This document shows, in pieces, positions 1 to 64,000 of a stretch of DNA of 64,000 nt. This stretch comes from Candidatus Nomurabacteria bacterium RIFCSPLOWO2_01_FULL_41_18. Its GTDB lineage: Bacteria > Patescibacteriota > Minisyncoccia > Phycocordibacterales > UBA9973. A program made the translations under genes and the position numbers. Position 1 is the first letter of the stretch, and each line of letters starts with the position of its first letter. The DNA is taken from positions 22,128-86,127 of the forward strand of contig MFUZ01000002.1 in assembly GCA_001785865.1 (NCBI GenBank), in the 5' to 3' direction. The notes under the pieces were generated by a model. It had not been told where the DNA came from and did no database searches. It was given only the letters and a program-made list of their open reading frames with translations.

Positions 1-704
1 TCGCAAACTTCGTGCCGTATATTTCTTCCAAATTCGACAACTTCATCAGCAATGACATCATGCGCCCAGTGGTGCTCCAACAAAATTCCGTTTTCAATTT
101 CAGAAAGATAATGGATGAGAAGAAAATTCTTTTAGTAAACCTCTCAAAAGGTCGCTTGGGCGATATCAACGCAAATCTGATCGGACTAGTCCTGGTCGGC
201 AAGATCCAAATGGCGGCGCTTTCGCGAGTAGATATGTTTGGAAAACCCATGAATGATTTTTATCTATACATAGACGAGTTTCAAAATGTTACAACAGATT
301 CTATTGCATCTATTTTATCTGAAGCTAGAAAATACCGGCTTTCTTTGAATATTGCCCATCAATACATCACCCAGCTAGAAGAAAAAATAAAAAATGCAGT
401 TTTCGGCAATGTCGGCTCGATGGCAGTGTTTCGTGTCGGCACCGAAGACGCGACATTTCTAGAACCGAAATTCAAGCCGACATTTACTTCTCAAGATATT
501 ACCAAACTGGATAATTACAATGCGTACATGAATATGCTGGTAAATGGCCAGCCCGTCAAACCCTTCAACCTCAAAACAGTCGCGCCGGAAAAAGGTAATC
601 CAGACATCGTGGATTCTCTCAAAGAACTTTCCTATATCAAATATGGGCGAGAAAGAGAGGAAGTAGAAGCCGAAATCATGGGAAGGTATAAGTCGATGGA
701 GTAG
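1..704 (+). CDS. TraG/VirD4/TraD-family type IV secretion coupling ATPase-like protein, C-terminal fragment (gene begins upstream of window)
   Basis: The ORF runs off the 5' edge of the window. The stretch 'FYLYIDEFQNV...RKYRLSLNIAHQYITQLEE...VFGNVGSMAVFRVG' fits the Walker-B/DEF and C-terminal motifs of TraG-D_C coupling proteins. Confidence 0.5.
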   Translation, partial: ANFVPYISSKFDNFISNDIMRPVVLQQNSVFNFRKIMDEKKILLVNLSKGRLGDINANLIGLVLVGKIQMAALSRVDMFGKPMNDFYLYIDEFQNVTTDSIASILSEARKYRLSLNIAHQYITQLEEKIKNAVFGNVGSMAVFRVGTEDATFLEPKFKPTFTSQDITKLDNYNAYMNMLVNGQPVKPFNLKTVAPEKGNPDIVDSLKELSYIKYGREREEVEAEIMGRYKSME

Positions 705-706
705 AT

Positions 707-1279
707 ATGGAAGAAATAGAGGTAAAATTTTTAGACGTAAATAAAGAAGAAATTGAAAAAAAGTTAAAAAAACTTGGGGCGACTTTTGTCGGAGTTTTTG
801 ACTACAGATTAAAACCGTATGATTTTCCTGACTTATTTTTGTCAAAAGATAGGAATGCCTGGATTAGATTAAGAGATGAAGGGGATAGAGTGACTTTAGC
901 GTATAAGGAGCGTCTTGGGGTGGGTGAAAACCCTCTCAAAGATAAAGGAATGAAAGAAATTGAAGTAGAAGTTTCAGATTTTGATAAAACATCAAAAATT
1001 CTTGAAGCCGTAGGTTTTGTTGCTAAAGTTTACGAAGAAAGGCGACGCACCAGATATGTTTTGGATGGCGTAGAGTGCGATATAGATGAGTGGCCACTCA
1101 TTCCTCCTTACATAGAATTTGAAGGAAATTCGATCGAAGAATTGAAAGAAATATCCACTAAACTTGGTTTTTCTTGGGATAATCACGCAGTCGCTTCAGC
1201 TTATCAAGTTCTCCAGCATTATTCTGTTGACCCCCATCTTTATTCCGTTTTTACTTTTGAGAAACAGATCAAAAAATAA
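707..1279 (+). CDS. CYTH-domain protein (CyaB/ThTPase-like triphosphate tunnel metalloenzyme)
   Basis: The N-terminus carries the ExExK signature 'EIEVKF', and the length and charged beta-barrel pattern are typical of CYTH. Confidence 0.65.
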   Translation: MEEIEVKFLDVNKEEIEKKLKKLGATFVGVFDYRLKPYDFPDLFLSKDRNAWIRLRDEGDRVTLAYKERLGVGENPLKDKGMKEIEVEVSDFDKTSKILEAVGFVAKVYEERRRTRYVLDGVECDIDEWPLIPPYIEFEGNSIEELKEISTKLGFSWDNHAVASAYQVLQHYSVDPHLYSVFTFEKQIKK

Positions 1280-1317
1280 ATTTTGCAATTTATTTTTTTT
1301 CTGATAAGATAAAGTTT

Positions 1318-1905
1318 ATGAAAAAACATCCAAAAGAAGAGGTTACATATGTCATGTTAAAGCCAGATGGAGTTCGCAAGGGACTCATCGGGGAAGTTAT
1401 AAAGCGTTTTGAACAGCGTGATTTGAAGATTGTGGCGCTTGAAATGTTTCAACCCGATTTTGACAAAGTGAATGATCATTATCCCAAAAATGAAGAGTGG
1501 ATAACTAGACTTGGTAACAAAACTCTCACCACTTATGAAAAATATGGCTATGATGCAATGAAAGATTTTGGAACTACTGATCCTGTCAAAATTGGTCCGA
1601 ATATACGCAAATGGCTTATAAATTACATGACGTCTGCGCCTCTCGTTAAGATGATAGTTAAAGGCGTGCACGCTGTAGATGTAGTTCGCAAAGTGGCGGG
1701 AGACACCATGCCCTATAAAGCTGATATGGGCACGATTCGTGGAGATTTCTCTATAGATAGCCCTGCGCTCGCTAATATGGAAAAAAGGGCTGTTATGAAT
1801 ATAGTTCACTGTTCTGAAACTCCAGAGGAAGCAGAACATGAGATAAAACACTGGTTTGGAAAAAGTAAAACTCATGACTATAAGAGGTTTGGAGTGGATG
1901 AATAA
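1318..1905 (+). CDS. ndk: nucleoside diphosphate kinase (long form with about 40-aa internal insertion)
   Basis: 'VMLKPDGVRKGLIGEVIKRFEQRDLKIVALEM' and the 'NIVHCSE' catalytic His block match Ndk. An extra segment lies between the HY and YM blocks. Confidence 0.8.
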   Translation: MKKHPKEEVTYVMLKPDGVRKGLIGEVIKRFEQRDLKIVALEMFQPDFDKVNDHYPKNEEWITRLGNKTLTTYEKYGYDAMKDFGTTDPVKIGPNIRKWLINYMTSAPLVKMIVKGVHAVDVVRKVAGDTMPYKADMGTIRGDFSIDSPALANMEKRAVMNIVHCSETPEEAEHEIKHWFGKSKTHDYKRFGVDE

Positions 1906-1908
1906 TCT

Positions 1909-2460
1909 ATGTATGAAGTTGAGGTAAAAGCACATCTCAAAGACAGGAAATCTGTTATAAAAAAACTAGAAAGTTTGGGTTGTAGATTCTCTAAAGAATT
2001 GCACCAAGTTGACCACATTTTTGCTCCCGAAGGAAATCCTTTTCCTTTACCATTTGAAATTCCAATCCTGCGAGTGCGTAAATCTAATAATAAATATTTC
2101 TTTACTTTAAAAATCTCTCAATCTAGTCGACAAGATTGTATTGAAAGAGAAATGGAAATTGTAGAAGGGGAGAAAATGATTGAAATATTGAAATTAATAA
2201 AATATAAAGAATTCGCTGTAGTGGATAAAAAAAGAATTAAAACCAATTTCAAGGATATGGAAATTGTCCTGGATGATGTGAAAGATTTGGGAGAGTTTAT
2301 AGAAGCTGAGAAAATTGTTACACATGAACATCATGAATATAGAAAAAAGATTCAAGAAGAACTGTTTGAGTTTCTTGAGACATTAGGTGTGACCAAAGAG
2401 AACAGAGTTATTGATGGCAAATACGACATTATGCTTTATAACAAACTAAATGAGAGATGA
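1909..2460 (+). CDS. CYTH-domain protein (second copy)
   Basis: N-terminal 'YEVEVKAHL' is the ExExK motif. Size and the LRVRK/FTLK/IEAE pattern are consistent with CYTH. Confidence 0.55.
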   Translation: MYEVEVKAHLKDRKSVIKKLESLGCRFSKELHQVDHIFAPEGNPFPLPFEIPILRVRKSNNKYFFTLKISQSSRQDCIEREMEIVEGEKMIEILKLIKYKEFAVVDKKRIKTNFKDMEIVLDDVKDLGEFIEAEKIVTHEHHEYRKKIQEELFEFLETLGVTKENRVIDGKYDIMLYNKLNER

Positions 2461-2463
2461 TTT

Positions 2464-3063
2464 ATGATAAAAGTTGTTATTTTTGATGCAGATGGAGTGT
2501 TGGTTCATGGTGAAAGAAGATTCAGTAAGACTCTTTCGGAAAAGCATGGAATTTCTTTAGAAACAACACTGCCATTCTTTACTGGACCTTTTCAAGAATG
2601 CTTGGTTGGAAATTTAGATTTAAAAAAAATTATTTTGCCATATTTAAATACTTGGGGTTGGGATAAAGGAGTAGATGTTCTTTTAGACTATTGGTTTTCA
2701 CTTGAAAGTAAAACGGATAAAGAGATAATTAAATATATTAAAGAATTAAGGCAAAAAGGAATAGTATGTTTGCTGGCTACCAATAATGAAAAATATCGTT
2801 TCCAGTATATGATGGATAAAATGGGATTGGTAAATGTATTTGATAAAACATATTCTTCAGCTCACTTGGGTCACAAAAAACCAGAGCAAGCTTTTTTCTT
2901 AAAAATATACAAAGAATTGAGTAATATAAAAAAAGAAGAAATACTTTTTGTTGATGATAGTGTAGAAAACATAGAAGGAGCCAAAAAATTTGGTATTAGG
3001 GTAGAACTTTTTGAATCTATAAAAGATTTAAAGAAAAAACTTTCATTTTTAAACAAAAAATAA
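2464..3063 (+). CDS. HAD-superfamily hydrolase (subfamily IA-like)
   Basis: DxDGV motif 'FDADGVL', a conserved Lys 'HKKPE', and 'VDDS' as motif IV. Confidence 0.75.
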   Translation: MIKVVIFDADGVLVHGERRFSKTLSEKHGISLETTLPFFTGPFQECLVGNLDLKKIILPYLNTWGWDKGVDVLLDYWFSLESKTDKEIIKYIKELRQKGIVCLLATNNEKYRFQYMMDKMGLVNVFDKTYSSAHLGHKKPEQAFFLKIYKELSNIKKEEILFVDDSVENIEGAKKFGIRVELFESIKDLKKKLSFLNKK

Positions 3064-3309
3064 TCAAACTTCATTCAGAAACAAAAAAAAGTGTCTGTCC
3101 AGATTGATTTCTCCAATGAAAAAGTATACAGTTTAAGTAGGGTTATTTCCGGTTATTACCTAGACAATAAATTATGGGAGAGTCGATTGTGTTTAGCCTT
3201 GGCTTCTCGCATCTCTCACCCACTTAGCTAAAAGCTATGGTAATATATCTGAAATAGTCCTAAGAAGTAACCCTCGTACGCGGGGTTTTTTCTTATCAAA
3301 AAGATAATT

Positions 3310-3723
3310 TTGCGGTACAATACCGGTATGGACAGAAAAAAGCTCATAAAACGCCTGATATATCTCATCTTTTTGATTCTTATAGCCAATTTTCTCGGTA
3401 ATACATTCTATTGGCATGTTTCTATATGGTATTACGACATGATCATGCATTTCTTGGGAGGGTTCTGGGTAGGGCTCGTGTCTTTTTATTTTTTTACTTT
3501 CCAGGGTATTTCGTCCAAGCTTATTTTAAGGATCTTATCGCTTGTGCTGATAATCGGGATCGGATGGGAACTGTTTGAGATATTGGTCAATGATGCGTTC
3601 GCCAGGAATTCTTTCAATTCTTTAGATACTCTTTCTGATATCTTTTTTGATCTTGCCGGTGGGTCATTGTCTATTTTGTATTTTCTAAAACGAATTATGT
3701 TTAGCGGAGAAAATAAAGTATAA
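3310..3723 (+). CDS. hypothetical membrane protein
   Basis: A 137-aa ORF with 3-4 predicted hydrophobic helices. No recognisable motif. Confidence 0.4.
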   Translation: MRYNTGMDRKKLIKRLIYLIFLILIANFLGNTFYWHVSIWYYDMIMHFLGGFWVGLVSFYFFTFQGISSKLILRILSLVLIIGIGWELFEILVNDAFARNSFNSLDTLSDIFFDLAGGSLSILYFLKRIMFSGENKV

Positions 3724-3731
3724 TTATCCCA

Positions 3732-5096
3732 ATGGAAAAAACTGCAAAAATTACATTCTGCGGGGGGACTGGCTCTGTGACAGGAGCTAATTTTCTTTTA
3801 GAGGTGGACGGAAAAAAGATCCTGATAGACTGCGGACTCACCCAGGGAATGAATCTGGCTGACAATATCAACTGGGATCCTTTCCCATACGAATCGAAGG
3901 AGATTGATATTCTCTTTATCACCCATGCGCACGTGGATCATTTGGGGCGCGTTCCGAAACTTCTTCACGAAGGATTCCGGGGAAAAATCTATTCCACGAA
4001 GCCCACCAAGTCTCTCGCACTGCCGATGCTCCTCGATACCACCGGCATTCTCTGTAAAAATACAGATCTCGGCCTGGATAAAATTTACACCGAGGAGAAT
4101 GTGAAATTAGCGCTTTCGCTTTGGGAAGGCTTCGATTATCACCAGAAGCTCACGATCACTCCCGATTTGGAAGTTTCCTTTTTGAACGCCGGCCATATCT
4201 TAGGTTCGGCAATGATCAAATTTGTATATAACGGCAAGTCTATCCTCTTTACCGGGGACCTGGGAAATTCTCCGTCAATGATCCTGCCGGACACGGAAAA
4301 GATAACCGGCATAGATTATTTGATCATGGAGTCTGTGTACGGCGACAGGAATCATGAATCGAAAGATGATCGCCGGAAGTTTCTGGAGGCAACCATTGAG
4401 GACAACTATAAAAGGAAGGGGACTCTAGTCATACCCGTTTTCTCCCTCGAACGCTCGCAGGAGCTTCTCTTTGAACTGAATAATTTGGTGGAAAACAAGC
4501 GAGTGCCTGTCATGCCTATTTTTCTAGATTCACCGCTTGCCATTCGTTTGACAGAAGTTTTCAAGCAATATAAAAGTTATTTGAATGAAAATGCACAACA
4601 CGCCATGAAGAGTGACAAATACTTGTTTGATTTTCCCGGATTGCACAATACTCTAAAATCGGAGGAATCCAAAATGATCAATGATGTGCCAAATCCCAAG
4701 ATAGTCATCGCTGGCAGCGGAATGTCTACTGGCGGGCGTATAGTGCACCATGAAAGGCATTACTTGCCGGACCCCAACAACACCCTTCTCTTGACCGGAT
4801 ATCAGGTGGTAGGTAGCCCGGGGCGGCTCATCCAAGAGGGACTCAAGACGGTGCGCATAACAGGAGAAGACGTGATCATTCGTGCTCATATTGTGACTAT
4901 TCTCGGATATTCCGGGCATAAGGATTCAGATGGATTGTTATCTTTTGTCGAGGACACGCAAGAAACAGTAAAAAAAGTTTTTGTAGTGATGGGCGAACCG
5001 AAATCGGCGATGTTCCTAGTCCAGAAACTTCGAGACAATTTAGGGATAGATGCTTCGGCGCCGGAATTGGGGCAGAGTATAGTCTTGCCCTGTTAA
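3732..5096 (+). CDS. MBL-fold metallo-hydrolase, beta-CASP RNA-metabolising family (RNase J/CPSF-like)
   Basis: 'ILIDCG', the 'HAHVDH' zinc motif, and a C-terminal beta-CASP/RNA-specificity region of about 450 aa. Confidence 0.7.
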   Translation: MEKTAKITFCGGTGSVTGANFLLEVDGKKILIDCGLTQGMNLADNINWDPFPYESKEIDILFITHAHVDHLGRVPKLLHEGFRGKIYSTKPTKSLALPMLLDTTGILCKNTDLGLDKIYTEENVKLALSLWEGFDYHQKLTITPDLEVSFLNAGHILGSAMIKFVYNGKSILFTGDLGNSPSMILPDTEKITGIDYLIMESVYGDRNHESKDDRRKFLEATIEDNYKRKGTLVIPVFSLERSQELLFELNNLVENKRVPVMPIFLDSPLAIRLTEVFKQYKSYLNENAQHAMKSDKYLFDFPGLHNTLKSEESKMINDVPNPKIVIAGSGMSTGGRIVHHERHYLPDPNNTLLLTGYQVVGSPGRLIQEGLKTVRITGEDVIIRAHIVTILGYSGHKDSDGLLSFVEDTQETVKKVFVVMGEPKSAMFLVQKLRDNLGIDASAPELGQSIVLPC

Positions 5097-5123
5097 ATAA
5101 TTTTTTTATGTTAAAATAAGAAT

Positions 5124-5744
5124 ATGGATTCTTGGTTAAAAAATAGACATGGACATAATCAAATAAAAATATGCGTCTCCGGGGCGGCAGAAACCGGTCA
5201 TTGCGGGATAAATGCTCTAGACAAGGCTAAAGAACTTGGGCGAGAAATCGCTCGCGCGGGGATGGTACTAGTGACCGGAGCCACGACCGGATTTCCGCTT
5301 TGGGTGGCAATGGGACTGAAGGAAGTGGGAGGCATTTCCATTGGAATATCTCCAGCCGCGTCCGAAAAAGAACACGTGGAAGTATATAAATTGCCGATAG
5401 ATTATATGGATCTCATCATGTATACCGGGTTCGGTTATGCCGGGCGTGACCTACTCCTCACCCGCTCTGCAGACGCGGTCATCTGTGGTTGCGGGCGTAT
5501 CGGCACTATTCATGAGTTCACTATTGCATTCGAGGACAACAAACCTCTCGGTATTTATAAAGGGCCTTGGGAAATGGGAGCAGAACTTGAGGAAATAATA
5601 CGGAAGGGCCACCGTCCAAATGCTAAAATTGTCACTGGCGAGGACCCAAAGAAACTTTTAGCAGATATTCTGGCTTTAGTCAAAGCGGATAAAATAACCG
5701 AATACAGAATTGTTCCGACTGGAGTGGCCACTACTACTGTTTAG
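5124..5744 (+). CDS. TIGR00725/LOG-like Rossmann-fold nucleotide-binding protein
   Basis: The 'LVTGATTGF...MGLKEVGG' and 'ICGCGRIGTIHEF' blocks resemble the LOG/SLOG family. Confidence 0.5.
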   Translation: MDSWLKNRHGHNQIKICVSGAAETGHCGINALDKAKELGREIARAGMVLVTGATTGFPLWVAMGLKEVGGISIGISPAASEKEHVEVYKLPIDYMDLIMYTGFGYAGRDLLLTRSADAVICGCGRIGTIHEFTIAFEDNKPLGIYKGPWEMGAELEEIIRKGHRPNAKIVTGEDPKKLLADILALVKADKITEYRIVPTGVATTTV

Positions 5745-5755
5745 AAAAACCTTTT

Positions 5756-6100
5756 TTATTTAACTGCCTCCAAAACTTTGGCGAAAGTTTTTGGATGATG
5801 CTCAGCAAAATCTGCTAGGATTTTGCGATCAAGTAATATTTTTTTCTTATTTAAGCCATCAATTAGTTTAGAATAAGTTGTGCCGAGTTCACGCGCGCCT
5901 GCGTTTATTTTTATATTCCAAAGTGTTCTATTATGCGACTTTTTGTCCTTTCGGTGTGCGAAAGAATAATTTCCGGAATGCAAAAGAGCATCCTTTGCTT
6001 GGCGTTCTTTCGTGCTTCGTCCGTGACGAAAACCTTTGGTTTGTTTCAGAACACTTCTTCTCCTCTTTAATGCATGTACTCCCTTTTTTACTCTGGTCAT
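5756..6100 (-). CDS. rplT: 50S ribosomal protein L20
   Basis: 'MTRVKKGVHALKRRR...RTLWNIKINAGARELGTTYSKLIDGL...DRKILADFA' matches L20 throughout. Confidence 0.9.
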   Translation of the reverse strand: MTRVKKGVHALKRRRSVLKQTKGFRHGRSTKERQAKDALLHSGNYSFAHRKDKKSHNRTLWNIKINAGARELGTTYSKLIDGLNKKKILLDRKILADFAEHHPKTFAKVLEAVK

Positions 6101-6113
6101 AAAGTTAAATTCT

Positions 6114-6165
6114 ACCTCACCCCTTCGCCCCTCTCCTTGTTAAGGAGAGGGGTTGGGGAGAGGTT
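6114..6165. repeat. family-1 nested palindromic repeat (ACCTCACCCC...CCCCTCTCCTTgttaAGGAGAGGGG...GGGGAGAGGT) between rpmI and rplT
   Basis: A perfect 11-bp stem-loop sits inside an outer inverted repeat. The same architecture recurs at 12 or more other loci. Confidence 0.8.
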
Positions 6166-6363
6166 CTATGTGAATGGTAATAAATGGCTCTTCGGCTTGT
6201 TTTTAATAATAAAATTTTTGCCTTTCTTGCCGGCAAGTTGTTTCGTGCGGGATTGTTTTGCATTGAAATGATTAAAACCTGGTTTACGTGAAAGTATCTT
6301 TCCACTTTTTGTGATTTTTAATCTCTTACTATATGATTTGTTTGTTTTCATACCTTTTCCCAT
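6166..6363 (-). CDS. rpmI: 50S ribosomal protein L35
   Basis: 65 aa, 'MGKGMKTNKSYSKRLKITKSGKILSRKPGFNHF', which is L35-like, in the infC-rpmI-rplT arrangement. Confidence 0.85.
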   Translation of the reverse strand: MGKGMKTNKSYSKRLKITKSGKILSRKPGFNHFNAKQSRTKQLAGKKGKNFIIKNKPKSHLLPFT

Positions 6364-6367
6364 ATAA

Positions 6368-6952
6368 TTACTTCTTTTCTATTGTGGTAATCAAACCTTT
6401 CGGACCTTTCTTATACGCATCGGATATCTTGTAATCTTCGGTGATTAAGTGAAGCACTCTATCCAAACGTTCTTTTAAAAATTTCTCATCCATATATTTC
6501 GCGCGTCCAGCAAGGAAAAGTTCCACTTTGACTCGATGACCTTCCTTGATCCATTTGGAAGCGGTTTTCGCTTTCAATTCCAAATCATGATCTCCCGTTC
6601 CTATCTTGATCTGAATTCCTTTGGTCTCTGTCTTGTTTGCGCCTGCTTTGGCTTTCTTCAATTTCTTACTTGCCTCATACTGATATTTTCCAAAATCCAT
6701 CAGCTTTGCCAAGGGCGGGTTGGCATTTGGGCCTATCTCTATCAAATCTAAACCCTTTCCTTGCGCGAGCTCCAGAGCGTCTTTTATACTTAAAACACCG
6801 AGATTTTTATTTTCACTGTCTAAAACCCGAAGTTCCGTCGCTCGTATTTGGTTGTTTATTCTTTCACGCAATTGATATAAATAGTGCTCACTAAGTCTTT
6901 TGATATCTTTGACTAATAAGAATATAGCGTATTGGGGGCTGAAAGTCAACAC
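6368..6952 (-). CDS. infC: translation initiation factor IF-3
   Basis: 'INNQIRATELRVLDSENKNLGVLSIKDALELAQGKGLDLIEIGPNANPPLAKLMDFGKYQYE' is the IF3 N and C domains. The true start may be non-ATG and internal. Confidence 0.85.
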   Translation of the reverse strand: MLTFSPQYAIFLLVKDIKRLSEHYLYQLRERINNQIRATELRVLDSENKNLGVLSIKDALELAQGKGLDLIEIGPNANPPLAKLMDFGKYQYEASKKLKKAKAGANKTETKGIQIKIGTGDHDLELKAKTASKWIKEGHRVKVELFLAGRAKYMDEKFLKERLDRVLHLITEDYKISDAYKKGPKGLITTIEKK

Positions 6953-6980
6953 ATTGAAATGATATTAAATTAAGCCTATA

Positions 6981-9566
6981 ATGAATAGAATGAAAGAAAT
7001 ATGGAGTCGAAAATTAGACTCATTTAAGGAAGAAATAAAAAAAGTCTCTAGTGCTACGGGGCAATCCTTTGATCTTTCTGAAGATCAGAGAAATAAAACA
7101 CTTAAAGAGTTTAAAAAAACTGATAGAGCAAGGCTTCGAGCGTTTATTTCTATAATAAATAAATTAGACGAAAAAGAAGAGAGTGGCACATCTAACGATG
7201 GTGAAAAGGTAGAAGCAAAATTTTCTAAAGAACTTAAGGTGCTTCGTATTTTGGATTCTGTCGATCTTTTCATAAAACAGTATGAAAAAGGAGAACATTC
7301 TACACTTGAACCAAGGCAAGTGGAGTCATTAGTAAAAATTGCTGCCTTTCTTCGTTCTGGTAAAAGGAGAGGTTATGTGGAATTACCTACAGGTTTGGGT
7401 AAGACTGTCATTTTTGCTGAGCTTATAGAAGCTTTAAAAGATGTGCCTGATATGAAGATTCTTGTTGTTGGAAGTGGAAATATTAATGCAATACAGAATG
7501 TCCAAAAAGTAGAGCGATTTAGTGGGGGAGAAGTTGGACAATATTTTGCTGACAAAAAAGAATTACATGCCAAGGTAACAGTTTGTAACTATAATGGTCT
7601 AAGAAATGCCATTAGTAATGGCAGTTTTAAAAGTGGTGATTTTGATTTGGTTTTATTGGATGAAGTTCACGATGGTTTGGGTAAAATTACTCAAGAATCT
7701 ATTAATAAAACTTTCAAAAAAGAAACAATTATAGGATTTTCTGCTACGGCTACTTATGAATTATTGAAAGGTAGAACTGCATCAGATTTTTTACCTATTG
7801 AAATAGATAAGATGGGGGTTGTAGAGGCAGTCAAGGGGAATTTACTTTCAGCATTTAATGTTGAAATTATAAAAGTTCCGATTGTTTTAGGGGGTATACG
7901 TGTGAGGCACGGTGATTATTTACCCGGTGAATTGGAAAAAAATATCAATACTAAAGAAAGGAATGATTTAATAGTAGATAGTTATATAAGTTTTTATAGA
8001 AGAGAAGGGAGTAAAACTATTGCTTTTTGTACGGGTAGACAACACACCAGAGATCTTGCTAGCGTTTTTGAAGCCAAAGGGATAAAATCAGGAGTTCTTA
8101 CAGGCGAACTTGATATTGATGAGAGGGAGGCTGTTTTACAGAAATGGAAAAATGGAGAAATAGAAGTATTGTGTGGTTCTAAACTTTCATGGCAATCTCT
8201 TGATGAAACAGAGGCAACAATAGGTCTCAACGTAAAACCCAGTCTCTCAGAAAAGGATGTAATACAAAGAGGTGGTCGATTACTTCGTCGTTCGCAAGTG
8301 AGAAATAATAAAAGAGCAACTATTGTAGAGTTTTTAGATGAATGGCGAGAAAATAATAATCGCCCCGTATTTTATTCTGAAGTATTAGAAACTGCGGAAG
8401 CTCAACCAGATAAATGGACAAGTGATGTTTCGGGAACAGGGCTCAGTGAAGCGACACCTGTGCTTCCAGAGATAATTGAGACAGCAAGTGTTTCACCAGT
8501 GGTTGAAATACCTGTAGAAATTAAATCTAGTGCTATTAATACGACTCAAGAAAAGGAAATAACAGACTCTGGAGTTGTGCGTTATTTTGATACAAACCAA
8601 GTTATGGAGATTAGTAACAGAAATCGTAAATTTAGAAACGAGGGGTATTTTGAATATGCACCAAAAGAATGGATGAGTGCCAATATAATTGCTGTTGAAG
8701 TAGGTGCGACCACAAAGGAAGTCGATACTATAATATTTAATGTTGCGAAAGAGATTTCTAGAAATAAATTTGAAAAGAGCTCAGGGGTATATCTTAGTTC
8801 TTTAGGAATAAAAAGGATTTTTTATGGACCAGAAATTCTCGATAAGGTTTATATTCATTTAATTGGTTCAACGAGAATTGAAAAAATTAAAAGTGGAACA
8901 TTGGAAATTGCTAGAAGTTTTGATGAATTAGAAAAAGAATCATTAGAAAAAGACCACGAAACGCAATATGAAAGACAGATAGACTTAGAATATAGAGATT
9001 ACGATTTACTTCCCAGTTTCACTTTGGAAGGAGATAGTTTGGAAGATGAAGAAGAAGGGGTGAACATCGGAGATATTTCTGAATTACATCCTGAGGGGGA
9101 ACAAATAGAAGGGAAACTTAGTGATTTAATTGGTTATCGTTATTCTATTCAAGGAGGTAAAATGGGTAATTATAGAAGTAGTCTTAAGAAACCCAAAATA
9201 GAGAGGATGTTAAAACAAACCGAAAGATATGGACTACATCCTGTTCGTGGTTTAAGAAAGAACAATTTAGATTTTAGAAGTGAAATAGAGGAACAAGAAA
9301 TGGAGAAAATAATGATGGATATAATTTCTTCTCCAGATATTTTAACTGATCGAGAAAGAACAGTAGTATCAATGCTATATTTAAATAATGAGGATGAAAA
9401 AAATACACAAGACATTGTCGGCGAGCATTTTGGAGTTACCGGTTCGTTGATTGGTGGAATACGTCGTAGAGCACTCAGAAAAATAAGAGAAGCTATTGAT
9501 ATATATGAGCGTACAGGTAAAATTGCTCCCGATTATGCTGAAGCTATTAGGAAACCCACTATTTAA
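6981..9566 (+). CDS. SF2 DEAD/DEAH-family helicase (res-subunit-like) fused to C-terminal sigma-70 region-4-like HTH
   Basis: Motif I 'PTGLGKT', motif II 'LLDEVHD', motif III 'FSATAT' and motif VI 'QRGGRLLRR' are present. The C-terminus 'LTDRERTVVSMLYL...QDIVGEHFGVTGSLIGGIRRRALRKIRE' resembles sigma-70 region 4 / LuxR HTH. Confidence 0.7.
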   Translation: MNRMKEIWSRKLDSFKEEIKKVSSATGQSFDLSEDQRNKTLKEFKKTDRARLRAFISIINKLDEKEESGTSNDGEKVEAKFSKELKVLRILDSVDLFIKQYEKGEHSTLEPRQVESLVKIAAFLRSGKRRGYVELPTGLGKTVIFAELIEALKDVPDMKILVVGSGNINAIQNVQKVERFSGGEVGQYFADKKELHAKVTVCNYNGLRNAISNGSFKSGDFDLVLLDEVHDGLGKITQESINKTFKKETIIGFSATATYELLKGRTASDFLPIEIDKMGVVEAVKGNLLSAFNVEIIKVPIVLGGIRVRHGDYLPGELEKNINTKERNDLIVDSYISFYRREGSKTIAFCTGRQHTRDLASVFEAKGIKSGVLTGELDIDEREAVLQKWKNGEIEVLCGSKLSWQSLDETEATIGLNVKPSLSEKDVIQRGGRLLRRSQVRNNKRATIVEFLDEWRENNNRPVFYSEVLETAEAQPDKWTSDVSGTGLSEATPVLPEIIETASVSPVVEIPVEIKSSAINTTQEKEITDSGVVRYFDTNQVMEISNRNRKFRNEGYFEYAPKEWMSANIIAVEVGATTKEVDTIIFNVAKEISRNKFEKSSGVYLSSLGIKRIFYGPEILDKVYIHLIGSTRIEKIKSGTLEIARSFDELEKESLEKDHETQYERQIDLEYRDYDLLPSFTLEGDSLEDEEEGVNIGDISELHPEGEQIEGKLSDLIGYRYSIQGGKMGNYRSSLKKPKIERMLKQTERYGLHPVRGLRKNNLDFRSEIEEQEMEKIMMDIISSPDILTDRERTVVSMLYLNNEDEKNTQDIVGEHFGVTGSLIGGIRRRALRKIREAIDIYERTGKIAPDYAEAIRKPTI

Positions 9567-9616
9567 TATTCTTAGTTTCAACAAATATAATAGATGCTTT
9601 ATGTTAATATAAAGTT

Positions 9617-10066
9617 ATGGCTAATTATGCAGAAAACAGAAAAGCGAGATTTAATTATGAAATTGTGGAAAAATACGAAACGGGTATTGAGCTCTTGGGC
9701 GTGGAAGTGAAATCTGTGCGAGGAGGGCAAATGTCGCTCGAGGGAGCTTTTGTTATTGTTCGTGGAGGAGAAGTGTATTTAATTAATGCGAATATCCCGC
9801 CTTATCAAGCCAAAAATGCTCCCAAAGATTATGACCCACTTCGCAATAGAAGGCTTTTGTTAACCAAAAAAGAAATCACAGAACTTGCCGGAAATGAGAA
9901 AAACAAGAGTTTGACAATTGTGCCTATTTCAGTGTATAATAAAGGAAGAAAAATAAAAGTAGAAATTGCTTTGGTGAAAGGTAAGAAAAAGTTTGATAAA
10001 CGTAGGGCGCTTGAAAAACGTGAGACAGATCGTAGTATTAGGCGCGAAATGAAAAGAGGAGAATAA
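9617..10066 (+). CDS. smpB: SsrA-binding protein SmpB
   Basis: 'RKARFNYEIVEKYETGIELLGVEVKSVRGG...DPLRNRRLLLTKKEI' matches SmpB, and the tmRNA gene follows. Confidence 0.9.
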   Translation: MANYAENRKARFNYEIVEKYETGIELLGVEVKSVRGGQMSLEGAFVIVRGGEVYLINANIPPYQAKNAPKDYDPLRNRRLLLTKKEITELAGNEKNKSLTIVPISVYNKGRKIKVEIALVKGKKKFDKRRALEKRETDRSIRREMKRGE

Positions 10067-10085
10067 CAGATAGAACTTTGAAAAA

Positions 10086-10132
10086 CCTCACCTGCCCTAA
10101 AGGGCATCCTCTCCTGGAAGGAGAGGTTTGGT
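10086..10132. repeat. family-1 palindromic repeat (ACCTCACC..GCCCTAAAGGGC..CCTCTCCTGGAAGGAGAGG..GGTGG)
   Basis: Two adjacent stem-loops with the family-1 end motif, between smpB and ssrA. Confidence 0.7.
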
Positions 10133-10167
10133 GGATAAAAGAAATATTAATTTCTTTTACAATATTT

Positions 10168-10564
10168 GGGGATGCAAGGCATAGACAGTAGGCCTTTTGT
10201 CATCGATGCATACCGAGAATGGACGTAACCTCGTAAAACTTCGTCCAATAGCTTAATTGCAAAATTAGCTTCCAAAGTGAAAGCAGCAGTCTCTCCATAC
10301 TTCGGTATGAATGACTTTGCTTTCGCTTCAGTTTCCGCTTCGGCGTAACTGATGTCTCTCTTATAGACTTCCGATATATAAGATGAGGCACAATATTATC
10401 GGGATAAGGAAATACCCGTTCGAGTATTTCACTAAAACCTAGAACTCGATTAAAAAATATTTGGCTCGTTTAAGAATTTTTTAATTTAAACAAAAAAGCG
10501 TGCTATGTATGTAGACTTCTTTACAAAAACCTTCTGCACTGGGATTCAATTTCCCACATCTCCA
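10168..10564 (+). ncRNA. ssrA: tmRNA (transfer-messenger RNA)
   Basis: The gene lies directly downstream of smpB. The 5' GGGGATG pairs with the 3' CATCTCC followed by A, giving a 7-bp acceptor with a G3:U70 wobble that marks Ala identity. The T-arm is TGGGA-TTCAATT-TCCCA. The internal GCATACCGAG...CCTCGTAAAA block resembles E. coli tmRNA. An Ala-rich tag reading frame ends ...NDFAFASVSASA at TAA 10346-10348. Confidence 0.7.
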
Positions 10565-10626
10565 CTCGACTTATTGTAATTTTTAAACTTGACTTAGAGT
10601 TTTAAGTAGACAATAATTAATACACT

Positions 10627-10935
10627 ATGAGTACAGAACCAGGACCAAATTCAGGGGAAAATATAAACAATCTTTCTCTTGAAGAAATCAAGTTAAGGTT
10701 AGAGGCTTTGAATCAAAAGTTTGATGAGTTGGATGGCCATTCTTTTTCTAGTATCGGAAATCCAGTTGAATTCAAAAAAACACTTGATGGAGTTGTTGTC
10801 AAGAACATTATTTCATCTGGGAGAAATTTTGCCGTTGCTAAAATGAAGGTTGAACGTATGCTAAAAATACTAAATGAAATCTCAGCACTTAAATCAAAAG
10901 AAACACTACTAACTCCTAAAACCCCGAAAGTATAA
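10627..10935 (+). CDS. hypothetical protein
   Basis: A 102-aa ORF with no recognisable motif. Confidence 0.35.
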   Translation: MSTEPGPNSGENINNLSLEEIKLRLEALNQKFDELDGHSFSSIGNPVEFKKTLDGVVVKNIISSGRNFAVAKMKVERMLKILNEISALKSKETLLTPKTPKV

Positions 10936-10982
10936 AGGTAATTTTATTTGGTTTTTTATATTTTTTGTGCTAATCTATAGCA

Positions 10983-12920
10983 ATGGATTTTAATTTTTTA
11001 AATAAGAAAGACGATCAAGGTGGCGGTAGAAACAAAGGCAGAAAAGTGGGCGGATCCAACTTTAAAGGCAGTATCGCGAGCACCATATTTATCTTCATGC
11101 TGATCACAGCTATCTATTTGGCTGTCTCTCCTGAAGGAAAAGCTGTCCCGGAGATACCGATCTCGGATTTGGCCAAAAGTGTCGCTCTGGGAGAAGTAAA
11201 AAAGATCTTAGTCGAAGGGGAGAAGCTCACGATCACTTATCAAAACGACGAAATAAAAAAATCCAAGAAAGAAGTGGGTTCGGCCCTCTCGCAAACTCTC
11301 TTCAATTACGGGGTGACCAGCGAAGCGCTCGGCAAGGCGGAAATAGAGATCAAGAACGAAAGTGGATTTATGTTTGTGCTTATAAACATTCTTCCGTTCC
11401 TATTGCCGATAGTTTTTATTTTGCTTTTCTTTTGGTATCTATCAAGGCAAGTGAAAGGCGCCGGCATGCAAGCACTTTCTTTTGGTCAGTCCAAAGCACG
11501 TATCACTGACCCAAATGATAAAAATAATAGAGTTACTTTCAAAGATGTGGCCGGATGCAAGGAAGCCAAAGAAGAATTGAAAGAAATTGTGGATTTCTTG
11601 AAAAGCCCGAAAAAGTTTTTAGACATCGGCGCTAGGATCCCGAAAGGAGTGATCTTGACTGGAGCTCCGGGCACAGGCAAGACATTGCTTGCGAGAGCCG
11701 TGGCAGGGGAAGCTGGCGTGCCTTTTTTCCATTTATCTGGAAGTGAATTTGTGGAAATGTTTGTCGGCGTGGGAGCTTCACGAGTGCGAGATCTTTTCAA
11801 AATGGCCAAGAAAGCGGCGCCGGCTATTATCTTCGTGGATGAGATAGATGCGATCGGGCGAACCCGCGGAGGAGGCTTTGGTGGAGGCAACGACGAGCGC
11901 GAGCAGACTTTAAACCAAATATTGGTGGAAATGGACGGCTTTGAACCGAACGACAAAGTGATCGTGATGGCAGCGACAAATAGGCCGGACGTGCTTGATC
12001 CAGCACTCATTCGCCCCGGACGTTTTGATAGAAAAGTATTGCTGGATTTGCCTGACAGGGCTGACCGTGAAGAAATATTGAAAATTCATGCAGTAAAAAA
12101 ACCTCTCGCCGAAGATATTAATTTGAAATTAATTGCTGAACGTACCCCAGGATTTTCTGGTGCTGATTTGTATTCATTGATGAACGAAGGCGCGATACTT
12201 GCGGCACGCGAAAATAGGAAAAAAGTTTTCCAATTTGATTTAATTCGAGCTATTGAAAAAGTAATGCTCGGTCCTGAACGCAAAAGCCATTTGCTTTCTA
12301 AAAAAGAAAAAGAAATTACTGCATATCACGAAGCAGGTCATGCTCTAGTGGCTTCGGTGCTTCCTTATGCCGACCCAGTGCATAAAGTTTCTATTATTGC
12401 GCGTGGAAATGCTGGCGGATATACTTTGAAATTGCCTTTAGAAGAGCGACGTTTGCAATCCAAGAAAGAATTTATAGATGATATCGCTATGTCTCTCGGC
12501 GGATATGTGGCAGAGCAAATGATCTTTGGAGACATTACTACTGGACCGTCTAGTGATTTGCAAATGTCTACAAATTTGGCTCGGGCGATGGTCACACGCT
12601 GGGGTATGTCAGATGTAATTGGACCAATTGCGCTAGTCAGTGGGGGAGGTAGAATGCAATATGGAGAAGCTCCTGAACAAGAATATTCTGAAGCTGTTTC
12701 GACGAAAGTGGATGCTGAAGTTTCCAGAATAATAAGTGATGGATTAAAATCTGCTGAAAAAGTTCTTTCCGAACACAGAAAAGCATTTGATGCTATTGCG
12801 CACAAGCTTATAGAAGTGGAAACTTTAGAACAAGAAGAATATGAGAAGATATTAACTGCGCATGGAATAGTTCTAAAGAAGAAAGAAATTATAGCTCCGA
12901 CTGACGCTCAAGTTGCCTAA
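10983..12920 (+). CDS. ftsH: ATP-dependent zinc metalloprotease FtsH
   Basis: An N-terminal TM region, the AAA Walker A '[18 protein letters not shown]', SRH, and the zinc motif 'HEAGHAL'. Confidence 0.95.
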
Positions 12921-12927
12921 AAAATAG

Positions 12928-13410
12928 ATGCTGAATAAGTTTTGGAAATGGTACGAGAAAAATTACAGAGTCATTGCGTCTCTCACGGCCCTGCTTTTTC
13001 TCTTGCAGATAGTGCATTTATACTGGCTTTCGACAGACATTGTATTTTTTAAATTATTTAGGCATGCATTTTGGGATCCGGGTAATTTTTGGACTACTGT
13101 CATCGCACTTGTGGATTATACAGAGATACCGGCGATCATAACGAGCTCTATATTATATATTCACCAATATCGCACAAATAAAGAAAACCGCTTCCATAGT
13201 ATATTATTTCTATTGCTGATCAATTCGCAATGGCTTCACTTGTTTTGGATTACGGATGAAGTGGTGGTGGCGCAATTTACTGGCACAGCTCTGGTTGCTA
13301 TACCCATCTGGCTATCCTGGTGTGCTATTGTCATAGACTATCTTGAACTTCCAGTCATTTATGACACGATCAAAAAAGCTTTTTTGTCTTTAAAGAAAAA
13401 GGTAGTCTAA
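12928..13410 (+). CDS. hypothetical membrane protein
   Basis: A 160-aa polytopic hydrophobic ORF. Confidence 0.4.
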   Translation: MLNKFWKWYEKNYRVIASLTALLFLLQIVHLYWLSTDIVFFKLFRHAFWDPGNFWTTVIALVDYTEIPAIITSSILYIHQYRTNKENRFHSILFLLLINSQWLHLFWITDEVVVAQFTGTALVAIPIWLSWCAIVIDYLELPVIYDTIKKAFLSLKKKVV

Positions 13411-13466
13411 ACGAACTCTAAATTGCGTTTTAGCCTTATTTTGTTATAGTTATTAGGTTTACACAT

Positions 13467-13522
13467 CCGCGTGTAGCTCAGTTTCCGCCAGAGGCGGACC
13501 AGCCTTTGGCTGAGGCTAGTCC
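13467..13522 (+). other. truncated tRNA 5' fragment (GCGTGTAGCTCAGTT) fused to a 29-nt double-hairpin motif (TCCGCCAGAGGCGGA + CCAGCCTTTGGCTG)
   Basis: 15 nt are identical to the 5' acceptor/D-arm of the intact tRNA at 13768. The same double-hairpin motif (here called motif X) is repeated at 13851-13879. Confidence 0.6.
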
Positions 13523-13528
13523 AAATAA

Positions 13529-13777
13529 ATGTTTAGTATCTACATACTAAAAAGTTTAAAAAAAGGAAAAAGATATATTGGTTATACTGGCAAAACGGCT
13601 GAAAAAAGATTAATTGAACACAATTCCAATTCAAATGTTTTCACAAGACAAAATAAACCTTTTGTGTTAATCTATACCGAAGAATACCAGACCAAAGCTG
13701 AAGCAATCAAGAGAGAAAAATTTTTAAAGTCTGGGCAGGGAAGAAAGTTTTTAGATGGTAAAATATCGGGCGTGTAG
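13529..13777 (+). CDS. small stand-alone GIY-YIG nuclease domain protein
   Basis: 'FSIYILKSLKKGKRYIGYTGKTAEKRLIEHN' is a classic GIY-YIG motif. The stop codon TAG overlaps the 5' end of the downstream tRNA. Confidence 0.75.
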   Translation: MFSIYILKSLKKGKRYIGYTGKTAEKRLIEHNSNSNVFTRQNKPFVLIYTEEYQTKAEAIKREKFLKSGQGRKFLDGKISGV

Positions 13778-13840
13778 CTCAGTTGGTAGAGCGCTTAGCT
13801 TATACCTAAGTGGCCCTTGGTTCGAATCCAAGCACGCCCA
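13768..13840 (+). tRNA. tRNA, anticodon loop CTTATAC, predicted anticodon UAU (Ile, AUA-reading)
   Basis: Hand-folded cloverleaf: acceptor GGGCGTG/CACGCCC plus A; D-arm GCTC..GAGC; anticodon stem CTTAG/CTAAG; T-arm CTTGG-TTCGAAT-CCAAG. Confidence 0.7.
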
Positions 13841-13931
13841 CAGCTCAGTTTCCGCCAGAGGCGGACCAGCCTTTGGCTGGGGTTGAGAGCTTATACCTCT
13901 GGGGTCCTTGGTTTGAATCCAAGAGGACGGA
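13841..13931 (+). pseudogene. decayed tRNA copy (D-arm remnant + motif X + anticodon/T arms + 3' acceptor) lacking a matching 5' acceptor strand
   Basis: It aligns to the intact tRNA at 13768 with deletions. It has the same CTTATAC anticodon loop. Motif X is inserted at the same D-loop position as in the 13467 fragment. Confidence 0.5.
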
Positions 13932-13970
13932 CTACGTTGCAGAAAATATCTTTAATGGTATAATTAATTT

Positions 13971-14303
13971 ATGCAAAAAATAATATTCCTTTGCCTTGTC
14001 GTGGCTAAACTTATAAGGGAGCTTATTTATCTATTTATTGGTGTGGCTGTAGTGGTTTTTCTTCAAGGCTTCGGATTTGGCGATGGCATTGACTCGAGTG
14101 GAAAAATATCCTTTATCATTCTGATTGTTGTGTTGATTTTAATATCTTATGCCCTACCTTATCTTCTAAAAAATAAATGGCCAAGCGAGGTTGCTAAAGC
14201 TGAAGCGATTAATGATAAACCACGTAAAGTTTTTACATATTTAGGTGTAGCACTTATAATAATTGCAATTATTGCGTTCTTTATATTTATGCAATCGATA
14301 TAG
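13971..14303 (+). CDS. hypothetical membrane protein
   Basis: 110 aa with 3 hydrophobic helices. Confidence 0.4.
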   Translation: MQKIIFLCLVVAKLIRELIYLFIGVAVVVFLQGFGFGDGIDSSGKISFIILIVVLILISYALPYLLKNKWPSEVAKAEAINDKPRKVFTYLGVALIIIAIIAFFIFMQSI

Positions 14304-14306
14304 TTT

Positions 14307-16457
14307 TTACTCAAAATGAAATTCTCCAGCTTTACTTTTTACTTTAGCTTTCAGCAGGGGATACTTAATTAGTTCAGGATCTTCTTCGATTAGGCGAATG
14401 GCTTCGGTGCGGGCGGCTTCTACCATTTTTATATTTTTAATTGCTTCCATGCCAAGGTCGGTGATGCCCCATTGTTTGGTGCCTCCGAGTTCGCCGGCGC
14501 CACGAAGGGTGAGGTCTAGTTCTGCCAATTCAAAACCATTTTTTGCAGTTTTTAATGCTTTTAGTCTAGCTATTGTTTTTTCACTTTTGGCTTCGGCAAA
14601 GATGTAGCAATATGCTTGATGTGTACTACGAATCACACGTCCGCGGAGCTGGTGCAGTTGTGCCAAACCAAATCTCTCTGCGCCTTCTATGATTATTACA
14701 GTCGCATTTGGGACATTCACCCCGACTTCCACCACAGAAGTAGCGCAAAGTATGTGAATTTTTCCTTCAGTGAATTCTTGCATCACTTCTTCTTTTTTCT
14801 CCTTGCTCATTTTGCTGTGCAGGACTCCAATTTCGTATTCTCGAAATATTTCTTTTTTCAAACGTTTGGCTTCTTCGACTGCAGATTTTACGTTGAGCGC
14901 TAATTCTTTTTCTGGATCAGGTTCAAAAATTCTAGGGCAAATTACATAAAGCTGTCTGCCATTTTTTAATTCTTGTCTTATTTTTTCATAAGTTTCAAGT
15001 CGTTTGTTTGGGGTAATAATTTCTGTAATTATTTGTTTTCTCCCGGCTGGCATTTCATCAAGAAGCGACAAATCCAAGTCCCCATAGATAGTCAGCGCAA
15101 GTGTGCGGGGGATGGGGGTAGCCGTCATTGAGAGTAGGTGAGGAGCAACTCCATCCTTGCGAACAAGTTTTCTTCTCTGCGCTGTGCCAAATCTGTGCTG
15201 TTCATCTATCACCACTAATGCCAAATTTTTAAATTTAACAGTTTTTTGAATCAGGGCATGGGTGCCTATTAGAATTGGAATTTGGCCGTTCGCGACCCAT
15301 TTGAGCAGTTGTGCACGAGAAATTATGGTAGCTTCTTTCGGGTTTATTTTCGATGGGAATTTTTTACAGCCCGAACCTGTGATTAGGCCAATCTGAATTC
15401 CAGTGTGAGTAAAATATTGAATGAAGGAGTAAAAATGCTGATTGGCTAAAATCTCAGTCGGTGCCATATAGGCCGTTTGCAGATTATCCTTTAGTAGGAC
15501 GTACGAAGCTGTGGCAGCCACTGCAGTTTTACCGGAGCCGACATCTCCTTCGAGCAGTCGGGACATTGGGAAATTTTTCGTCATGTCAGCTAGTATTGTT
15601 TCAATCGATTTACTTTGAGAATTTGTTGGTTTAAATGGGAAGCGTTCTAAGAAATCCTGTACGTCTTTCTTTTCTGGTCTAATTTGGAAAGATTTATTTT
15701 TTCTATATTCAAATTTATCGTGTTGGCGTTCCAACTGGATGCAAAAGACCTCTTCAAAGGCGAATCTTTTGCGAGCTGACTCGGCATCATTTTTGTTTTT
15801 TGGTTTATGTATCCAAATCAGGGCCGTTTTTAAAGTTGGCAAGCTATATTTTTTTAAAATATCAGCTGGAATATAATCTTCTAAATTATCCAAACTTTTC
15901 TCTCTCAATATTTTTTCTATAGCGTGATAAAACCATTTGGAAGTGATTCCCCGAGTTTCGGCATAAATGGGGTAAGAGAGACCCTCCCCAAGCCCCTCCC
16001 TTAGCAAGGTGGGGTTTCTAAATAAAGTATCATGCGAATCTATGGGCATGTCCAGCATCTTTTCAAATTCTGGATTGGCTAGATAAATGCCGTTTTTGCC
16101 TTGAGTCACTTTGCCGGTTAATTTTACATTCTCGCCGTCATGAAGCATCTTTGCGAGATACGCCTGATTGAACCAAGTTATTTTTATTTTTCCAGACAAA
16201 TCTTCTATTTGGCCCTCGGCCATGGGAATCTTTGAACGAAAACCTTTTTTAGTTTTCAATTTTGATATTTTTCCATAAACTGTTGCCATATCTCCGGGAA
16301 TTAAATCCACAACTCTTTTTACCTCACTGATATCGCTATAGCGAATAGGGAAGTGAAACAGCAGGTCGGATACTGAAAAAAGCTTGAGTTTATTTAAAGC
16401 TCTTTTTTGGTTTACATCTAGGCGGAATTTTATTTCCAGCTTGTCGTGAAGTTCCAT
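14307..16457 (-). CDS. recG: ATP-dependent DNA helicase RecG
   Basis: A wedge/OB N-terminal region, Walker A 'GDVGSGKTAVAA', 'VVIDEQHRFG', and helicase C motifs, about 716 aa. Confidence 0.9.
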   Translation of the reverse strand: MELHDKLEIKFRLDVNQKRALNKLKLFSVSDLLFHFPIRYSDISEVKRVVDLIPGDMATVYGKISKLKTKKGFRSKIPMAEGQIEDLSGKIKITWFNQAYLAKMLHDGENVKLTGKVTQGKNGIYLANPEFEKMLDMPIDSHDTLFRNPTLLREGLGEGLSYPIYAETRGITSKWFYHAIEKILREKSLDNLEDYIPADILKKYSLPTLKTALIWIHKPKNKNDAESARKRFAFEEVFCIQLERQHDKFEYRKNKSFQIRPEKKDVQDFLERFPFKPTNSQSKSIETILADMTKNFPMSRLLEGDVGSGKTAVAATASYVLLKDNLQTAYMAPTEILANQHFYSFIQYFTHTGIQIGLITGSGCKKFPSKINPKEATIISRAQLLKWVANGQIPILIGTHALIQKTVKFKNLALVVIDEQHRFGTAQRRKLVRKDGVAPHLLSMTATPIPRTLALTIYGDLDLSLLDEMPAGRKQIITEIITPNKRLETYEKIRQELKNGRQLYVICPRIFEPDPEKELALNVKSAVEEAKRLKKEIFREYEIGVLHSKMSKEKKEEVMQEFTEGKIHILCATSVVEVGVNVPNATVIIIEGAERFGLAQLHQLRGRVIRSTHQAYCYIFAEAKSEKTIARLKALKTAKNGFELAELDLTLRGAGELGGTKQWGITDLGMEAIKNIKMVEAARTEAIRLIEEDPELIKYPLLKAKVKSKAGEFHFE
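15980..16008 (-). repeat. partial family-1 repeat embedded in-frame in recG
   Basis: The reverse complement 'CTTGCTAAGGGAGGGGCTTGGGGAGGGTC' matches the 3' half of the 6114 element (CTTGTTAAGGAGAGGGGTTGGGGAGAGGT). It encodes 'REGLGEGLS'. Confidence 0.5.
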
Positions 16458-16476
16458 ATCATGTTATGATATACTC

Positions 16477-16728
16477 ATGGATTCGTTTTTACAATCGCAG
16501 ATTTTCTTCTTTATCTCCTCGATCGGCTTTGTCATTCTAGGGATCATGGCGGGTATATTTTTATTTTATCTTATTCGCGCTATGAACACGTTTAATAGAA
16601 TTATGGATAAAATAGAAAAAGATATAGAAAAAATAGGCGATACTACGAAGGAGATGATAGAAGATCTGAAAGGGAGCTTCATTTTCAATTTTCTTTTTAG
16701 AAAGAAGAGACGGACCCGCAAGGAGTAG
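16477..16728 (+). CDS. hypothetical small membrane protein
   Basis: 83 aa, with an N-terminal TM helix and a charged C-terminus. Confidence 0.35.
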   Translation: MDSFLQSQIFFFISSIGFVILGIMAGIFLFYLIRAMNTFNRIMDKIEKDIEKIGDTTKEMIEDLKGSFIFNFLFRKKRRTRKE

Positions 16729-16739
16729 ATTTGTAATTA

Positions 16740-17153
16740 ATGTTATCTTTAAACGGCATACTATGTATGAATATGACAAAAAATAAAAAAATATCAAAAG
16801 GTAAGATCGTCGCGCTCGGAGCTGGGGCAGTCGCTCTCGGAGCCGCCGCTTATTATTTTTTAGGGCCCAAAGGCAAAGAGCATCAGCAATCCGCGCAAAA
16901 GTGGGTGGTTGAGGCGAAGAAGAAAATAATAAAAAAAATAGAAAAAGAAAAAATAGTTACGAAAGAGGCATACGAAAAGATCGTTGATAATGTCCTTCAT
17001 TCTTATGAGGTGGCGGGGATTTCGCTCGCGGAAGTCGTCAAATCCGCCAAATCATTGAAAGATGATTGGAAGCATATCGCCAAAGAAACAAAAACCAAAG
17101 CTAAAAATACCGTAAAAAATATTACAACCGAAGTAAAGAAGACGAAGAACTAA
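16740..17153 (+). CDS. hypothetical protein (YtxH-like, N-terminal TM, Lys-rich coiled region)
   Basis: The likely start is the internal 'MTKNKKISKGK'. A Gly/Ala-rich TM segment is followed by a K/E-rich region. Confidence 0.4.
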   Translation: MLSLNGILCMNMTKNKKISKGKIVALGAGAVALGAAAYYFLGPKGKEHQQSAQKWVVEAKKKIIKKIEKEKIVTKEAYEKIVDNVLHSYEVAGISLAEVVKSAKSLKDDWKHIAKETKTKAKNTVKNITTEVKKTKN

Positions 17154-17209
17154 CTAGCAAGCGAAGACTTAGCTAAACTCTATAATTTTCTTCGGATTTC
17201 GATTTGTTG

Positions 17210-17298
17210 CGGAGCCGGGCGGATTCGAACCGCCGAGGGGTTTTGAAGCCCCTGCCTCTTTAGCAAAGAGGTACGTTAGACCACTCTGACACGGCTCC
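17210..17298 (-). tRNA. tRNA-Ser (GCU)
   Basis: The reverse complement folds as a class II tRNA: acceptor GGAGCCG, anticodon arm CCTCT-TTGCTAA-AGAGG, a long variable arm, and T-arm GGCGG-TTCGAAT-CCGCC. Confidence 0.8.
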
Positions 17299-17300
17299 GT

Positions 17301-17328
17301 ACGTAATTAAATACGTATTTAATTACGT
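17301..17328. repeat. perfect 28-nt palindrome ACGTAATTAAATACGTATTTAATTACGT between convergent tRNA genes
   Basis: It is its own reverse complement. A related TACGTAATTAATTACGTA copy lies inside pheT at 45347. Confidence 0.7.
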
Positions 17329-17390
17329 AATTACTTTAGCATATATATGCCATTTTTCCATTTTTTCTGTTATACTCCCTCTGTAATTTT

Positions 17391-17477
17391 GGATGAGTGA
17401 CCGAGTGGCTTAAGGTAGCGGTTTACTAAACCGCCGTCCCCTTAAAAGGACCGTGAGTTCGAATCTCACCTCATCCG
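17391..17477 (+). tRNA. class II (long variable arm) tRNA with apparent anticodon ACU (Ser-like; needs software confirmation)
   Basis: Acceptor GGATGAG/CTCATCC plus G. The fold parallels tRNA-Ser. The anticodon arm is GCGGT-TTACTAA-ACCGC and the T-arm is GTGAG-TTCGAAT-CTCAC. Confidence 0.6.
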
Positions 17478-17712
17478 CTTCAAAAATATATCTCATATAT
17501 GGATTACCATATAACAACAGCACTTGAACATTAAACAAATAAATTTGCTTATGCTCCTCACTTGTTGTTATAATGTATTTAGTCGATTATTATTAAATTT
17601 TTAATCGAATTAAGTTTATGATCAAAGGAGAACACTAGAAGCAATTGGGAATGGTTGGTTTAATTTACTTATTTAAAAGAGGCGGCTTGTTTGCTGTCTC
17701 TTTTGTGTTATT

Positions 17713-18936
17713 ATGCAAAAAATGAAAGAACCGCACCCAAAACAAAGTTCCTGCTCGTATTGTGGGGATGCTCCTATCAACCACACCTTTTCTTTTTTCG
17801 AGAGCATATTTTCAATCACTCTCGACAACCAGGCGAAGAGATTCATAAAATATGTTCCCGCGGCAATCAAACATTTTGCCGATTCAGTCCCGGAATTTTT
17901 ATTCCGATCTCTGGTATTTTTTAAACTTGCGAAATTTTCAGACGGTATGGAAAAAGCCAACACATTTCGCTCCAAGATCATCTGGGAAGAAGCGAAGAGG
18001 AGGAGAATCAAAATGGAGCAAGTGATACTTTGGGGCAGACCTCTCGATCATTACCGCGCGATCCTGCCGATCGGTGGCAGACCCAAAAATTTTTATTTTG
18101 AAAGCATCCCTATTCCGCCGGAATTTTCAGAAATGAGCGACAATTGGGACGATAAAGCCACGTTGAAGGATGAATTTCAAAAATACGGGATTCCTGTTCC
18201 GGGCTATTGTGAGCTCTCTCCTTTTTCACTTCTGCGCTTTAATGATGCGGGTAAGATCGAAGATATATTTTCCAAACTGCAAAAACCCCTAATCGTCAAA
18301 CCGCGCGTGGGTTCCCACGGCCGTCATACTGTTACCAACATAAGCACCCTCCCGCAATTGAGAGAAGGCATTAATACTGGGAGACAAATATGCTCTTATC
18401 TCGTAATTGAGGAACACCTAGTAGGCAGTGTCTGCCGGGCGACTTTAGTCGGCGGAAGGCTTGCCGGATTCTACACGGGGTACGCCCCTACTTTGATCGG
18501 GGACGGCAAAAAAACAATCCGGGAGCTCATAAAAGAAAAAGATAAGGAACGTCCGAGCCGGGTCGAGCCCATTCGCATTTCGAAAGAATTACATGATCAC
18601 ATTTTTCGGTCCAGTTTTGTGATGGATGACATATTGCCCGCCCAAGCATCGTTGACGCTCACTCACAGGAACGGCAGACTCTTCGGCGGCAGGACAGAGG
18701 AGATGATTGACAGCCTCCATCCTAGCTTTGTTCCCATCTTGGAGAAAGCGGCAAAAGTTACTGGCTTACCGGTGGTAGGTTTTGATTGCATCATACCGAA
18801 TCCGAAATCCGATCAAGCCTCGCAGAAATGGGGGATCATCGAGTGCAATTCGCTTCCGTTCATTGATTTGCATTACTACGCTCTCGAAGGAAAGCCCCGG
18901 AACATAGCGGGCATGATCTGGGATTTGTGGAACTAG
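17713..18936 (+). CDS. ATP-grasp domain protein (cyanophycin-synthetase N-domain / RimK-like)
   Basis: 'LIVKPRVGSHGRHTV' and 'LPVVGFDCII...IIECNSLP' form an ATP-grasp pattern. The true start is possibly the internal Met near 17947. Confidence 0.55.
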   Translation: MQKMKEPHPKQSSCSYCGDAPINHTFSFFESIFSITLDNQAKRFIKYVPAAIKHFADSVPEFLFRSLVFFKLAKFSDGMEKANTFRSKIIWEEAKRRRIKMEQVILWGRPLDHYRAILPIGGRPKNFYFESIPIPPEFSEMSDNWDDKATLKDEFQKYGIPVPGYCELSPFSLLRFNDAGKIEDIFSKLQKPLIVKPRVGSHGRHTVTNISTLPQLREGINTGRQICSYLVIEEHLVGSVCRATLVGGRLAGFYTGYAPTLIGDGKKTIRELIKEKDKERPSRVEPIRISKELHDHIFRSSFVMDDILPAQASLTLTHRNGRLFGGRTEEMIDSLHPSFVPILEKAAKVTGLPVVGFDCIIPNPKSDQASQKWGIIECNSLPFIDLHYYALEGKPRNIAGMIWDLWN

Positions 18937-18960
18937 AAAAATTTATGCTAACTGGTTTTT

Positions 18961-19602
18961 CTATTTGGTTTCTGAGAAAAACCCCAACTCTCTCGCGAAT
19001 AAAAATTTACAAATTTGAAAGATACCATAAGTGATGAAAAAGGCGGATAGGACATCTATAGAGTAATGGATGTGGCCCAAGAGCACCACAATGGCAAAAA
19101 GGATGGAGAATCCGAGGAAGATGGATTTTAGGTTTTTTTCTTTCCAGAACATGAGTGCGAGAAGGAAGGGCAGGCCGGTGTGTCCGGAAAAGAAAAGGTC
19201 GTTGCCGGTAAAAATGCCGGTAAAAACGGGATGATTTAAAAAAGATGATTCGATGATTATGTGGGTGGGAAAAGCGCTGATGTGGGTCAGGATGACAAAA
19301 AGCGATCTGATCAAGGTGAAGAGCGCGATGCTTTTCATCATAAAGGGCAGCAGATTGGGCCTTTTAAGCCCAACAAAGATACCTACAAAAAGAAGCAAGA
19401 AAGAGCCGTATATGAAAATCCCTTCCACGTCATATGCTCGGATATTGCTCAAGATCAGGTCGGCCACCGGAGTGCTCGGCAGACTGTTTACATAACCGCT
19501 TACAAAAAACTGAGCGACGAGGCTGGTCACGAGCAAAATCAGGCCGCCGAAAAATGATATTAGGAAATTTTTGTTCGAAAAGTAAGTTTTATAAGATTGC
19601 AT
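18961..19602 (-). CDS. PAP2-superfamily membrane phosphatase/transferase
   Basis: A polytopic protein with a 'FFSGHTG' (PSGH-like) motif and a 'HYSIDVL' (SRx5Hx3D-like) motif. Confidence 0.5.
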   Translation of the reverse strand: MQSYKTYFSNKNFLISFFGGLILLVTSLVAQFFVSGYVNSLPSTPVADLILSNIRAYDVEGIFIYGSFLLLFVGIFVGLKRPNLLPFMMKSIALFTLIRSLFVILTHISAFPTHIIIESSFLNHPVFTGIFTGNDLFFSGHTGLPFLLALMFWKEKNLKSIFLGFSILFAIVVLLGHIHYSIDVLSAFFITYGIFQICKFLFARELGFFSETK

Positions 19603-19606
19603 ATGT

Positions 19607-20422
19607 CTATTGTAGCAGATTTTTATTTTTTTCTATAAAAGACTCTATGGCTTTGGACATTTCTTTTACGGCGTTGTGGTGAATATCGTGATCAAAATTT
19701 GGGATACTTACAAATTCAGAATTTTTCATTTTTTTAGAAAAAGCAAGAGCATTCTTTATGGGAACAAATGAATCTTTTTCGCCATGCATGATTAATGTCG
19801 GCACATTTATTTTTTCAAAAGAGTATTCCTGTCCAGGAATAAAAGATTGTCTTAGGGTAAAAAGGTGTGCACGCAGTCCAGTATTTCTCATGTCTGCAAA
19901 ATTTCGTTCAATACTCCAATCGGAATTTTTTATTTTACTGTAGTCAACGTGTCCACGAGGCCTTGGATTAAAAGGCAAGAAACTTATCATACTTGTTAAT
20001 ATTTTTAGAATCGGTCGACCTATTTTTAATATAAATGCATCGTCTTCATAATTTTCAACAGAGGTAAAGATAAGGGCAGTAACGGTTTCTCTATATTGTT
20101 TTATATACTCTCGTGCTATCAGTGTAGCGAAGGAGCTACTAAGTAGAATGAATTTTGAAATTTTAAGATATATTATCAGATCATGAAAATCTTGGACAAA
20201 TTTCTTCACCTCATAATCAGAGTAGTTAGGATATTTCTTTGACATTCCATGTCCACGTATATCGTATGTTACGATATTGTATTTTTCTTCGAATATTTTC
20301 TCGTAGGGAAGCCAGGCGGAAGAAGATCCGGAAACTCCGTGAACAAAAACTAGGGTCAACCTTTCCGGCTTGAATTCATTCGTCCTATAATAAATTCTAT
20401 CTTCAAAATAGTATTCTTTCAT
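19607..20422 (-). CDS. alpha/beta hydrolase
   Basis: 'LVFVHGVSGSSSAW', a nucleophile-elbow region, and 'HGEKDSFVP'. Confidence 0.7.
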   Translation of the reverse strand: MKEYYFEDRIYYRTNEFKPERLTLVFVHGVSGSSSAWLPYEKIFEEKYNIVTYDIRGHGMSKKYPNYSDYEVKKFVQDFHDLIIYLKISKFILLSSSFATLIAREYIKQYRETVTALIFTSVENYEDDAFILKIGRPILKILTSMISFLPFNPRPRGHVDYSKIKNSDWSIERNFADMRNTGLRAHLFTLRQSFIPGQEYSFEKINVPTLIMHGEKDSFVPIKNALAFSKKMKNSEFVSIPNFDHDIHHNAVKEMSKAIESFIEKNKNLLQ

Positions 20423-21603
20423 TATTTATTCAATGCTAAATAATAAACTTCTTCCAATAAACCGATGCTGGTCTCAATATCATAACGCTTGATGTTGGCA
20501 AAACTCGCCTCGCCGTGCTTTTTTCGGAGTTCCGGGTCACCTATCAGTTTAGACACTTGTCGCGCCAAGTCCTCATGGTCCTCCGACTTGAATAGAAATC
20601 CGTTACCGTCGACGAAGTATCGGGAAGCGCTCATTTCCGCATCCGAAATTACGATGGGCTTGCCACAAGCCATGGCCTCCAGGACCACCATCCCTTCGAG
20701 TTCTGCCAATGAGGGTAGAACGAAAATGTCGCTCGCATTGTAGGCTAGGATCTTGTCTTCTTCGTCTATTAGTCCCAAAAAAGTGACATGTTTGCGGACT
20801 CCGAGGCGATCTGTCAGTTTTTCTAGTTTAGGCCGGAGATGTCCGCCTCCTACTATCATCACGTGTGTGTTCGGGTGCTCTTTTATTATCTGAGGGATCG
20901 CTTTGATGAGCGTATCGATGGATTTCTCCGGATACAATCTGCCCACAAAAAGCAGTTTTATTTTATCTGCGGGGATGCCGTATCTCTCATAAAAATCTCC
21001 AATTTTCGCCGGTCCGAACTCTTTTAGATTGATACCGTTGCTGATCACTGCCGAAGGCTGGTTCGGGTCGCTTAATTTCGAGAGCAAACCACGCGCCATC
21101 TCTGTCGGGTAGATGAGCGATTCTGCTTTGCCATAAGTCCAGGCCAAATATTTATTCCAAATTTTGCCGAGCGCGGGCTGGATTATTTTTGGCATATCCA
21201 TGAACAGATTTTCCGGCTGGGAATGCGAATGCGCCACTATTTTTATGTTCAAGGCCTTGGCCGCTTTGATCGCGACTATAGAGCCGGACATAGGGAGGAG
21301 GATGTGAACCACGTCTATCTTTTCGTCGAGGAAAACTTTCTTCAGTTGTTGCACCGTCGGGAAAGCGAGATGCCATCCGCCCGACTTTGGCACTGGCAGG
21401 CTTCGGTATCGATAAGCTTTTACGTCGTCATGATAGCTATGATCTTTGTGTTCTTTAGACCTTGCTCCGATAAAGATGACATGGTGTCCGCGCTCCTTCA
21501 ATAATTTTCCGAAGCGCATCGTCGAAACCACGACCCCAGATTTATTTTCTCCGATCGGATCGCAGACCATCGCGATATTAAGTTTTTTATTTCGCGATTG
21601 CAT
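20422..21603 (-). CDS. glycosyltransferase family 4 (GT-B, RfaG-like)
   Basis: A GT-B fold and the C-terminal 'EGMVVLEAMACGKPIV' motif. Confidence 0.8.
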   Translation of the reverse strand: MQSRNKKLNIAMVCDPIGENKSGVVVSTMRFGKLLKERGHHVIFIGARSKEHKDHSYHDDVKAYRYRSLPVPKSGGWHLAFPTVQQLKKVFLDEKIDVVHILLPMSGSIVAIKAAKALNIKIVAHSHSQPENLFMDMPKIIQPALGKIWNKYLAWTYGKAESLIYPTEMARGLLSKLSDPNQPSAVISNGINLKEFGPAKIGDFYERYGIPADKIKLLFVGRLYPEKSIDTLIKAIPQIIKEHPNTHVMIVGGGHLRPKLEKLTDRLGVRKHVTFLGLIDEEDKILAYNASDIFVLPSLAELEGMVVLEAMACGKPIVISDAEMSASRYFVDGNGFLFKSEDHEDLARQVSKLIGDPELRKKHGEASFANIKRYDIETSIGLLEEVYYLALNK

Positions 21604-22163
21604 TACAAACTTATTTTCTGATTTTTCTTTTTTCTATAATACTGAAAAAGTATGAAGAGTATGATGAATATTCCGACGATGCTTGTCCCCGCAGTGTAAT
21701 AATCCATATATTTACCGATGAGCATGTATGACCCTCCGAAGAATATGCCGAGGAGGATCATGATGAAGGACTGCCCGAGCGAATACAGAGCGCATGTCTT
21801 GAAATATCTTTTATAGGGCACGTGGAGCGCTCCGGCGGCCATGAGTCCCGCCGTGCCTATGCCCCACATTATTTTAGAACCAGCGATAGCTTTCTTGTGA
21901 TTGTTCTCATATAAAATTTTTGCTTTTTCTATTTTTTCTTCACTTATTTTAAAATAACGCAACAAACCTTTCCCAGAATAGCCTATGAAATAATATATTG
22001 CGTCTCCGATGATGTCTCCGGCCACCATCACCGCGAAAACTAGCAGGGGATTGAAAACCCCAAGCGTCGTCAAAAATCCGCATATCACAGATACGATCGG
22101 GCCTTCGATAATGGCGAGTGGAACGACTATGAGGTATTTATATGTGAGCAAAAGTTCAACCAT
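21603..22163 (-). CDS. DedA/SNARE-associated (VTT domain) membrane protein
   Basis: 'YLIVVPLAIIEGPIVSVICGFL' plus polytopic hydrophobicity. Confidence 0.6.
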   Translation of the reverse strand: MVELLLTYKYLIVVPLAIIEGPIVSVICGFLTTLGVFNPLLVFAVMVAGDIIGDAIYYFIGYSGKGLLRYFKISEEKIEKAKILYENNHKKAIAGSKIMWGIGTAGLMAAGALHVPYKRYFKTCALYSLGQSFIMILLGIFFGGSYMLIGKYMDYYTAGTSIVGIFIILFILFQYYRKKKNQKISL

Positions 22164-22206
22164 ATAATATAAAGCATTATATGGTATTTTGGTGATTTAT
22201 AATCTA

Positions 22207-22235
22207 TTGACAGTTAAGTAAAAAAGGAGTATAAT
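22207..22235 (+). promoter_or_regulatory. consensus sigma-70 promoter TTGACA-17-TATAAT
   Basis: An exact -35 and -10 hexamer pair with a 17-nt spacer, about 70 nt upstream of the ORF at 22308 that has the RBS AGGAGAG. Confidence 0.5.
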
Positions 22236-22307
22236 ATATGGAAGTGAACAAATTGTCGGGAAGCGTCTAAAAACACTAGCCCAAAACAAAATAAAAAGGA
22301 GAGAACC

Positions 22308-22742
22308 ATGACAAAAACCAAAAGACTCGTAGGACTCAGGTGTGTTAAGGTCGTTCAGCTTAAGGCGACCAATGGAAAAGAAATGATCGCAACAGCAGGC
22401 AAAATCTTCCCTGGTGGTATTTTTGGCAAAGTCGAACCGGAAGGCAAGTCAATGCCGACTGAAATGACGCAGGTGGTTGTTTATAAGATTACCAAGAATA
22501 ATACCACAGAGCAATTCGTTGAACGGCTGGGAAGCCAAAAGCCTTGGCAGGATTCACAAATCTTGGCGTTTTGCCGCGATTATCCTTACTGGGTTCCCGG
22601 TACTTCTTTCTTGCTCGAAGCGGCAGATGGAACGCTTTTTGTCGTCAGCACTGGCATTGATGCGGTGGTCATCGGTCCCTTTGATCGAGTCAAGACCTAT
22701 CCTGCCGTGGTTGGACGTAATATTGCGGTTCTGAAACTTTAA
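22308..22742 (+). CDS. hypothetical protein
   Basis: 144 aa, with the strong promoter and RBS upstream, and no motif recognised. Confidence 0.45.
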   Translation: MTKTKRLVGLRCVKVVQLKATNGKEMIATAGKIFPGGIFGKVEPEGKSMPTEMTQVVVYKITKNNTTEQFVERLGSQKPWQDSQILAFCRDYPYWVPGTSFLLEAADGTLFVVSTGIDAVVIGPFDRVKTYPAVVGRNIAVLKL

Positions 22743-22902
22743 CAACTATATGATCTTGTTCTCCCTGAAAATATTAGGATCTGCAGTTTGTTTGGCACTC
22801 TTAGTGATAGTTTTAATTGACCTGCGCAAAAATTGGCGAGAGAGTCGTCAAGCAAAAAAAGAAAATGATCGGAATGTGTAATAAACTAATCAGCAAACAA
22901 TC

Positions 22903-22955
22903 AAACCCCGAAAGGAGTGGAAAATGAAAACCGCTCGTTCGGGGTTTTCATTTTG
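22903..22955. terminator. bidirectional rho-independent terminator-like hairpin (AAACCCCGAA...TTCGGGGTTT followed by T-run)
   Basis: A 9-10 bp GC-containing stem with flanking T/A runs, between convergent genes. Confidence 0.5.
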
Positions 22956-23016
22956 CCAATTTTACAGTTGCGTAATGGCAACGGCCGTTGCCATTACGCT
23001 ATTATGTTTTATGCTG

Positions 23017-23688
23017 CTAATGCGCTACGGTGAAGGCGATGATTTTGCGGGCGCCGGATTTCTTTAAAACTTTTCGGGCCTCGTTCAACGTTGCACCAGT
23101 GGTGGTGATGTCATCTATTAAAATTATGTTTCTATTTTTTAATAATTCTTTATTTTTATTTTCATCCTTTATCGCAAAAGAGCCGACAATGTTTTTCAAA
23201 CGTTGCGCCCGGTTTTCGATGCGAGCTTGGTGTTCTGTTTCTTTTGGTTTTATTAGAATATTATTTTCTAATTGCATATTTACGCTATCGCGCATATCAT
23301 TGATTTTCATCAATTCCCTGCAGATCAATTCCGCCTGGTTGTATCCGCGCTCCCGGTATCTTTTTGCTGAGAGGGGAATGGGGATTAAAATTGGGTTACG
23401 AAAGTTTTCCATGACCGACAGTTCCGACAATTCCTCCATTATATTTTCATAAAGAATTTCTGCGAAGACACGGGCGAGCTGTCTCTTGCCTTTGTACTTG
23501 AATATCCATAGAGCCTTCTTGATTGGCGGATGGCGATAGTCAAAGAGGGGGAAAATCCATTTTACGGTTTCTCTTTCTGCTGTTTTTGAGTTTGTGAGGC
23601 ACTCTATGCATAAGTCACCTCCGCCTCGTCCGCAGGAGATGCATTTGGCGGGGAAAATGATGTCTAATATAGTGTTTAAAAACAACAT
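23017..23688 (-). CDS. comFC: ComF family protein (ComFC; zinc-ribbon + phosphoribosyltransferase domain)
   Basis: N-terminal 'CISCGRGGGDLCIEC', and C-terminal PRTase 'IILIDDITTTGATLNEA'. Confidence 0.75.
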   Translation of the reverse strand: MLFLNTILDIIFPAKCISCGRGGGDLCIECLTNSKTAERETVKWIFPLFDYRHPPIKKALWIFKYKGKRQLARVFAEILYENIMEELSELSVMENFRNPILIPIPLSAKRYRERGYNQAELICRELMKINDMRDSVNMQLENNILIKPKETEHQARIENRAQRLKNIVGSFAIKDENKNKELLKNRNIILIDDITTTGATLNEARKVLKKSGARKIIAFTVAH

Positions 23689-23724
23689 AGTGTGCTATAA
23701 TATTAGCACAAAAGAAGATTCCCA

Positions 23725-24864
23725 ATGAACAACATAATGAACAAAATCATAGACAGTATCGGTAGCCTCGCGGGCGGCAAAGAGGACGGAGCTATCGGCA
23801 TTGATATCGGTTCTTCCGCTATCAAGGTAGTGGAAATAAAAAGAAAAGGGGGGAGGACGGTCTTGGAAACATATGGCGCGGTGTCGCTTGGGCCCTATGA
23901 CGGTTTGGATGTGGGCCGGGTAACCAACCTTTCGGTAGAAAAAATAGCTACCGCACTGAAAGAAGTTTTAAAACAGTCGGGAGTAACTGCCACTTCCGGA
24001 GCTTTCTCCATTCCCATACAATCCAGTCTGATCTTCAATATCGACCTGCCGACCACAGTGAAAGAAAGCGAGATGTCGACGATCATCCCGACCGAGGCTC
24101 GCAAGTACATCCCGGTGCCGATCACCGAAGTATCGCTCGATTATTTCCGTCTGCCACAAAAAGAATCCTCTTTCGAGGAGATGAATATGACGAATGAAAA
24201 TTCAGACATCCCGCAAAAGCCGGTAGACAAGACGAGCGTCCTCGTGGTCGCGACCCAAAACGATGCGATAGCAAAATATCGCTCCATTGTTTCGCAGTGT
24301 TCACTATCGGCTTCTTTTTTCGAGATCGAAATATTTTCCTCGATCAGGGCAAATTTTGAGCACGAGCTTTCCCCGGTTCTCCTGATGGACTTCGGCGCTT
24401 CCCGCACCAAGCTTTCCATCGTCGAATTTGGCACAATCAAAAATTATCACACTATCGACAGAGGAGGCGCGGACATCACGGACTCTATTGCGAAATCCTT
24501 AAGCATACCTTTCAGCGAGGCGGAAAAATTAAAAAAAGAATTCGGACTTTTCGGCAATCCGGTCGAAAAAACTTTGCCGGACATCATCAAGATCCATATT
24601 GATTACATCTTTGCCGAAACCAATAACGTGCTACTCGGATACGAAAAGAAATATAACAAGATCATAAGCAAAGTGATATTTACCGGGGGCGGGTCGCTCC
24701 TAAAGGGGCTCTCGGAAGTAGCGGCAAATAATTTTCGCGCCGAGATCGAGACTGGCCATCCTTTCAGCAAAGTGAATGCTCCGGAGTTTTTGAATAAAGT
24801 TCTTGAGACCATGGGCCCCGAATTCGCAGTGGCGCTCGGACTTGCGCTAAGAAAATTACAGTAA
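23725..24864 (+). CDS. pilM: type IV pilus assembly protein PilM
   Basis: Actin-like ATPase fold, 'GIDIGSSAIKVVEI', about 380 aa, at the start of the pilus operon. Confidence 0.8.
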   Translation: MNNIMNKIIDSIGSLAGGKEDGAIGIDIGSSAIKVVEIKRKGGRTVLETYGAVSLGPYDGLDVGRVTNLSVEKIATALKEVLKQSGVTATSGAFSIPIQSSLIFNIDLPTTVKESEMSTIIPTEARKYIPVPITEVSLDYFRLPQKESSFEEMNMTNENSDIPQKPVDKTSVLVVATQNDAIAKYRSIVSQCSLSASFFEIEIFSSIRANFEHELSPVLLMDFGASRTKLSIVEFGTIKNYHTIDRGGADITDSIAKSLSIPFSEAEKLKKEFGLFGNPVEKTLPDIIKIHIDYIFAETNNVLLGYEKKYNKIISKVIFTGGGSLLKGLSEVAANNFRAEIETGHPFSKVNAPEFLNKVLETMGPEFAVALGLALRKLQ

Positions 24865-24966
24865 ACGAGTAAAGTCCGACGCAAGGTCGGACTCCGACCG
24901 AAACGCCGGAGTTATACACATTTTACTTCTTTTATATTTGCTTTTGTAATATAATAGTAGAGTACA

Positions 24967-25608
24967 ATGGAACCGAATTTTCAAACATCATTTATACCCA
25001 AGAAACCAATAGTAGAGGAACATGCAGTTGCAGGCAGATCGATTGGTTTTTTTACTATCATTTCTATTTTTGTCCTGTTTACCGTGCTTCTCGCGACCGG
25101 AGGACTTTTTTTCTATAAAGGGATATTAAAAAAAACAATTGTTGAAAAAGAAAAGAGCCTGACTTTGGCCAAAGAGGATTTTGAACCCGCGAAAATACTT
25201 CAGCTTCAAACATTAGAAAAACGCCTGAATGCAGCGAATGAAATTCTAACTGGCCACATAGCTATCACGCCTGTTTTTCAGGCGCTTTCGGCCATTACCA
25301 TGAAAACCGTTCGATTTACCAAATTTACTTACGGTCTTGAGGATATAAAAGATTCGAAAGTAAATATCAAAATGGCGGGCGTGGCTGTCGGCTATCGCTC
25401 GATCGCGCTCCAGTCCGATCTTTTCACTACTAGAGACGAAGGCAAGAATTTCATCGATCCTGTTTTTTCCAATCTTGCGCTTGATGATAAGGGCAACGTT
25501 CTTTTTGACCTCGAGTTTTCAGTTAATCCCGCTTTTGTAGATTACAAGACTACACTAAATACTGATATAGATACAGAAGAGGAGGGGGGAGAGGAAGATG
25601 CAAGCTAA
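24967..25608 (+). CDS. PilN-like pilus assembly protein
   Basis: Single N-terminal TM helix plus coiled region, positioned after pilM. Confidence 0.5.
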   Translation: MEPNFQTSFIPKKPIVEEHAVAGRSIGFFTIISIFVLFTVLLATGGLFFYKGILKKTIVEKEKSLTLAKEDFEPAKILQLQTLEKRLNAANEILTGHIAITPVFQALSAITMKTVRFTKFTYGLEDIKDSKVNIKMAGVAVGYRSIALQSDLFTTRDEGKNFIDPVFSNLALDDKGNVLFDLEFSVNPAFVDYKTTLNTDIDTEEEGGEEDAS

Positions 25609-26272
25609 TTTTAATTTTATGAGATTTATTACCCCAATCATTTTAATAGGAATCAGCGTTGCGGTCTTTTTAATTTTTGCCAAGCCTTTTTATGATTCCA
25701 CTGACCCTCTTTCCCCTGGAATTATTGTATTAAAAGAGCAAATAACGTCCTATGATAAAGCTCTTGATAATAATAAAGCGTTTGAAAATATAAAAGATAA
25801 GCTGACTGAAACATATAATTCCATCAATCAAGATAATTTAATAAAACTTCAGAAATTTCTGCCTTCCGGAGTTGATAATATCCGCCTCATCCTGGAAATA
25901 GAACAGATAGCTAAACCTTACGGCATGGTCTTGAAGGATGTGAAATATAATGTGACCAAAGAAGAAGAGTCTTCTACGACCGATAAGCCGAAAGCAACAA
26001 CAGGGCAAAGAGGAGCAGTTGCCACTACTCTCACCAATAAAGACTACGGAGTCTGGGATCTCGAGTTTTCTACGACTGGCACTTACAGCAACTTTCTGAA
26101 TTTCACCCGAGATCTGGAGAAGAATCTGCGCCTGGTGGATGTGTCCTCGATCCAATTCTCGTCTGATGTTGCTCTCTCTGCGAACGCTACCGGTTCCATT
26201 TTGCCTGAAACTTACAAATACAGCTTCAAAATCAAAACTTATTGGTTGAAGAATCAAGTAAGTCAAAAATAA
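25598..26272 (+). CDS. PilO-like pilus assembly protein
   Basis: Single N-terminal TM helix, position in the operon, and an overlap with the upstream gene. Confidence 0.45.
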   Translation: MQANFNFMRFITPIILIGISVAVFLIFAKPFYDSTDPLSPGIIVLKEQITSYDKALDNNKAFENIKDKLTETYNSINQDNLIKLQKFLPSGVDNIRLILEIEQIAKPYGMVLKDVKYNVTKEEESSTTDKPKATTGQRGAVATTLTNKDYGVWDLEFSTTGTYSNFLNFTRDLEKNLRLVDVSSIQFSSDVALSANATGSILPETYKYSFKIKTYWLKNQVSQK

Positions 26273-26273
26273 A

Positions 26274-26645
26274 ATGCCAAAAATGAAAAACATATTAATA
26301 TTTATAGCGATCGCGGCGATTTTCGTGGCTATCTATTTCTTCTATATCAGAAAGTCTTCAGATTCTGACAAGAATTTGGTTTCTGCTCCCGCGACTACCG
26401 CCCTTCCCGCAGCTGGATCGCCTGCTACTGGGGTTGCAGACTCAAAAATAGCTCAGGAATTCTTGAACTTGCTCCTTAGTGTTAAAAATATTAAATTAGA
26501 CGATTCTATTTTTTCGGACGAAGCTTTTGTGAGCCTGCATGATTCTAGCATCACGCTTACGCCGGACGGAAATGAAGGCAGGGTAAACCCATTTGCTCCG
26601 ATCGGCACCGACGCAGTAACAGCGGACAATCCGCCTTCAAATTAG
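26274..26645 (+). CDS. hypothetical small membrane-anchored protein (possible PilP analogue)
   Basis: N-terminal TM helix and a Pro/Ala-rich linker. Assigned by position only. Confidence 0.3.
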   Translation: MPKMKNILIFIAIAAIFVAIYFFYIRKSSDSDKNLVSAPATTALPAAGSPATGVADSKIAQEFLNLLLSVKNIKLDDSIFSDEAFVSLHDSSITLTPDGNEGRVNPFAPIGTDAVTADNPPSN

Positions 26646-26647
26646 CT

Positions 26648-28396
26648 ATGAGTTTTTTAGAAGAATTAGCTAAAGAAAATATAATTTCGAAGAGCCAGAT
26701 AGGCGAATTCAAGACTCTAGCCCAAGAGAAATATGCGGGGGACATAGAAGAGGCCTTGATCGGAGCCGGCATCCCAGAAGAAAAAATACTCCAAGCCAAA
26801 GGACAGTATTTGAACATGCCGATAAAGAAGGTAAACATCAAAGACACTTCTTTTGAAGCATTGAAATATATTTCCGAAGATTCAGCGGTGCATTATCACT
26901 TTGCTCCGATCAACATTCAGGATGGGGTTTTGGAAGTAGGGGTCACAAATCCGGAAAATATCCAGGCCATGGACGCGCTCCAATTCATTTCTGCCAAACT
27001 AGGCATCCCATTCAAGATATATCTAATATCCAAAACCGATTACGAAGTCATCATGCAGACCTACAAAGGCATCTCGAGCCAGGTGGAGGAAGCGCTACAT
27101 GAGCTTAATCAGGAAGAAGCCAAAGAGCTGAGCGAAGAAAATTTAAGCAAAGAGATCAAAAATATCAAAAAGGGAGAGAAGGGTGAGGAAGCAAAGATAG
27201 TTGAAGATGCGCCGATAATCAAAATGGTGGCTGTGATCCTGCGCAATGCCATCGAAGGAGGCGCTTCCGATATCCATATTGAGTATACCGGAGAGAAAGT
27301 GAAGGTGCGCTTCCGCGTGGATGGAGTCCTGCATACTAGCATCGTATTGCCGTCCTCCGTTTATACCGGAATAGTGGCGCGTATAAAAATCTTGGCAAAA
27401 TTGAGGCTGGACGAAAAAAGAAAACCACAAGACAATTCCTTCAGCACCACTTTTGATGGACGCAAGATAGATTTCCGTGTGTCTACCATGCCCGCATACT
27501 ACGGCGAGAAAGTTGTTATGCGTATCTTGGATACTGAAAAGGGGGTCAAGCCTCTAGATCAGCTCGGCTTGTCGGAAACCAATTTGAATATGATCCGGGA
27601 GGCCATCAAGCGCCCTTACGGTCTTATTTTGATTACCGGTCCGACCGGCTCCGGAAAATCCACAACTTTGTATTCGATGATGAACGAGCTTAATAAAGAA
27701 GAAAGCAACATCGTCTCCTTGGAGGACCCAGTCGAGTATCACATGCCTGACATCAACCAATCTCAAATGATGTCGGAGATTGGTTATACGTTTGCTTCCG
27801 CTTTGCGCTCCATTCTGCGTCAAGACCCAGATATAATCATGGTCGGAGAAATACGCGACAAAGAAACAGCACAGCTTGCCATTCAGGCGGCTTTGACCGG
27901 GCATCTGGTTATTTCCACTCTCCACACCAACAATGCGATCGGCGCGATCCCAAGGCTCGTAGACATGGGCGTCGATCCGTATCTGATTGCGCCGACCCTG
28001 ATCCTGTCCGTAGCTCAGCGTCTCGCCAGGATGACTTGCCCTAGTTCGCGCAAGCTTGTGCCGATGGAAGCGACCATCAAAGCGCAGATCGATCAGCAAT
28101 TGAAAGATCTACCGGATGAATTTAAAAAGGAACTCGGGATAAAAGGGGAAAGGTATGAGACTGTGCCTTCTGGCGAATGTCCTTCCGGTACGAGAGGTCG
28201 TATCGCAATTTTTGAAATGTTCAAAATAGACAAAGAGATGCAAGATGTAATATTGAAGAGCCCAACAAACGGAGAGATTTATAAGGTGGCTCGCAAGCAC
28301 GGCATGCTAACGATGAAGGAAGATGCCATATTTAAATCATTAAAAGGTGTCATTCCTTTTACTGAAGTTTATAATTTTAACACTGAAAGCGAGTAA
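26648..28396 (+). CDS. pilB: type IV pilus assembly ATPase PilB (GspE family)
   Basis: Walker A 'ITGPTGSGKSTTLYSM', Asp/His boxes and a C-terminal tetracysteine-like region. Confidence 0.9.
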   Translation: MSFLEELAKENIISKSQIGEFKTLAQEKYAGDIEEALIGAGIPEEKILQAKGQYLNMPIKKVNIKDTSFEALKYISEDSAVHYHFAPINIQDGVLEVGVTNPENIQAMDALQFISAKLGIPFKIYLISKTDYEVIMQTYKGISSQVEEALHELNQEEAKELSEENLSKEIKNIKKGEKGEEAKIVEDAPIIKMVAVILRNAIEGGASDIHIEYTGEKVKVRFRVDGVLHTSIVLPSSVYTGIVARIKILAKLRLDEKRKPQDNSFSTTFDGRKIDFRVSTMPAYYGEKVVMRILDTEKGVKPLDQLGLSETNLNMIREAIKRPYGLILITGPTGSGKSTTLYSMMNELNKEESNIVSLEDPVEYHMPDINQSQMMSEIGYTFASALRSILRQDPDIIMVGEIRDKETAQLAIQAALTGHLVISTLHTNNAIGAIPRLVDMGVDPYLIAPTLILSVAQRLARMTCPSSRKLVPMEATIKAQIDQQLKDLPDEFKKELGIKGERYETVPSGECPSGTRGRIAIFEMFKIDKEMQDVILKSPTNGEIYKVARKHGMLTMKEDAIFKSLKGVIPFTEVYNFNTESE

Positions 28397-28401
28397 AATT
28401 T

Positions 28402-28486
28402 CCCCCTCCTTAATAAGGAGGGGAACAAGGGGAGGTTCTTAAAGAATTTACCTCTCCCCAGCCCTCTCCTTGTAAAGGAGAGGGGG
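28402..28486. repeat. two tandem family-1 palindromic units (CCCCCTCCTTAATAAGGAGGGG; CCCTCTCCTTGTAAAGGAGAGGG)
   Basis: Perfect stem-loops in the pilB-to-response-regulator spacer. Confidence 0.8.
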
Positions 28487-28499
28487 AAAGTAGTATAAT

Positions 28500-28910
28500 A
28501 TGCTTTATATGGAAGGACAAAAAAGAAAAATTTTTATAGTTGACGACGACAGTTTCCTTTTAGACATGTATGCGCTCAAATTTAGCCAAAACAATTTCGA
28601 AGTTTACACTGCCATGAGTGGAGAGGAGGCGATAGAGAAATTGAAAGGCGGGCTCAATCCGGATGTCGTGCTGGCAGATATAATCATGCCTGGCATTAAT
28701 GGTTTTGAGATGCTGGCGCAGTTAAATTCGGAAAATTTATCCTCGAACTCTTTGAAGATAGTTTTGTCCAACAAGAGCCAGCAGTCGGATATAGAAGAGA
28801 GTAAGAAGCTCGGGGTGGCAGGTTATATTGTCAAAGCGAATTCTACCCCAGCGGAGGTTATCAATCAGGTCATTAGTATCGTATCGGCGAAAGTCGGGGC
28901 TCCTAAATAA
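28500..28910 (+). CDS. response regulator receiver-domain protein (CheY/PilH-like)
   Basis: 'IFIVDDDSFLLDMY...VVLADIIMPGINGFEM...KIVLSNK' is a REC domain with no output domain. Confidence 0.8.
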   Translation: MLYMEGQKRKIFIVDDDSFLLDMYALKFSQNNFEVYTAMSGEEAIEKLKGGLNPDVVLADIIMPGINGFEMLAQLNSENLSSNSLKIVLSNKSQQSDIEESKKLGVAGYIVKANSTPAEVINQVISIVSAKVGAPK

Positions 28911-28915
28911 AAAAT

Positions 28916-29974
28916 ATGAATTATAAAGAAAAACTTGAAGAACTTATCCTGACTGTCATCCGCGAAGGCGGATCGGATCTGCATTTGGGCACCGGGCGCG
29001 TGCCAGTCATCCGCGTCGCTGGGGAACTCATATCCTTGGTAAAGCATCCGGTTTTTACTGAAGAAGATACAATGGGAGTTTTAAGCGAGGTTTTGGAAAA
29101 GAAGATCTTAGATAGATTTCTTGAAAATCAAGAAGCGGATTTTTCCTATGATTATCGGGGCGAAGCACGCCTCCGCGGGAATGCTTTTTTTCAGAAGGGA
29201 CTTATTTGCATAGTTTTTCGGCTGGTGCCGAAGGTAAAAACTATGGCTGAATTGCATCTGCCTCCCATTCTGGCCGACTTGGCTCGAAAGAAGCAAGGCT
29301 TTTTCCTGGTAGTCGGTCCGGTAGGGCAAGGAAAATCAACCACTCTTTCTGCGATGGTGGACTTGATCAACAATGAGCAAGCGCGCAATATTATCACCAT
29401 CGAAGATCCGATTGAACATGTGTATGTTCCTAATAAATCCATAATCAATCAGCGAGAAGTCGGCATCGATACCAGCGATTTTCATGTGGCACTCAAATCT
29501 GTTTTCCGCGAGGACGTAAATGTGATCTTGATCGGCGAAATGCGCACCCCGGAAACAGTGGCCACGGCTGTGACTGCAGCGGAGACAGGGCACCTCGTGC
29601 TCTCGACTCTTCATACGAACAACGCCGCTCAGACCATAGATAGAATAATAGATTCTTTTCCAGGCGAACAACAGGATCAGATTCGCACCCAGCTTGCATC
29701 CAGTCTTCTTGGCATTTTCTCGCAAAGACTCATCCCTAGGATCACTGGCGGGCTCATTCCGGCTTATGAGCTCCTCCTCAACAACAACGCAGTCTCGAAT
29801 CTGATCCGGGAGAAACGCACGCATGAGATAGACGTCGTCATAGAAACCGGCTCGGGGTCCGGGATGATCGATCTAAACCATTCGCTGACGGAACTAGTGC
29901 GCGCCGGAGAAATATCGATAGAAAATGCCTACCAATATTCTCTCAATCCAAAGGGTTTAGAAAGAATGATTTAG
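28916..29974 (+). CDS. pilT: twitching motility ATPase PilT
   Basis: Walker A 'VVGPVGQGKSTTLSAM' and PilT-type Asp/His boxes, about 350 aa. Confidence 0.9.
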   Translation: MNYKEKLEELILTVIREGGSDLHLGTGRVPVIRVAGELISLVKHPVFTEEDTMGVLSEVLEKKILDRFLENQEADFSYDYRGEARLRGNAFFQKGLICIVFRLVPKVKTMAELHLPPILADLARKKQGFFLVVGPVGQGKSTTLSAMVDLINNEQARNIITIEDPIEHVYVPNKSIINQREVGIDTSDFHVALKSVFREDVNVILIGEMRTPETVATAVTAAETGHLVLSTLHTNNAAQTIDRIIDSFPGEQQDQIRTQLASSLLGIFSQRLIPRITGGLIPAYELLLNNNAVSNLIREKRTHEIDVVIETGSGSGMIDLNHSLTELVRAGEISIENAYQYSLNPKGLERMI

Positions 29975-30016
29975 GCTTTATAACTTTATGAACTTTCAAC
30001 TTTATAACCCATAGCC

Positions 30017-31225
30017 ATGTTATTCAAATACAAAGCAATAGATGGAGGGGGTGGAAATAAGGAAGGGGAAATCGACGCGCCAAATCGCGATATGGCGATA
30101 AGTGGTTTGCAGAGGAGGGGGTTGGTGATCATTTCCATCAAGGACGAAAAAGAAAACAAATCCATTTTTGAGATTTCTTTTTTTGAGAAAGTTTCAAATA
30201 AGGACGTGGTGATCTTGTCCCGCCAGATCGCTACTTTGTTTGAAGCGCAAGTCTCTGCTCTTAAAGCTTTCACTATGCTTGCTACCAATACTGAGAACAA
30301 ACTACTCGGCAAGAAGCTAAACATGGTGGGCGATGATCTTCGGGCGGGTATTTCCATTTCCGGGGCGCTCGCTAGGCACCCAGATGTGTTTTCCAATTTT
30401 TACGTGAACATGGTCAAAGTGGGAGAGGAAACAGGAAAGCTAAACGAGACCTTCTTGCATTTGGCGGAATATCTGGATCGCCAGTATGCGCTCACTTCAA
30501 AGACGAGGAATGCGCTCATTTACCCTGTATTCGTGATCGTGACTTTCATAGTGGTGATGACCCTCATGTTCGTGATAGTGATCCCGAAACTTTCCGCGAT
30601 CATCCTCGATTCCGGGCAGGAAGTGCCCATCTATACAAAAATAGTTATCTTTATTTCAAATCTCTTCGTGCATTACGGCTTCTTTCTCTTGATATTTGTG
30701 GTCTTGCTTGGCCTCTGGTCTTGGAGGCTTGCGATCACCGAGAGGGGGAAAGAGTATCTGGATTCATTAAAGCTCTCTCTGCCAGCTGTAGGTAATCTGT
30801 ATAAAAAATTATATCTCTCCCGCATCACCGACAACTTGAATACGATGCTTATCTCCGGTGTGCCGATCGTCCGATCCATAGATATTACCGCAGAAGTAGT
30901 CGGTAGCCGCGTATATAGGAATCTCTTGAAAGAAGTGGCAGACGGGGTCAAATCCGGCTTGGCGCTTTCAGTCGCCTTCGATAAGCACAAGCAAGAAATC
31001 CCAAACATCCTGGTGCAGATGGTGCAGGTGGGTGAAGAAACAGGCGCGCTCGGAACTATATTAAAAACGCTGACTGATTTCTATAAACGCGAGGTGGATG
31101 ACGCCATTGATACCTTGGTGGGCTTGATAGAGCCAGTTATGATAGTGGTTCTCGGTTTGGGGGTAGGTTTATTGCTTGTTTCGATACTGATGCCGATTTA
31201 CAATTTGGCAGGAGGGATTAGTTAA
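30017..31225 (+). CDS. pilC: type IV pilus inner-membrane platform protein PilC (GspF family)
   Basis: A duplicated GspF domain with 3 TM segments, about 400 aa. Confidence 0.9.
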   Translation: MLFKYKAIDGGGGNKEGEIDAPNRDMAISGLQRRGLVIISIKDEKENKSIFEISFFEKVSNKDVVILSRQIATLFEAQVSALKAFTMLATNTENKLLGKKLNMVGDDLRAGISISGALARHPDVFSNFYVNMVKVGEETGKLNETFLHLAEYLDRQYALTSKTRNALIYPVFVIVTFIVVMTLMFVIVIPKLSAIILDSGQEVPIYTKIVIFISNLFVHYGFFLLIFVVLLGLWSWRLAITERGKEYLDSLKLSLPAVGNLYKKLYLSRITDNLNTMLISGVPIVRSIDITAEVVGSRVYRNLLKEVADGVKSGLALSVAFDKHKQEIPNILVQMVQVGEETGALGTILKTLTDFYKREVDDAIDTLVGLIEPVMIVVLGLGVGLLLVSILMPIYNLAGGIS

Positions 31226-31226
31226 T

Positions 31227-31312
31227 CACCACCCCGTAGCCCCTCCTCAATAAGGAGGGGAGGAATCCCTCTCCTCCTTTGGAAGGAGGAGTGCCCGAAG
31301 GGCGAGGTGGTG
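31227..31312. repeat. family-1 nested palindrome (CACCACC...CCCCTCCTCAATAAGGAGGGG...CTCCTCCTTTGGAAGGAGGAG...GCCCGAAGGGC...GGTGGTG)
   Basis: An outer 7-bp inverted repeat encloses three inner hairpins, immediately after the pilC stop. Confidence 0.8.
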
Positions 31313-31435
31313 CCTGTGGATAACTCACTTGTGCATATGTTTTGATGTATATGTTATAATTCAGCTATTAAAAATAAGTCGAAATTTCCGCCATAGGCGG
31401 ATAAGGTTATAAATTATTAATAATTAATTTTTATT

Positions 31436-31801
31436 ATGAAAATGAATTTGAAAAAAGGTTTTACGCTTATAGAACTCTTGGTGGTCGTTGCAATTATCGG
31501 TATTTTGGCTTCAGTTGTTTTGGCATCGCTAAATACGGCTAGACAAAAAGGTCAAACTGCCGCTTTCAAGGCAGAAATGTCTGGCTTGCGTGCAAACATA
31601 GTTCTCTACTGTGACGGTGTTGCCGATGGTGATGCTAATATAACCACTATTCCCGGAGGTACTACTTTCACAATGCCAGTAGCGGGTGTTGATTGCTTAG
31701 CGGCTGGAACTACTGTTAACCCTACTATTATTGCTGGGAAAGGGGGAACTTGTACTGCTGCTACTGTTACGGAATCTTTGATTACATTTACTGGTTGTTA
31801 A
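31436..31801 (+). CDS. pilA: type IV pilin (major pilin candidate)
   Basis: The prepilin signal 'KKGFTLIELLVVVAIIGILASVVLASL' has the G|FTLIE cleavage/methylation motif. It is Cys-containing and 121 aa long. Confidence 0.8.
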   Translation: MKMNLKKGFTLIELLVVVAIIGILASVVLASLNTARQKGQTAAFKAEMSGLRANIVLYCDGVADGDANITTIPGGTTFTMPVAGVDCLAAGTTVNPTIIAGKGGTCTAATVTESLITFTGC

Positions 31802-31902
31802 TGAGAGCAAGCGAGTAGAGTCCTTGATATTAGGGAAAAAGTCATCCACAAGATGGCTTTTTCTTTTACCATTTTGTTTTTTAATCGTGCTATAATAAAT
31901 GA

Positions 31903-32733
31903 ATGTTTTCATTGTTAACGGTTATCTTTTTTGCTCTCGGCCTCATCATCGGCAGTTTTTTAAATGTGGTAATTTTACGGCTGAACACAAAGAAAACACT
32001 CGGCGGGAGGAGTGCTTGCATGGTGTGTCAGAGAGAGCTCCGTTGGTACGAGCTCATTCCTGTTTTCAGTTTTTTTACCCTACAGGGCAGATGTCGCACT
32101 TGCAAAACCAAGATCTCCATTCAGTATCCGCTGGTAGAGCTCACCTCTGGGATCATTTTCGCGCTCATATTTTTAAAGTTTTCCACATTGAGCGGGTTCG
32201 TATCCCAGGCAAACGATTGGTATGTTTGGTTTAGTCCGGAGTTCTTGATCCCTTTTTTATTCTATGCAACTGCTTTTTCTATCCTGCTTGTCATCGCAGT
32301 CTACGACTTGCGTCACAAAATAATTCCTGACTTACTAGCATTCATTTTCGGAGTGCTCGCTTTTATCGGTCTTTTCTTATTTTCTAGTTATAATTTATAT
32401 TTGCATGTTCCTTCCGTTTGGGAATTTTTAGCTGGACCGTTCATTGCCCTGCCTTTTGCTTTTTTTTGGCTCGTATCCCGTGGCAGGTGGATGGGTCTGG
32501 GAGATGCCAAGCTCGGGCTCGGTATCGGCTGGCTACTTGGCCTCACGGGTGCGCTTTCGGGCCTGGTGATCGCTTTTTGGGTGGGGGCCATAGTCGGAGT
32601 TGCCCTCATTATTATTTCCAAAAGCAGACGAAAAGGCAGAATGGGGATGAAAAGCGAAATTCCATTTGCTCCGTTTTTGGTCCTGGGAACATTCCTCGCA
32701 TTTATGTGCGGGTTTAACTTTTTTGGATTATGA
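31903..32733 (+). CDS. pilD: prepilin peptidase PilD (A24 family)
   Basis: The N-terminal tetracysteine 'CMVCQREL...CRTCKTKI' and a polytopic A24 core. Confidence 0.85.
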   Translation: MFSLLTVIFFALGLIIGSFLNVVILRLNTKKTLGGRSACMVCQRELRWYELIPVFSFFTLQGRCRTCKTKISIQYPLVELTSGIIFALIFLKFSTLSGFVSQANDWYVWFSPEFLIPFLFYATAFSILLVIAVYDLRHKIIPDLLAFIFGVLAFIGLFLFSSYNLYLHVPSVWEFLAGPFIALPFAFFWLVSRGRWMGLGDAKLGLGIGWLLGLTGALSGLVIAFWVGAIVGVALIIISKSRRKGRMGMKSEIPFAPFLVLGTFLAFMCGFNFFGL

Positions 32734-33440
32734 AAAAATTATTTAAAATAGAAAAGAATAAGAGACTTGCCCGCTGTCAGGCGGGGATGACCCATTCGAT
32801 TAACTCAGGCCTTCGCTCTGAGACTCAGGCTCGAAGAGGTCATCCCGAGTATTCCCGAGGGATGACCTATGTGGAGCTCATCGTCGTCTTGAGTATTTTT
32901 GCAGTGATGTCTACAATTGTGATGTTCAGCTACAACAAATTTCAGGCGAAAGTGGACGTCAAGAATCTAGCGAGCGATATTGCTTTGAAAATTATCGAGG
33001 CGCAAAAGTCCGCGGTAAATGGTGTTTTGCCTTTCGGCTACACTCCCGACGTCGATCCTTGGAAGCCGTCTTATGGGATTTATTTTAATAAATCTTTAAA
33101 TCCGGATCCAGATAATAACAATACTCCCTTCAATGAAGAATTTACTTATTTTGCTGATTTAGATCAAGGTGGCGATTTAGATAATCTTGAGGTCTTAAAT
33201 TTTACTAAAATTATAAAAGGCGATACCATATCTAGTATAGAAGAATGTGATAGTGGTGGTTGTAGCTCAATTGGGGGGGATGATTTAACTATTATTTTTA
33301 CTAGACCAGATTCCAGTGCAGTTTTTTCCAGTGGCACAAGTGGTTCAGATTATATTCAAATCACTGTAGAATCCCATAGGTCGTCTGATATTAAAGCAAA
33401 AATCAAGATTTATCCTTCTGGCAGGGTGCAAATAGATTAG
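32730..33440 (+). CDS. pilin-like protein with an unusually long (about 45-aa) leader containing a repeat-element insertion
   Basis: The prepilin motif 'RG|MTYVELIVVLSIFAVM' is preceded by 'MKKLFKIEKNKRLARCQAGMTHSINSGLRSETQARRGHPEYS', and that leader is encoded by a palindromic repeat. Confidence 0.6.
   Translation: MKKLFKIEKNKRLARCQAGMTHSINSGLRSETQARRGHPEYSRGMTYVELIVVLSIFAVMSTIVMFSYNKFQAKVDVKNLASDIALKIIEAQKSAVNGVLPFGYTPDVDPWKPSYGIYFNKSLNPDPDNNNTPFNEEFTYFADLDQGGDLDNLEVLNFTKIIKGDTISSIEECDSGGCSSIGGDDLTIIFTRPDSSAVFSSGTSGSDYIQITVESHRSSDIKAKIKIYPSGRVQID
32770..32867. repeat. palindromic MITE-like element (GGGATGACC...CTCAGGCCTTCGCTCTGAGACTCAGGCTCGAAGAGG...GGTCATCCC) inside the pilin-like leader
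   Basis: Nested inverted repeats. It shares the CAGGCTCGAAGAGGT module with the ligA insertion at 35800. Confidence 0.6.
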
Positions 33441-33476
33441 CTTTTAGGTTTTGGCTCATAGCTTGTAGAATACAAA

Positions 33477-34142
33477 ATGCAAAACAAGATTAAAAAAATA
33501 AATACTGGTCGTCAGATCCTGAACTTGTCGAAGGGCTATACGATAATCGAAACGATGATCTCCGTTTCGCTTTTTCTTGTTATTGTCATGGCGGGCATGG
33601 GTGCGCTCCTCAATTCTAATTTGCTTCATCAAAAATCTCGAGACATGCGCTCCATTATGGATAATTTAAGCTTCATTATGGAAGACTTGTCGAAGAACTT
33701 GAGGACTGGGTACAATTATCATTGTGTTGATGATCTTTCTAATGATTTTACTATACCAGCAAGTGGTGAAGATTGTTTTGGAATTGCGTTTGAACATCAG
33801 GATGGTGAAGAAAGCGATCCAAGTGATCAGTGGGTTTATATCATAGGTAATGATGGTAAGATTTATAAATCAACGGAAAATGCTGCTGGTAGCGAAAATT
33901 TTGTTCAACTTACTCCCGACGAAATCGAGATTGATACAACCAAGTCCGGGTTTTCAGTAACAGGCGCAGAACCGCCTGATATCTGCGAGCCCCCAACTTG
34001 TATCCCTCGGACCGTAACAGGGAATAAGGAGCAGCCTTTTGTTATAATTAGATTAACCGGAACCATAACTTCAAAAAATACTATTGAAACACCTTTTTCT
34101 TTACAGACCTCAGTTTCACAACGAGCCATAGATAAAAGATAA
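33477..34142 (+). CDS. minor pilin / pseudopilin
   Basis: Prepilin-type N-terminus 'KGYTIIETMISVSLFLVIVMAG'. Confidence 0.6.
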   Translation: MQNKIKKINTGRQILNLSKGYTIIETMISVSLFLVIVMAGMGALLNSNLLHQKSRDMRSIMDNLSFIMEDLSKNLRTGYNYHCVDDLSNDFTIPASGEDCFGIAFEHQDGEESDPSDQWVYIIGNDGKIYKSTENAAGSENFVQLTPDEIEIDTTKSGFSVTGAEPPDICEPPTCIPRTVTGNKEQPFVIIRLTGTITSKNTIETPFSLQTSVSQRAIDKR

Positions 34143-34149
34143 TAAAAAA

Positions 34150-34707
34150 ATGAAATTATTTTTTAAAAAATTTAATACTTCTAATCAGGGATTTACTCTA
34201 GTGGAGACACTTGTGGCCATTTCAATTTTTACTGTGTCAATCCTGGGCATGATGTCCGTCTTGGCCTCCGGCGTTTCTAGTACTAGTTATGCCAGGCAGA
34301 AGATATTAGCCGGATATTTAGCGCAGGAGGGCATAGAATATGTGCGGAATATGCGGGATACTTATATGTTATACCCTTTAGGAGCAAACGATTGGGATGG
34401 TTTTAATAATGAATTTACTTCTTGCAAGCCAACGCCTGGCAATCCCAAAGGTTGTGGTTTTAATGTCACTGATTTTCCTTATGATTTTACTGTGTGTCAA
34501 TCTAATGGTGGAAATTGCGAATTGTATTTAGATGACGAGGGATATAACATTACCAGTGGAGAAGAAACTGGTTTTATCCGCAGAGTTTGGGTGGAAGAAA
34601 TCGAACCAGATAAAGAAGCAAAAATTTTTTCCAAAGTTGAATGGACACAGGGTTCTGGCAATAAAGAAGTCATTTTTTCAGAGAATTTATTTAATTGGGT
34701 GGAATAA
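34150..34707 (+). CDS. minor pilin / pseudopilin
   Basis: Prepilin-type N-terminus 'QGFTLVETLVAISIFTVSILGMMS'. Confidence 0.6.
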   Translation: MKLFFKKFNTSNQGFTLVETLVAISIFTVSILGMMSVLASGVSSTSYARQKILAGYLAQEGIEYVRNMRDTYMLYPLGANDWDGFNNEFTSCKPTPGNPKGCGFNVTDFPYDFTVCQSNGGNCELYLDDEGYNITSGEETGFIRRVWVEEIEPDKEAKIFSKVEWTQGSGNKEVIFSENLFNWVE

Positions 34708-35240
34708 TTATGATACTAGAAATAAAAAAACAGAAAAATGAGGCCTGCCCGCAATGCTTAAAGCATAGCTTTTGCAGGCGAGGATTCGTAATGCTTTTTG
34801 CAGTTACTCTGTCGGCGCTCGTCTTGGCTATGGCCTTAGGAGTATCCGACATAGCGTTTAGAGAATTGCAATTTGGCACTTCAGCCAGAGATACCAACGA
34901 GGCATTTTTTGCCGCCGATATCGGCTATGAATGCGCGCTCTATTACGACCAGCCTTCCACAAGGCTTTTTCCTCATTTTACTGAAGATCCTTCTCCTCCT
35001 TCCGTACCTAATCCAGAATGCGCTGGTTACGGAGTTGTTGTTTTTCCTACTGATACAAATGAATGGGAATTTACTTTACATGATCTGGGTCAGACAGAAC
35101 AAGCTTGCGCTAAGGTAACTGTTGATAAGTCGACCCCAAACACTATTATTACTTCCAACGGATATAATGTTGGTAATCAGAACTGCGAGCCAGTAGCAAA
35201 TAGTGTAGAACGACAACTAGAAATAACATATCGAAGATAA
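34695..35240 (+). CDS. PilX-like minor pilin / pilus-associated protein
   Basis: Hydrophobic N-terminal segment 'VMLFAVTLSALVLAMALGVS'. The probable start is the internal Met at about 34710. Confidence 0.4.
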   Translation: MGGIIMILEIKKQKNEACPQCLKHSFCRRGFVMLFAVTLSALVLAMALGVSDIAFRELQFGTSARDTNEAFFAADIGYECALYYDQPSTRLFPHFTEDPSPPSVPNPECAGYGVVVFPTDTNEWEFTLHDLGQTEQACAKVTVDKSTPNTIITSNGYNVGNQNCEPVANSVERQLEITYRR

Positions 35241-37412
<2,172 letters not shown>

Positions 37413-37425
37413 GTTGAATATGAAC

Positions 37426-37515
37426 GGAGGCGTCGGATAGTGGTTTATTCCACCACCTTGGAAAGGTGGCAGGCTCGAAAGGGTCTCGTGAGTTCAAATC
37501 TCACCGCCTCCGCCA
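37426..37515 (+). tRNA. tRNA-Ser (GGA), CCA encoded
   Basis: Acceptor GGAGGCG/CGCCTCC plus G plus CCA, anticodon arm CCACC-TTGGAAA-GGTGG, a long variable arm and T-arm GTGAG-TTCAAAT-CTCAC. Confidence 0.85.
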
Positions 37516-38379
37516 ATGAAAAATATTTTCAAAAAAATATTACTGCTAAATAAAAAAGAAGGAGAAACCCCGCTAGAAGCTCTAGAGAATTTTCGCAGAA
37601 AGAAAAGCAAGAAAAATAAAAAATATAAAGATGTGAAGATGACTTATGCTGGACGTCTAGACCCCATGGCGAGTGGACTTTTACTTGTGTTAGCAGGCGG
37701 AGAAACAAAAAATAAAGAAAAATATTTAGCTTTAGAAAAAGAGTATGAATTCAGTGTGCTTTTTGGTTTTGCGACAGATACATATGATATTTTAGGAAGA
37801 GCACAATATTCCAACATTCTAAAGAACATTAGAACGATAAGATCAAAAAGTGAGTTAGAAAAAAAGATAAAAGAGAATTTGAAATCTTTTGTCGGTAAAT
37901 TTAAACAAAAATACCCGATGTATTCATCAAAAACAGTTCATGGTAAGCCACTTTTTACCTATGCGAGAGCGGGAAAGGCGGTAGAAAGTCCAGAGCATGA
38001 GGTGAATGTAAAGAGTTTGAAGTTTCTTAAAATAAGTAAAATAAATAATACAAAACTTTTAGCTAATATTGAAAAAAGAATAAAAAAAGTAAAAGGGGAC
38101 TTTCGACAGAAAGAAATCTTAAAAATTTGGCGGAGATATCTCAAGGCAAATCAGATAAAAAATTCCTCCGCTTTCCTCCACGCTACGCGTGGACCCTTCC
38201 GCGTTCAGAATTCTTTATCTGATTTGCCTGTATTTTTCATTGCTGATTTTTACATCAAATGTGGTAGTGGGACTTATGTGAGAAGTATCGCTAACGACTT
38301 AGGAAGAAAGATTAAAATCCCAGCACTTGCCCTCTCTATCAAAAGAACAAAAATTGGCAAGTGGAGGCAAGTGGAGTAG
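37516..38379 (+). CDS. truB: tRNA pseudouridine(55) synthase TruB (with in-frame family-2 insertion)
   Basis: 'AGRLDPMASGLLLVLAGGETK' is the catalytic Asp motif. The gene starts directly after the tRNA CCA. Confidence 0.8.
   Translation: MKNIFKKILLLNKKEGETPLEALENFRRKKSKKNKKYKDVKMTYAGRLDPMASGLLLVLAGGETKNKEKYLALEKEYEFSVLFGFATDTYDILGRAQYSNILKNIRTIRSKSELEKKIKENLKSFVGKFKQKYPMYSSKTVHGKPLFTYARAGKAVESPEHEVNVKSLKFLKISKINNTKLLANIEKRIKKVKGDFRQKEILKIWRRYLKANQIKNSSAFLHATRGPFRVQNSLSDLPVFFIADFYIKCGSGTYVRSIANDLGRKIKIPALALSIKRTKIGKWRQVE
38156..38217. repeat. family-2 palindromic element in-frame in truB (encodes KNSSAFLHATRGPFRVQNS)
   Basis: GAATTCCTCCGC...TTCCTCCACGCTACGCGTGGACCCTTCCGCGTTCAGAATTC. Confidence 0.75.
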
Positions 38380-38388
38380 AATATAACA

Positions 38389-39315
38389 ATGCTATTTTCA
38401 GCCTTGATTACGATAGTAGGTCTTTCGCTTTTTGAGGCAGTTTCGTCTGTGGATAACGCTATTATCAATGCGGAAGTGCTTTCTACGATGGGTGCCAAGG
38501 CAAGGCGCTGGTTTCTAACTTGGGGAATGTTTATAGCGGTGTTTCTCGTTCGCGGACTTTTGCCTTTTATAATAATCTGGGCTTTTAATACGTCGCTTAA
38601 CCCTATGCAGATTTTATCAGCTGCATGGTCTTCCGATCCTTTAGTTTTGGAGTCTATAGAAAAATCAGCTCCCATACTCTTGGTGGCGGGCGGAGTGTTT
38701 CTGCTTTTTCTTTTTTTACACTGGTTATTTTTGGAAGAGAAGCATCTGGGACTACCGATTGCTGAGAAATTTTTTATGTCCAAAGGAGTCTGGTTTTATG
38801 CGACGGTTTCTATTTTGCTTGCAATCATATCATGGTTTGCTCTAAAAGAAAGTAACTTGATGGGTTTTGGTGCTGTGGTTGGTTCTAGTCTATTTTTCAT
38901 TACCCACGGTTTCAAACAAAATGCTGAAGAGCAAGAAAGGAAGTTGCTGGGTAGTGCGCATTCAGACTTGAGCAAGCTTTTTTTCTTGGAAATAATTGAT
39001 ACGACATTTTCTATCGATGGCGTTCTAGGAGCTTTTGCCTTTACACTTTCCGTGCCTCTCATTTTGCTCGGCAATGGCTTTGGCGCTCTACTAGTACGAC
39101 AAATTACAATAAGTAATATAGAACGTATTAAAAGATATGTTTATTTAAAAAATGGCGCGATGTACTCGATACTCGTTTTGGGTGTTATTATGATATTACA
39201 TAGTTTTGGTTTTCACATTCCGGAATACTTATCTCCGCTTGCCACGTTTATCATAATTGGATTTTTCTTTTGGAAATCAAAAACACACCTTCAATTAAAT
39301 TTAAGTAGAATTTAA
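38389..39315 (+). CDS. TerC/DUF475-family integral membrane protein
   Basis: 'FEAVSSVDNAIINAEVL' and a repeated polytopic architecture. Confidence 0.5.
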   Translation: MLFSALITIVGLSLFEAVSSVDNAIINAEVLSTMGAKARRWFLTWGMFIAVFLVRGLLPFIIIWAFNTSLNPMQILSAAWSSDPLVLESIEKSAPILLVAGGVFLLFLFLHWLFLEEKHLGLPIAEKFFMSKGVWFYATVSILLAIISWFALKESNLMGFGAVVGSSLFFITHGFKQNAEEQERKLLGSAHSDLSKLFFLEIIDTTFSIDGVLGAFAFTLSVPLILLGNGFGALLVRQITISNIERIKRYVYLKNGAMYSILVLGVIMILHSFGFHIPEYLSPLATFIIIGFFFWKSKTHLQLNLSRI

Positions 39316-39319
39316 ATAA

Positions 39320-42283
39320 ATGAAAGATTCTAAAAAATCCTTTAAAGAAGAATGTAAAAAGTTAAATAAAGCCCAAAAAGAAGCGGTGGATACTATAGAT
39401 GGCCCTGTAATGGTGGTCGCAGGTCCGGGAACGGGGAAGACTCAGATATTAGCGCTCCGTGTAGCAAATATTTTGACCAAGACAGACATCAAAGCAGACA
39501 GTGTTCTGTGTCTTACTTTTACAAACTCTGGTGTAAAAGCTATGCGCGAGCGTTTGCGAACGTACATCGGAGTCGAAGCATCCAAAGTACACATTTCTAC
39601 TTTTCATAGTTTTGGCATGAATATGATCGAGAAGTATTTCCGTGTTCTAGATTTGTATGAAATGCCCCAATTAATGGATGAGGCTGATTCTGTGGCGCTC
39701 TCCGATGCGATTTTAAATGACAATGAATGGAATTATATCCGTCCAAAATCAGACGCTTCTAGATATTTTAACGACTTAAAGAGTTTAATTTCACTTTTGA
39801 AACGTGAGCGGGTAGACGGAGAGACTTTTGGAGACTTGATAAAAAAAGAAATCAGTAATTTGAAGTCTAATCCGGAAAACATTTCTTCGCGCGGTGCGAC
39901 AAAGGGAGAGCTCAAAAAAGATGTACAAAAAAAGATAGAAGGGCTAGAACGCACACAGGAAGCTCTGAAATTCTACGAATTTTATGAAGAAGTAAAAAGA
40001 GAGAAAAACTTGATTGATTATGATGATGTGCTGGAGAATTTGGTAAAAATTGTAGAGATCTCAGAAGAAGTATCTTTTGATATAAAAGAAAAATACCAAT
40101 ATATTTTGATAGATGAACATCAAGATTCATCAGGTGTGCAAAATGAATTTTTGGAAAAAGTGTGGAAAAAAGAAGAAAAGCCGAATATTTTCGTAGTAGG
40201 GGATGACCGTCAGCTTATTTATGGTTTCGGCGGGGCATCACTCTCTTATTTTGAGAATTTTAAACACGTTTTTGGAAAAGCTAAATTGATAACCCTAGAA
40301 GAAAATTATCGTTCTACAGAAAATATTCTAAATATATCTCACAGCCTGCTTCAAAGCTCTATCACCGAGGGGAAATTGAAGACTAATCATGATGAAAACC
40401 ATCCAATTCGTTTGGTTGAAGCTAGTTATCCACGAGATGAAGTCATTGCTTGTGCGCTAGAAATACAAGATAAAATAAAGCACAAAGGAAATATAAATGA
40501 AATGGCAATTCTGGTACCTAAAAACAGACATGTGCGTAGCGCTCTAACTATCTTGCGGAACATGGGGATACAGGTGGCAGGAGGAGAGAAGCTGAATTTT
40601 TTTGAGTCCGACGAAGCGCAAGCAATTCTTCGAGTTTTAAAAATAATCGCATATCCAGCAGATGGAGTTGCTGTATCCGAATCTTTTTTTGATAAGTTTT
40701 CAGAAATTTCGCCCCTAGAAGCGCACAAGTTTGTAAAAGAGAATTATATGCGAGAATTTTCTATTCTTGATGTTTCCAAAGATAACCCAAATCTTTTTGG
40801 AAACGAAAATCCTGTAAAAATTTGGATAGAAAAACTGAAATCTTGGATAGAAAAGTCTGCTGATTTGAATTTATATTCGTTATTACAACATGTTGGTTCA
40901 GAATTTTTGCTTGATACTGCAAAAAATCATGAGGATTTGGTTGTGAGAGTAGAAGTGGTGCGTACGCTTTTGCATTTAGCACTTGGACAGCTAGAAAAGA
41001 ACCCAAAAGTTACTTTGAAAGAATTTTTAGAATTTATTAACCGTCTAGAATCTTATGGCGAGCATATTCCACTTGCGGTATTTTCGAGAGATGAGGGGGT
41101 AAAAGTGCTTACTTTACACGGCGCAAAAGGCTTGGAATTTGATTACGTTTGGATTGCGCATATGGATGAAAAGTCTTTGTCTGGTGGCAGATACGGTGGT
41201 TTTACACTTCCAGAAGTTTTAGAGGAAAAAGTTGAGAAGAAAGATGAAGAAGTTTTAAAACGTCAGTTGTACGTGGCTATTACTCGAGCGAAAAGATTCT
41301 GCACTCTTTCTTATGCATTAAAATCATACACTGGAGGAGATCAACAACTTGCAAGTATCGTGGCAAATTTGGATGAACATTTTGAAAAACAAAATGCAAG
41401 TGAAACAGAGAAAATAATTTTGAAACATAATCCAAAGATATACATCGCGGATTCTGATGTAGGGAAGAATGAGAAAAAAAATACTACAATATCAGATCTT
41501 CAAAAATTAGTGGCAAAAGATTACGAAGATAGAAAAGTGTCAGTATCTCTTTTGAACAATTTTTTTGAGTGTCCGTGGAAATGGTATTTTAGAAATTTAC
41601 TTCAATTGCCAGAAGAAAAAAGTGAAAGTCTAGATTTTGGGAATAAAGTTCATTCTGCTGTTGATAAAATTTTGAAATTTACCCCGCCTAGCTCAGGCGG
41701 GGTAAGAAAAATACCCAATCAAAAAGAACTAGAAGAGATAACAAATAATGATAAAGAAGTCTTGAAAATTATTTCCAAATGGGTGAAAGACAGGCTGCCA
41801 GAGATAGAATCAAAAAGAGAGAATGAAAAAAGTATTTCAGTTAATGATGAAAGATTTTCTAATTTAAATATTTACGGAAAATTAGACTTGATAGAGAATT
41901 TGAATGATAAGAATGTGCGAGTTACGGATTTTAAAACCGGAAGTGTTAAAAAGAAGGGAGATATAGAAAAGATAGATAAAGAGGGTAGAATGAGCACATA
42001 TATGAGGCAACTTGCTATGTATTCATATTTGATTAAGCAAAGTCCAAAATGGAAAGTGGACGTCACCGAATCACGTTTGGAATTTTTGGAAGCAAAAAAT
42101 GAAAAGGAAAGTATTTATGATACAGTTATTCAGAAAGAACAAATAGATTTACTTATTCAAGATATAAAAGATTATGATGATTTAGTTAAAAAAGGGGAAT
42201 GGGTAAACCGTCCCTGCAATTGTAATTCTTATGGTAAGAATACAGAATGTGAATATTGCAAAATGGCAGGGATTTATAAATAA
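39320..42283 (+). CDS. UvrD/AddA-type SF1 helicase fused to C-terminal PD-(D/E)XK nuclease with Cys cluster
   Basis: Walker A 'AGPGTGKTQILALRVANIL', 'LIDEHQDSS' and UvrD C-terminal motifs. The C-terminus carries 'DFKTGS' and a 'CNCNSYGKNTECEYC' cluster. Confidence 0.75.
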   Translation: MKDSKKSFKEECKKLNKAQKEAVDTIDGPVMVVAGPGTGKTQILALRVANILTKTDIKADSVLCLTFTNSGVKAMRERLRTYIGVEASKVHISTFHSFGMNMIEKYFRVLDLYEMPQLMDEADSVALSDAILNDNEWNYIRPKSDASRYFNDLKSLISLLKRERVDGETFGDLIKKEISNLKSNPENISSRGATKGELKKDVQKKIEGLERTQEALKFYEFYEEVKREKNLIDYDDVLENLVKIVEISEEVSFDIKEKYQYILIDEHQDSSGVQNEFLEKVWKKEEKPNIFVVGDDRQLIYGFGGASLSYFENFKHVFGKAKLITLEENYRSTENILNISHSLLQSSITEGKLKTNHDENHPIRLVEASYPRDEVIACALEIQDKIKHKGNINEMAILVPKNRHVRSALTILRNMGIQVAGGEKLNFFESDEAQAILRVLKIIAYPADGVAVSESFFDKFSEISPLEAHKFVKENYMREFSILDVSKDNPNLFGNENPVKIWIEKLKSWIEKSADLNLYSLLQHVGSEFLLDTAKNHEDLVVRVEVVRTLLHLALGQLEKNPKVTLKEFLEFINRLESYGEHIPLAVFSRDEGVKVLTLHGAKGLEFDYVWIAHMDEKSLSGGRYGGFTLPEVLEEKVEKKDEEVLKRQLYVAITRAKRFCTLSYALKSYTGGDQQLASIVANLDEHFEKQNASETEKIILKHNPKIYIADSDVGKNEKKNTTISDLQKLVAKDYEDRKVSVSLLNNFFECPWKWYFRNLLQLPEEKSESLDFGNKVHSAVDKILKFTPPSSGGVRKIPNQKELEEITNNDKEVLKIISKWVKDRLPEIESKRENEKSISVNDERFSNLNIYGKLDLIENLNDKNVRVTDFKTGSVKKKGDIEKIDKEGRMSTYMRQLAMYSYLIKQSPKWKVDVTESRLEFLEAKNEKESIYDTVIQKEQIDLLIQDIKDYDDLVKKGEWVNRPCNCNSYGKNTECEYCKMAGIYK

Positions 42284-42288
42284 AATTT

Positions 42289-42549
42289 ATGGCACATTTT
42301 AATTCCAAAGAGGAGGAAGAACAAGAAGGTCAAACGCAAAGAGAATTACAACTCAAACTTGAACTTGAGCTCGATATGGAGCTTAGAAAAGAACAGGAAT
42401 TAGAAAAAGAAGAAGAACGTAAAAAGGAACAGGAGAAGTCGTTGGAGTTAGAACTTGAAATAGAAGAGGAGCGAAAATTGGAACAAGAACTCGCAGTAGA
42501 AGAGGAAATAGAAAAGGAAGAAGAAAGAAAAAAAGACGACGACGATTAA
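42289..42549 (+). CDS. hypothetical highly acidic E/K-repeat protein (low complexity)
   Basis: 86 aa of ELE/KEE repeats. It may be spurious or a coiled-coil partner. Confidence 0.25.
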   Translation: MAHFNSKEEEEQEGQTQRELQLKLELELDMELRKEQELEKEEERKKEQEKSLELELEIEEERKLEQELAVEEEIEKEEERKKDDDD

Positions 42550-42622
42550 GAAATACCGGTGGGTGGTTTCTAGAAAAATTCAAAATCTTGTAATTTTGTC
42601 TTTTTGTCGCTAATATAGCTAT

Positions 42623-43552
42623 ATGCTTGATGACCAACACGAAATCATTCTTTTCTACAAATATGTCTTTATAAATAATCCGGGAGAGGTGAAAGCCTGG
42701 CAGGAAGAGATGTGTAAGAGATTAAGCCTAAAAGGAAGGTGTATTGTCGCTATCGAGGGAATAAATGCTACTTTTGAGGGGACGAAAGAAAATATAGAGG
42801 AGTATATAAGAGAACTTGAAAAAGAAAAAAGATTTTTAAACATACACTATAAGAAAAGTACAGGGACGGGGAATGCATTTCCAAAACTTTCTATAAAAGT
42901 TCGTAAAGAAATTGTGTCGCTACATTTGGGAACTTGCGACATAGATCCTAATCAAATCACCGGAATACATTTAAAACCTGAAAAGCTTCACGAATGGATC
43001 AAGACCGGGCGTGAATTTTATATCGTGGATATGCGAAATGCTTACGAACACAAAGTGGGGCATTTTGAAAATTCAATTTTGCCACCGATTGAAAATTTCA
43101 GAGATTTGCCGAAAGTTGTGGAGCAAATTGCGCATTTGAAAAATAAAACTGTGCTCACTGTATGCACTGGTGGCGTGCGTTGTGAGAAAGCTTCTGGATT
43201 TTTGGTTACGCAGGGGTTTACGGATGTGTATCAGCTCGATGGGGGAATAGTGAGCTATATGGAAAAATATCCAAATGAAGATTTTCAGGGAAAGCTGTAT
43301 GTTTTTGATGGACGGGTAACTATGGCTTTCTACACAGATGATGTTAAGCATAAAATAGTAGGCAAGTGTGACAGTTGCAAAGAACAATCTGAAAATTATG
43401 TAAATTGCGCGAATCCAGTTTGTCACAGACACTTTATAAATTGTGAAAAATGTCTTAGTGAAAATGACAGGAAAGCATTTTGCCCTGGGGGTTGTGTATT
43501 ATCTCGTCATGGACGCAAAATTAGCCCAGTTGAGGCGGATTTGGTAAGATAA
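42623..43552 (+). CDS. trhO: rhodanese-domain tRNA uridine(34) hydroxylase TrhO/YceA (UPF0176) with Cys-rich C-terminal extension
   Basis: 'ILFYKYVFINNPGEV...LKGRCIVAIEGINATFEG' and the rhodanese 'CTGGVRCEKASGFL'. Confidence 0.8.
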   Translation: MLDDQHEIILFYKYVFINNPGEVKAWQEEMCKRLSLKGRCIVAIEGINATFEGTKENIEEYIRELEKEKRFLNIHYKKSTGTGNAFPKLSIKVRKEIVSLHLGTCDIDPNQITGIHLKPEKLHEWIKTGREFYIVDMRNAYEHKVGHFENSILPPIENFRDLPKVVEQIAHLKNKTVLTVCTGGVRCEKASGFLVTQGFTDVYQLDGGIVSYMEKYPNEDFQGKLYVFDGRVTMAFYTDDVKHKIVGKCDSCKEQSENYVNCANPVCHRHFINCEKCLSENDRKAFCPGGCVLSRHGRKISPVEADLVR

Positions 43553-43558
43553 TAAAAC

Positions 43559-44344
43559 ATGAAAAAAGAAACAAAAAAGGCTACAGAACATCCACTTTCT
43601 ATATTGGCGAATCAGGCTTATGAAGCTTTTGCGGAGATGGGTTTTGAAATTGGAACCGGGCCGGAACTTGAAAGTGACTGGTATAATTTTTATGTCTTGA
43701 ATTTTCCAAAGGATCACCCAGCACTTGATATGCAGGACACTTTTTGGATCAAAGACCCGAAGAAGCTTGTTGAAAATTCTTCCGCATTCCTCCAACCTTC
43801 GGTCGGAACCTTCCGCGGAGAGAATTCTCAACAAGCTTCTTCTCTCGTACTTCGAACGCACACCACAACTGTCACAGCTCGTGAACTTGAAAAGGCTGGC
43901 AAAGAGGGCAGACTGCCCGCTGCTTTTATTTCTGTGGGTAAGGTTTTCCGAAATGAGGCAACTGACATCACTCACGAAATGCAATTTTTTCAGATAGATG
44001 GAGCGATGGTAGGCGAAAATATTTCTCTTGCTGATTTGAAAGGAGTACTCACGAATTTTTACAAAAAAATGCTTGGAGAAAATACCGAAATAGAATTTAG
44101 GCCAAGTTTTTTTCCTTTTACCGAACCATCCATTGAAGTTTTCGCTAAATTTAATGGCAAGTGGCTGGAAATGATGGGTGCAGGAATGCTTCATCCGAAT
44201 GTTTTGCGTAACATTGGTCTTGACCCATCGAAAGTCCAAGGTTTTGCTTTTGGCGGAGGGCTGGACCGTATTGCGATGATCAAATGGAATATTCCCGATG
44301 TGCGTTTGTTTTATCAAGGAGATCTAAGGCTCAATCAGTTTTAA
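43559..44344 (+). CDS. pheS: phenylalanine--tRNA ligase alpha subunit (short form, with in-frame family-2 insertion)
   Basis: 'DTFWI...LRTHTT', and class II motifs 'FISVGKVFRNEATDITHEMQFFQIDG' and 'GFAFGGGLDRIAM'. Confidence 0.9.
   Translation: MKKETKKATEHPLSILANQAYEAFAEMGFEIGTGPELESDWYNFYVLNFPKDHPALDMQDTFWIKDPKKLVENSSAFLQPSVGTFRGENSQQASSLVLRTHTTTVTARELEKAGKEGRLPAAFISVGKVFRNEATDITHEMQFFQIDGAMVGENISLADLKGVLTNFYKKMLGENTEIEFRPSFFPFTEPSIEVFAKFNGKWLEMMGAGMLHPNVLRNIGLDPSKVQGFAFGGGLDRIAMIKWNIPDVRLFYQGDLRLNQF
43756..43845. repeat. family-2 palindromic element, extended about 90-bp form with 27-nt terminal inverted repeats, in-frame in pheS (encodes PKKLVENSSAFLQPSVGTFRGENSQQASSLV)
   Basis: GAAGAAGCTTGTTGAAAATTCTTCCGC...GCGGAGAGAATTCTCAACAAGCTTCTTC. 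It lies between conserved DTFWI and LRTHT blocks, where other PheS proteins have about 5 aa. Confidence 0.8.
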
Positions 44345-44350
44345 TACTTT

Positions 44351-46198
44351 ATGAAAATTTCTTACAATTGGCTTAAATGGTATATACCGGAAGCTCCTAC
44401 AGCAGAGAAACTTGTAGATATTTTCAATTATCATCTTTGTGAAGTTGAAACTTTAACTCCCATCCTTGGGGAGGAGGGGGTAGGGGGTGGTGATTATGTT
44501 TTGGATTTAAAAATTTTACCAAATCGCGCGCATGATTTACTTTCGCATCAAGGCCTTGCTCGCGAGCTTGCATCGCTTCTAAATATTCCATATGTTGACC
44601 CGACCCCGAAATACAAAATTCCCACCTCCGCTAAAGCTACGGCGGGCAAGCCTGAATTGAAAATTTATGTGAAAACATCTCTTTGCCGGAGATATATGGG
44701 AAGAATTGTGAGAAATATAAAGGTGGGACCATCACCACAATGGGTGGTCGATCACTTAGAATCAATAGGGCAGAGAAGCATAAATAATATGGTGGATGCT
44801 GCGAATATTGTTATGTATGACTGTGGTCAGCCAACTCACGTTTTTGATTTGGACAAAGTGAAAAATGAAATAATCATTCGTGATGCCAAAGATGGGGAGG
44901 ATTTGACTACACTTGATAATAAAGCAGTAAAATTAAAAAACTCAAATGTAGTAATTGCTGATTCTAAAAATGCTCTGGCTATCGCCGGCATAAAGGGCGG
45001 GAAAATTGCCGAGGTAGGCAATAATACGAAAAATATAATTCTTGAGGTTGCCAACTTTGATCCTACATCTGTTCGAAAGACAGCTCAAGCCTTAAATATT
45101 TTTACTGATGCGAGAAAGCGATTTGAAAATGATTTATCTCCAGAATTAGCGTCTTATGCAATGTTGGAGCTTTCTGCACTTATTTTTGAAATGTGCCCGG
45201 AGGCTGTTTTTGAGGATGTTGTAGATGTTTACCCGAACTCTCAAGAGGGCGGGTTTATCCGAAAACTTTCTTTTTCAACTGATAGAATTTCAAAGATTTT
45301 AGGTTTAAAGGTTTCCGATAAAGAGATAGAAGATATTTTAAAAAGGTACGTAATTAATTACGTAATTAAAGAAAACAAGTTTGAAATTACTATTCCTCCT
45401 ATGCGCCTAGATCTAGTGATAGAAGAAGATATGGCAGAAGAGATAGGCAGGATTTTGGGATACGATAAAGTAAAAGGGAATATTCCTAAAATAAACTTCA
45501 AACCAAAACAGAATGAAACTTATTCAAAGATAACTTCTGCGAGAAATAAATTGCTTGCGGATGGGTATAGCGAGGTTATGACCTATTCTTTTTGTGATAA
45601 GGGAGAGATTGAAGTGCAAAACAGCGCTTCTGATAAAAAGTTTTTGCGGACGAATCTAACTGACGGACTGAAAGAAAGCATAAAATTAAACCGCTTAAAT
45701 GCTCCGTTTTTAGGAATTGAACAGGTCAAGGTTTTTGAAATTGGAACTATGTTCAAGAAAAGTGGGGAAGAAATGCATGTGGCGTATGGAGATAAAAAAG
45801 GGATTAAAGAAGAAAAATTAGAAGAATTTAGCGAAAAGCTGGAGAAAAATTCTTTGACTTTCCTCCAGCCTTCGGCCGGAACCTTCCGTCCGAAAAATTC
45901 TTCTCCAGCTTTTCGCATGTGGTCACTTTTTCCTTTTATTGCGCGAGACATTGCTGTGTTTGTTCCTGAAAATGTAAAAAGTTCTAAAGTATTAAAAATT
46001 ATTAAAGACAATGCAGGGGATATGGTGGTAAGAGGTCCGGAGCTTTTTGATGAATTCAAAAAGGAAGGCAAAGTTTCCTATGCGTTTAGAATAGTTTTTC
46101 AATCTTATGACCGCACCCTGACAGACGGAGAGGTGAATGAAATCATGAATAAAATAACTGACAAAATTAAAGCAAATAATGGTTGGCAGGCGAGATAA
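44351..46198 (+). CDS. pheT: phenylalanine--tRNA ligase beta subunit (short form, with repeat insertions)
   Basis: N-terminal 'MKISYNWLKWYIP', a B3/B4 domain, and a C-terminal FDX-ACB-like region. Confidence 0.85.
   Translation: MKISYNWLKWYIPEAPTAEKLVDIFNYHLCEVETLTPILGEEGVGGGDYVLDLKILPNRAHDLLSHQGLARELASLLNIPYVDPTPKYKIPTSAKATAGKPELKIYVKTSLCRRYMGRIVRNIKVGPSPQWVVDHLESIGQRSINNMVDAANIVMYDCGQPTHVFDLDKVKNEIIIRDAKDGEDLTTLDNKAVKLKNSNVVIADSKNALAIAGIKGGKIAEVGNNTKNIILEVANFDPTSVRKTAQALNIFTDARKRFENDLSPELASYAMLELSALIFEMCPEAVFEDVVDVYPNSQEGGFIRKLSFSTDRISKILGLKVSDKEIEDILKRYVINYVIKENKFEITIPPMRLDLVIEEDMAEEIGRILGYDKVKGNIPKINFKPKQNETYSKITSARNKLLADGYSEVMTYSFCDKGEIEVQNSASDKKFLRTNLTDGLKESIKLNRLNAPFLGIEQVKVFEIGTMFKKSGEEMHVAYGDKKGIKEEKLEEFSEKLEKNSLTFLQPSAGTFRPKNSSPAFRMWSLFPFIARDIAVFVPENVKSSKVLKIIKDNAGDMVVRGPELFDEFKKEGKVSYAFRIVFQSYDRTLTDGEVNEIMNKITDKIKANNGWQAR
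44460..44492. repeat. degenerate family-1 fragment in-frame in pheT (encodes LGEEGVGGG)
   Basis: The reverse complement CACCACCCCCTACCCCCTCCTCCCCAAGGATGGG aligns to the 31227 element CACCACCCCGTAGCCCCTCCTCAATAAGGAGGGG. Confidence 0.5.
45347..45368. repeat. TACGTAATTAATTACGTA palindrome inside pheT (encodes RYVINYVIK)
   Basis: A perfect 18-nt palindrome related to the intergenic 28-nt palindrome at 17301. Confidence 0.55.
45842..45905. repeat. family-2 palindromic element in-frame in pheT (encodes KNSLTFLQPSAGTFRPKNSS)
   Basis: GAGAAAAATTCTTTGAC TTTCCTCCAGCCTTCGGCCGGAACCTTCC GTCCGAAAAATTCTTCTC. Confidence 0.8.
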
Positions 46199-48397
<2,199 letters not shown>

Positions 48398-48398
48398 A

Positions 48399-48704
48399 TT
48401 ACTTTTCTCCTTTTAGTATTATTTTTTTCTCAAATCCTCCTTTCTCAGCAAGTTTCTTCTTTCTGATTTCTTCTACATTTGCAAACTCTGGGAGTTTTTT
48501 AAAAGCTTCAATAACTTCTAAAATATCTGCTAATTCTTCAATATTTTCTGCTGCTAAAAATTCCCCTACTTCTTCGGCGAGTTTCTCTAACAATTTTTCC
48601 TTGTATTCCTCTGGAGTGGCCATTATTTTCTGATAGGGAATACCTTTGGTATCTAAATGTTGAGGTATTTTATCCCTAACTAATTTTTGGTAACCTTCTT
48701 TCAT
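48399..48704 (-). CDS. MazG/HisE-like nucleoside triphosphate pyrophosphohydrolase domain protein
   Basis: 'KLVRDKIPQ...EEYKEKLLEKLAEEVGEF...EELADILEVIEA' is an all-alpha NTP-PPase pattern, about 100 aa. Confidence 0.55.
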   Translation of the reverse strand: MKEGYQKLVRDKIPQHLDTKGIPYQKIMATPEEYKEKLLEKLAEEVGEFLAAENIEELADILEVIEAFKKLPEFANVEEIRKKKLAEKGGFEKKIILKGEK

Positions 48705-48707
48705 AAT

Positions 48708-50516
48708 CTACTTCTTATTCTTTATCTCCTCCAAAAGTTTTTTGAGGAGTTCTTCTTTTGATACATACGACTTACTAGTCTCAGCACCTTCCTCACCTTT
48801 GTTCGTCGGCATTTGACCGCTGTCCCTAGATTCTAAAGTGAGTTTCCCAGTCTCTATTTCTTTATCACCGACTACTATCCAATACGGGATTTTATTATTT
48901 TTTGCATCACGGACTTTTGTGCCGAGGTTTAGGTCTGCATCATCAAATTCTGCGCGAATATTATTTTCTTTCAGGGTTTCAAAAATCTGTTTTGCATATT
49001 CATTATGATTTGCACGCACAGGGATTACCTTAACTTGCACTGGCGAGAGCCAGAGAGGGAAACAGCCAGCAGTGTGCTCAATCAAAACCGCAAGAAATCT
49101 TTCGATTGAGCCCATGATAGCGGCATGAATCATCACTATGCGTTCTTGTTCACCTTTTTCATTAATACAAAACAAATCAAATCTTTCTGGCATATTCATA
49201 TCCAGCTGAATAGTGGCTACTTGATGTTCTCGTCCGATAGCATCTTTTGCCATAAAGTCTATTTTTGGTCCATAAAAAGCAGCTTCACCCACAGCTTCTA
49301 TTGCTTTCTCTCCACTTTTTTCAATTATTTTTCTGAGGGAATTTTCTGAATTTATCCAAACTTCTTCAGTACCCAAATACTTTTCCATATTTTTTGGGTC
49401 ATGAAGAGAAAGGCGGGGTTTCAAAACGAATCCAAAAGTTCCATAAAAAGTTTTGACAATATTGTAAATTTTTTCCATCTCAGAACTTGCATCTTTTAGT
49501 CTGCAGAATACATGAGCATCGTCTTGAGTAATAGAACGCACTCTGGAAATACCACCCAATTCTCCAGTCTGTTCATCACGATAAACCTTGGTTGTTTCTG
49601 CGTATCTTTGAGGAAGTTCTTTGTAGCTCCACTGTTTTCTGTTGTAAATTTGGGTGTGATGCGGACAATTCATTGGTTTCATAGCAAAAACATGTTCTTC
49701 ACGAGTATCTATTTTAAACAAATCATCTTTAAATTTTTCCCAATGTCCTGATTTTTCATAAAGTTCCTTTTTTGTTATGTGGGGAATGTCTACTCGCTCG
49801 TATCCAGCTTTCTTGCGAAGTTCCCAAACGAAATTATCTAGTAAATCTCTAACCAATGTCCCTTTTGGAGTGAAAAGAGGAAGCCCCGCTCCGACGAGTT
49901 CCGAGAAAGTAAACAAATCCAATTCCTTACCCAATTTTTTATGATCTCTTTTCTCAGCCTCTTCTCTTTGTTTTAAATATGATCCCAATTCTTCTTTGGT
50001 TTCAAAAGCGAGTCCATATATACGTGTGAGCATTTTGTTTTTTTCATTTCCGCGCCAATATGCCCCAGCCACGCGGTCCAGCTTGAAGGAGTCAGGATCT
50101 ATTTCTTTTGCCGGATTTTCCAAATGTCCACCACGGCACAAATCGGTAAATCCACCACAAGTGTAAGTGGTTATTTTTTCACCACGCTCGGCTATTTCAT
50201 TTATGAGTTCGGCTTTGTATTCGTTTTTGAAAAATTCCAAGGCTTCGCCCTTACTTATTTCTTTGTGTTCCCACTCTGTCCATTTCGGCAGTTTCTTTCG
50301 CATTTTATCCTCTATTTTTTTCAAATCCGTATCAGTTATTTTTTCTCCACAAAAATCGATATCGTAATAAAAGCCGTTTTCTATGGCCGGACCGAGGGTG
50401 AGCTTGATTTTATCGAATTTATATATTTCTCCGACTGAGGCTGCCAGTAGATGTGCCAGAGTATGTCTCGTATTCTCTATTTTGTCCGTTTTTTGCATGT
50501 TTTCATGATAACACAT
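48708..50516 (-). CDS. thrS: threonine--tRNA ligase
   Basis: Class II core 'MNCPHHTQIY', 'HAAIMGSIERFLAVLIEH', N-terminal editing/TGS-less form, and an anticodon-binding C-terminus. Confidence 0.95.
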   Translation of the reverse strand: MCYHENMQKTDKIENTRHTLAHLLAASVGEIYKFDKIKLTLGPAIENGFYYDIDFCGEKITDTDLKKIEDKMRKKLPKWTEWEHKEISKGEALEFFKNEYKAELINEIAERGEKITTYTCGGFTDLCRGGHLENPAKEIDPDSFKLDRVAGAYWRGNEKNKMLTRIYGLAFETKEELGSYLKQREEAEKRDHKKLGKELDLFTFSELVGAGLPLFTPKGTLVRDLLDNFVWELRKKAGYERVDIPHITKKELYEKSGHWEKFKDDLFKIDTREEHVFAMKPMNCPHHTQIYNRKQWSYKELPQRYAETTKVYRDEQTGELGGISRVRSITQDDAHVFCRLKDASSEMEKIYNIVKTFYGTFGFVLKPRLSLHDPKNMEKYLGTEEVWINSENSLRKIIEKSGEKAIEAVGEAAFYGPKIDFMAKDAIGREHQVATIQLDMNMPERFDLFCINEKGEQERIVMIHAAIMGSIERFLAVLIEHTAGCFPLWLSPVQVKVIPVRANHNEYAKQIFETLKENNIRAEFDDADLNLGTKVRDAKNNKIPYWIVVGDKEIETGKLTLESRDSGQMPTNKGEEGAETSKSYVSKEELLKKLLEEIKNKK

Positions 50517-50530
50517 TTTTAAATTTTAAA

Positions 50531-50606
50531 AACCCCTCCTAGCCTCCCCTTGTCAGGGGAGGGAAAATTCAGCAAGTCCCCCTTGATAAGAGGGATTAGG
50601 GGGTTG
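50531..50606. repeat. family-1 palindromic repeat (CCTCCCCTTGTCAGGGGAGG etc.) in thrS/rpmF divergent spacer
   Basis: CT/GA-rich stem-loops of the same type. Confidence 0.65.
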
Positions 50607-50640
50607 TATTTTAGTTTCAATATGCTAGTATAAGCCTATT

Positions 50641-50871
50641 ATGGTAGTACGAATGAGGAGCACAAAATCACATACAGGAAACAGGCGTTCGCATCATGCC
50701 CTAGAGAGTACGAGTTTTGCCAAGTGCGAAAATTGCCAGGTTTTAAAAAGACGCCATACGGTATGCGCGTCTTGCGGGTACTACCGGGGAACAAAAGTTT
50801 TGGATTTGGTAAAGAAAACTGAAAAGAAGCAAAAGAAAGAAAAGGCAAAAAAGGCAGAAGCAAAGAATTAG
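50641..50871 (+). CDS. rpmF: 50S ribosomal protein L32 (with Lys-rich C-terminal tail)
   Basis: 'RSTKSHTGNRRSHHALE...CENCQVLKRRHTVCASCGYYRG' is L32 with the C4 zinc ribbon. Confidence 0.85.
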   Translation: MVVRMRSTKSHTGNRRSHHALESTSFAKCENCQVLKRRHTVCASCGYYRGTKVLDLVKKTEKKQKKEKAKKAEAKN

Positions 50872-50940
50872 TTATGACTCCCTTTGCGCCATAGTGCGCT
50901 CAGGATGCTCATAAATTATATTCTCTACGTTCATTAATTT

Positions 50941-51885
50941 ATGGCAAATCGGCACCTTTCAAGATCAATAGTTCTTCAGACGCTTTTTGAGTGGGATTTC
51001 TTACCCGCAGAAAAAAAAGTGGATGTTTCTTCAGCTGAAGAGATAAAAAATGCGTTGCGCCGAAACATGAAAGAATTTGCGCCCGGTCTCGAAGACGACG
51101 CTTTTGTTTTCTCGCTTCTAGATGAAATTCTTAAAAAACAAGTTACGATAGATGAGATAATAGAAAAAGCTGCGCCAGACTGGCCGATAGATAAAATATC
51201 AATAGTTGATAGAAATATTCTAAGGATTGGATTGACTGAACTTCTTTTCGGCGACAGGTCCCAAGTGCCTCCCAAAGTGGCGATCAATGAAGCGATCGAG
51301 CTCGCGAAAACTTTCGGCGGAGAGAACTCAAGTAAATTCGTAAATGGTGTGCTCGGGGCAGTATACAAGGAGATAGGTGAGCCAGACAAAGGACATCAAA
51401 AAACCTCGGGTAAAAAAAGAGAACACGCGGAGTCCAAGAAATCGGAACAAGTAGATGTGGCGAAACTGCCGGTGGAAAACCTCGGGGGTGCGCTCGTATA
51501 TGCAAAACTGGATGGCAATATTTTGTTTGGGCTGGTGCACGACGTATTCGGCTACTGGACCTTGTCAAAGGGTAAAGTTGAGGCGGGGGAGGACATAAGA
51601 GAAGGCACCTCAAAAGCGATCAAGAAAGAGATCGGGCTCGATATTCAAATAGAAGAAAAGCTCGGGACCAATGAATATGTGGCCAGCCATCCCCAAAAAG
51701 GCAAAAGCCTAAAAAAAGTAGAATATTTTCTAGCTTCGAGCGAGTACAAGGAGTTGGAGCTGGAGAAGTCAGGAGGGCTAGACGGTGCGAGGTGGTTTGA
51801 GATGAAGGAAATTCCGGAGCTTCGCATTTATAACGATATCATCCCACTTATTGCCAAGGCAGTTGAAATTATAAGCAAAAAATAA
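50941..51885 (+). CDS. nusB: NusB antitermination factor fused to C-terminal NUDIX-like hydrolase domain
   Basis: NusB blocks 'RHLSRSIVLQTLFEWDF', 'VDRNILRIGLTELLF' and 'INEAIELAKTFGGENSSKFVNGVL'. The C-terminal 'GKVEAGEDIREGTSKAIKKEIGL' is a degenerate Nudix box. Confidence 0.7.
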   Translation: MANRHLSRSIVLQTLFEWDFLPAEKKVDVSSAEEIKNALRRNMKEFAPGLEDDAFVFSLLDEILKKQVTIDEIIEKAAPDWPIDKISIVDRNILRIGLTELLFGDRSQVPPKVAINEAIELAKTFGGENSSKFVNGVLGAVYKEIGEPDKGHQKTSGKKREHAESKKSEQVDVAKLPVENLGGALVYAKLDGNILFGLVHDVFGYWTLSKGKVEAGEDIREGTSKAIKKEIGLDIQIEEKLGTNEYVASHPQKGKSLKKVEYFLASSEYKELELEKSGGLDGARWFEMKEIPELRIYNDIIPLIAKAVEIISKK

Positions 51886-51889
51886 CTTT

Positions 51890-52585
51890 ATGATTGATTT
51901 TTCCAATTTCGAGAAAAAAACAAAAATAACTTTTAAAGATAAAAAGCTGTTGGAACAGGCATTTATCCATCGTTCCTACATAAATGAAAATCCGGGGACC
52001 AGGCTTTCGCACAATGAGCGGCTGGAGTTTTTGGGTGATGCGATTCTGGAACTTATCGTGACAGATTTTCTTTATAAAAAATATCCTAGTTATACCGAAG
52101 GCGAGTTGACCGCTTTGCGCTCGGCCTTGGTTAATGCTGTCATTATTTCTGAAATTGCCTCTAATATCGGCATGAATGAGTACTTGCTTTTATCTAAAGG
52201 TGAGGCGAAAGATAACGGCAAAGCCAGGTCATATATCCTCGCGAATACTTACGAGGCATACATAGGGGCTTTGTATCTGGATCAGGGGATTGAGGTCGTG
52301 GGGAAATTTGTCCACAAAACTATTTTACCCAAGACAGAAGAAATAGTATCAAAAAAACTTTGGCGCGATGCGAAGTCTTTAGTTCAAGAGAAAGCACAGG
52401 AATTCGTAAACTTTACGCCCGCCTACAAAGTACTCCATGAGTCAGGGCCGGATCACGACAAGCATTTTACCATTGGTATTTATTTCGGTTCAAACATGAT
52501 AGCCGAAGGCAAAGGTCAGTCCAAACAAGAAGCAGAACAAAAAGCGGCCGAAGCGGCATTAAAGGTAAAAAATTGGCTGGATTAG
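51890..52585 (+). CDS. rnc: ribonuclease III
   Basis: Signature 'ERLEFLGDAILELIVTDFLY' and a C-terminal dsRBD. Confidence 0.9.
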   Translation: MIDFSNFEKKTKITFKDKKLLEQAFIHRSYINENPGTRLSHNERLEFLGDAILELIVTDFLYKKYPSYTEGELTALRSALVNAVIISEIASNIGMNEYLLLSKGEAKDNGKARSYILANTYEAYIGALYLDQGIEVVGKFVHKTILPKTEEIVSKKLWRDAKSLVQEKAQEFVNFTPAYKVLHESGPDHDKHFTIGIYFGSNMIAEGKGQSKQEAEQKAAEAALKVKNWLD

Positions 52586-52592
52586 ATAAATT

Positions 52593-54740
52593 ATGCGACT
52601 CAAGACTTTAGAATTAAATGGCTTTAAATCTTTTTCCCAAAAAACAGTTTTGGAATTTGATAATCCTATCGTTTGCGTGGTGGGTCCGAATGGATCTGGA
52701 AAATCAAACGTGGTAGAGGCTATCCGTTATGTCCTGGGCGAGCAGTCCATGAAATCTATGCGTGGAAAATCCGGCCTTGACCTTATCTTTAAGGGTTCAA
52801 AGAATCTGCCTAAAGGATCCCACGCAACTGTGAAAATATATTTTAATAATTCCGATAAAATTTTTAAACTTGAAAATGACGGGGGCGACAATATAAATTT
52901 GAATTATGACACTATCAGCATTTCACGCGAAGTTTTTTCGGATGGATTAAATAAATACAGCCTCAATGGCACAGATGTGAGATTGAAAGATATTCACAAT
53001 CTTTTGGCATCAGTGAATATTGGCTCAAGCGGGCATCACATCATTTCACAGGGTGAAGCTGACAGGATTTTGAATGCAAGCTCTAAAGATAGGAAGGAAA
53101 TGGTAGAAGATGCACTCGGGCTTAAAATTTTCCAATATAAAATAAAAGAGTCTGTCAGAAAACTGGAAAAAACAGAAAACAACATGAAAGAAGTGGTGAT
53201 GCTACGTAGGGAGAACGCTCCACACCTTAATTTTCTAAAGAAACAAGTAGAGAAATTTGAGAAGGTTAAAGAAATGCAATCAGAGCTTGCAAATCTCTAC
53301 AGAGAGTATTTAAAAAAAGAAAGTTTGTATTTAGAAAAAGAAAAAAATAGTTTGCTTGTTGAAAGACGGGAAATTTCAAATGAACTTAAAACTATTTTGC
53401 CAAAAATTTCTGACAGTGGAGAGAGCGAGTCTGCAAAAGGAAGCGAAAAAATAGAAGAGTTGAAGAAAGTTGAACAGAAACTCAATGAAATCCGCGGATT
53501 AAAAGGCGAGATGGAGAGAAAACTCGGGCGCATTGAAGGAATGATAGAGGCCAAGCAAAATAGGGTCAAGATTTCTGGCCGATGTCCGACGTGCGGAAAA
53601 GAACTAGGAGATGTAAGCCTCGAGCAGATAGAAAACAGTCAAAATAATGAGAAAGAATTGGTGGAATTAAAAAATTCGCAAGCTAGTATTTCAGCCGAAA
53701 TAAAAGAAATAGAAAATAAAGAGAAAGAATTAACTATTCAAATAGAGACAATAAAAAAAGAAATAAACAAAGAGCTGGAAGCTTTGCGTGATCTAGAAAA
53801 AGAGAAATTTAAATTTAAAGTCAGGCACCAGGAGCTCGCTTCGGCTTTAGAGCTTGTGAATATAAAAGAAGGAAGTTTGAAAGTAAGAACCGAAGCTTTT
53901 TCCAACGAAATAAAAGAAGGTGTGGCGCTTATCGGGCAGGAGATTTTGGCTTATAAGGATTATCAAACCAAAGAGCATGTAGATATAAATATTCAAGAAG
54001 AGCAAAAGAAAAAAATAGACCGTATAAAAATAAAATTGGAAGATGCGGGTATGGGTAACAGCGCTGAACTGATGAAAGAATTTAGAGAAGTCTCTGAGAG
54101 GGATCAATTTTTAACAAAAGAATTAGAAGATTTAACTAAAAGTATAGAATCTTTGCAAAAACTCATAGCAGAACTGAAAGAAAAAATAGATATAGAATTC
54201 AAAGAAGGCGTCAAAAAAATAAATAAAGAATTTCAAGAATTTTTCGCATTAATGTTTGGTGGGGGGACAGGGTCTCTTTCTGTGGTTGAAAATAAGAGAA
54301 GATCGCCTCAACGGCGATCCGCCGAAGAGGCGGACGAAGAGTTTGATGAAGATTCTTTTGTAGAAGATGAAGAAGCAATTCCAGAGCAGGGGATAGAAAT
54401 AAATGTTTCTTTGCCTCACAAGAAAGTCAAAGAGCTCCATGCGCTCTCAGGCGGAGAGAGATCTCTCACATCCATCGCGCTTCTCTTTGCTATGTCGCAA
54501 GTAAATCCGCCACCATTTTTGGTGCTCGACGAGACAGATGCGGCACTTGATGAGTCAAATTCGCGAAAATATGGGGATATGTTGGAAAAACTTTCCAAAC
54601 ATTCCCAGCTTATCGTCGTGACTCATAACCGCGAGACAATGTCCCGCGCTGGTGTGCTCTACGGGGTGACAATAGGCGCAAATGGAGCCTCCAAACTCCT
54701 CTCTGTAAAGTTCGAAGAGGCGACCCAGATTGCGAAGTAG
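52593..54740 (+). CDS. smc: short SMC-family chromosome segregation ATPase with central CxxC (zinc-hook-like) motif
   Basis: N-terminal 'VVGPNGSGKSNVVEAIRYVLGEQS...LIFKGS', C-terminal signature 'LSGGERSLTSIALLFAM...LVLDETDAALDESN', long coiled coils, and 'CPTCGKEL' at the apex. Confidence 0.75.
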   Translation: MRLKTLELNGFKSFSQKTVLEFDNPIVCVVGPNGSGKSNVVEAIRYVLGEQSMKSMRGKSGLDLIFKGSKNLPKGSHATVKIYFNNSDKIFKLENDGGDNINLNYDTISISREVFSDGLNKYSLNGTDVRLKDIHNLLASVNIGSSGHHIISQGEADRILNASSKDRKEMVEDALGLKIFQYKIKESVRKLEKTENNMKEVVMLRRENAPHLNFLKKQVEKFEKVKEMQSELANLYREYLKKESLYLEKEKNSLLVERREISNELKTILPKISDSGESESAKGSEKIEELKKVEQKLNEIRGLKGEMERKLGRIEGMIEAKQNRVKISGRCPTCGKELGDVSLEQIENSQNNEKELVELKNSQASISAEIKEIENKEKELTIQIETIKKEINKELEALRDLEKEKFKFKVRHQELASALELVNIKEGSLKVRTEAFSNEIKEGVALIGQEILAYKDYQTKEHVDINIQEEQKKKIDRIKIKLEDAGMGNSAELMKEFREVSERDQFLTKELEDLTKSIESLQKLIAELKEKIDIEFKEGVKKINKEFQEFFALMFGGGTGSLSVVENKRRSPQRRSAEEADEEFDEDSFVEDEEAIPEQGIEINVSLPHKKVKELHALSGGERSLTSIALLFAMSQVNPPPFLVLDETDAALDESNSRKYGDMLEKLSKHSQLIVVTHNRETMSRAGVLYGVTIGANGASKLLSVKFEEATQIAK

Positions 54741-54743
54741 AGG

Positions 54744-54786
54744 AACCCCCTCCCAACCTCCCCCTTGTTAAGGGGGAGGGGAAAAC
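54744..54786. repeat. family-1 palindromic repeat (CCTCCCCCTTGTTAAGGGGGAGG)
   Basis: A perfect 9-bp stem with a GTTA loop directly after the smc stop. Confidence 0.75.
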
Positions 54787-54811
54787 ATAGTTTTTCACCC
54801 TAAAACTGCCT

Positions 54812-54846
54812 AATCCCATCAAAATCGAGCTGATTTTGATGGGATT
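54812..54846. terminator. bidirectional terminator hairpin (15-bp stem AATCCCATCAAAATC/GATTTTGATGGGATT)
   Basis: A perfect long stem between convergent smc and dacA-capA. Confidence 0.6.
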
Positions 54847-54863
54847 GGTGGATTTATGTATAT

Positions 54864-56789
54864 TTATGGAGTTGGGAACTTCACCTTCTCCTCCTTACCT
54901 TCCATAATTTGATCCGGCTGAAAGGCGGAGTTTAGCTCCATTGTATTTTTTTTCACCGCTATCTCGCCATTTCGACTCAATTTCATTTCGAGAAGCATAC
55001 CCTGCATGGTCGGCTCACTCCAAGACTGGTCAAAGATGAAGTTTCCGAGCGAATAAATAATGTAGCTCATGCACGAACTTTGAGTGCAACCTTTTCTGCT
55101 GTAAACTTCAGTGTCTTCGATGACATGCGGATGGTGCCCGATGACTACTTTGGCGCCGGCGTCTACGGCTTTATGCGCTAGATATTCCTGTCTAGCATTG
55201 TGCTTTGGTTTATACTCGTCGCCGAAATGAAAGGAAACCAAAAGATAGTCCACTTGCTTTGCGGCATTTGCTACTATTTCATCAAAGCGTGGATCGCTCG
55301 CTAGTAGCTGGCCTGCTTTATCTGTGCCTGCCTCCATCCAAGTGGGTCCGACGTCAGAGAAGCCCAAAAATCCGATCTTCATCCCGTATTTTTCAATGAT
55401 TGCCGGAGTTTCAGCTTCTTCTTTGGTGTTGCCGCCACCGGTGTAAAGTATTTCGTTTTCCGTGAGGCGCGAGAGGGAATCAATATACGCTAACCGCCCC
55501 CAATCTCCGATGTGATTATTGGCGACCGAGAGCACACTGATGCCTGCTCCTTTCAAGGCCGGAATTGTCTCGGGATCCATCCTAAATGAATACAAATTTC
55601 GAAGGTCGGCGCCCTTGTTCGATGCCGGCCCCTCCAAATTAGCAAAGACAATGTCGGATTTTTTCAATATGTCTCTCAATACCTTCGATTTTTCAAAAAG
55701 CTTGGAGTAATCCCCATTGAAGTTTTTCCTGACTGAATTTTTGACTCCGCGGTCCATCATTATATCGCCTCCGAAAGTGAGTGTTATAAAATTCGGATCC
55801 TTTATGTTCGGCGTTCCTATCTTTTCTTCTACCCAATTCGTGCTTGCGTCCGCTGGTCCTCCGTAGTAAATATTTTTCTTCAAGTAGTTTAAGATATTTT
55901 CTACATCACTCCGGCGGTCAGGGCTTTGGAGCAAAGTGATTGCGATCGGGCGAACGCCGGTTTCTCCGAGCGGCAGGTTGAAAAGGGAGACCACCGTCTG
56001 TTTGGCCGGATCGGTGTATCCGCTCTTTCCGCCGAAGTAACCGTCCTTATCCAAGAACTGGCTGATATTAGACCAGCTGTGGGTCTTGTTCGAATAACTG
56101 CGCGTGGTGGTGATATCAAGGAGGCCACTCCTTTGTTCTTTCAAGTATCCAGTCAGTTTGAAAAGATCGGAAACGGTAGATTGGTTCTGTGCAGAGAGCC
56201 CACTTGGGTCCTCATACGTAGTCGAAGACATTTTTAGGTTTTCCGCCTGCTGATTCATCTTGGCGATGAATGTCTCTCTGTCAAAATGCTCTGCCAGGGC
56301 TTCGGCCGCATCATTGCTTGATTCGAGCAAGAGAGGGTAGAGAAGCTCCTTCGTCTGTATTTTCTCTCTATCTCGAAGATTGCCGTTTGAACCGTAAGTT
56401 GCCAAGGATCTTTTGCTTATTTCTACGACGTCATCCGGGGGCGAGATTAGATCGGCCACTAGCGCGGTCATGAGTTTGGACACGGAGGCGATTGGGAATT
56501 TCTTGTCTTGATTTTTAGCGAGTATCACTTCGCCAGTATTCAAGTCGCCGACCAGATAAGCAGCCGCTCCTACCTTGGGCTCTTCCTCCCCATTGTTTAG
56601 ATAGAAATATTTTGGTTTCGCATCTTTTGCTGAAATGAAAGATTGCGAGACTGTGGCGGTATTGCTTTTAGATTCCCATATTTTTGCAAAATCTGTATTT
56701 TTGAAAGCAAGAGTGGTGAGTGCAACAAGCGAAATACCCAGTATCACTGGAAACATACCCCACACCAATAATCCGATTTTTTTTCTCAT
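54864..56789 (-). CDS. fusion of D-alanyl-D-alanine carboxypeptidase (S11/PBP5-like) and CapA-family metallophosphoesterase
   Basis: The N-terminal half has SxxK 'ASVSKLM', SxN 'SSND' and 'GKSGYT'. The C-terminal half has 'GGDIMMDR', 'NLEGP' and 'GHHPHVIE', which are CapA motifs. Confidence 0.7.
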   Translation of the reverse strand: MRKKIGLLVWGMFPVILGISLVALTTLAFKNTDFAKIWESKSNTATVSQSFISAKDAKPKYFYLNNGEEEPKVGAAAYLVGDLNTGEVILAKNQDKKFPIASVSKLMTALVADLISPPDDVVEISKRSLATYGSNGNLRDREKIQTKELLYPLLLESSNDAAEALAEHFDRETFIAKMNQQAENLKMSSTTYEDPSGLSAQNQSTVSDLFKLTGYLKEQRSGLLDITTTRSYSNKTHSWSNISQFLDKDGYFGGKSGYTDPAKQTVVSLFNLPLGETGVRPIAITLLQSPDRRSDVENILNYLKKNIYYGGPADASTNWVEEKIGTPNIKDPNFITLTFGGDIMMDRGVKNSVRKNFNGDYSKLFEKSKVLRDILKKSDIVFANLEGPASNKGADLRNLYSFRMDPETIPALKGAGISVLSVANNHIGDWGRLAYIDSLSRLTENEILYTGGGNTKEEAETPAIIEKYGMKIGFLGFSDVGPTWMEAGTDKAGQLLASDPRFDEIVANAAKQVDYLLVSFHFGDEYKPKHNARQEYLAHKAVDAGAKVVIGHHPHVIEDTEVYSRKGCTQSSCMSYIIYSLGNFIFDQSWSEPTMQGMLLEMKLSRNGEIAVKKNTMELNSAFQPDQIMEGKEEKVKFPTP

Positions 56790-58816
56790 AATAAAATATA
56801 ATCTATTGTTTTTCGTTCCAAATCAACCCCTTTTACTTTTATTTTGACTTTATCTCCTAATTTATATTTCTTTTTTCTCTTTTGTCCGACCAATTCCAAT
56901 TTTTTCTCATTGAAAATATAAAAGTCGTCTTTCATATCTCTCACTCGCACCAAGCCTTCGCATTTTGTTTCTGTTTCTTCCACATAGATGCCCCATTCTG
57001 TGATTCCACTTATTACTCCTTCAAAACTTTCACCTGTGCGTTTTGACATATATTCCACCTGTTTGTATTTTATAGAAGCTCGTTCAGCATCTGATGCACG
57101 TTTTTCCTGTTCGGAAGAAATTCGCGCAGTCTTTTCATATTCTAACAAATGTTCTTTACTTACTTTTTTCCCAGACAAATAATCAGTGAGAAGTCTGTGT
57201 ACTATTATATCTGGATACCGCCTAATAGGAGAAGTGAAATGTGTATAATATTCAAATGCCAGACCATAATGCCCGATGTTCTTTGTGGAATAAATCGCTT
57301 TCGCCATTGACCTGATGACTGCTCTATTTACTGTTCCTTCTTCATTTTTACCCTCTAATTTTTTTAGAAGTTTATTTATTTCATGACTTGAAATAATTCC
57401 GTTTACCAAAGATATTTTATGTCCTAAACTTCGCAAAAAATATGCGAGGTCTGCCATTTTTTCTTTACTTGGAAGATCATGAATGCGATAAAGAGAAAGA
57501 TTTTTGGAAAGTATTTCAGCAACTTTTTTGTTTGCCAAAAGCATGAATTCTTCAACTAGTCTATTTGAATCACCGCGTTCTTTGGTGATGACTTTTATCG
57601 GCACTCCCGTAGGGTCTAAAACAAATTTTACTTCTTCTTGCTCGAGCGATATGGCACCATTTTTAAATCTTTCAGTGGTTAAGAGTTTTGCTAAATTATT
57701 TAAAATTGCTAATTCTTTGTGTAGGGGATCGCCAGTCTTTTTGATTGCCTCGCCCGTGGCCGGTCTATGGCCGAGGGATTCTTCTGCCTCTTCATAAGTA
57801 AATCTTTTCTGCGAATGTATTACTGTGCGTCCGTACCACTCGCTTTTTACTTTTGCATTTTTATCAATAACAAAAACTGCGCTCATGGTGAGTCTGTCTT
57901 TATTTGGCACCAGGCTACACAAATCATTTGAAAGTTCTTCTGGAAGCATGGGTATGGTTCTGTCTACTAGGTATACCGAAGTTCCACGCTCACGTGCCTC
58001 CTTATCAAGAGCACTACCCACCTTTACATAGTGCGAAACGTCGGCGATGTGGATGCCTATTTCGAAAACCTCATCCCCCGCCTTCCCCTGGAAAGGGGAA
58101 GGGGCTTTCCCCCTCTCCTCTCCAGGAGAGGGTTGGGGTGAGGTTATTCTCCTAAAAGAAATCGCATCATCAAAGTCTTTTGCATCTGCTGGATCAATGG
58201 TAAAGGTTAAAATTTTTCTAAAATCACGGCGTCCCGCATAATCACTTTCTTTTATGCCACCCTTTTTTATTTCTTCTGCTTCTCTGTATACTTTTTCTGG
58301 TAATTTTGAATCAAACCCTTTTTCTATTGCGATGGCGTGCATTTCCGCGTCATTATCTCCAGGTGTGCCTAAAATTTTAGTTACTTTTCCTTCTGGAGCT
58401 TTGCGAGGGTCCGTCCAAGAGACTATTTCTGCAAAAACTTTCTGTCCAGCTTTGGCCCCGTTCAACATATTTTCAGGAATTAAAATATCCGTATACATTT
58501 TCGTATCGTCAGGTTTTAAGAAGAACATGCTACCTTGTAATTCCAAAACTCCAGCAAAACCAATTTTTGCCCGAGAAATTATTTTTGATACTTCTGCTGT
58601 CTGCCTATTTTTTCCTTTTGGATGCAGAACAATCTCTACAGTGTCTCCATGCAGTGCAGTATTGAGGTGTTTTGAATCAATTTCTGGATCCTGATTATTA
58701 TTTTTTCCCTGCCTACCGGCAGGCAGGTCGCCAACAGCTACATATCCTGTTCCTTTTGAAGTAATGGATATAATACCCTCTAATCTGTTGCTGGGGTTAT
58801 TTTTTGAGTTTTTCAC
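56786..58816 (-). CDS. rnr: ribonuclease R (RNB family 3'-5' exoribonuclease with C-terminal S1 domain), carrying an in-frame repeat insertion
   Basis: Cold-shock-like N-terminus, an RNB domain with 'DDAISF...GIHIADVSHYV', and a C-terminal S1 domain 'GVISGITEWGIYVE'. Confidence 0.9.
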   Translation of the reverse strand: MKNSKNNPSNRLEGIISITSKGTGYVAVGDLPAGRQGKNNNQDPEIDSKHLNTALHGDTVEIVLHPKGKNRQTAEVSKIISRAKIGFAGVLELQGSMFFLKPDDTKMYTDILIPENMLNGAKAGQKVFAEIVSWTDPRKAPEGKVTKILGTPGDNDAEMHAIAIEKGFDSKLPEKVYREAEEIKKGGIKESDYAGRRDFRKILTFTIDPADAKDFDDAISFRRITSPQPSPGEERGKAPSPFQGKAGDEVFEIGIHIADVSHYVKVGSALDKEARERGTSVYLVDRTIPMLPEELSNDLCSLVPNKDRLTMSAVFVIDKNAKVKSEWYGRTVIHSQKRFTYEEAEESLGHRPATGEAIKKTGDPLHKELAILNNLAKLLTTERFKNGAISLEQEEVKFVLDPTGVPIKVITKERGDSNRLVEEFMLLANKKVAEILSKNLSLYRIHDLPSKEKMADLAYFLRSLGHKISLVNGIISSHEINKLLKKLEGKNEEGTVNRAVIRSMAKAIYSTKNIGHYGLAFEYYTHFTSPIRRYPDIIVHRLLTDYLSGKKVSKEHLLEYEKTARISSEQEKRASDAERASIKYKQVEYMSKRTGESFEGVISGITEWGIYVEETETKCEGLVRVRDMKDDFYIFNEKKLELVGQKRKKKYKLGDKVKIKVKGVDLERKTIDYILL
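58068..58145. repeat. family-1 nested palindrome inserted in-frame in rnr next to the RNB catalytic Asp motif (encodes RRITSPQPSPGEERGKAPSPFQGKAGDE)
   Basis: AACCTCATCCCC...CCTTCCCCTGGAAAGGGGAAGG...CCCTCTCCTCTCCAGGAGAGGG...GGGGTGAGGTT. Confidence 0.8.
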
Positions 58817-58881
58817 CTAGTTAATATAGCATAAAAATTGAAATACATTGCCTTTTTTGTAATTTATGTTAAGCTGAGACC

Positions 58882-59202
58882 ATGTTAAAAATAAGATTAC
58901 AGAGAATAGGAAGAAAGAACGATCCGGCTTTTCGCGTGGTTTTGACTGATTCTAAAAACAGCACCAAGAGCGGAAGATTTTTGGAAATACTCGGCACTTA
59001 CAATCCAAAGGTTTTAGACAAGAAACTTAGAGTAAGTTTTGCCGATGACAGGATAAAACACTGGCTTTCTAAGGGAGCGAAGCTTTCTGATACTATGCAC
59101 AACTTTTTGGTGCAAAATAAAGTAATAGAAGGTAAAAAAGTGAATGTTTTACCAAAGAAAAAGCCAACAGTCGCAAGGAAAGAATTAAAAGCAAAGAAAT
59201 AA
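58882..59202 (+). CDS. rpsP: 30S ribosomal protein S16
   Basis: 'MLKIRLQRIGRKNDPAFRVVLTDSKNSTKSGRFLEILGTYNP'. Confidence 0.9.
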   Translation: MLKIRLQRIGRKNDPAFRVVLTDSKNSTKSGRFLEILGTYNPKVLDKKLRVSFADDRIKHWLSKGAKLSDTMHNFLVQNKVIEGKKVNVLPKKKPTVARKELKAKK

Positions 59203-59204
59203 TT

Positions 59205-59261
59205 CACCTCACCCGGCCATTGGCCACCCTCTCCTGTCAGGAGAGGGGCTGGGGGTGAGGT
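59205..59261. repeat. family-1 nested palindrome (CACCTCACCC..GGCCATTGGCC..CCCTCTCCTGTCAGGAGAGGG..GGGGGTGAGGT) after rpsP
   Basis: The outer 10-bp inverted repeat encloses two perfect inner palindromes. It probably acts as a terminator. Confidence 0.8.
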
Positions 59262-59357
59262 TCTTGTTGCGATAAAATTTTATTTAGTTATAATACAAGA
59301 AGCAGTTACGTCGGAACACTGCATGATTTATTAAGGTAAGTAATATTTATAAAAGTT

Positions 59358-59702
59358 ATGGAAAACGATGCAGACAAGGTATTTTTGGAGTATGTAGTCA
59401 AGGCGCTAGTAGACAATCCTAATGACATAAAGATCGATCGCACAGTGGATGAAATGGGAGTGCTTATCACTCTCACTGTCAACCCAGCGGACATGGGCAA
59501 GATTATCGGCAGAATGGGCAACACCGCGAAAGCAATTCGCACCCTACTTAGAATCATCGGCATGAAGAACAATGCTCGGGTAAATTTGAAAATCAATGAG
59601 CCGGAAGGAAGCACTCGACCAGAGCGCCCAATGGGCTCGGCTAGCGCTCCAAGCTCGCTCAAGACCGTGGATCAAGCAATGGAAGACTTGAAGGGGATAT
59701 AA
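59358..59702 (+). CDS. KH-domain RNA-binding protein (UPF0109/YlqC-like)
   Basis: 'VKALVDNPNDIKIDRTVDEMGVLITLTVNPADMGKIIGRMGNTAKAIRTLL', in the conserved position between rpsP and trmD. Confidence 0.7.
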   Translation: MENDADKVFLEYVVKALVDNPNDIKIDRTVDEMGVLITLTVNPADMGKIIGRMGNTAKAIRTLLRIIGMKNNARVNLKINEPEGSTRPERPMGSASAPSSLKTVDQAMEDLKGI

Positions 59703-59710
59703 AATAAGAA

Positions 59711-60364
59711 ATGCGTTTTCATGTAGTTACTATTTTTCCGGAGATGTTCGATTCTTATCTGAAGGAGTCTATTTTAGGGCGGGCAATAAAAGATAAAAAG
59801 ATTTCTATAAAGTTCTATAATCCTAGAGACTTTATTAAAGCACCTAAAAATAATTACAAGCCAGTAGACGATAAACCTTACGGAGGTGGGCCGGGTATGG
59901 TGATGAAAGCCGAGCCACTGCTCAAAGCAGTGGCGAAGGCCCTCGGCATAGCGAAGGGCAAAAAAGTAAAGATTATTTTGTTTTCAACTTCCGGGAAAAA
60001 GTTTGAAACAAGTTATGCAAAAAAAATAATTAAACAAAAATATACTGACATCGTTTTAATTTCTGGACGCTATGAAGGCATAGATGCTAGGGTGCAGAAA
60101 ATTCTCAAAGCAGAAGAGATTTCAATAGGGGATTATGTGCTGACAGGTGGGGAGCTTCCAGCTATGGTTTTAATAGATTCCATTTCTCGCCAGATTCCGG
60201 GAGTTTTAGGAAAATATGAATCACTAGAAGAAGAAAGAGTCTCAAGTAGTGAAGTTTACACTCGTCCAGAAGTTTTAAAATACAAAGGTAAAAATTATAA
60301 AGTTCCAAAAGTCTTGCTTTCCGGAAATCATGCTAAAATCAACGAATGGAAGAAAAAGAAGTAA
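59711..60364 (+). CDS. trmD: tRNA (guanine37-N1)-methyltransferase TrmD
   Basis: 'MRFHVVTIFPEMFDSYLKESILGRA', a SPOUT fold, and 'ISIGDYVLTGGELPAMVLIDSISR'. Confidence 0.9.
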   Translation: MRFHVVTIFPEMFDSYLKESILGRAIKDKKISIKFYNPRDFIKAPKNNYKPVDDKPYGGGPGMVMKAEPLLKAVAKALGIAKGKKVKIILFSTSGKKFETSYAKKIIKQKYTDIVLISGRYEGIDARVQKILKAEEISIGDYVLTGGELPAMVLIDSISRQIPGVLGKYESLEEERVSSSEVYTRPEVLKYKGKNYKVPKVLLSGNHAKINEWKKKK

Positions 60365-60370
60365 AAATAT

Positions 60371-61042
60371 ATGAATGAATTTCAATCACAGAATCCTGAC
60401 TTATTTAATCCTTATCAAGTAATTAATGAAGGAGATATAATTCCAGGTATTAAGCCCCCACTCCCTTTAGAGTCTAGAGAATTTTATAAGAAAATACGTC
60501 CGTCTGGCGAAGATGGTGTAGCTAGAGATATAAAAAGGGGAATACCAGAAAATGTTAAATTGAGAGAATTTTTTACACCATTTGTCGGACAAATCATTGT
60601 AGATATAGGACCCGGAGATACAATAACTGGTTATGAGATAGCATTACTTTCGAGTGCTAATTCGTATGTTGGAGTTGAACCTTATTATTTTACTGAATGT
60701 GTAATTAAATTTACCAAACAGAATTTAGATTCTTTAAGAAAAAAATCAGCAAGAATTCCTCACACAATAGTTGAAGCAGATGCTTTAAGTTTTTTGAGAC
60801 GGTTGCCTGACAGAAGTGTCAGTTTGTTTGCCAGCCAGTTAGAGGGAGTTATGAAAGAAGAATATAGGATTGACGTAGAAAAAGAAATTCAAAGAGTTTT
60901 ACATCCGCAAGGTGCATTTATAGGGTATGATTCCAAATTGAGTTTAGATAGGAATACGTTCCAATATGATTTATTTGACAAAGAATCAAGTGATGATGCG
61001 GGTTTGTATTTCCAATTAGAAAAATATAAGTTAAAAACTTAA
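60371..61042 (+). CDS. hypothetical protein, class I SAM-dependent methyltransferase-like
   Basis: 'VDIGPGDTITG' could be motif I, 'VGVEP' motif II, and 'LHPQGAFIG'. This is a weak assignment. Confidence 0.4.
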   Translation: MNEFQSQNPDLFNPYQVINEGDIIPGIKPPLPLESREFYKKIRPSGEDGVARDIKRGIPENVKLREFFTPFVGQIIVDIGPGDTITGYEIALLSSANSYVGVEPYYFTECVIKFTKQNLDSLRKKSARIPHTIVEADALSFLRRLPDRSVSLFASQLEGVMKEEYRIDVEKEIQRVLHPQGAFIGYDSKLSLDRNTFQYDLFDKESSDDAGLYFQLEKYKLKT

Positions 61043-61097
61043 TTTCTAACCCATGATGTTTATCTAATAATTCCGCATATGCTAGAATATTGGATAT

Positions 61098-61703
61098 ATG
61101 AAAAAATATGAGTATAAGGAAAGGCTAAAAGATTTTTTAAATTCTGACACTAAAGGGGCAAAAATTGCCGTGGTTGCTCTTTGTGTATTAGCTGTTGCTT
61201 CAGTACCTATAATTGTGATTGGGGTAGGAGCTTTGGGTAATGCAGTGCAAGTATTTAAAATGTTCAAGGGCTCCAAAGAATATTCCAATAAGCAAATCAG
61301 TAGCGTTATTTACAGCATGAAGCGTCAAAAGCTTATAGAATATATATACGACAAGAATGGAAAAACTATAGTAAAAATTACTAAAAAAGGAGAAAGTAGA
61401 TTAAGAGCTTTCGATATTGATCTTATGAAGATCAACAAGCCCAAAAGATGGGATGGCAAATGGAGATTGGTAATGTTTGATATTCCCATGAGATTTACAA
61501 AAGGGCGAGAAGCCCTACGACATCACTTGAAAGAACTAAATTTTTTCCAATTTCAAAAATCTGCTTGGGTTTGTCCCTACCCCTGTGAAGATGAAATAAT
61601 ATTTATCGCTGATTTCTTTGGAATAGGGAAGTATGTGGAAGTTTTGACTGCAGAAAGTATTTTAAGAGATGAAAAATTAAAGAAACATTTTCATTTGTCT
61701 TAA
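61098..61703 (+). CDS. hypothetical membrane-anchored protein with PaaX-C/Cas2-fold-like C-terminal domain
   Basis: An N-terminal TM helix, and 'WDGKWRLVMFDIPMRFTKGREALRHHLKELNFFQFQKSAWVCP', which resembles the PaaX C-terminal / Cas2-like fold. Confidence 0.4.
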   Translation: MKKYEYKERLKDFLNSDTKGAKIAVVALCVLAVASVPIIVIGVGALGNAVQVFKMFKGSKEYSNKQISSVIYSMKRQKLIEYIYDKNGKTIVKITKKGESRLRAFDIDLMKINKPKRWDGKWRLVMFDIPMRFTKGREALRHHLKELNFFQFQKSAWVCPYPCEDEIIFIADFFGIGKYVEVLTAESILRDEKLKKHFHLS

Positions 61704-61942
61704 ATCTATCCCTTATCCAAAATCCTAGCATATGCACAAAAATTGGATATTAGGAATAGAAAACCTTCTTGTTTTTAATAATCCCCAACGTGTATTTGAC
61801 AAAAAAAGGGAAATAGAGTAGGGTGAATAGGATTCATTGATTGAGTATCGGATGCAATCTTGGTTGTCTATTACCAGGTTTTTAACTTAATCATCTAAAT
61901 AAATTTAGAAAACTAAGGAACTTAGTGACTGTAGTTTTCTTA

Positions 61943-61979
61943 TCCCTCACTTGCAATCAAGTGAGGGATGGGATTTTTA
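61943..61979 (+). terminator. hairpin + T-run (TCCCTCACTTG-CAAT-CAAGTGAGGGA TGGGATTTTTAT) in the rpoB leader; attenuator-like
   Basis: An 11-bp perfect stem followed by TTTTT, 30 nt upstream of the rpoB start. Confidence 0.45.
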
Positions 61980-62007
61980 TAATCACTTCGTTCTTTAAAA
62001 ATCACTC

Positions 62008-64000
62008 ATGCATACGATAAGCAGTCGTCCCAAGAAGTATTTTTCCAGATATAAAAAGCCTTTAACCGAATTTCCAAATCTGATCGAAGCTCAGATGAAG
62101 TCTTTTGACTGGCTGGTGAAAACCGGCATTGGAGAAGTTTTCAAAGAATTCTCTGCCATCAGCGATTACTCAGCAAAAAAGTTTCAGCTTGAATTCACAT
62201 CTTATTCCTTGGGTGAGTCCAAGACTGGAGAAAATGACTCAAAAATAAACAAACTATCCTATCAAGGATTGCTGAAAGCTCGGGTAAAATTGACTAATAA
62301 AATTTTAGGTACGGTAAAGGAGCAGGAGATCTTCATGTCCGAATTTCCTCTGATGACTGCGCACGGAACTTTCATCATAAACGGAGTAGAGCGCGTCATT
62401 GTGCCACAGCTCGCTAGGAGCTTCGGGGTTTTCTTTACTGAATCAGAAAGTAAAGGAAATAGATATTTCGGCGCTAAAATCATTCCTGCCCGCGGAGTTT
62501 GGATCGAAATAGAGTCGGAATCAGATGGTGCGATCTATGTGCGCATAGACAAGAAACGAAAATTTCCTGCCACAGCGCTCTTGCGAGCGCTCGGCTATGA
62601 GAGCAATGAAGCTATACTGAAGGCTTTTTCCTCTAGTCCCATTTTCGAGGAGACGATCAAAACTTGCCTTTCTAAGGACGGAGTCAAAAGCGTGAGCGAT
62701 TCATATATTGAAATTTACAAGCGCCTTCGAGACGGGGATATGGCCACTGCCGAAAATGCAAAGGAGTTCATCAATTCTCTATTTACCGCAGAGAGATATG
62801 ATCTTTCTCCGGTCGGCCGTTTTAGATTCAATAAACGCTTTGATAAGGCTACTGATGAGGCTTCACTAGCCAGGAGGACCATATCCAAGGACGATCTAGT
62901 GACAGTGATCATGCATATCATCACCTTGAACAACACTCCAGACGCGAAGAGCGACGACATAGACCATTTGGGTCAGAGGCGTGTGCGATTTGTAGGTGAA
63001 ATCTTGCAACAGAAAGTACGCACCGGAATGATGCAGATCAAGAGAAACATCCAAGACAGAATGTCGATTATCGATGTGGATACGGCGATGCCGATTGCGA
63101 TCATCAACCAGCGCCCGCTCCAAGCCCGTATCAAAGAATTTTTTACCACCAACCAGCTCTCTCAATTCATGGCGCAAGAGAATGTGCTTTACGAAATAGA
63201 GCATTTGCGTACACTCTCCGCGCTCGGACCAGGCGGTCTCACTCGCGAGCGAGCTGGTCTAGAAGTCCGCGATGTGCATCCTTCCCACTATGGGCGAGTC
63301 TGCCCGATTCATACGCCGGAAGGCCCGAACATCGGACTCATCTTACACCTTTCGACTTACGCCAAGATAAATGAATTTGGAATTATCGAAACTCCATACA
63401 TCAAAGTCAAAAATGGAAAGCTGACCAACGAAGTCGTGTATCTAAATGCGCTGGAAGAGGAAAAATACAACATCGCTCATGCAGGAATTCCTTATGACTC
63501 TAATGGAAATATAACCGAAGAAAAAGTAGAAGCCAGGATCAAGACCGAACCGGGCGCAGTCAGCAAGAAAGAAGTGGATTTTATCGACGTTGCTCCAAAC
63601 CAGGCCTTTTCCGTGGCGACTTCGATGATTCCGTTTTTGGAACACAACAACGCGAATCGGGCGCTCATGGGATCAAACATGCAGAAGCAGGCTGTGCCGT
63701 GCGTATTGCCAGAAGCTCCGCTTATTGCGACAGGAATGGAAGAAATGGCGGCGCGATATTCAGGCAGATTGATCGTGTCCGAAGAGGATGGCGTCGTTTC
63801 TTACTTGGATGCCAAGAAGATCACAGTCAAAGGAAAATCTGAAAAAGCTTCGAAGACGTATGATCTCGTCAATTTCATGAGGAATAACAACTTTGCTGTG
63901 TTTCATCAGCGTCCACTCGTCAATGTCGGCGACAAGGTAAAGAAGGGCGATGTCTTGGCGGATACGAGCAGTACAGTAGGCGGGCAAATTTCTCTCGGTC
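62008..64000 (+). CDS. rpoB: DNA-directed RNA polymerase subunit beta (N-terminal about 660 aa; continues beyond window)
   Basis: 'MHTISSRPKKYFSRYKKPL...FPNLIEAQMKSFDWL', 'GTFIINGVERVIVPQLARS', 'RVCPIHTPEGPNIGLI' and 'ANRALMGSNMQKQAVP', with no stop before the window end. Confidence 0.95.
   Translation, partial: MHTISSRPKKYFSRYKKPLTEFPNLIEAQMKSFDWLVKTGIGEVFKEFSAISDYSAKKFQLEFTSYSLGESKTGENDSKINKLSYQGLLKARVKLTNKILGTVKEQEIFMSEFPLMTAHGTFIINGVERVIVPQLARSFGVFFTESESKGNRYFGAKIIPARGVWIEIESESDGAIYVRIDKKRKFPATALLRALGYESNEAILKAFSSSPIFEETIKTCLSKDGVKSVSDSYIEIYKRLRDGDMATAENAKEFINSLFTAERYDLSPVGRFRFNKRFDKATDEASLARRTISKDDLVTVIMHIITLNNTPDAKSDDIDHLGQRRVRFVGEILQQKVRTGMMQIKRNIQDRMSIIDVDTAMPIAIINQRPLQARIKEFFTTNQLSQFMAQENVLYEIEHLRTLSALGPGGLTRERAGLEVRDVHPSHYGRVCPIHTPEGPNIGLILHLSTYAKINEFGIIETPYIKVKNGKLTNEVVYLNALEEEKYNIAHAGIPYDSNGNITEEKVEARIKTEPGAVSKKEVDFIDVAPNQAFSVATSMIPFLEHNNANRALMGSNMQKQAVPCVLPEAPLIATGMEEMAARYSGRLIVSEEDGVVSYLDAKKITVKGKSEKASKTYDLVNFMRNNNFAVFHQRPLVNVGDKVKKGDVLADTSSTVGGQISLG

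Follow-up and report, generated by a model that had tools for sequence, protein, structure and literature searches.

The rnr gene of Candidatus Nomurabacteria bacterium RIFCSPLOWO2_01_FULL_41_18 very probably carries a selfish mini-palindrome, which was inserted in frame, is translated, and is tolerated in a permissive loop of RNase R. The gene lies in a 64,000-nt stretch of contig MFUZ01000002.1, and this whole stretch is called the window here. In our explanation, the segment would be a small non-autonomous GC-rich palindromic repeat whose ACCTCACCCC/GGGGTGAGGT arms surround CCCCTCTCC/GGAGAGGGG-type hairpins, either one or two. Its insertion into rnr would postdate the split from the closest sampled relative, and it would have landed in a beta-hairpin turn of 3-4 codons between the catalytic Asp cluster of motif I and the HIADV strand. 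Translation of the repeat would give a 22-residue loop rich in Pro, Gly, Ser, Glu and Lys, which may project from the hairpin tip and is probably disordered, and the catalytic core would be left untouched.

The host gene rnr (56786..58816, minus strand) encodes a 676-aa RNase R in an intact ORF with cold-shock/OB, RNB and S1 domains. Pfam returned the domain order of RNase R, from CSD2 (99-170) through RNB (196-548) to S1 (593-672), with OB_RNB also matched, and the RNB domain was found as a single stretch (E=6e-109). The PDB sequence matches of the product were the RNase R structures 8cdu and 5xgu. Motif I of the RNB domain, DPADAKDFDDA (residues 208-218, including D208, D214, D216 and D217; 58163..58195, minus strand), has its last residue 6 before the insert, so that one palindrome sits just six residues from the catalytic aspartates. 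The HIADV block (residues 256-260; 58037..58051, minus strand) begins 5 residues past the insert. The conserved blocks are intact, with HIADVSHYV at 256 and YTHFTSPIRRYPD at 524, and no variation was observed in motif I and the downstream RNB blocks across 96 orthologues. The dN/dS of rnr was 0.068 against the closest relative (locus L161). The gene is under strong purifying selection and, judged from its sequence and intact motifs, rnr is functional.

The inserted element is a 79-nt GC-rich nested palindrome (58067..58145, minus strand), translated as T225...V250 (TSPQPSPGEERGKAPSPFQGKAGDEV). Its coding strand begins with AACCTCACCCC and ends with GGGGGATGAGGTT (ends AACCTCA... / ...TGAGGTT), and it spans codons 225-250 plus one base. 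Two outer arms of 11-13 nt surround two inner hairpins. On the mRNA strand, the left outer arm AACCTCACCCC (58135..58145, minus strand) is common to the copies at 6114, 28450 and 59206 and also to the rnr elements of two other organisms (loci L098 and L103), and the right outer arm GGGGGATGAGGTT (58067..58079, minus strand) is the consensus GGGGTGAGGT plus one extra A. Inner hairpin 1, CCCTCTCC..GGAGAGGG (58111..58132, minus strand), was detected by hairpin scan and is the core module of the family, also found at 6128, 28462, 35754 and 59227. Inner hairpin 2, CCCCTTCCCC-TTTCCA-GGGGAAGG (58079..58104, minus strand), is present only in the rnr copy, with one match in the whole window when up to 3 mismatches were allowed; the 59205 copy has GGCCATTGGCC at this place.

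The G+C content of the element is about 62%, versus about 40% in the window. Its computed fold reached -60.5 kcal/mol alone and -65.5 kcal/mol with flanks, the latter at z = -6.3 and with equal stability in 0 of 200 shuffles. Only 4 of its 6 reading frames are open. Rfam matches at the gathering score were confined to tmRNA and tRNAs elsewhere in the window, with none at the insert; at E<=10, the insert drew only sub-threshold look-alikes of miRNA hairpins or generic hairpins.

The spacer from DDA to HIADV has 37 residues in the window rnr versus 15 in its orthologues, and the net gain is 66 nt, or 22 aa. Since the element (79 nt) is longer than the net gain, about 13 nt of the original turn would have been lost or overwritten. 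An earlier sequence-only reading had reported a 25-aa repeat insertion here, and the ORF translation contains ...DAKDFDDAISFRRITSPQPSPGEERGKAPSPFQGKAGDEVFEIGIHIADVSHYV..., as quoted there. The insertion does exist, in frame and between DDA and HIADV as that reading placed it, but its size has to be revised to the values above; the sizes given there also disagreed with each other (25 aa in the title, 29 residues in the bracketed peptide, 78 nt by coordinates). The 22-aa net size, two more inserts in rnr and the recurrent insertion at the same turn across the clade go beyond what it had noticed.

We then compared occupied and empty sites. The closest relative, L161, is syntenic and shares 84.5% amino acid identity, and exactly the segment of the 22-aa gain is missing from it; the blastn alignment is interrupted at 58064-58154. 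L162, an independent ENA assembly from another sample, aligned at 99.92% identity over 12.7 kb free of gaps and contains the identical insert. Presence and absence among orthologues, which the sequence-only reading had proposed to compare, are thus both observed among near relatives. That reading also named a same-length segment in unrelated RNase R proteins as its refutation, and they have none: the spacer is 15 aa in 77 of the 79 genome-collection homologues among the matches listed. The genome-contig alignment scan provided mostly distant RNase R among the matches listed, together with at least 4 close relatives, and the metagenome scan was the source of about 45 close relatives. In distant RNase R proteins the length was exactly 15 aa in about 107 of 111, with about 4 exceptions (3-5%); the spacer is 15 in B. 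subtilis 8cdu and 16 in E. coli 5xgu. Among the close relatives, 29 of 46 loci have the 15-aa spacer and 17 carry inserts, and at the protein level 59 of 119 have the 15-aa form and 60 a GC-rich palindrome at the turn. The distribution suggested that the 15-aa spacer is the ancestral state. All 46 complete close loci, the 17 with inserts included, are in frame at this region. With a net change of +66 nt and an element that is open in the frame read, rnr stays an intact gene, in which the repeat would be translated.

An AlphaFold model was built from 96 sequences and reached a mean pLDDT of 76; 21 close sequences gave a pLDDT of 51. In the model, strands 217-224 and 250-258 border a coil at 225-249, and the pLDDT falls below 50 at 233-242. 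Foldseek matched the model to 8cdu_C (TM 0.81/0.78) and to 5xgu (TM 0.78/0.83), so the predicted fold of the rnr product matches solved RNase R structures. The insert lies between the two strands, and it is probably a disordered loop at the turn of the beta-hairpin, which makes the surface-loop placement of the sequence-only reading probable. In the B. subtilis enzyme, the hairpin tip corresponds to about L276-G280. We infer a harmless, solvent-exposed loop and an element that serves no function of its own in rnr, a passenger that is either selfish or neutral. An unusual Pro/Gly-rich stretch in a CPR protein is not necessarily a misassembly or a novel domain, and such stretches have to be expected in annotation, alignment and structure prediction.

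The element is one member of a dispersed palindromic family, as judged from shared arms and hairpins, of which the window contains two more complete copies and several others that are partial or variant. The membership in a repeat family noted by the sequence-only reading was confirmed, since the arms and the first hairpin match both full copies and the rnr elements of L098 and L103. The intergenic copies are given without strand. One full copy (6114..6164, arms and one hairpin) lies 5' of rplT, with the neighbour genes identified by Pfam, and the other (59205..59263) lies between rpsP and a KH-domain gene, at a site where L161 has no copy. Two half-elements (28403..28490; hairpin and arm, spacer, arm and hairpin) lie 5' of a response-regulator gene. 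A composite variant with CACCACCCC arms and two hairpins (31223..31320) follows directly past the end of a T2SS-F gene, and a related hairpin copy (54745..54785) separates the convergent smc and PBP/PGA_cap genes, which abut with no spacer in L161. Coding copies were found as well. An in-frame family copy lies within ligA (35749..35824, plus strand; Pfam, hairpin) at residues 167-192 of the adenylation domain, where 16+3 residues are missing from E. coli LigA 2OWO, and a partial in-frame copy lies within pheT (44457..44496, plus strand) at residues 36-49. A separate second palindrome family is present in ligA, truB, pheS and pheT. CPR/Patescibacteria genomes are viewed as small and streamlined; here, an uncultivated ultra-small CPR bacterium would hold selfish mini-palindromes in the essential genes rnr, ligA, pheS, pheT and truB.

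Alignment of the copies showed that modules are recombined between them. The L098 and L103 elements share the arms and the first hairpin, and in L103 the near-identical element stands at a different position of rnr. No full-length second copy of the two-hairpin version was found in the window or in the loci searched. Few additional copies appeared when ten hotspot inserts were compared with all loci by blastn-short, and few 16/18-nt matches were found inside each locus; with 5-12 kb, the flanks do not reach far enough to count the family. The density of GC-rich hairpins was 0.53 per kb where the locus carries an insert, 0.28 where it is empty and 0.07-0.09 in shuffles; element load tracks turn occupancy. 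In IMG/VR, the core module was detected in more than 120 contigs, which range from 37 to 68% G+C, and the complementary arm, which was outside the query, was present in 142 of 145. The intergenic module copies there are frequently just 5' of start codons. A D1-core scan of IMG/VR, run as control for the family-1 scan, gave chance matches only. The plasmid matches to the core in PLSDB were cyanobacterial only. A module shared by contigs of such different composition and by cyanobacterial plasmids points to an unnamed and very widespread repeat.

Pfam found no transposase or RAYT among the approximately 60-64 ORFs of the window, and no consistent direct repeat flanks the three full window copies or the L098 and L103 copies. 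Therefore, mobility is inferred from distribution rather than from mechanism. Ends of the attC type (RYYYAAC/GTTRRRY) were considered and rejected on inspection of the flanks by eye.

GC-rich palindromes occupy the turn in about half of the Nomurabacteria-like orthologues and fall into about 19 unrelated peptide clusters, with inserts of 15 to about 100 nt that add 3-31 residues. Because about half of the related species carry repeats there, this turn of an essential enzyme acts as a natural hotspot for insertions. The turn is permissive at the least and probably preferred as a target too, since its length otherwise hardly varies outside the clade. The approximately 50% occupancy of a single turn is above what simple tolerance predicts and counts against passive tolerance. 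A targeted hotspot, where insertion is drawn to a DNA feature of the site, is compatible with a selfish palindrome, and we consider it a serious candidate with somewhat less than an even chance. One candidate for the feature is the sequence encoding ISFKEI, ATTTCTTT-T-AAAGAAAT, which is A/T-rich and in part palindromic. Targeting would account for the filling of 60 of 119 close orthologues and 17 of 46 loci by about 19 unrelated clusters at a turn whose length is off the mode in 3-5% of the 111 distant proteins, versus 21-35% at the loops after 186, 363, 439 and 556; these more variable loops gather far fewer clade palindromes. It also fits the finding that 3 of the 5 non-redundant full copies with ACCTCACCCC arms are inside rnr, a count from 2.2 Mb of loci in an rnr-centred sample. 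However, the junctions yield no common target motif or duplication, the AT palindrome is imperfect at many empty sites, palindromes stand at 15 or more other positions of rnr, and the sampling is biased towards rnr. A stronger version seems improbable to us. In it, the turn would be the targeted site for a guild of cosmopolitan palindromes with SD-/anti-SD-like arms, whose mobilisation machinery would recognise some DNA or RNA feature of rnr there, or the occupancy would come from an interplay of structured-RNA elements with the exoribonuclease that degrades structured RNA, such as mRNA hairpins tuning RNase R, and in either case would not be a passive by-product. Whichever applies, about 19 unrelated inserts in one conserved turn offer a tractable case for separating target choice from a selection filter. 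They also amount to natural insertion scanning, in which the RNB loop accepts 3-31 residues of nearly any sequence, which may be used in engineering and in the reading of structures.

Readings other than a recently acquired selfish palindrome were weighed as well. It is unlikely that the clade ancestor received a single ancient insertion, which was later altered by nested insertions and by gene conversion between elements and was precisely lost again and again, so that the window copy would be an old occupant. Such a history would agree with the interleaving of insert-bearing and insert-free orthologues on a star-like tree and with the scattering of the types DLSPTPLH..NGEGRRGE and PSL.KEG.GGG over many branches, and palindromes are deletion-prone. 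But empty sites all have exactly 15 aa, in the pattern of distant phyla, so many perfect excisions would be needed; the insert of the window belongs to a type seen only once and missing from its closest relatives (P0002, P0003 and P0008); and the unrelated families at the turn have no detectable common sequence. A function of the RNA has a slim chance. Here the mRNA hairpin of -60 kcal/mol, rich in Shine-Dalgarno-like GGAG/GAGG and anti-SD-like CCTCC runs, would modulate rnr translation or decay, and autoregulation would be possible because RNase R degrades structured RNA. The structure is very stable, rnr is repeatedly occupied, and the position of the IMG/VR intergenic module copies close to start codons speaks for it too. 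Against this, the inserts have no sequence relationship to one another and differ in length, with 15 to about 100 nt, half of the orthologues have none, and compensatory changes were not seen among orthologous insert copies.

A role of the extra loop as a new interaction surface of RNase R is quite unlikely. The insert is kept in two samples, and the CVIRPPRPSGTPPSQGETDL type is conserved through a small clade (10 sequences). The peptides are nevertheless unrelated, of low complexity and predicted to be disordered, each is set by the palindrome sequence in whatever frame it entered, and in state I of the B. subtilis 30S complex the RNB domain touches the ribosome by its tri-helix region only (PMC10901742). 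The insert might also stay untranslated through ribosomal bypass or RNA removal, as with the byp elements of Magnusiomyces mitochondria, which derive from GC clusters, where GC-rich palindromes in coding regions provide a precedent (PMC8811140), and the hairpin here is very stable. We regard this as highly improbable, because the inserts of all 17 filled loci and of the window are multiples of 3 and stop-free, where about 2/9 is expected at random, and there is no stop or frame break in need of bypass. Such frame conservation marks a translated sequence under selection. An assembly or chimera artefact, to which repeats can give rise by misleading assemblers, has a negligible chance, because the gap-free L162 assembly from another sample carries the identical insert with the frame kept. 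Frame conservation, dN/dS and this second assembly together disfavour bypass, intein-like removal, pseudogenisation and artefact.

The selfish mini-palindrome resembles several known systems in part. Rickettsia palindromic elements (Ogata et al. 2000, 2002) are about 100-150 bp long, occur in Rickettsia only and have one conserved peptide per family, as summarised in PMC10969869. They are dispersed palindromes without their own transposase, which are intergenic or in frame in unrelated housekeeping genes, translated and compatible with the fold. The window likewise has many dispersed copies and in-frame inserts with the ORF preserved (rnr, ligA, pheT). Compared by description, the present element differs in its length (79 nt, with relatives of 15 to about 100 nt) and its host, which is Nomurabacteria-like (Patescibacteria) as judged by its closest proteins, and also in being GC-rich in an AT-rich CPR genome, in its shuffled modules and in a core module that occurs in very different genomes. 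The GC clusters of yeast mitochondria are likewise short, palindromic and GC-rich in an otherwise AT-rich genome; most lie between genes, but they also give in-frame coding inserts (var1), and they have terminal sequences in common between clusters that merge and shuffle into new ones (PMC8811140). In contrast to them, our element has a bacterial and not an organelle host and no AG/TAG terminal repeats, which are taken as target duplications. The coding copies of Magnusiomyces are bypassed (PMC8811140), whereas frame conservation indicates translation here. REP/REPIN sequences mobilised by RAYT are imperfect palindromes of 20-40 nt in high copy, single or in inverted pairs, and like the present element lack target duplication (PMC3733652, PMC3116915). 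REPs are extragenic by definition and mostly have a GTAG/CGTC head (PMC3733652); the element here has neither property, and the rnr copy and at least two others are inside ORFs.

Bacterial MITEs (Correia/NEMIS, ERIC, BOX) are also small and non-autonomous, with terminal inverted repeats and some in-frame fusions (PMC10969869). Terminal inverted repeats of this type are present as the ACCTCACCCC/GGGGTGAGGT arms. MITEs normally have target-site duplications and a recognisable parent IS, neither of which was found in the window, and many relatives are far below MITE size. Cyanobacterial small dispersed repeats, reportedly described by Elhai et al. in Genome Res in 2008, are very small and mobile, form hairpins, nest within each other and occur also in conserved genes. 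The present element resembles them in these traits, and it was cyanobacteria that gave the only PLSDB matches of the core. Our literature search returned neither a palindromic or MITE-like element within genes of CPR, Patescibacteria or Parcubacteria nor a hit to the sequence strings.

Two smaller inserts were also observed in rnr. The second palindrome-encoded insert (58706..58726, minus strand; CTGCCTGCCGGTAGGCAG) adds LPAGRQG at residues 31-37, forms a hairpin and is absent from L161. The third, also GC-rich (57746..57775, minus strand), encodes LGHRPATGEA at residues 348-357. Both have a pLDDT below 50 in the model. The LGHRPATGEA insert belongs to a mini-family, which other orthologues carry behind residue 554, oriented the other way round.

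The rnr gene (56786..58816, minus strand) encodes an RNase R of 676 aa, assigned from its ORF and Pfam domains (CSD2, OB, S1 and a single continuous RNB domain at residues 196-548, E 6e-109). Its top PDB sequence matches were B. subtilis 8cdu (E 3e-118) and E. coli 5xgu. The translation includes DFDDAISFRRITSPQPSPGEERGKAPSPFQGKAGDEVFEIGIHIADV, exactly the peptide quoted in the sequence-only reading, which had proposed a nested-palindrome insertion beside the catalytic motif. The palindrome was borne out: the element (58067-58145, 79 nt) reads AACCTCACCCC AA CCCTCTCCTGGAGAGGAGAGGG GGAAAG CCCCTTCCCCTTTCCAGGGGAAGG CG GGGGATGAGGTT on the coding (minus) strand, with two hairpins enclosed by two outer arms. 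Folded by itself it reached -60.5 kcal/mol; when flanks were included the value was -65.5 kcal/mol (z = -6.3), and none of 200 shuffles was as stable as the flanked element. Its G+C content was about 62%, versus 40% for the window.

The insert is real, because a 15.6-kb contig assembled independently from another sample (L162; 99.92% identity to the window over 12.7 kb, gapless) also carries it. In the closest relative with DNA at hand (L161), which is syntenic and whose RNase R is 84.5% identical, the insert is absent. The blastn alignment of these two breaks at 58064-58154 versus 25 nt in L161, and the net difference is 66 nt, or 22 codons. The spacer between the conserved RNB blocks DDA (motif I) and HIADV is 37 residues in the window protein, 15 in B. 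subtilis and 16 in E. coli. It is exactly 15 in 77 of the 79 RNase R genes of a genome collection (Bacteroidota, Saccharibacteria and other CPR), and differs from 15 in just 4 of about 111 distant homologues. A segment of equal length was looked for in unrelated RNase R proteins and was absent, the spacer there being about 15 residues. These results confirmed the segment as a real insertion and supported the interpretation first given to it, and only its size, put at 25 aa or 29 residues, had to be replaced by a 79-nt element with a net gain of 22 aa. As the element is longer than the net gain, about 13 nt of the original turn were probably replaced by it.

An AlphaFold model built from 96 orthologues (mean pLDDT 76, pTM 0.72) matched the solved structures 8cdu_C (TM 0.81/0.78) and 5xgu (TM 0.78/0.83). 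It contains strands 217-224 and 250-258 with an intervening coil, and the insert centre (residues 233-242) has pLDDT below 50. The insert starts 6 residues past DDA and stops 5 residues short of HIADV, and the catalytic aspartates D208, D214, D216 and D217 precede the hairpin. Because of these strands, the coil between them and the superposition on solved RNase R, the insert is predicted to loop out from the tip of the beta-hairpin downstream of the aspartates. The proposed location between DDA and HIADV therefore held, the model agrees with a loop, and the insert is probably solvent-exposed. In state I of the B. subtilis RNase R-30S complex, the tri-helix region is the sole RNB contact with the ribosome (PMC10901742). 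The model has two further regions of low confidence, 30-40 and 347-362, and each corresponds to another small insert in rnr encoded by a GC-rich palindrome: LPAGRQG (58706-58726) and LGHRPATGEA (57746-57775).

Judged by its sequence, the gene is still functional: its dN/dS was 0.068 in the comparison with L161 (dN 0.10, dS 1.47), and all conserved RNB blocks, invariant across the 96 orthologues, are intact. Four of the six frames of the element are open, and one of three length classes keeps the frame. The insert region was in frame in all 46 complete close loci, 17 of which have an insert there. Since selection on translated sequence produces such frame keeping, the insert is most probably translated. 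The same conservation argues against ribosomal bypass, which GC-cluster-derived elements undergo in Magnusiomyces mitochondria (PMC8811140).

Two points go beyond a routine repeat, namely a hotspot within a catalytic domain that is seen across the clade, and the wide spread of the element core. For the hotspot, we compared the 120 closest RNase R proteins (73-100% identity; source names Nomurabacteria, Paceibacterota or Parcubacteria). The turn has the ancestral 14-15 residues in 59 of them and 18-46 in 60. Its inserts cluster into about 19 peptide types, that of the window being a singleton, and occupied and empty orthologues are interspersed on a star-like tree. In the 17 loci with DNA, all inserts are GC-rich and hairpin-forming, of several unrelated kinds, and are bounded by ISF plus 2-3 codons on one side and (L)YEIG on the other. 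Elsewhere in rnr, 15 or more further positions have palindromes, each of these positions being occupied in far fewer orthologues. Among 111 distant RNase R proteins, the turn departs from its modal length in 3-5%, versus 21-35% for four other loops, so it is not a loop prone to indels in general. This comparison suggests an insertion preference at the turn on top of tolerance; no target motif could be extracted there. GC-rich hairpins numbered 0.53 per kb in occupied-turn loci, 0.28 in empty-turn loci and 0.07-0.09 in shuffles. This roughly doubled density fits an occupancy that follows element load.

Small GC-rich hairpin inserts of 5-12 codons were seen over at least 15 loop positions of the orthologues, for example after residue 554 in two relatives (L004, L087). 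The window LGHRPATGEA insert is the reverse complement of an ASPVGLWPR insert at a different position in other species. The ISFKEI codons immediately before the insertion point (58150-58170) form an A/T-rich near-palindrome, ATTTCTTT-T-AAAGAAAT, viewed there and at the empty sites of L082, L084 and L161. The spacer 28438-28450 between two half-elements (TCTTAAAGAATTT) resembles it. The near-palindrome may serve as a target feature, or codon usage may have produced it by coincidence.

The rnr element belongs to a palindrome family (family 1) of canonical form (G)AACCTC(A/T)CCCC-NNN-CCCCTCTCC-loop-GGAGAGGGG-(linker or second hairpin)-GGGGTGAGGT. Two intergenic full copies share its arms and its first hairpin, one upstream of rplT (6114-6164) and one between rpsP and a KH-domain gene (59205-59263), the latter missing at the corresponding site of L161. 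The second hairpin of the rnr copy has no other occurrence in the window and takes the place of GGCCATTGGCC in the 59205 copy. Other copies, partial or variant, were found at 28403-28490, 31223-31320 and 54745-54785, and two more are read in frame, in ligA (35749-35824, where E. coli LigA lacks 16+3 residues) and pheT (44457-44496). In total, the window has 27 GC-rich hairpins, versus 4-7 in shuffles, and 15 of them are within coding sequences. Family 1 was also found inside rnr of two other organisms, at the same turn (L098) and after residue 94 (L103), the L103 copy being nearly identical to the window copy at 59205. In ligA (35749-35765), the left hairpin arm ATCCCCCTCTCCTTA encodes IPLSL, aligned with native IPLKL of E. 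coli LigA; because of this match, native codons appear to have been overwritten by element DNA with the residues retained. Family-1 palindromes also occupy two intergenic gaps of a type IV pilus/type II secretion-like cluster (23725-35240: PilM, two T2SSE ATPases, a response regulator, T2SSF, a prepilin peptidase and several N-methyl pilin-like ORFs).

The core module has a cosmopolitan, unexpectedly wide distribution. Scanning IMG/VR for ACCTCACCCC-N4-CCCTCTCC gave at least 120 contigs (at least 149 copies); among the matches listed, G+C was 37-68% and there were at most 5 copies per contig. Among these matches, the complementary GGAGAGGG arm, which is absent from the query pattern, followed a short loop in 142 of 145 copies (3-7 nt in most). 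A control pattern from the second palindrome family of the window gave just 20 chance, non-palindromic matches. In PLSDB only cyanobacterial plasmids matched, and among deposited phages there was one match. No Rfam family matches the rnr element, and no name for the element or half-element was found in the literature searched. On viral-database contigs and cyanobacterial plasmids, the half-element ACCTCACCCC-N4-CCCTCTCC-loop-GGAGAGGGG often lies directly past a stop codon or shortly before an ATG. The GGAGAGGGG arm of this half-element resembles a Shine-Dalgarno sequence and is paired with an anti-SD-like CCCCTCTCC arm.

The distribution of the element suggests that it is mobile. Among the roughly 64 window ORFs there is no transposase of any kind, and no consistent target duplication flanks the family-1 copies. 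It lacks the target duplication that defines MITEs, and the extragenic location and GTAG/CGTC head that define REP elements. Its behaviour is closest to two known groups: Rickettsia palindromic elements, which like it are dispersed palindromes in frame and translated within housekeeping genes (PMC10969869), and the GC clusters of yeast mitochondria, short palindromes rich in G+C that sit in AT-rich DNA, cause in-frame insertions in var1, and merge and shuffle (PMC8811140). Size and host exclude membership in either. The literature searched contained no account of elements of this kind from CPR bacteria.

The second palindrome family has four in-frame 76-nt copies, in ligA (36591-36666), truB (38149-38224), pheS (43763-43838) and pheT (45836-45911). 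All four share strand and frame, encode ..NSSAFLQPS.GTFR..NS.. and have the core AATTC.TCCG..TTCCTCCA.CCTTCGG..GGAACCTTCCG....GAATT. At its sites, PheS of S. haemolyticus (2rhq) has a clean 28-aa gap and the E. coli LigA alignment breaks at 451-481. The family was absent from the 162 rnr-centred loci and, chance matches aside, from IMG/VR. The outer stems (11-17 bp) vary among copies and are nearly perfectly self-complementary within each, which suggests either evolution under selection for structure or a mode of copying in which one arm is rebuilt from its partner.

Other repeats lie near tRNA genes. A GC-rich double hairpin of 41 nt (AGCTCAGTTTCCGCCAGAGGCGGACCAGCCTTTGGCTG.GG) has two copies with 98% identity in 13466-13935 (13475-13515 and 13842-13882), each preceded by the tRNA D-arm motif GTAGCTCAGTT or by the AGCTCAGTT portion of it. 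The copies are separated by a GIY-YIG nuclease ORF (13529-13777, Pfam E 7e-15) and tRNA-Ile(TAT) (13768-13841). The sequence 3' of the second copy resembles the anticodon and T arms of a further tRNA-Ile(TAT), for which ARAGORN gave no call, also when introns were permitted or the hairpin was deleted. The region may be a disrupted or duplicated tRNA with an associated homing-type nuclease. At 17209-17478, an AT-rich palindromic repeat (D15, GTACGTAATTAA..), which occurs again at 45346-45369, lies between two divergently oriented tRNA-Ser genes. The minus-strand gene has the anticodon GCT and the plus-strand gene the unusual ACT.
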